Shown: piece by piece, positions 1 through 15,439 of the stretch
How positions within the stretch are numbered: position 1 is the first letter of the stretch
How the letters are laid out: each line of letters starts with the position of its first letter
Assembly: GCA_003697085.1 (NCBI GenBank)
Contig: RFFU01000036.1
Coordinates: forward strand, 1 to 15,439
DNA length: 15,439 nt
DNA from: Candidatus Hydrogenedentota bacterium
Lineage (GTDB): Bacteria; UBA8481; J006
Direction of reading: 5' to 3'
The notes under the pieces: model-generated
Databases searched by the model: none
What the model was told of the DNA's origin: nothing
The model's input: the letters and a program-made list of their open reading frames with translations, nothing else
Translations under genes and position numbers: made by a program

Positions 1-89
1 GAAGAGATGCGCTCCGGCCAACAAAAGAATCACGAAAGTCGTCCCCTCGAGAAACCGTCTCGACGTGCTCTTTTCCACGCTCACCTTCC

Positions 90-818
90 TCATCGATCCG
101 CCTCGATCCGGTAAATCGACGGCTTCTCCGCCGGGAAATAACGAGCGACCTTTCGCCCGTGTCCGGGAATCACAAACCAAAGTCCGGCCGCGTTCGCAAG
201 CATTCTCTCACGAATCCGTGTATTCGCGGCGGAATCGGCGGCGGTTCCCACGACGAGATTCCGAAAGAGGTTGTCGTAAACCATCACCTCGTCACCCGCA
301 AGCCAGACTTTTCCGACATCGGCCTCGACGGCGACAACCTGCGAACCCGGCGTATGACCGCCGGCGGGAATGAGCGAGACGCCGGAGGCGATCTCGGTTT
401 CCCCATCGACGAGGCGCAGGCGCCCCTCCCCGGCGATCTCTTCCAGAACCTCCAGCGTCTTCCGATCGACACCGTGAACGCGCTCCCGCTCGTTTTCGGC
501 AAATCCCGCGCGCGCCCATTCGTATTCCTTCCTCTGGAGCCAGACGCGCGCTTCCGAAAACCGTCCCACCGCGCCCGCGTGGTCCCAATGAAGATGCGTC
601 AAAACGAGGTCCGTCACCGCATCCCGCGGGACACCGATCTCCCTCAACAACGTCTCGACCCGCCGGAAATGCCGGATCCGCCACCGCCGCGCGTCCTTTC
701 GACGGAGAAATCCGCAATCAACGAGAATCGTCCGATCCGTGCCGCGAATCAACCATGCATACCATCCCGCGCGTTCTCTTCCCCTCTCCGCTCCGGCATA
801 GAGGTTCTTCCGAGCCAT
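90..818 (-). other. MBL-fold metallo-hydrolase module (242 aa) at the C-terminus of the 90..4088 ORF, with a candidate internal translation start (ATG 818..816) preceded by a GGAG/GAGG SD-like sequence
   Basis: The module begins MARKNLYAG. Minus-strand sequence GGAGAATCGAGG-ATG lies immediately upstream, in-frame, with no stop before it. HLHWDH at 579..596 is the lactonase/glyoxalase-II-type zinc motif. It may be translated both as a fusion and on its own. Confidence 0.5.
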
Positions 819-3800
819 CCTCGATTCTCCGTACTTCAGGGCAAGAACACGCCAGGCATTCCCGCCGGCCGGGCCGGAGCGTGGAGTGGTCGCGGAGGGA
901 AGGAGAACGCTGAGGAGAAGGAGCGCGGGAAGGCCGAACCCCAGTCCCACCCCCGCGCGGCGCATCGAAGCGGTTCCGCGGGAATCGAGAAAGAAGAGCA
1001 GAGCCACGAGAAGATAGAACCCGGCCGCCGCCGAGGCCATCGTCCTGAATCCGAGCATCACCGAAAGGTTCAAGGCCAAGGGCACCGCCAGAGCAGACGT
1101 AACTCCGTTGATCGCAAAGAGAATCGGAGTGTGACGCTCGTGCTCCCTCGCCTGCGCCGCGTGGAGAACGGCGGCGAAGGGTATCCCCATCAGGAAAGAA
1201 AGCGGGGCGAGAGCCGCGAGATTCACGGCGCTCCGGATTCCCGACGGCGAAGAGGAGAAGAATTCGAACACCGCGCCCGCGTAAGCAGGGAATCCGACGG
1301 CCAAAAGGAAGATCGCGGGAGGAACGAGGATCAAGATCGCGGGAGAGATGTGAGAAGCCAGCCGACTGCCCAACGAGGAAAACACAAGCATTCCGCCGAG
1401 AACGACAGCCAGCGAGACCGTTGGAGAGCCGAGAAAGCGTTCGCAGATCTGGAAGAGCGCGATCTCGATCAGAAGATAGGCCAGTCCGGTCAGAAGAGCA
1501 ATCGCCGAGAGAAGTCCCGCGGAAAAGTGTGTCTCCCTCGAAGAATTCCGCAGGCAAAGAGCAATCCCGACGGCGATCAGAAGAACGGCCGGAATCGCGA
1601 CGGGGAGGAGCGCCTCGCGGAGTTCCTTCCGGCTCGGATCGACGAAAAACGGAAACGGACGGTCGTCGGTCGCGGGAACGAGGTTGTAGCGCGCTCGGGT
1701 CGCCTCGCTCAAGCGTCCCTCGATGACTCGGGCGATCGTATTGTCCAGATTCGCTCCGGGAAAATAGAGCGGCGTGCAGACGGCCGTGTGGATCGGTCCC
1801 AGAGTCCCGCCCGCCGCTTTCTCCCGCTCCTTGATCCGATTCACGTCATCCAGCCATTTCCGAAACCGTGCGATCTCCGGTTCGGTCAAGGAACTCTTCT
1901 TCACGAGAATCTGGTAATACCGGTTCTTCCGCGTCGTCCACGAGAAGGCCAAAAGATGCCGTTCGGGCTCGGACACGCCGAGACGGACGAGCGCCTCCCG
2001 CAACGTCAAAAGCATCTTCCAGACGGGGGCTTCGCGGGAAGGACGGTTGACGGGCTCCTCGATCGAGAGAAATCCGCGATCCGTGAGATGTTCGAGAAGC
2101 GCCTTCCCCGCCTCGACCGTATGAAGATATTCCGGTGACGGAGACAATCCAGAGTATTTCCCGCGGGCGAAGTGCGTGTTGAGAAGCGTGATGAAGTCAT
2201 ACCGCTTTTCGGAGCGATCGAGAAATGTCCGACCGTCGATCATTTCCGTCTGAATATCGCCGAAGACGTGAAGGATCTTCCGGCCGAGTTTTCCGTTGAG
2301 AACACGCAAGACGGCCTCGTTGATCTCGACCCCCTCGACCTCGCCGCCGAGATTCACCGCTGTCTTCGTTACGCCTTCGCCGGAAAGTCCGATGATCAGA
2401 ACTGAAGGAGAATCGATTAGATTGTAGGGAAGTCGAGGATCGATGCGGTAGGCTTCTTTGCCCAGAATCCGCAACGTGTCGATCGTCCGACCGTTCTCCT
2501 TGAACTTGAAATAGATGCTTCCCCGTTCCCTCCAGACGACATCGATACGCCCCGCCAGGCTCGATGCCGAGGCGACGAGCGCTCCATTCGGGTAATCCTT
2601 AGCGTAGAGCGGACGCGTCACGGAAAGAAGACGGGTCCGTTGCTGCAATCCCAAGAGGAAAAGAAAGAGAAAGGAAAGCCAGAGATAAGCGCGCCGGAAA
2701 CGTTTTTCGTCTTCTCCAGCACCGTGCGCCGCCTCACCCGAGGAAGAGGCAGCCGCCATCCGAGTGAAGAGAAGGGGGAAAAAAGCAGCCAGAGACGCCA
2801 GAAAGAGGAAGGCCCCCTCTTCCTGCATGATGCGCACGATCGGATCAGCCAGCGCCGCACCCAGAGCCGCGCCGGCCAAGTCCGCGGCGTAGATGCGGGG
2901 ACCGTAAAACCGCCGGAGAAACGTCGTCGTGATGAAACCACAGAGGAGGAAGGGAGGAAGAAGAAAGAGAGCCGCGAGGTACGGATATTTTCCGGCTGCC
3001 GAGGCGGCACCCAGCGCGGCGGGCAAGAAGAACGGAAGAAGAAGGAACGCGGCACTCAGAAATTGCTCGCTTTCTCCTCCTGCCGGTGCCTTCGGAGGAA
3101 AGGCCGCCGCAAACGCACCGACACTGATTCCGAAGAGCGCGATCGCCACGGCGGAAGTCGCCGTAACGTAATCCGCCGAGACCATCAGGACTTGGAAGAG
3201 GACAAGCTCGAGATCGATGGCAAGGAACGCCGTCAGACCCGTGAGGAGAAGGATCCGCCTGGGAGGCTTCTCAACCGGTCGACACGATTCGAGCAATGAA
3301 GTCCCTTTCCCCGACGACGACTTCTCCGACTCCCGCGTTTCTTGCTCGGCGCCTTCCCGGGATCCGTTTTGAAGAAGTATCTCCGGAACCGCGACGCATC
3401 TCGAAAGACGAAGGGAAAAATCGACGAGATGGATCGCGGCGAAGAGGAGAATCTCCCCTTTTATGAGTGCGGGAAGGAGGTGGGTGTTTGCGATCCACGG
3501 CGGATAAAGATGGGTTATAAGCACAAGGAGAAGGAGTAAGAAAAGGGAGTTGTTTTCGTGTTTCGAAAAGCGATCCGGCAGGGCGGCGATGGCGCGCGAT
3601 GCGAGGCGATGGAGAATCCAAAGGGCTGCGGCGGAGAAGAGCAGAAGGTGATAGGGGCCGCGCAAGAGACCGATCGCGTCGAGCCGATGCCAGGAATCGA
3701 AGAGTGTCGTCGGAAAGAAACCGAGGCGGACCGACCAGCGGGAGAACTCCGAGAAGGAGAGAAGGAAGCACGCGGCGGCGGCAAGAGCGCATTCCGAGCG

Positions 3801-4088
3801 AAAACCGAGAACGTTCCGTACGGAAGAAGAGGAACCAGGGGGCGAATTCGAAGAATCGCCAGGGGAACACGCGTCATTGCCAGCGCGGTTCCGCGCGGCA
3901 AGAAAGAGGAGCCCGGCGGCGGCGAAGAGTGCGGAAATGACCCAGGATCCGAGGCTGAGCTGCCGGCCGAAATTGAAGTAGGAATGCCGTCCCTGTCCCC
4001 AACGATACTCGGGAAAGAGAAGATGCATCCCCCCCAGAAGAAAAGGTGTCATTCTTACAATTTGACACTTTCGGAACGAGCGCGTCAT
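90..4088 (-). CDS. Large polytopic membrane protein (1332 aa): TM block 1, spermidine-synthase-like (class I SAM-MTase fold) domain, TM block 2, C-terminal MBL-fold metallo-hydrolase domain. Resembles 'fused MFS/spermidine synthase' proteins but with an extra MBL module.
   Basis: Uninterrupted 1332-codon frame ending in TGA (92..90). Many hydrophobic helices in two blocks, aa ~40-450 and ~830-1065; each has an E-[LI]-x-L-F-Q helix (LELVLFQV at aa 293, IEIALFQI at aa 874). aa ~500-720 looks like spermidine synthase (VLIIGLSGEGVTKTAVNLGGEVEGVEINEAVLRV, DFITLLNTH) with GLSGEG in place of GGGDGG. The C-terminus carries the H-x-H-x-D-H metallo-beta-lactamase signature THLHWDHAG (nt 579..596) plus a downstream GGHTPGS and an HG pair. 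Start is ambiguous: in-frame ATGs at 4088, 4052 and 4028; the first two lie in a duplicated start-region repeat. Confidence 0.7.
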   Translation of the reverse strand: MTRSFRKCQIVRMTPFLLGGMHLLFPEYRWGQGRHSYFNFGRQLSLGSWVISALFAAAGLLFLAARNRAGNDACSPGDSSNSPPGSSSSVRNVLGFRSECALAAAACFLLSFSEFSRWSVRLGFFPTTLFDSWHRLDAIGLLRGPYHLLLFSAAALWILHRLASRAIAALPDRFSKHENNSLFLLLLLVLITHLYPPWIANTHLLPALIKGEILLFAAIHLVDFSLRLSRCVAVPEILLQNGSREGAEQETRESEKSSSGKGTSLLESCRPVEKPPRRILLLTGLTAFLAIDLELVLFQVLMVSADYVTATSAVAIALFGISVGAFAAAFPPKAPAGGESEQFLSAAFLLLPFFLPAALGAASAAGKYPYLAALFLLPPFLLCGFITTTFLRRFYGPRIYAADLAGAALGAALADPIVRIMQEEGAFLFLASLAAFFPLLFTRMAAASSSGEAAHGAGEDEKRFRRAYLWLSFLFLFLLGLQQRTRLLSVTRPLYAKDYPNGALVASASSLAGRIDVVWRERGSIYFKFKENGRTIDTLRILGKEAYRIDPRLPYNLIDSPSVLIIGLSGEGVTKTAVNLGGEVEGVEINEAVLRVLNGKLGRKILHVFGDIQTEMIDGRTFLDRSEKRYDFITLLNTHFARGKYSGLSPSPEYLHTVEAGKALLEHLTDRGFLSIEEPVNRPSREAPVWKMLLTLREALVRLGVSEPERHLLAFSWTTRKNRYYQILVKKSSLTEPEIARFRKWLDDVNRIKEREKAAGGTLGPIHTAVCTPLYFPGANLDNTIARVIEGRLSEATRARYNLVPATDDRPFPFFVDPSRKELREALLPVAIPAVLLIAVGIALCLRNSSRETHFSAGLLSAIALLTGLAYLLIEIALFQICERFLGSPTVSLAVVLGGMLVFSSLGSRLASHISPAILILVPPAIFLLAVGFPAYAGAVFEFFSSSPSGIRSAVNLAALAPLSFLMGIPFAAVLHAAQAREHERHTPILFAINGVTSALAVPLALNLSVMLGFRTMASAAAGFYLLVALLFFLDSRGTASMRRAGVGLGFGLPALLLLSVLLPSATTPRSGPAGGNAWRVLALKYGESRMARKNLYAGAERGRERAGWYAWLIRGTDRTILVDCGFLRRKDARRWRIRHFRRVETLLREIGVPRDAVTDLVLTHLHWDHAGAVGRFSEARVWLQRKEYEWARAGFAENERERVHGVDRKTLEVLEEIAGEGRLRLVDGETEIASGVSLIPAGGHTPGSQVVAVEADVGKVWLAGDEVMVYDNLFRNLVVGTAADSAANTRIRERMLANAAGLWFVIPGHGRKVARYFPAEKPSIYRIEADR

Positions 4089-4119
4089 TCCCTCATTTTT
4101 TCAGTTTCGGAACGGGGAG
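4048..4119 (-). repeat. Degenerate tandem duplication (2 x 36 bp, 25/36 identical) spanning the translation start of the membrane-protein gene; each unit ends in ATGAC on the minus strand
   Basis: Plus strand 4048-4083 is gtcattcttacaatttgacactttcggaacgagcgc and 4084-4119 is gtcattccctcattttttcagtttcggaacggggag. The cores gtcattc and tttcggaacg are perfectly conserved. The units give in-frame ATGs at 4088 and 4052, 12 codons apart, each 15-16 nt downstream of a GTTCCGAAA(G/C) motif. Confidence 0.5.
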
Positions 4120-4300
4120 ACAAAAGAAATCAGACCACGGAAAGCGCGAAATGACACGGAAAAAGAGAAAGGCAAAAGTCAGAAGGAAAAAGGAAAAGGG
4201 GAAGAAAAATGAAACGGGTGCCGAGAGAAGGAACTCTGGCAGGAAGCCATCGGAGAGAAGGGAAAAGGGGGGGTAAAGAAAAGGGAGGCGGGGGTTTGAC
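4110..4300. repeat. Polypurine (plus strand) / polypyrimidine (minus strand) low-complexity tract, ~190 bp and ~85% A+G on plus, inside the 334-bp spacer between gene D and the membrane-protein gene
   Basis: Counted directly: 4141-4200 has 8/60 pyrimidines and 4201-4260 has about 14/60. Runs of GGA/GAA/AAG. It generates the spurious K/R/E-rich plus ORFs (4046..4276, 4209..4478) and the F/L/P/S-rich minus ORFs (4093..4302 and others). Confidence 0.7.
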
Positions 4301-4422
4301 ACTGGGACACTTTGTCGTAGAGGGGAAACCGAGCAAAGCCCGCCTGCCTACCGGCGGCCAAGGCCCTAATCCCTGTCATTCCGAGGAGGTCGGAGGCGGC
4401 GAAGGCCGTAGCCGAAAGCGGA

Positions 4423-5199
4423 TCAGAAAAGATGGAGGAAATCGTGGACGAAGATCATTGGCGCCGGGAGTCCATTGATATTGACCACGGCGACGGAGAG
4501 GATCTCAAGGTTCTTTCCGGCGCCTTCCTTCAAAGAATGGTACTCCGTCTCAAGGATTTTCATTTGACGCGCGGCATGTTCCCGGGCCATTACGAGTAGG
4601 CGAACGTTCTCGGGGATCTTGGCGATTCGTTCACGATCCGGTTTTTTCCACTGTTCCTCGACATCCTCGAGAAACTCGTTGCCTTCCTTTCCTTCGAGCA
4701 CGGCGTTCAGTGCTCCGCAACAATCTGACTCACGAGTATAGCGCATCAACACGCCGAATCGCGATTCGGCCGAGGGGTCCTCGAAGGAGTTCCACTCGGG
4801 AAGGTACATGCGGTCCGTTACCCGGAGGGGGAGAATGACACCACAGTGCGACTGGATCCAGACGATCAGCAATAACGGCCTTCCGCGGTCGAAGTGATCG
4901 ACGGCCAGGTCAAGTATCCCGGCGGGAAAGACAGCGCCAGGCGTGGAGACGATCATCGGAGAGCGTTTCCCATCCGGAAGAGGGCGAAGAGACCGCGCGA
5001 TTTCCAGTACTCGGTCAAGCAAGCGGGCTCGACGAAAGAGATTCACAGTTTCCCTGGGATTTCGTTTCATCCGTTCCGGGGCGTCCTTCAGCTGCTCTTC
5101 GAGAAAGGCAAGGTCTTCCTTGTCGGGAAGGGAATCGGGATCAAACGCTGCGGCGGCCAATTCCGTCGCCTTCTTGATCCTGTTCCAGAATTCAGCCAT
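4423..5199 (-). CDS. Hypothetical protein, 258 aa (gene D of the AAA_5 cassette); no recognisable motif
   Basis: Start ATG at 5199..5197 is preceded by a near-perfect SD GGAGGAGGTGA (5205..5215 on plus coordinates) with a 5-nt spacer. Stop is TGA (4425..4423). The track's upstream GTG extension MSLLILEEVIP was rejected in favour of the SD-supported MAEFWNRIKK start. Ordinary amino-acid composition, unlike the antisense frames. Confidence 0.7.
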   Translation of the reverse strand: MAEFWNRIKKATELAAAAFDPDSLPDKEDLAFLEEQLKDAPERMKRNPRETVNLFRRARLLDRVLEIARSLRPLPDGKRSPMIVSTPGAVFPAGILDLAVDHFDRGRPLLLIVWIQSHCGVILPLRVTDRMYLPEWNSFEDPSAESRFGVLMRYTRESDCCGALNAVLEGKEGNEFLEDVEEQWKKPDRERIAKIPENVRLLVMAREHAARQMKILETEYHSLKEGAGKNLEILSVAVVNINGLPAPMIFVHDFLHLF

Positions 5200-8101
5200 C
5201 GGAATCACCTCCTCCAGGATCAAGAGTGACACGGAGTACGGAATACGCCGCGAACCGTTCGTGCGGATTCACGATCGTAAACGGCAGTTCCTCGATCACG
5301 GTTTCCTTCAACCCGCGATTCGTAATCACGCCCCACGTGATCCTCAAAAGCGCCTCGTTGGACGAGAGAACGCGGAATTCCACCTCCTCCGCCTCATGCT
5401 CCACCCCTTGCGCCTGTTTGTCCTCCAGCACGGTGCGATTATCGACCTTCTGACCGTCATACATGATGACCGGATGGTCCTCGTCGTGAATGTAAATGTA
5501 GGCGCCTTTCTGAAACCCGTATCCTCGAATCCGATACTCGCGCGGTTCAAACTCTCTCGTCTGTCCGAGAGGAATAAGGAGACGATCCTCATATTCTCCG
5601 ACGAATTCCGGCATCCCATCCGCGTCTTCATCGCGGGGCAAATCGGGCGGCTTCGTTACGGCCGCTTCGAAGCCACCAGGCCGCTTTTCTTCCGTTCTTT
5701 TCCCACTCGTGGAATCCGCCGTGCCAACCGAGGCTGGGGGAGGGATCACGACGACGGCCGGCTTAATCTGCACCGAGGAGAAGGCCTTTTTGAGGCGTTC
5801 GAGCGTTTCCTCCGGCAATGTCATCTCGACACGGGAGTCCGCGCCTTCTCTGCTCCGCTCCTCCTCCCGGGCCCTTCGTTCTTCCTCGAGCCTCCGCGCC
5901 CGCGTCTCCAACTCCTCGCGCCTCTTCCTCTCCTCCTTCTCCCTCCGGCTTCGTTCTTCCCTCTCCCAGTCCGCGCGCCGATCGAACCATTCCTTAAGGC
6001 TCTCCAAACCCCCGCCGATCGTTTCTCCGATCGCGTCGAGCCCTTCTTTGAAAGAGGCCAGATGAACCGCGACCCGGCCGACGGGATCACTCTCGTCCGT
6101 TTTGGCAAAGAGAAGATTCCGCCAAAAGGTCTTTTTGATCTCTTCCCATCGTTCCTTCTCCGTCTCAGTCAATGTCCCGCAGAGTTCCTTGAACTTCAAA
6201 AGATTCGCCTCGGCTCCGGTTGTCAAGGTCTGAGCCTCATTTCGGTAATGTTCGTCCAGCAGCGCTCGAATCTCCTCCTCGTTCATCACCGGAAGGACGC
6301 GTTCCGCCAGGCGGTTCATATTCCTGTACGATCCCTGGAGTTTGAACGGAGGCTCGGTTCGATACTCGTCAGCCTGGGCGGCGGAGGCAATGTATTCCTG
6401 ATTGACCCGAAGGACGATATCGCGAATCCGCAAGAGGCGCTTCATCACCTCGACCATCTCATTGAGTTCCTCGGGCGCGTACTGGCCTTCGAAGGCGCTG
6501 GAATCGACCGCCCCTCCTTCGGCCATGCGGATAATCGCGATCACATCCCCGCGGCTTCGCTGCGCCAAGCGGGAAAGGATCGGATTCGAGGTGACGGCGT
6601 TCTCGAGGTAGCTCCGGCGAAAGGCCTCCGCATTGGCACTGACGATGTCGCCGAGGTTGTAGGTATCAGCGCGGTTCGCCAGCATATCCGGAATCACGAA
6701 CTTTTTGCCGCTTTCGGTGTACGGATTGCCGGCCATGACGACCATAACCTTCCGGCCGCGCAAGTCGTAGGTTCGGGTCTTCCCTTGAAAGACTCCTTCG
6801 ATCCGCCGTTGAGCGTCGCAAAGGGATATGAACTTCTGGAGAAATTCGGAATTCGTGTGCTGAATATCATCGACGTAAAGCATTACATTGTCGCCCATTT
6901 CGAGCGCGAGGTTGGCCTTTTCGATCTCTTCCCGCGCCGCCGCATTCAGCGCCTCGGCGGGATCGAGCGAAGTTACGGCGTGGCCGAGCGCCGGTCCGTT
7001 GATCTTCATAAAGGTCATCCCCAACCTGTTCGCCACATACTCCATCAACGTCGTCTTCCCATACCCCGGTGGGGAAATCAGCAGAAGCAATCCCAGCCGA
7101 TCGGTCCGTTTTGCGTCCCCCGCTGCGCCGATCTGCTTCGCCATATTGGCCCCGATCAAAGGCAAATAATGTTCGTCGATCAACTGGTTCCGTACGAATG
7201 TCGTCAGAACCCGCGGTTTGAATTCGTCGAGGCGGAGTTCCTCGCGCTTCCGAGCGAGGCATTCCTTCTTTCTGGCAAGGTATTCTCGAAACGCCGGAAC
7301 AGCCTCTCGTTCGAATCGTTCCAGTTTCTCCATAAAGGAAAGATAGTCGAGACGATACGTTCCCTGCCGGATCACGGGATGGGAACCGACCATTCCCTTC
7401 ACGAGTGCCGTGAAGGAGACCGTTCCCTCATCCGTTCCATCACCGAAACCCGGATCTCTTTTTCCCGCATCCTCGTAAAGAAGCATCACGCCGGCCTCGT
7501 CGAGAAAACGGTAATCCAGTGGAACGATTCTCTCTTGTCCCCCAGACACTTCCTCCCTCCCCTCTTTCCTCGCGGTCGGATCATGTTCTGCGGCGACGGG
7601 ATATTCGTTCTCGATCCCGGAGCCGCCTTCACGGCGTCTTTCGGAGGCGAAAAGCGCCAGCCAGTCGCGAATCACGTCCCATTCGGCACGCCGATCGCCC
7701 GCCACGGCTTCGCGAGCCGCGGCGAAGGCCTCCTCCGCACCGCGCTCCCGAAGGTCCTCGTAAAAGATTCGCACGATCTCTTTCGCCGGTCGGCTCGACA
7801 GAAATCTCTCCCCGCTCGAAAGCACCTCAAAGAGGTACTCCGCCGTCTTCTCCGCATCGGCGGGATCGAACCATCCTCCGTTCTCCGCGAAATTCTTGAT
7901 CCGCTTCCACAGTTCCCGGATATAACGCTCCTTTCGTGGTTCAACAGCGAAGGTTCGCTCGGCCCTTCCCGCACTCGTAATTCTGGCCTCCAGCGACGGT
8001 TTCGCTTCCGAATCCTGCCATTCGTTCCAGAAAATCCGGGCCGCAGCGCGGACACGCGGAGCAAACCTGAAGAGACCAATCGTCCGATGAATCCGTGCCA
8101 A
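5192..8101 (-). CDS. Large AAA+ ATPase of the AAA_5 (MoxR/dynein-related) type, 969 aa, with a ~330-aa N-terminal extension, an ER-rich helical linker and a C-terminal domain of unknown function (gene C)
   Basis: Walker A LLLISPPGYGKTTLMEYV (GYGKTT codons at 7049..7066). Walker B VMLYVDDIQ (about 6860..6886). Sensor region VVMAGNPYTESGKKFVIPDMLANRADTYNL matches the MoxR/AAA_5 pattern NP..E.G...[IL]P.A.L.R. Charged linker DRRADWEREERSRREKEERKRREELETRARRLEEERRAREEER at 5831..5986. Stop TGA at 5194..5192. The track's start is TTG 8101 with no SD and no internal ATG for 200 codons, so the exact start is uncertain. Confidence 0.85.
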   Translation of the reverse strand: MARIHRTIGLFRFAPRVRAAARIFWNEWQDSEAKPSLEARITSAGRAERTFAVEPRKERYIRELWKRIKNFAENGGWFDPADAEKTAEYLFEVLSSGERFLSSRPAKEIVRIFYEDLRERGAEEAFAAAREAVAGDRRAEWDVIRDWLALFASERRREGGSGIENEYPVAAEHDPTARKEGREEVSGGQERIVPLDYRFLDEAGVMLLYEDAGKRDPGFGDGTDEGTVSFTALVKGMVGSHPVIRQGTYRLDYLSFMEKLERFEREAVPAFREYLARKKECLARKREELRLDEFKPRVLTTFVRNQLIDEHYLPLIGANMAKQIGAAGDAKRTDRLGLLLLISPPGYGKTTLMEYVANRLGMTFMKINGPALGHAVTSLDPAEALNAAAREEIEKANLALEMGDNVMLYVDDIQHTNSEFLQKFISLCDAQRRIEGVFQGKTRTYDLRGRKVMVVMAGNPYTESGKKFVIPDMLANRADTYNLGDIVSANAEAFRRSYLENAVTSNPILSRLAQRSRGDVIAIIRMAEGGAVDSSAFEGQYAPEELNEMVEVMKRLLRIRDIVLRVNQEYIASAAQADEYRTEPPFKLQGSYRNMNRLAERVLPVMNEEEIRALLDEHYRNEAQTLTTGAEANLLKFKELCGTLTETEKERWEEIKKTFWRNLLFAKTDESDPVGRVAVHLASFKEGLDAIGETIGGGLESLKEWFDRRADWEREERSRREKEERKRREELETRARRLEEERRAREEERSREGADSRVEMTLPEETLERLKKAFSSVQIKPAVVVIPPPASVGTADSTSGKRTEEKRPGGFEAAVTKPPDLPRDEDADGMPEFVGEYEDRLLIPLGQTREFEPREYRIRGYGFQKGAYIYIHDEDHPVIMYDGQKVDNRTVLEDKQAQGVEHEAEEVEFRVLSSNEALLRITWGVITNRGLKETVIEELPFTIVNPHERFAAYSVLRVTLDPGGGDSDG
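5200..5215 (-). promoter_or_regulatory. Shine-Dalgarno GGAGGAGGUGA for gene D, embedded in the last codons of the ATPase gene; the genes are 8-nt coupled (ATGGCTGA, start of D overlapping stop of C)
   Basis: Minus strand reads GGA GGA GGT GAT TCC GAT GGC TGA, which encodes the ATPase C-terminus G-G-G-D-S-D-G-stop. ATG is at 5199..5197 and TGA at 5194..5192. Confidence 0.8.
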
Positions 8102-8150
8102 GGGTTCAAGGATCGCGGCCGCATCGAGATCGTGGACGCCTTTGACGTAT

Positions 8151-8158
8151 CCCTCCTT
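8151..8158 (-). promoter_or_regulatory. Strong SD-like AAGGAGGG directly after the gene B stop codon, with no canonical start codon 4-12 nt downstream
   Basis: Minus strand reads ...CGC TAG AAG GAG GGA TAC GTC AAA GGC.... The next in-frame canonical start is TTG at 8101, about 50 nt away. Confidence 0.4.
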
Positions 8159-9634
8159 CTACCGCGGCGTGGCGAAAGCCCGCATCCAGTCCAAACGCTC
8201 CTCCGGCGTCTTCTCGAGGAACTCCGCCACACCTCCCTCCCCTTCCTCGAGCGCCTTCAAGGCGCAAGCGGCGAGATATTCCGCACGATAGATTTCCTCG
8301 TTCTCCGAAAGCACTTCCTGCTTCCAGACCGGCCGCGTCGCGAGGAATTCCGGATCGCTCACCTTTTCGAAATACCGTATTCCCGTGAGGTGGTAATACA
8401 TCTCTCCGTCACGCTCAACCATCGTGCAATCGAGGGGCTGGGTGTTGACAGAGAAACGATATTTTCCGAAGCGAATGATCTTTTCGCCATCCTCGTAAAG
8501 TTCCCGCGCATCGCGGAGTTGGCGCACCGTTTCTTGCTGGAGCGTCTTGAGACGACCGAGGAGATCGTCAGCTTTAACGGAATCACCGAGCGCCTGGAGT
8601 TGTTCCACGAGGTCGCGGACCTTAGCGACCATCCTATCCGATGCGTACCAGGCGTTGAGGTCCTCGAGCGTCCTGAAGGCGGAGGCGCGCGACCGGATGC
8701 CATTGAGAACCCGTTCGGCGGCGGCGTAGAGCGCCTGCGCCCGCCTGTTCCGTTCCTCGACGAGCCGAACCTTACGAGAGGTGAAAGCGGAGGAAATCTC
8801 CTCGCGCTTCTCGACCATCGTTCCGATGAACTCGTCAAAGTCGGCGAACCTCCCCTCCATCTCCTCCAACTGAAGCATAACCTTCGTGAGATTCTCGTCG
8901 CATTTTTCAGGGGTATCGCTGAGGTCGAGGTAATTGGCAACGGATTGGTTGAGGAGTTTCACCTGCGCATTAAAATGGGCGGTGCCCTCCACGCGCGACA
9001 GATCCTTCCGCCGGTTCTTCAAGAGGGCCTTGACCTGGTTGAGGCGCGCGTAGATCGCGGAGATGTCATCGATAATCCGCGTCGCCTCCGTGGCATCCTC
9101 GATCTCGAGATTCCCGACGATCTCGATCAGCATCTCCAACTGAGCCGCGGTCTCCGTAATCCGTTTCTCCAGAGCGTCCGCCTCCGTCACCTTCCCCACT
9201 GCCTCGAGCTCCTTCTTCGCCTCTTCCACACGAGTCGCATACGGATCGAGCGCGCCGTCGGAAAGAAGAAAGGCGACGCATTTTCGGGAAAGATTGTCGG
9301 TCTCTTCGCGGACGCGTTCCTCCAGAGTATCGAGCAGGGCGAGATCGACGTAGCGTAGTTCGCGCGCCGAGATAATCGCCCCCCGGCAGCCGCGCAAGGC
9401 CGCCAAGCGTTCAACAAACACGTCTATCGCCTCGAACGATCCCCGCCGCGCCTCCTCCAACACCTCCTCCGTCCGCCGCTCGATCTCCGCCACGCGATCC
9501 GCCGTCTCCTTCCGAATTCGTCGCACCTTCTCAAACTCCTCGATCGCCGCGCGGGCTGTGTCTCGAATCGCTTCCAACGGCTCTCGAACCCGGAAGGCTC
9601 CGTCCTCCCCCAGCCAAAAGTAGGCGTCAATCAC
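8159..9634 (-). CDS. Hypothetical coiled-coil-rich protein, 491 aa (gene B)
   Basis: Long E/R/K/A/L heptad-like stretches, which suggests a helical or coiled-coil protein. GTG start at 9634 has no SD and lies 27 nt after the gene A stop, so translational coupling is possible. Stop TAG at 8161..8159. It is in the same frame as gene C. Confidence 0.65.
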   Translation of the reverse strand: MIDAYFWLGEDGAFRVREPLEAIRDTARAAIEEFEKVRRIRKETADRVAEIERRTEEVLEEARRGSFEAIDVFVERLAALRGCRGAIISARELRYVDLALLDTLEERVREETDNLSRKCVAFLLSDGALDPYATRVEEAKKELEAVGKVTEADALEKRITETAAQLEMLIEIVGNLEIEDATEATRIIDDISAIYARLNQVKALLKNRRKDLSRVEGTAHFNAQVKLLNQSVANYLDLSDTPEKCDENLTKVMLQLEEMEGRFADFDEFIGTMVEKREEISSAFTSRKVRLVEERNRRAQALYAAAERVLNGIRSRASAFRTLEDLNAWYASDRMVAKVRDLVEQLQALGDSVKADDLLGRLKTLQQETVRQLRDARELYEDGEKIIRFGKYRFSVNTQPLDCTMVERDGEMYYHLTGIRYFEKVSDPEFLATRPVWKQEVLSENEEIYRAEYLAACALKALEEGEGGVAEFLEKTPEERLDWMRAFATPR

Positions 9635-9660
9635 ACCGGTGGGAGACGCACGAGATCAAA

Positions 9661-10965
9661 TTAGAGGTTGGCGTAGGTGTCCTCTTTTTCGATCAGGTTC
9701 AGAACATCGTGACAATCGGCCAAACATCCGACCACAGCCGGATTGCTGATCTTGTAGAGGTAGGAATCCGTCTTTTCCTCCAGCACAACGTTCGGACCGA
9801 CGTACGGAGTCCGCCAGACCTGGAGCAGGTGATGTTTCCGCGGCTCATTTTCGCCCTTGAAGAGAACCATCTCCCCAGTATCAAAAAGCGTGAAACCGTT
9901 GCACACGATGGGCGTCTCCAGCCTCTGTTCGACTCGGTTGTACGAAAGAAGGACATAGACCCCCGAGGCGCGATTGTAGAAGACGCAGAGGAAATCCTCG
10001 CCGTTCCGCGCCTCGATCCGGCGAGAATACACCATCCCCGACAGCTCATCCTCGAATACCTTGTGCTCGCCTGTCTGGAGATAGTATCTGTTGTGAAAGA
10101 TGATCCCCCGCCCGTCCGGCAAGAGAACACAGGACTCGCCGATTTGATCGATCCGCTGGACCTCCTGGAGTTTCTCGTTGAAAACGAGGTACCGAAACTC
10201 CTTCTCTTGAAAAGGACGAATCTTCATCAGGATGAGATGCCCGAGGATGGCGTAGTAGATTTCGGCGTCGTCGAGCGTCTGATCGGGATCCAAAACGGGT
10301 TCGGAATAGATTCCTTCGCCGGTCTCCGTATTGTCTTCCACCTTGACCGTCAGGTCTCCTCCGACCGTTTCGACGAAGACACGATCTTCAATCGAGATGT
10401 GCGGATGGGTGCCGTAACGGTGAAAATCGCGAATCACGCGCTTCCATTCAAACTCGTGCGGCGGGGGGAAGTGATACTCGTGATCAAAGCGGTTGCCGAG
10501 ATAGCGAATTCCTTCCTCCGTCACCGCCCACTTGAAGCACTTGAGGTCATCGATGTCCCTTCCCACTTGAAAAGCCATATAGAGAAAATCGTCCATCCGA
10601 CGAAAATCCGAAAAGACCGTCTCTCGATAATACTTATAGAGTTCGGCGAAATCGCGTCCAAATTCCGGATCACAAATCGGATCCAGGTCCCGCGGCACGA
10701 ATTTCCGATCCGCGAATTCGTACACGGCGAAGACATCTTCCAATTTCACCTCCCGCTTCAGGCCCATTCTCACGTTATAACCGAAGAGAAAACGGTCCCC
10801 TCCAAGAAGCACCATATCGCGTGGACTACAGTTGTACTTGGTGGTAATGCGTTCGGTCGAGACGAGGGCGAATTCGATCGAGCCGAAGACGCGCTTGCGC
10901 TCCGCATTGAGCCGTTCGACGCGGCGGCGCAATTCCGCCCCGTGTTCGAGAAGCCGTTTCCGCAA
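9661..10965 (-). CDS. Hypothetical protein, 434 aa, beta-rich C-terminal half (gene A); possible N-terminal extension to ATG 11209 if a frameshift sits at the G8 tract
   Basis: Open frame with ordinary composition and no recognisable catalytic motif. The annotated start TTG 10965 lacks an SD. The frame is open upstream to 11115 and reads ...TPEGIEAGTYEILRKRLLEHG..., which looks protein-like. Stop TAA at 9663..9661. Confidence 0.65.
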   Translation of the reverse strand: MRKRLLEHGAELRRRVERLNAERKRVFGSIEFALVSTERITTKYNCSPRDMVLLGGDRFLFGYNVRMGLKREVKLEDVFAVYEFADRKFVPRDLDPICDPEFGRDFAELYKYYRETVFSDFRRMDDFLYMAFQVGRDIDDLKCFKWAVTEEGIRYLGNRFDHEYHFPPPHEFEWKRVIRDFHRYGTHPHISIEDRVFVETVGGDLTVKVEDNTETGEGIYSEPVLDPDQTLDDAEIYYAILGHLILMKIRPFQEKEFRYLVFNEKLQEVQRIDQIGESCVLLPDGRGIIFHNRYYLQTGEHKVFEDELSGMVYSRRIEARNGEDFLCVFYNRASGVYVLLSYNRVEQRLETPIVCNGFTLFDTGEMVLFKGENEPRKHHLLQVWRTPYVGPNVVLEEKTDSYLYKISNPAVVGCLADCHDVLNLIEKEDTYANL

Positions 10966-11088
10966 AATTTCGTATGTTCCCGCCTCGATCCCCTCGGGAG
11001 TTGCGGGCCCTGGTCCCGCTTCCGACCCCGCCCCCTCCTCGCCGGCGTCGCGCTGAACGGGAAGCCTCGTGGAAACGCTTGACGCAGG

Positions 11089-11096
11089 CCCCCCCC
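11089..11096 (-). repeat. C8 (plus strand) / G8 (minus strand) homopolymer at the junction of two overlapping minus-strand frames
   Basis: ggcc-cccccc-gaac. The frame starting at ATG 11209 (MAEEKEMADRSEPAG...) and the gene A frame differ by +1 across this run. Confidence 0.6.
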
Positions 11097-11224
11097 GAAC
11101 CAGGGCTCTCTCCGGCTAACCCGTCTCCCGCCCCGGCCGGGCCGGTCTTGGAAGTCGAGGTATTTCCGGCGGGTTCGGACCGGTCCGCCATCTCTTTCTC
11201 TTCAGCCATCTTCCGGGCGCGTTT

Positions 11225-11254
11225 CCGGAACGGAGATTCCCGCGAGCGTTCCGG
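11225..11254 (-). other. Hairpin (8-bp stem ccggaacg/cgttccgg, 14-nt loop) immediately after the flotillin stop codon; overlaps the palindromic 12-mer gtttccggaaac. No U-tract, so not a canonical intrinsic terminator.
   Basis: Stem arms at 11225-11232 and 11247-11254, read from the sequence. The flanks are GC-rich, not T-rich. Confidence 0.35.
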
Positions 11255-13273
11255 CTAGGCCTCGGCCCCCCCAAGGAACTCGCCGACGATCTCGGAACCG
11301 ATCCCGGCCTTCTCGGCGTGCTCCGCAAGCGTCTTCAAACCGGCTCGAACGTCGTCCGAATCAGCCAAGGCCGTCAGTTTCGCCAAAGCAGCGGCGACGC
11401 TGAGGTTCTTGAGGTCGGCCGTGGAAAGGCCGAACTGATCGCACCACTTCCGGATCTGGCGGCGAAAGTATCCGGGGTCGGAGCGGAAGAAGGTTCCCTT
11501 GATGTCTCCCAGGACGCGGCTGCTTCCAACAGTGCGGTCCACCGCCTTGCCCGCCGTGATGGCGTTGACGATCTTGTCGAAGAAGGCCGTCTCGCCGCCG
11601 ACGATATCGACCTTGGCGTTCTTGAGCGCTTCGGCCACGACGGCCGCCTGCGCTTCGGCGATGTCCTTCCGGATCTGGATTTCGGCCAAGGCGATTTCCT
11701 TCTCGATGTTCGCGCGGATCTTGAACTCCTCGTGTTCGCGGCCTGATTCATTGAAGAGTTTCATCGCTTCGGCCTTCTTCGTGATCCCGTCCGCGTCCGC
11801 CTCGAACTTCAAGCGCATCACCGTGGCTTCGGCCGTTCCCTGTTTTTCGGTCGCAACAGCTTTGGCCTCGAGAACTTGCGCCTCGGCCAGTCCCGGCGCG
11901 GCGGTCTCGGCCGTGATCCCCTCCGCCAGGGCCTTTTTTTCGGCAGCAAGCTTCACGTTCGCGTTCTGCTCTCCTTCCGCTTCGATGACCTTCTTCTGCG
12001 CGATAAGTTCGGCGGCGCGGCGCTGCGCTTCCGCGGCCTTGACCTGTTTCACCAACTCCTGTTCCGCATCCGCCTTCGCAAGCGTAATCGCGACCTTCTT
12101 CTCACGTTCCGCCGTCGCGAACTCCTCCGTATCCTTCACCCTCTGCTCCTCCGCCACGACCTCCTTCTGCACCGCCACTCTCTGGCGTATCACTTCCTGA
12201 ATGTTCTTTTTCTCGATCTCGACAGCCTTCTGCTTCTCAATGTCATTCAGGGTCACGACCTTCTCGCGCTCAATATCCTCCAGCTGGCGTTCCTTCTGAA
12301 CGCGAACCTGCTCGACCGCGTCCGTCCGCTCTTTGTTCCGCTGCGCCACAATGATCTGGTGGAGTTTGTTCTGCTCGGCCACCTGCACCTCTTCCTCCGT
12401 CGCGATGCGTGACTTTTCCGCCTTCAGGCGTTCCTCCTGTTAAATCCGAATTGTTTCCGCTTCCTCGCGCGCCTTGATCGCCGCCACCTCGCGCTTCTGT
12501 TTCTCCTCCGCTTCCGCCAACTGGCGATTTTGCTCCAAGATCATCTCACGCGTCTCGACATTCTTTTTGTTGATGTCGCGTTCTTTGTTCCGCTGGAATT
12601 CGTTCGTCAACACGGCCTGCGCCGCCGTCCGCTCGGTTATCAACTTGATCCCTTCCGCATCGAGAACATTTTCGGGATCGAGGTCCTCGATCTTGGTCTG
12701 TTCGAGAAGGTCGATCGCGGCATCGTCGAGGATATAGCCATTGAGGTCGGTTCCGACGGCCTTGAGGATCGCTTCACGAAAGGCCTTCCGCTTGTTCAGA
12801 AGATCCTCGAAGTTAAACTCACGCCCCGCCGTCTTCAGTGCATCCGAAAACTTCGGCTCGAAGAGTTCCGAAAGAACCTGGGGATCCGAGGCACGCTGGC
12901 ATCCGATCGTCTGCGCCACATGCTTGATCATCTCTTGATCCTCGCTCTCCACCCGGACGTAAAAGGTGACCTGAATGTCCGCTCGAAGGCTATCGCGACA
13001 GATCAACCCCGTCGGCCCGTGACGGTGAATCACGACTTCCTTGACGGAGATATCCATTACCTCCAGGCGATGGACGATCGGAAGTACAAAAATGCCGCCG
13101 GCCGTGGCAACCTTGATCCCGCCCAGCCCCGTGCGTACCAGGGCCTGTCCCTGACGGGGGATTCGTTAAGTCCACCCGACGATAAGACGAATGATTCCAT
13201 AGAGGACGGTAAAAAGAACAAGCCCTCCAAAGAGATACCCGACAATCGACAATACGGATAGAAATGCACCCAT
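11255..13273 (-). pseudogene. Flotillin-family (SPFH/band-7) gene interrupted by two in-frame TAA codons (13168..13166 and 12442..12440); the frame is otherwise intact over 672 codons
   Basis: N-terminal membrane anchor MGAFLSVLSIVGYLFGGLVLFTVLYGIIRLIVGWT, then TAA. Next comes RIPRQGQALVRTGLGGIKVATAGGIFVLPIVHRLEV-MDISVKEVV..., which matches the flotillin/FloT pattern (GPDEALIVTG...GGGTFVLP), followed by SPFH-domain sequence (ADIQVTFYVRV...). Then TAA, then a long EA-rich flotillin-type C-terminal region (QEERLKAEKSRIATEEEVQVAEQNKLHQIIVAQRNKE...AEAQRRAAELIAQKK...) ending in TAG at 11257..11255. Strong SD GGGAGGGG at 13279..13286, 5 nt before the ATG at 13273. All three segments share frame (top coordinate = 1 mod 3), verified codon by codon. 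Confidence 0.75.
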
Positions 13274-13573
13274 CGATACCCCTCCCAAAAGAGAAAATCT
13301 TTTTCTAAATCACATCGCAGCGCAACGGTAACATCGTGCCGTTTTCCCGGCACCCCCTTTCCTCGAATTCGGATGCGTGGCGAAAAAGGATACCTTTTGC
13401 CGGATCGGGTCGGTCAACTCTTGGGCGAAACCCCGCATCGGATCGGGGCGGCCGAAAGGTGATCCTCTACGAAGCCGTTTTTTCAGACCTGCCTACGAGA
13501 AGACCCAGACGGAGCGCCATTGCTGAGAGTGCTGGTTCTCCAACCTGCGGAGGGCGGTTCGGTGCTTCGCAGA

Positions 13574-13658
13574 CTAGAAGCGGTTTCATAAGGCTCCCTT
13601 CCTCCTTGATAATGCAGGAGTTCCGAGGCCGTAACGGTACTTATGAAACCGCTTCTAG
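13574..13658. repeat. Perfect 19-bp inverted repeat (ctagaagcggtttcataag / cttatgaaaccgcttctag) with a 47-nt spacer that itself holds a small ctcct/aggag hairpin; lies in the flotillin-adhesin divergent non-coding region
   Basis: Arms at 13574-13592 and 13640-13658 are exact reverse complements. They do not extend past the arms. Confidence 0.75.
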
Positions 13659-13731
13659 AGAGTCTAGGCTCCATCGTGGAACGGAGATGGTGCGCGTGGG
13701 AGATTCCTCGTCAGCCTCCGGCCTCCTCGGA

Positions 13732-13771
13732 ATGACACCAGGGGGGGAGCGAAGCGACACCCTGGTGTCAT
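13732..13771. other. Stable GC-rich hairpin: 13-bp stem (atgacaccagggg / cccctggtgtcat) with a 14-nt loop gggagcgaagcgac; no adjacent U-tract
   Basis: Arms at 13732-13744 and 13759-13771 are exact complements. Confidence 0.65.
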
Positions 13772-14092
13772 CTCGAGTTCGCCGCAAAACGAACGAGGAA
13801 TCCCCTCCCCACGGTATCCCGAGCGAAGGGCAACGGCAAGGGCAAGAAAAAGGGAATAAGAAACCTGTCCTGAGGGCGCATGCCTGCCTACCCGCGGCCG
13901 GACATCTTGCCTGCGGATGGTGGTCCACAGCGCGGCGGGTGAGCGCGGACTCTCCAGTCCGCGGGCAGAAGTGTGCCCTCCGGGCCGGCTTCGAGCCGCA
14001 GCGGATCCGAATCACCCGTCCGAGAGCGGAAGTGTGTGTTCTCTCATTTTCTCCGTGTCGCCACCTCCCTGCCGAATTTTGTGCACATCGGT

Positions 14093-14125
14093 TCCAGTCT
14101 TAAACATTAATTTCCAATAATTCCT
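14093..14125 (+). promoter_or_regulatory. AT-rich island in otherwise GC-rich DNA, 75-105 bp upstream of the adhesin-like gene; candidate promoter (AATAAT -10-like at 14116-14121; weak -35)
   Basis: cagtcttaaacattaatttccaataattcc. The composition is anomalous locally, but no good sigma-70 -35/-10 pair with 17-bp spacing is present. Confidence 0.25.
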
Positions 14126-14197
14126 CTCCGCCATCCCGCCGATGAAATAACCCTACTCATCGAAACAGACCAGGAACGTGCAGGAGGAGAGGTTTTC

Positions 14198-15439
14198 GTG
14201 TCAGAGAAAGGGGATTGTCACCCGCCGCGATTTATCGGGGCCCTTTTTCGGACACGAGAACTACGCCTGCTTCTCTTCTTCGGGGGCCTTCTCTTTGGAA
14301 CTCATCCCGCGGTGAGGGCCGAGGTTCGGTCCCACGTATTGTGGCCTCCCCCGGGAGCGATCGTGAATGACACCGTCGTCGTCCGCTGGACGGCGACCTA
14401 CTCCGGCGGCGACGTGGGAGGCGACACGCGCTTCGGAGTCCTGAGGAATTTCGAAAACATCGACGGGATCAAGGCCTCGGGCAATCCGCCGGGCGGAGAC
14501 CCGCCGCCGGACAGCACCGTTCCCGTAACCGGCCCGGGCAGCACCCATCTCTGGAACACGCGCGAGGTTCCGGACGGCATCTGGCATCCAAACATCTTCA
14601 TTCGGGAAGGTAATGCCGCCGGAGACGACTACGACGGCGATACGGAGGGCCCGGAAGTTCTCGTGGACAACACGCCGCCGTGGATCACGGAGATGGATCT
14701 CACCGGTTGGGACGGATTACCGTTCGTGCAGGGGAAACCCGGGGACACGGCGCGGATCGAGGCGCGGGTCGCGGCTCAGGGCGCGCCCCTGGATACGACG
14801 AGCGTTCTTCTGACGCTTCCCAACGGGACGACGATGTTGATGGGAGACACGGGGAACTACGGGGATCGCTTCGCCAATGATTCGGTCTTCACGGCGATCT
14901 TCACGCTCTCCGACTCTCCAACGGGAACCTATCAGATCACGGTCACGGTGCGGGACACCTTTCCCACGATGCCTGTTTCGAACATTCGTACGGCCTCCGA
15001 AGGATTCTTTCTCGACAACGACACGGCGACGATTCTTTACATCACAACGACCGACCCGGACACGATCTACCGAAACGGGCAAACGATCACCTTTCAAGTC
15101 TTCGCGGACACGAACGCCTCCGGGCCCGGCGAGAGCGGTTTGACCGTTACAGCGAACTTTCTCAATGTCGATGACCGGTACATCCAAAACGCCGAGGTCT
15201 TCTCGGACGACGGAAGCGGCACGTATACCGTCCGCTACACGATCTCCCTGAACAACACTCTTCCCAACGGCAACGACAGCCGCATCATCGTGCGGGTTGA
15301 GGACGCCGTCGGAAATTTCGACACGGAGATCTGGCTCGTTTCGCTCGACAACTCCGGCCCCACGATGGATTCGCTCGTCATCTCCGATCTCCAGATCGGA
15401 ACCGATTCGGCCTTCGACCAATTGTTGAACGACAACGAC
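14198..15439 (+). CDS. Secreted surface/adhesin-like protein with tandem Ig/cadherin-like beta-sandwich repeats (partial; runs off the 3' end of the window)
   Basis: This frame (start coordinate = 2 mod 3) is open from 14111 to the window end and is absent from the ORF track because it has no stop. GTG start at 14198 follows SD AGGAGGAGAGG (14182..14192) with a 5-nt spacer. Signal-peptide-like N-terminus RTRELRLLLFFGGLLFGTHPAVRA-EV. Repeated boundary motifs VDNTPPWI, LDNDTATI, LDNSGPTM. T/S/D/N-rich strands (GTYQITVTVRD, GTYTVRYTISL) are typical of bacterial Ig-like/cadherin-like adhesin domains. Confidence 0.75.
   Translation, partial: MSEKGDCHPPRFIGALFRTRELRLLLFFGGLLFGTHPAVRAEVRSHVLWPPPGAIVNDTVVVRWTATYSGGDVGGDTRFGVLRNFENIDGIKASGNPPGGDPPPDSTVPVTGPGSTHLWNTREVPDGIWHPNIFIREGNAAGDDYDGDTEGPEVLVDNTPPWITEMDLTGWDGLPFVQGKPGDTARIEARVAAQGAPLDTTSVLLTLPNGTTMLMGDTGNYGDRFANDSVFTAIFTLSDSPTGTYQITVTVRDTFPTMPVSNIRTASEGFFLDNDTATILYITTTDPDTIYRNGQTITFQVFADTNASGPGESGLTVTANFLNVDDRYIQNAEVFSDDGSGTYTVRYTISLNNTLPNGNDSRIIVRVEDAVGNFDTEIWLVSLDNSGPTMDSLVISDLQIGTDSAFDQLLNDND

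Follow-up and report, generated by a model that had tools for sequence, protein, structure and literature searches.

An apparent four-gene cassette in Candidatus Hydrogenedentota appears to be a recently disrupted flotillin-linked AAA+ ATPase locus

The window, by which we mean the whole stretch of 15,439 nucleotides of Candidatus Hydrogenedentota DNA that was analysed, contains four ORFs, A to D, that a preliminary description had read as a novel four-gene cassette. All four were found on the minus strand with the lengths given there (Table 1), and the neighbouring genes were also as described, with a flotillin-like gene upstream and a 1332-aa membrane/metallo-beta-lactamase gene downstream. 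The 57-nt gap between B and C and the 8-nt overlap between C and D (ATGGCTGA) were reproduced as well, whereas the gap between A and B measures 26 nt rather than the 27 nt reported. A tRNA scan and an Rfam scan of the window were both empty, and a promoter and terminator scan of the window returned only background levels. All of these regions encode proteins with very strong homologues, which puts the observation far beyond chance. Its ORFs, motifs and neighbours stand, but the accompanying statements that A and B match nothing and that tiny intergenic gaps separate the genes do not.

Table 1. Positions of genes, domains, motifs and lesions in the window
Feature	Coordinates	Strand	Remarks
Flotillin gene (SPFH/Band-7, YqiK/FloT-like)	11255..13273	minus	One frame, two in-frame TAA; ends with TAG 11255-11257
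Flotillin gene, stop TAA	13166-13168	minus	Aligns to Tyr in L082 (VGWTYRIP)
Flotillin gene, stop TAA	12440-12442	minus	Aligns to Gln in L082 (RVQQEER)
Giant beta-propeller/coiled-coil/AAA+ ATPase gene	5192..11209	minus	ATG 11207-11209 (MAEEKEM...) to TGA 5192-5194
Frameshift 1, G8 homopolymer	11089..11096	minus	C8 on plus strand; three-frame translation
Segment A	9661..11088	minus	N-terminal long helix, then beta-propeller-like DUF3686 domain
ORF A	9661-10965	minus	434 aa
In-frame TAA, A/B break	9661..9663	minus	At conserved Tyr (ANL-Y-xDLVK)
Frameshift 2	9644..9648	minus	One base missing relative to homologues
Segment B	8159..9646	minus	Coiled-coil/helical region with DUF7902, then beta-rich region
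ORF B	8159-9634	minus	491 aa
In-frame TAG, B/C break	8159..8161	minus	At conserved Tyr (PR-Y-xEGYxKGVHD)
ORF C	5192-8101	minus	969 aa
AAA+ module of C	6362..7114	minus
Walker A GYGKTT	7049-7066	minus
Walker B DD	6866-6871	minus
Sensor-1 Asn	codon start 6727	minus
Putative Arg finger (ANRAD)	codon start 6673	minus
C-terminal ATPase tail domain, ~140 aa	5195..5614	minus	After Glu/Arg-rich linker; sub-clade only
Gene D	4423..5199	minus	258 aa from ATG; strong Shine-Dalgarno GGAGGAGG; ATG overlaps ATPase stop codon

Both A and B belong to described domain families. A matched Pfam DUF3686 (PF12458, E=7.9e-173, residues 11-433 of A), and its predicted structure is propeller-like; B matched DUF7902 (PF25472, E=1.1e-29) and is colinear with homologues. 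Moreover, A, B and C align end to end with single proteins of ~1,650-1,900 aa in which DUF3686, DUF7902 and the AAA domain follow in this order. A 1676-aa homologue (P0080) was colinear across all three by tblastn, and the closest relative, locus L082, matched residues 3-1926 in one frame at 56% identity, within a range of 50-59% for whole-length identity to homologues. The three segments lie in a common frame in 71 of 73 related loci and form one long ORF in 76 of 78, with only two further split cases among the 78, and thus the four-gene cassette was not borne out.

The supposed gaps between A, B and C are conserved coding sequence, broken by a TAA and a frameshift at the A/B junction and by an in-frame TAG at the B/C junction. 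B and C share a frame with only this TAG between them, and the 57-nt segment encodes KEGYVKGVHDLDAAAILEP, which includes four family-invariant residues. Family-invariant residues are also encoded upstream of the first start codon in the A frame (TTG 10965), which itself falls inside a conserved GTYEIL motif, and the N-terminus read from the upstream ATG, MAEEKEM, matches the VAEEKQN start of the L082 protein. Usable Shine-Dalgarno sequences precede the D and flotillin genes but not the GTG of B or the TTG of C. Judged by sequence, A, B and C together represent one broken gene that belongs to the DUF3686-DUF7902-AAA family. The encoded protein would comprise ~1,900 aa, with an N-terminal helix, the DUF3686 propeller, the DUF7902 coiled-coil, a helical domain, a MoxR-like AAA+ module and the tail.

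The ATPase motifs reported for C (Walker A GYGKTT, Walker B VDDIQ and NP..G..IPDMLANRAD) were all found and do not vary across the family, and C retains the invariant family motifs SPPGYGKTT, DDIQH, AGNPY and IPDMLANRAD. Its AAA+ fold is closest to the MoxR, midasin and dynein modules. The AAA_5 match scored 29.4 bits (cut-off 22), with a slightly higher score of 34 bits for PF00004, and PDB sequence searches with the ATPase returned P-loop matches only. With regard to the helix-2 insert and pre-sensor-1 beta-hairpin of the MoxR class, the predicted structure has a hairpin joining alpha3 to beta4 (model residues 452-465), and DSSP shows none in helix 2. Compared with classical MoxR proteins (NorQ, CbbQ, RavA; Pfam AAA_5), the window ATPase is five to six times larger and has DD rather than DE in Walker B. 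Classical MoxR proteins also work with a separate vWA/MIDAS partner, for which no match was found in A to D or in the recurrent neighbours, whereas the window ATPase carries an adaptor-like propeller and coiled-coil fused in cis. The absence of vWA, nuclease and protease domains was as originally stated.

The link to flotillin proved to be general. The N-terminal piece of the window flotillin gene matched Pfam Band_7, and the gene product shares 71% identity over 669 aa with the 678-aa flotillin of L082, which is intact. A flotillin gene lies directly upstream of the ATPase in 54 of 57 loci, answering the question of whether it is a recurrent neighbour, and the same layout is annotated on the megaplasmid pQBR103 of P. 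fluorescens SBW25 (PQBR_RS00460-00470); Vibrio campbellii and Proteus mirabilis also carry an intact operon. A YqiJ_N protein is encoded in 40 of about 55 loci with flotillin, often preceding it; an HMM built from these 40 YqiJ-like neighbours found no YqiJ gene in the window. Some loci also carry PspA (E=5e-41) and PLD (E=2e-31) genes, and polyamine genes sometimes accompany the flotillin-ATPase set. By comparison with PspA-linked operons, the middle part of the 1332-aa protein was considered as a spermidine synthase, for which there was no HMM support.

As to conservation of the A to D neighbourhood, the part that holds is A to C, fused in nearly all relatives, while D is found behind the ATPase gene in one small sub-clade only and is not borne out as a general partner. 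In this sub-clade (L002, L082 and L084), the gene immediately downstream of the ATPase is a D-like one of 526-562 aa, and the same three loci are the only ones with a domain homologous to the C-terminal tail (33-39% identity), for which a Pfam search gave no match. D is a short, divergent member of this rare family, which has a conserved Cys..His..His..Cys pattern; a word-index search for D relatives retrieved only D itself, and a full HMMER search retrieved 11. PDB sequence searches with D and with the D-family profile found nothing. The window D lacks the N-terminal HVTCxDEAE motif of the family and is itself N-terminally truncated. Weak LCIB_C_CA matches, all below the cut-off, were seen in 3 of 13 D-family members (best relative 20.7 bits, cut-off 25); an LCIB-like beta-carbonic-anhydrase assignment is not supported for D, which itself has no match and lacks the first Cys motif of a Cys-His-Cys zinc site. 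D is a lineage-specific downstream gene that probably pairs with the sub-clade-specific ATPase tail, and the Cys/His motif of the D-like genes may bind metal. That one sub-clade adds a C-terminal tail domain and a downstream Cys/His-motif gene is a small new point.

The ATPase gene carries two frameshifts and two stop codons in total and is not a single uninterrupted ORF. The G8 tract supplies the frame change required between the true start ATG and the DUF3686 frame. The stop at the A/B break occupies a position that is Tyr in 72 of 73 related loci (a TAC codon in L002), and the stop at the B/C break one that is Tyr in 73 of 79 (TAC in L082). At frameshift 2, the reading passes from FDLVR in the A frame to SPTGVIDAYFWL in the B frame, and aligns to LDIVKRSGDLLDAYFWL without a gap. 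Two further stops interrupt the flotillin gene; for the one at position 35, a broad alignment was ambiguous (Arg/Lys or Tyr), and the closest relative, L082, settled it as Tyr. Tyr is thus replaced at three of the four stops against 11-16% expected (post hoc P about 0.005-0.015), an excess that a plain decay model does not predict. All six lesions lie within the 7.9 kb of flotillin and ATPase sequence, and the 4.8 kb occupied by the 1332-aa gene and D are free of them. This clustering is only weakly significant (about 0.06 under a uniform rate).

These two frameshifts and two nonsense codons in the ATPase gene, together with the two nonsense codons in the flotillin gene, point to a recently pseudogenised operon, and we consider the likely explanation to be that the window holds a recently inactivated copy of a known flotillin-linked ATPase module in which A to C are one gene. 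Beyond the six lesions the ATPase gene shows no visible decay, with deviations at 9 of the 327 columns conserved to at least 95% and a rank of 11th of 69, which implies either that inactivation was recent or that the lesions are errors. The latter possibility, that the flotillin and ATPase genes are intact in the organism and the lesions are consensus errors of the metagenome-assembled genome (such as a strain chimera or homopolymer miscalls), is a good deal less likely but deserves weight. The otherwise good conservation of the ATPase gene would fit it, as would the position of one frameshift in an error-prone G8 run, the two further split cases among the 78 loci, and the fact that L085, a "pilon" contig from an error-prone long-read assembly, also shows the flotillin and ATPase genes chopped. 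However, a second, short-read-style assembly of the same population, the Logan assembly of SRR7905022 (contig L001), matches window positions 653-6495 with 6 substitutions and no indels, in an interval that has all the lesions outside it. Of the 6 substitutions, three are non-synonymous, all of them in the ATPase tail. This 5.8-kb indel-free agreement argues that the reads are accurate and is supporting evidence for real lesions over long-read noise. Four stop-creating substitutions would also be unusual for such data, and the adjacent 4-kb ORF is free of lesions. Searching the contig index for exact copies of A, B, P0001 and P0116 gave no matches.

Both of these readings treat A, B and C as one gene, whereas the preliminary description had assumed separate proteins, which under genuine gene fission would assemble as subunits into the same machine. 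The breaks do lie close to domain boundaries, one following the propeller and the other the coiled-coil region, and the RefSeq protein P0116 (1255 aa, from a complete Luteolibacter luteus genome) begins ~20 residues before the A/B break, so that this junction may tolerate splitting. Fission is nevertheless very improbable: it would leave invariant residues in untranslated segments, B and C without ribosome-binding sites and a conserved motif cut by the first start codon of A, it does not account for two stops in the flotillin gene, and the related loci overwhelmingly have the fused form (71/73). Near-cognate decoding of UAA and UAG would insert Tyr and Gln, and three of the four in-frame stops fall at conserved Tyr and the fourth at Gln, as would be expected if a suppressor or near-cognate tRNA read TAA and TAG, in most cases as Tyr, to give full-length proteins. 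The Tyr excess favours such partial recoding, but the sample is four sites viewed post hoc. Read-through could not rescue the two frameshifts in the ATPase gene, TAG is the genuine flotillin terminator, and the 1332-aa gene, D and the plus-strand ORF have no in-frame stop. No tRNA is encoded within the window, and a Hydrogenedentales relative (L035) has an intact ORF. Because the gene is frameshifted, flotillin genuinely terminates at TAG and the neighbouring genes are clean, Tyr recoding was dropped as the main reading, and we regard it as even less probable than fission. Just as remote is the idea that TAA/TAG read-through combined with a slip-strand on/off switch at the G8 tract makes this a conditionally expressed, contingency-like membrane-stress module and not a pseudogene; if true, flotillin and the giant ATPase would be supplied at a low or regulated level in this Hydrogenedentota lineage. 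The last alternative, an NTPase-based anti-phage defence system, seems to us the least probable of all. Defence islands often contain large multi-domain ATPases that have coiled-coil partners, and B and C gave weak PADLOC matches (LmuB, E=1e-5, and IetA, 2e-3, respectively). These matches, however, are partial and confined to coiled-coil and P-loop sequence, and there is no nuclease or other effector domain. What is conserved next to the ATPase is flotillin, YqiJ, PspA, PLD and polyamine genes rather than defence genes. The ATPase is also absent from phage records (0 of 50,697) and rare in plasmid records (13 copies in 72,556). The recurrence of flotillin and the lack of meaningful PADLOC matches agree with the original inference of a membrane role over DNA-targeting defence.

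Having settled on an inactivated copy of a flotillin-linked module as the preferred reading, what an intact module might do can be considered from gene neighbourhood and fold analogy, from which we infer the following mechanism. The AAA+ modules of the intact ATPase would form an oligomeric ring, with the propeller and coiled-coil as a built-in adaptor that does the work of the separate vWA protein in classical MoxR systems. The energy of ATP hydrolysis would then drive assembly, remodelling or disassembly of flotillin (possibly PspA) scaffolds or of client proteins at the cytoplasmic membrane face during envelope stress, by a logic that may resemble that of HflK/C with FtsH or of ESCRT-III with Vps4. 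HflK/C-FtsH and the prohibitin-m-AAA protease likewise pair an SPFH-family membrane scaffold genetically with an AAA+ machine, and by this likeness the ATPase may have its place of action at or inside the flotillin assembly. In contrast with FtsH, however, the window ATPase has no protease domain or transmembrane segment, and its SPFH protein is of the flotillin (SPFH2) type and not HflK/C.

The module itself has been described. A module of YqiJ-YuaF, Band-7/flotillin and "Betapropeller+Coiled-coil+AAA-ATPase" was predicted in silico by Ravi et al. (2024, mSystems, PMC11237479), with the same architecture, flotillin directly upstream and often YqiJ, and with the same occasional partners as in the window family, namely PspA, phospholipase D and glutathionylspermidine-synthase-like genes. 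The window copy differs in being broken by stops and frameshifts, in lacking YqiJ and any PspA or CesT/Tir gene nearby, and in its extra C-terminal tail and D-like downstream gene, which are unmentioned in PMC11237479. The yqiJK operon of E. coli and the yuaFG (floT) operon of B. subtilis (Hinderhofer et al. 2009, PMC2636767) likewise place an SPFH2 flotillin gene after an NfeD-like one, but have no giant ATPase as a third gene. With more than 6,000 database relatives, two Pfam entries, a RefSeq name and this published operon, the claim of novelty cannot be maintained; of the first interpretation, the absence of effector domains and the flotillin link survive, but not the cassette, its novelty or D as a partner. 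The RefSeq name for the family proteins is "DNA repair ATPase", which nothing observed here supports. A literature search for DUF3686, DUF7902, PF12458 or flotillin with "DNA repair ATPase" returned nothing.

The window copy is an ordinary member of this family and probably dead, and as a disrupted copy of something already described it matters very little in itself. The family itself deserves attention, being very large, widespread and tightly coupled to bacterial flotillin, with members in PVC bacteria, Bacteroidota, Desulfobacterota and Proteobacteria as well as on the pQBR103 megaplasmid. It may represent the missing energy-consuming partner for assembly or remodelling of flotillin/PspA membrane scaffolds.

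In the window, a 15,439-bp contig from a Candidatus Hydrogenedentota MAG, the open reading frames (ORFs) A, B and C, introduced in the preliminary description as separate genes of a four-gene cassette, belong to one ATPase gene interrupted by two frameshifts and two nonsense codons, as established by evidence from the junctions, the start codons and the Shine-Dalgarno sequences. A search with C recovered more than 6,000 relatives, typically a single protein of 1,650-1,700 aa containing DUF3686, DUF7902 and AAA regions and named 'DNA repair ATPase' by NCBI. One of these, the 1676-aa homologue P0080, is colinear across A, B and C when compared with the window by tblastn. A and B had been thought to match nothing, but A matches Pfam DUF3686 (E=7.9e-173), and Pfam DUF7902 (E=1.1e-29) lies within B. 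Among related loci, 71 of 73 have the three in a single frame and 76 of 78 have one long ATPase ORF.

At the A|B junction the window reads ...YANL-TAA-FDLVR, whereas homologues read ...YANLYxDLVK, with Tyr at the position of the TAA in 72 of 73 related loci. A 1-nt frameshift 15 bases past this codon gives SPTGVIDAYFWL, which aligns without gaps to RSGDLLDAYFWL. B and C share the same frame with a single TAG between them, and PR-TAG-KEGYVKGVHD in the window corresponds to PRYxEGYxKGVHD in homologues, Tyr occupying the TAG position in 73 of 79 loci. The 57 nt between B and C, originally taken for an intergenic gap, encode four family-invariant residues. The four ORFs do lie co-directionally on the minus strand and the C/D overlap, ATGGCTGA, is real, but the A-B spacing is 26 nt rather than 27. 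The first possible start of A (TTG 10965) falls within the conserved GTYEIL motif. An upstream ATG in a different frame is the true start, with MAEEKEM... resembling VAEEKQN... of the closest relative. A G8 run coincides with the change between this frame and that of DUF3686, and may represent either a site of strand slippage or an error-prone spot. No Shine-Dalgarno sequence was found at the GTG of B or the TTG of C, while one is present ahead of both D and the flotillin gene. At both A|B and B|C, point lesions interrupt coding sequence that is conserved.

Features of the window and their coordinates
Feature	Coordinates	Strand	Length	Remark
1332-aa ORF	90-4088	-	1332 aa	intact
ORF D	4423-5199	-	258 aa	counted from ATG
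1471-aa ORF	4943-9358	+	1471 aa	rejected as a gene
ORF C	5192-8101	-	969 aa	NCBI calls part as 764-aa 'ATP-binding protein' (P0001)
ATPase gene	5192-11209	-		A, B and C
B|C stop	8159-8161	-		TAG, Tyr in relatives
ORF B	8159-9634	-	491 aa	
A|B stop	9661-9663	-		TAA, Tyr in relatives
ORF A	9661-10965	-	434 aa	
G8 run	11089-11096	-		frame change
ATPase start	11207-11209	-		ATG
Flotillin stop	12440-12442			TAA, Gln in L082, the closest relative (RVQQEER)
Flotillin stop	13166-13168			TAA, Tyr in L082 (VGWTYRIP)
Region without convincing gene	13274-14250		about 900 nt	flotillin to + strand ORF
+ strand ORF	14111-15439	+		runs past contig end

The Walker A, Walker B and NP...IPDMLANRAD motifs noted previously are all located in C and are invariant across the family. 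The MoxR/AAA_5 class proposed for this core is supported by its predicted fold, in which a helical N-domain precedes an AAA+ alpha/beta core and lid (pLDDT 84), with Foldseek matches to RuvB, CbbQ and NorQ at about 1e-6; by sequence the class is not clear, since PF00004 scores slightly above AAA_5. As initially reported, the window ATPase has no vWA partner. PADLOC returned nothing from the window beyond coiled-coil and P-loop noise. The 1471-aa ORF opposite B and C was considered and rejected as a shadow ORF of the GC-rich coding strand; comparable ORFs misled naive ORF picking in two related loci, L002 and L021.

When a single genome per species was scanned, at least 593 loci were identified, of which 80 were retained; these come from Verrucomicrobiota, Planctomycetota, Bacteroidota, Desulfobacterota, Kiritimatiellota, Hydrogenedentales and one Firmicute. 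The suspected link to flotillin and the membrane was borne out, as a same-strand flotillin gene lies directly upstream of the ATPase in 54 of the 57 loci whose flanks were long enough, at a median distance of about 200 nt. Upstream of flotillin, 40 loci encode a ~224-aa Pfam YqiJ_N protein; the window has no YqiJ gene. Additional genes at some loci encode a genuine PspA (E=5.5e-41), a PLD-like hydrolase (E=2e-31) or a further AAA protein of classical type. The ATPase was absent from all 50,697 phage records and, among 72,556 plasmid records, was present in just 13, most of which are megaplasmids or chromids. On pQBR103 of Pseudomonas fluorescens SBW25 (NC_009444.1, 87947-105335), the module is intact and accompanied by polyamine-related genes, in the annotated order DUF1190, glutathionylspermidine-synthase-like, hypothetical, SPFH and 'DNA repair ATPase' (1748 aa), the hypothetical gene being YqiJ-like. 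The 1332-aa ORF adjoins the ATPase gene in none of the 80 loci. It encodes a polytopic membrane region, a middle part with no Pfam match and a C-terminal metallo-beta-lactamase domain whose similarity to AHL lactonases (AiiA/AidB) is weak and far below cut-off. The + strand ORF has a signal-peptide-like start followed by a Thr/Asp/Asn/Gly-rich region with a weak MG2 match, and probably encodes a secreted or surface protein divergent from the flotillin gene.

Conservation of the A-D neighbourhood does not extend to D. A word-index search with D returned only itself; an exhaustive HMMER search recovered 11 relatives. D is a real accessory gene confined to the sub-clade represented by L082 (168-9581), L002 (43-7245) and L084 (1-5683), rather than a partner of the ATPase in general. 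These three loci carry an intact flotillin, an ATPase of ~1,900 aa with the window's extra C-terminal tail domain and, 4-20 nt downstream, a gene for a 526-562-aa protein with the D-like region in its C-terminal half. The D-like family displays a conserved Cys...His...His...Cys pattern, and 3 of 13 members have sub-threshold matches to the LCIB beta-carbonic-anhydrase family; D itself is a short protein without the first Cys motif. Short D-like proteins are found in unrelated settings as well, such as beside a CMD-family gene.

The flotillin gene, whose product shares 71% identity with the 678-aa intact flotillin of L082, is interrupted by two in-frame TAA codons. All six lesions lie within the flotillin-ATPase stretch, with none in the 1332-aa gene, D or the + strand ORF, and we favor recent pseudogenisation of this operon as the probable explanation. 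The ATPase deviates at 9 of 327 highly conserved columns, ranking 11th of 69, indicating that it is not degraded beyond the lesions, which speaks against long decay. A sequence artefact is unlikely, although split copies can be of this kind, and in L085 (1456-9615), a contig assembled from long reads and polished with pilon, the flotillin gene is broken into 2 pieces and the ATPase gene into 3. Against this, L001, a contig from an independent Logan assembly of Jinata hot-spring run SRR7905022, aligns to 653-6495 without indels and with six substitutions, arguing for accurate reads, albeit over a stretch that reaches none of the six lesions. All six differences fall within 4416-5910: three are non-synonymous in the ATPase tail (L731S, M880V, L960P), and the remainder are H256Y in D, one intergenic and one synonymous. 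They show variation at the strain level, with a hint of relaxed constraint. Elsewhere, L064 has a frameshift, and in L068 an inserted ORF of 506 aa separates B from C; given these copies and L085, many of the 'short' members recorded in protein databases probably reflect artefacts or truncation at contig ends.

That A, B and C function as split proteins is very improbable, and read-through of the stop codons is less credible still. Three of the four in-frame stops replace a conserved Tyr (TAC in relatives), while Tyr accounts for 11-16% of single-base routes to stop in these genes (post hoc P about 0.005-0.015). We do not read this excess as recoding, because read-through would leave two frameshifts unrescued, flotillin genuinely terminates at TAG, the adjoining genes are clean and no tRNA is encoded within the window.

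The idea of a novel four-gene NTPase system therefore does not hold, given that A-C are one gene, D is restricted to a sub-clade and the flotillin-linked ATPase module was already described in silico by Ravi et al. 2024 (PMC11237479). That work lists the architecture as 'Betapropeller+Coiled-coil+AAA-ATPase' in a supplementary table, and reports that the module sometimes gains a CesT/Tir-PspA pair or phospholipase D and that abbreviated versions are widespread. Our neighbourhood analysis reproduces this description. The NfeD-SPFH2 core described by Hinderhofer et al. 2009 (PMC2636767) lacks the ATPase. We found no experimental work on the DUF3686-DUF7902-AAA family, and the window locus is probably a dead member of this known, experimentally uncharacterised family.

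Nothing in the present data supports the name 'DNA repair ATPase'. Based on the near-obligate operon with flotillin and YqiJ, the occasional PspA, PLD and polyamine genes, the AAA+ module and the fused propeller/coiled-coil, the intact protein most likely uses ATP to drive the remodelling or assembly of membrane scaffolds of flotillin, and possibly PspA, or of their clients. It would act at the cytoplasmic membrane face during envelope stress, with the MoxR-like AAA+ module presumably oligomerising as a ring and the fused propeller/coiled-coil serving as a substrate or scaffold adaptor; the protein may interact with flotillin. The nearest analogies for such a role are HflK/C-FtsH and ESCRT-III-Vps4. 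The pQBR103 module offers a tractable system for experiments.

Follow-up and report, generated by a model that had tools for sequence, protein, structure and literature searches.

The locus described here raises the question of how a flotillin-like gene with a continuous reading frame comes to carry two in-frame TAA codons: whether the gene is dead, wrongly assembled, divided into separately translated parts or decoded in an unusual way. The window, that is, the whole stretch of DNA that was analysed, comprises 15,439 bp and represents an entire contig of a metagenome-assembled genome (MAG) that NCBI lists as Candidatus Hydrogenedentota bacterium. [quoted passage not shown] The features of the flotillin-like gene are as follows.

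11255..13273, minus strand: flotillin-like gene (SPFH/Band 7, YqiK-type), 672 codons plus TAG, with two internal TAA codons
13279..13286, minus strand: Shine-Dalgarno-like GGGAGGGG, preceding the flotillin start codon (ATG, 13273-13271) by 5 nt, read from the sequence
13166..13168, minus strand: first premature TAA (codon 36), past the membrane anchor and ahead of the SPFH domain
12440..12442, minus strand: second premature TAA (codon 278), within the coiled-coil region
11255..11257, minus strand: natural stop TAG of the gene; homologues end 0-12 residues from here

A preliminary description of this DNA had reported a 672-codon frame broken by TAA at 13168-13166 and 12442-12440, each followed by C, and translation confirmed this. 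The sense span runs from 13273 to 11258 on the minus strand in a single frame, the terminal TAG starts at 11257, and C is the next base after both internal stops (TAA-C). When the frame was compared by tblastn with a 678-aa intact orthologue, one HSP covered residues 4-674 at 71% identity; the gene is therefore without frameshifts and indels, as had been stated. The start signals of the gene are still intact.

The designation of the gene as a textbook flotillin stood with respect to its hydrophobic N-terminus, SPFH domain and E/A/K-rich tail but was not borne out by matches to the Flot domain, NCBIfam or PDB. Residues 1-30 are strongly hydrophobic (Kyte-Doolittle 19-residue mean 1.9-2.2), so that hydropathy predicts an N-terminal membrane anchor before the SPFH domain. 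The segment between the two stops matched the Pfam family Band_7/SPFH (PF01145) with 51.9 bits (cut-off 23.6, E = 1.2e-13), which places the protein in the SPFH/Band 7 superfamily. Against Pfam, the full composite flotillin gave no Band_7 match, probably because the HMMER filters react to the coiled coil. Band_7 was the only family matched in the Pfam search, which thus returned no Flot domain; NCBIfam gave no family match, and a sequence search of PDB found no solved structure that matches the flotillin.

When about 5.8 billion protein clusters were searched, 7,215 matches were obtained at E <= 1e-10. The top flotillin matches listed were 641-723 aa long, shared 49-71% identity with the query and came mostly from Verrucomicrobiota and Planctomycetota, and the labels that NCBI and JGI attach to top matches with 53-71% identity across 93-100% of the query are 'flotillin family protein' or 'YqiK'. 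This full-length similarity puts the protein in the large database group named flotillin/YqiK. The preliminary description had asked whether a sense codon is expected at both stop positions, and we found that it is. In the alignment of the best 120 of the 7,215 homologues, the column of the first stop contained Y in 96, F in 19 and W in 5 sequences, within the motif GWT-[YF]-RIPxQGQALVRTG, and the column of the second stop contained Q in 68 and E in 36 sequences together with a few others (a variable Q/E/A/R/S column), within the motif AREEAETxxxQQE. The nearest orthologues have TAC or TTT at the first site (TAC in the nearest one) and CAG at the second, so a single base separates each TAA from a sense codon expected there. 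No natural gene boundary was seen among the homologues at either position.

The preliminary description had dealt with the lesions of the flotillin gene but had overlooked the adjacent ATPase gene, which contains two more nonsense codons and two frameshifts. The unit affected is the whole two-gene operon with its six lesions and not the flotillin gene alone with its two stops. The features of the ATPase gene are as follows.

5192..11209, minus strand: DUF3686-DUF7902-AAA ATPase gene, four lesions, in at least three pieces
11089..11096, minus strand: G8 homopolymer, likely +1-nt frameshift; the position is approximate, as the linker is not conserved
9661..9663, minus strand: third premature TAA, in an aromatic column (Y18/F7); NLYLDIVRK in the orthologue, NL-stop-FDLVR here
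about 9641..9645, minus strand: 1-nt loss in a TCCC run, six codons past the TAA at 9663
8159..8161, minus strand: premature TAG, in a column where all 29 orthologues have Tyr; motif Y-x-EGY-x-[KR]-G-[VI]-HD

In the window the ATPase gene extends from the ATG at 11209 to the TGA at 5194; it adjoins the flotillin gene and has the same orientation. Its N-terminus (MAEEKE... from ATG 11209; VAEEKQ... in the orthologue) is out of frame with the DUF3686 domain, and the DUF3686 frame contains no ATG, GTG or TTG from the upstream stop at 11118 to position 10965. The TAA at 9663 looks like the end of the DUF3686 ORF but is itself a premature stop. The 1-nt loss at about 9645-9641 restores the first reading frame of the ATPase, and the reconstruction FDLVRLxTGVIDAYFW is equal in length to the orthologue's LDIVRKTTTVIDTYFW. 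The two stops of the ATPase stand in the contexts TAA-T and TAG-A, which are strong or ordinary.

The same pair of genes was observed in relatives. In L002 and L003, the two nearest relatives represented by long contigs, an intact flotillin gene is followed within 60-340 nt by one ATPase gene, a single ORF (1,905 or 1,798 aa) whose domain order is DUF3686-DUF7902-AAA. The pairing of flotillin with an ATPase in a continuous frame was found at 29 of 33 genome loci, which span Bacteroidota, Actinomycetota, Deltaproteobacteria and Verrucomicrobiota, and on one JGI contig. The module is reduced to fragments in Saccharothrix xinjiangensis, shows a frame change in a Streptomycetaceae genome and is incomplete in Streptomyces pratisoli, where no ATPase lies beside flotillin. 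These cases of degradation, frameshift and incompleteness indicate that the module is dispensable and has been lost repeatedly. The PADLOC models of defence systems gave marginal matches only (LmuB, 9e-06; IetA, 0.0025), and the module is not classed among known defence systems. In the literature searched, nothing was found on DUF3686 (PF12458).

The remainder of the contig provided a comparison. Gene A (90-4088; 1,332 aa; RMH58735.1) had been said to end in TAA but ends in TGA, and no lesions were found in its 4 kb. A 269-aa ORF (4423..5232, minus strand) overlaps the 3' end of the ATPase gene by 41 nt and looks intact; in L002 the ATPase is followed by a gene whose C-terminal part is weakly similar (28%) to this ORF, which is possibly a third gene of the operon. 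In-frame stops are absent from gene A (1,332 codons), from the 269-aa ORF and from the 443-codon ORF at the right end. Thus, the 8,037 nt of the operon contain six lesions and these three coding regions, together about 6,100 nt, contain none, which has a probability of P = 0.034 under uniform placement. Both a tRNA scan and an Rfam scan of the 15-kb window were empty, and promoter and terminator scans gave signals no higher than background.

We consider it likely, with a probability of roughly 0.8, that the locus reflects the recent pseudogenisation of a dispensable two-gene flotillin-ATPase module in a Hydrogenedentota population. A recent pseudogene was among the options listed in the preliminary description, and the six lesions across the operon together with the intact orthologues favour it. 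Judged by sequence comparison, the reading frames appear to be disrupted at six points, four nonsense codons and two frameshifts, and at these points intact orthologues carry sense codons in one frame. All four nonsense codons stand in conserved sense columns, one base from the orthologue codons, and the frameshifts and nonsense codons share one transcription unit. Nonsense codons and homopolymer frameshifts confined to one unit, with orthologues intact, are the standard signature of pseudogenisation; moreover, the frameshifts beside the stops count for decay, since no tRNA-based mechanism rescues them. According to this explanation, the module would have lost its function recently in the Jinata Onsen population and neutral disabling mutations would have accumulated, namely TAY to TAA, CAR to TAA, TAY to TAA, TAY to TAG and two 1-nt indels in homopolymers. 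Translation of the flotillin mRNA would end after the 35-residue membrane anchor, and neither a functional SPFH protein nor the ATPase would be produced.

We infer that the operon yields no functional product and was inactivated recently, although a retained function of the two genes would formally still be compatible with the sequence. Large deletions are absent from the operon. At columns that are at least 97% conserved the flotillin showed five deviations, the median of the other sequences being 0 and 6 of 120 reaching at least 5, in a comparison of low statistical power; the equally underpowered comparison for the ATPase gave four deviations in near-invariant columns compared with three to seven in its nearest orthologues. 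Neither gene shows a clear surplus of missense changes in conserved columns, and in this respect the event looks recent. As both genes are otherwise conserved like intact orthologues, long-standing decay is excluded. As a rough estimate, 1 in 20-25 random substitutions makes a stop, so four nonsense codons would correspond to about 1% neutral divergence, which is undetectable without a close relative, and the databases contain none.

The composition of the nonsense codons counts against this explanation, since plain neutral decay does not predict it. Three of the four replace a conserved Tyr, the fourth replaces Gln, and none is TGA. Given the codon content of the operon, Tyr codons supply only 11-16% of the one-base changes that lead to a stop, and the probability that at least three of four nonsense codons fall at Tyr is about 0.005-0.014 (post hoc, n = 4, with transition/transversion ratios of 1-4). 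One might speculate that a mutational bias at C on the coding strand (TAC to TAA or TAG, CAA to TAA) also fits all four sites.

Whether the lesions exist in the organism was approached through an exact-protein look-up, which retrieved a 1,714-bp Logan contig (L001) from the single run SRR7905022, the metagenome of the Jinata Onsen hot spring source pool. It matches window positions 13654..11941, is identical at 1,713 of 1,714 nt, with a single synonymous difference (GAT/GAC), and carries both flotillin TAA codons. An assembly artefact behind the flotillin stops is thereby largely rejected, given that both of them recur when a different assembler is applied to one run, and the sequencing or assembly error considered in the preliminary description becomes unlikely for the same reason. 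This independent support is limited to the two flotillin TAA codons: exact-ORF look-ups for contigs over the four ATPase lesions found none, in an index that does not hold the NCBI contig itself. That the organism's genes are intact and a low-coverage metagenome introduced all the lesions is thus argued for by the single source of the ATPase lesions, by the position of both frameshifts in homopolymer runs (G8 and CCC) and by a clustering in the operon that is only modestly significant. However, four chance nonsense errors imply an overall error rate of about 1%, a level that is ruled out by the 99.94% agreement between the assemblies; the indel and substitution rates of Illumina HiSeq are low, and the 4-kb gene A is flawless. 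We therefore regard errors as a very unlikely source of the six lesions. A further option is that the nonsense and frameshift alleles segregate in the population, the co-assembly having merged knock-outs from different strains while other cells keep intact genes. The four-sample origin of the contig would allow for this, the one synonymous difference in the Logan contig shows that strains vary, and the good conservation of both genes otherwise suits very young alleles. Against it, both flotillin TAA codons lie on the same single-run contig, and no near-identical intact allele was found either among the approximately 5.8 billion protein clusters, where the best match to the flotillin had 71% identity, or in JGI contigs, where an exact-DNA scan for an intact allele of the same species gave 0 matches; a scan of GTDB genomes for a same-species allele had a best match of 50%. 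Segregating alleles are unlikely, and they would be a population-level variant of the pseudogene explanation and not another mechanism.

The remaining explanations assume that some functional product is still made. Tyr could be inserted at the stops by a tRNA-Tyr with the anticodon UUA, reading UAA and UAG, or by efficient near-cognate read-through, in which case the flotillin would be made. Near-cognate tRNAs insert Tyr and Gln at UAA and UAG, and TAA-C is the weakest termination context in E. coli. In line with this, three of the four stops are at a conserved or invariant Tyr, the variable column of the fourth could tolerate Tyr or reading by tRNA-Gln, no TGA occurs among them, the flotillin stops are in the weak TAA-C context, and coding quality is preserved elsewhere in both genes. 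Yet the two ATPase frameshifts are beyond rescue by any tRNA, the contexts of the ATPase stops are not weak, the flotillin gene has TAG as its terminator at the conserved C-terminus, relatives have no stop at these sites, the window holds no tRNA, and no bacterial code with UAA or UAG read as Tyr was found in the literature searched. TAR was also observed at 0 of 32 Tyr codons of gene A, where about 1.2 would be expected, which is weak evidence. Suppression or read-through is accordingly highly improbable as an account of the locus, and a natural partial recoding of UAA and UAG to Tyr by an ochre-type suppressor in this Hydrogenedentota bacterium is barely credible. If it were true, TAR codons at conserved Tyr positions would have no phenotypic effect and could enter genes by drift; the cell would continue to produce the flotillin, and the loss would be limited to the frameshifted ATPase. 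Two broader forms of altered decoding were rejected. Codon reassignment had already been judged unlikely, and we agree: TAG still serves as the terminator of the flotillin gene, in-frame stops occur in a single operon, and frameshifts accompany them, as seen in the 15 kb of genome examined. Conserved programmed read-through is contradicted by the sense codons at the stop sites in 120 protein homologues, in 29 genome orthologues and in one JGI DNA match, which has TAC and was the single match of a degenerate DNA scan of JGI metagenomes that does not depend on gene callers. Functional gene fission would mean that a 205-aa SPFH fragment, a stand-alone DUF3686 protein and a DUF7902 + AAA protein, for example, are translated separately and are still useful. 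In-frame restarts exist at ATG 13057, GTG 12388, TTG 10965, GTG 9634 and TTG 8101, and NCBI annotates the operon pieces as separate CDSs. The GGAGG reported 2 nt upstream of ATG 13057 is present, but the idea that it could direct an anchor-less 205-aa product is weakly founded, because this gap is too short for a Shine-Dalgarno sequence and the GGAGG encodes the conserved L-E-V of HRLEVMD. The 205-aa piece would moreover lack the anchor and the 37 residues with which the SPFH region begins, and the remaining restarts are GTG or TTG codons with no evident ribosome-binding sites. The SPFH fragment in the NCBI annotation, the 240-aa 'hypothetical protein D6679_03900' (RMH58741.1), depends on a forced ATC start codon immediately after the first TAA. 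As relatives have no natural gene boundaries at these positions either, fission hardly deserves credence.

The locus can be set against known systems. Like the bacterial flotillins FloT (YuaG) of B. subtilis and YqiK of E. coli, the protein combines a hydrophobic N-terminal anchor with an SPFH/Band 7 domain and a long coiled-coil tail rich in E, A and K. FloT has 509 aa, whereas the flotillin-like protein here is longer (about 690 aa). An NfeD protein accompanies floT and yqiK; here the conserved partner is the DUF3686-DUF7902-AAA ATPase and not NfeD, and, unlike FloT and YqiK, this copy contains two interrupting stop codons. As in ordinary recent bacterial pseudogenes, several independent nonsense mutations and homopolymer frameshifts are confined to a single transcription unit, other genomes have intact orthologues, the rest of the sequence is well conserved and the module has been lost or degraded in other lineages; the over-representation of Tyr codons among the nonsense sites distinguishes the operon from them. 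Stop codons are reassigned to Trp or Gly (TGA) in some bacteria, to Gln (TAG) in recoded phages and to Tyr (TAR) in Mesodinium and some mitochondria. The operon resembles such reassignment or suppression in that in-frame stops lie where homologues share one residue (Tyr, in three of four cases), but differs in that TAG still terminates, the stops are found in one frameshifted operon and no cognate tRNA is encoded in the window. The multi-lesion decay of an operon, as proposed here, is an ordinary phenomenon.

For the annotation of the deposited MAG this means that the 'hypothetical protein' fragments should be flagged as two pseudogenes. More generally, an in-frame stop in a MAG should be read together with its operon before recoding is invoked. 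At the same time, the pair of flotillin and DUF3686-DUF7902-AAA ATPase occurs in at least four phyla and is apparently undescribed in the searchable literature. This pairing of the module and the Tyr bias of its nonsense codons may outweigh the pseudogene finding in value.

The disruption of the operon extends from the flotillin-like gene into the ATPase gene downstream of it, in which four lesions were identified: a frameshift, probably in the G8 run at 11096-11089, a second frameshift at approximately 9645-9641, a TAA codon at 9663 and a TAG codon at 8161. We considered whether the TAA at 9663 could be the true end of a DUF3686 ORF; this was rejected, as the codon is a premature stop in a Tyr/Phe column. 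When the residues replaced by the in-frame stops of the operon were compared, conserved Tyr codons were found at three of the four sites (13168, 9663 and 8161) and Gln at the remaining one (12442), and none of the four stops was TGA. The probability of such a Tyr bias under simple mutation models was approximately 0.005-0.014, a post-hoc estimate.

Features of the window
5192-11209, (-): disrupted DUF3686-DUF7902-AAA ATPase gene, downstream of the flotillin gene
4423-5232, (-): 269-aa ORF, 41-nt overlap with the ATPase 3' end
90-4088, (-): gene A, 1,332 aa, RMH58735.1
14111-15439, (+): 443-codon open frame, continuing past the right contig end
4943-9358, (+): 1,471-aa antisense ORF, codon-aligned frame opposite a real gene
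159-2138, (+): 659-aa antisense ORF, likewise codon-aligned opposite a real gene
9709-11082, (+): 457-aa antisense ORF, likewise codon-aligned opposite a real gene

In the public record the pieces of the operon are separate CDSs without a pseudogene label. The SPFH fragment (12443-13162, minus strand) was deposited as a 240-aa "hypothetical protein" (RMH58741.1, D6679_03900), whose annotated start is an ATC two codons past the first flotillin TAA.

The 269-aa ORF had no match in Pfam, NCBIfam or PADLOC. In L002, a relative's locus with both genes intact, the ATPase is followed by a gene of 526 aa, and the 269-aa ORF showed 28% identity to the C-terminal third of that gene's product. The module may therefore include this ORF as a variable third member. 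The approximately 840 bp at 13274-14110, which precede the flotillin gene, did not yield a convincing gene: Arg/Ser/Gly-rich ORFs without Pfam matches occupy this stretch, neither tRNA nor Rfam matches were detected, and no similarity was seen to the genes upstream of flotillin in relatives. The 443-codon frame probably encodes a secreted or surface protein, judging from its signal-peptide-like hydrophobic stretch and its Thr/Asp/Gly/Asn-rich body. The three long antisense ORFs were rejected as genes, because the sense genes opposite them are almost devoid of TTA, CTA and TCA codons (0-3 per gene), and this codon usage explains their openness.

Gene A combines three elements: a polytopic membrane region of considerable length, a middle part, and a metallo-beta-lactamase fold at the C-terminus to which both are fused. 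The middle part has a homologue, P0122, that bears Pfam PF01564, which we take to be spermidine-synthase-like. This architecture is rare, and just two other clusters among 5.8 billion were found at E ≤ 1e-20.

The two-gene module (5192-13273 in the window; loci L002-L037 elsewhere) consists of a flotillin-like gene of about 690 aa followed directly by a DUF3686-DUF7902-AAA ATPase of 1,700-1,900 aa, and it is kept across Verrucomicrobiota, Bacteroidota, Actinomycetota and Deltaproteobacteria. PADLOC models gave only marginal matches to it, and no publication on DUF3686 or PF12458 turned up in the literature searched. In Saccharothrix xinjiangensis (L036, 10001-12117) both genes are reduced to fragments, in Streptomycetaceae bacterium MP113-05 (L013, 12122-17018) the frame changes within the ATPase, and in Streptomyces pratisoli (L011) the flotillin gene is present without an adjacent ATPase. 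The module is degraded in further lineages besides the organism studied here.
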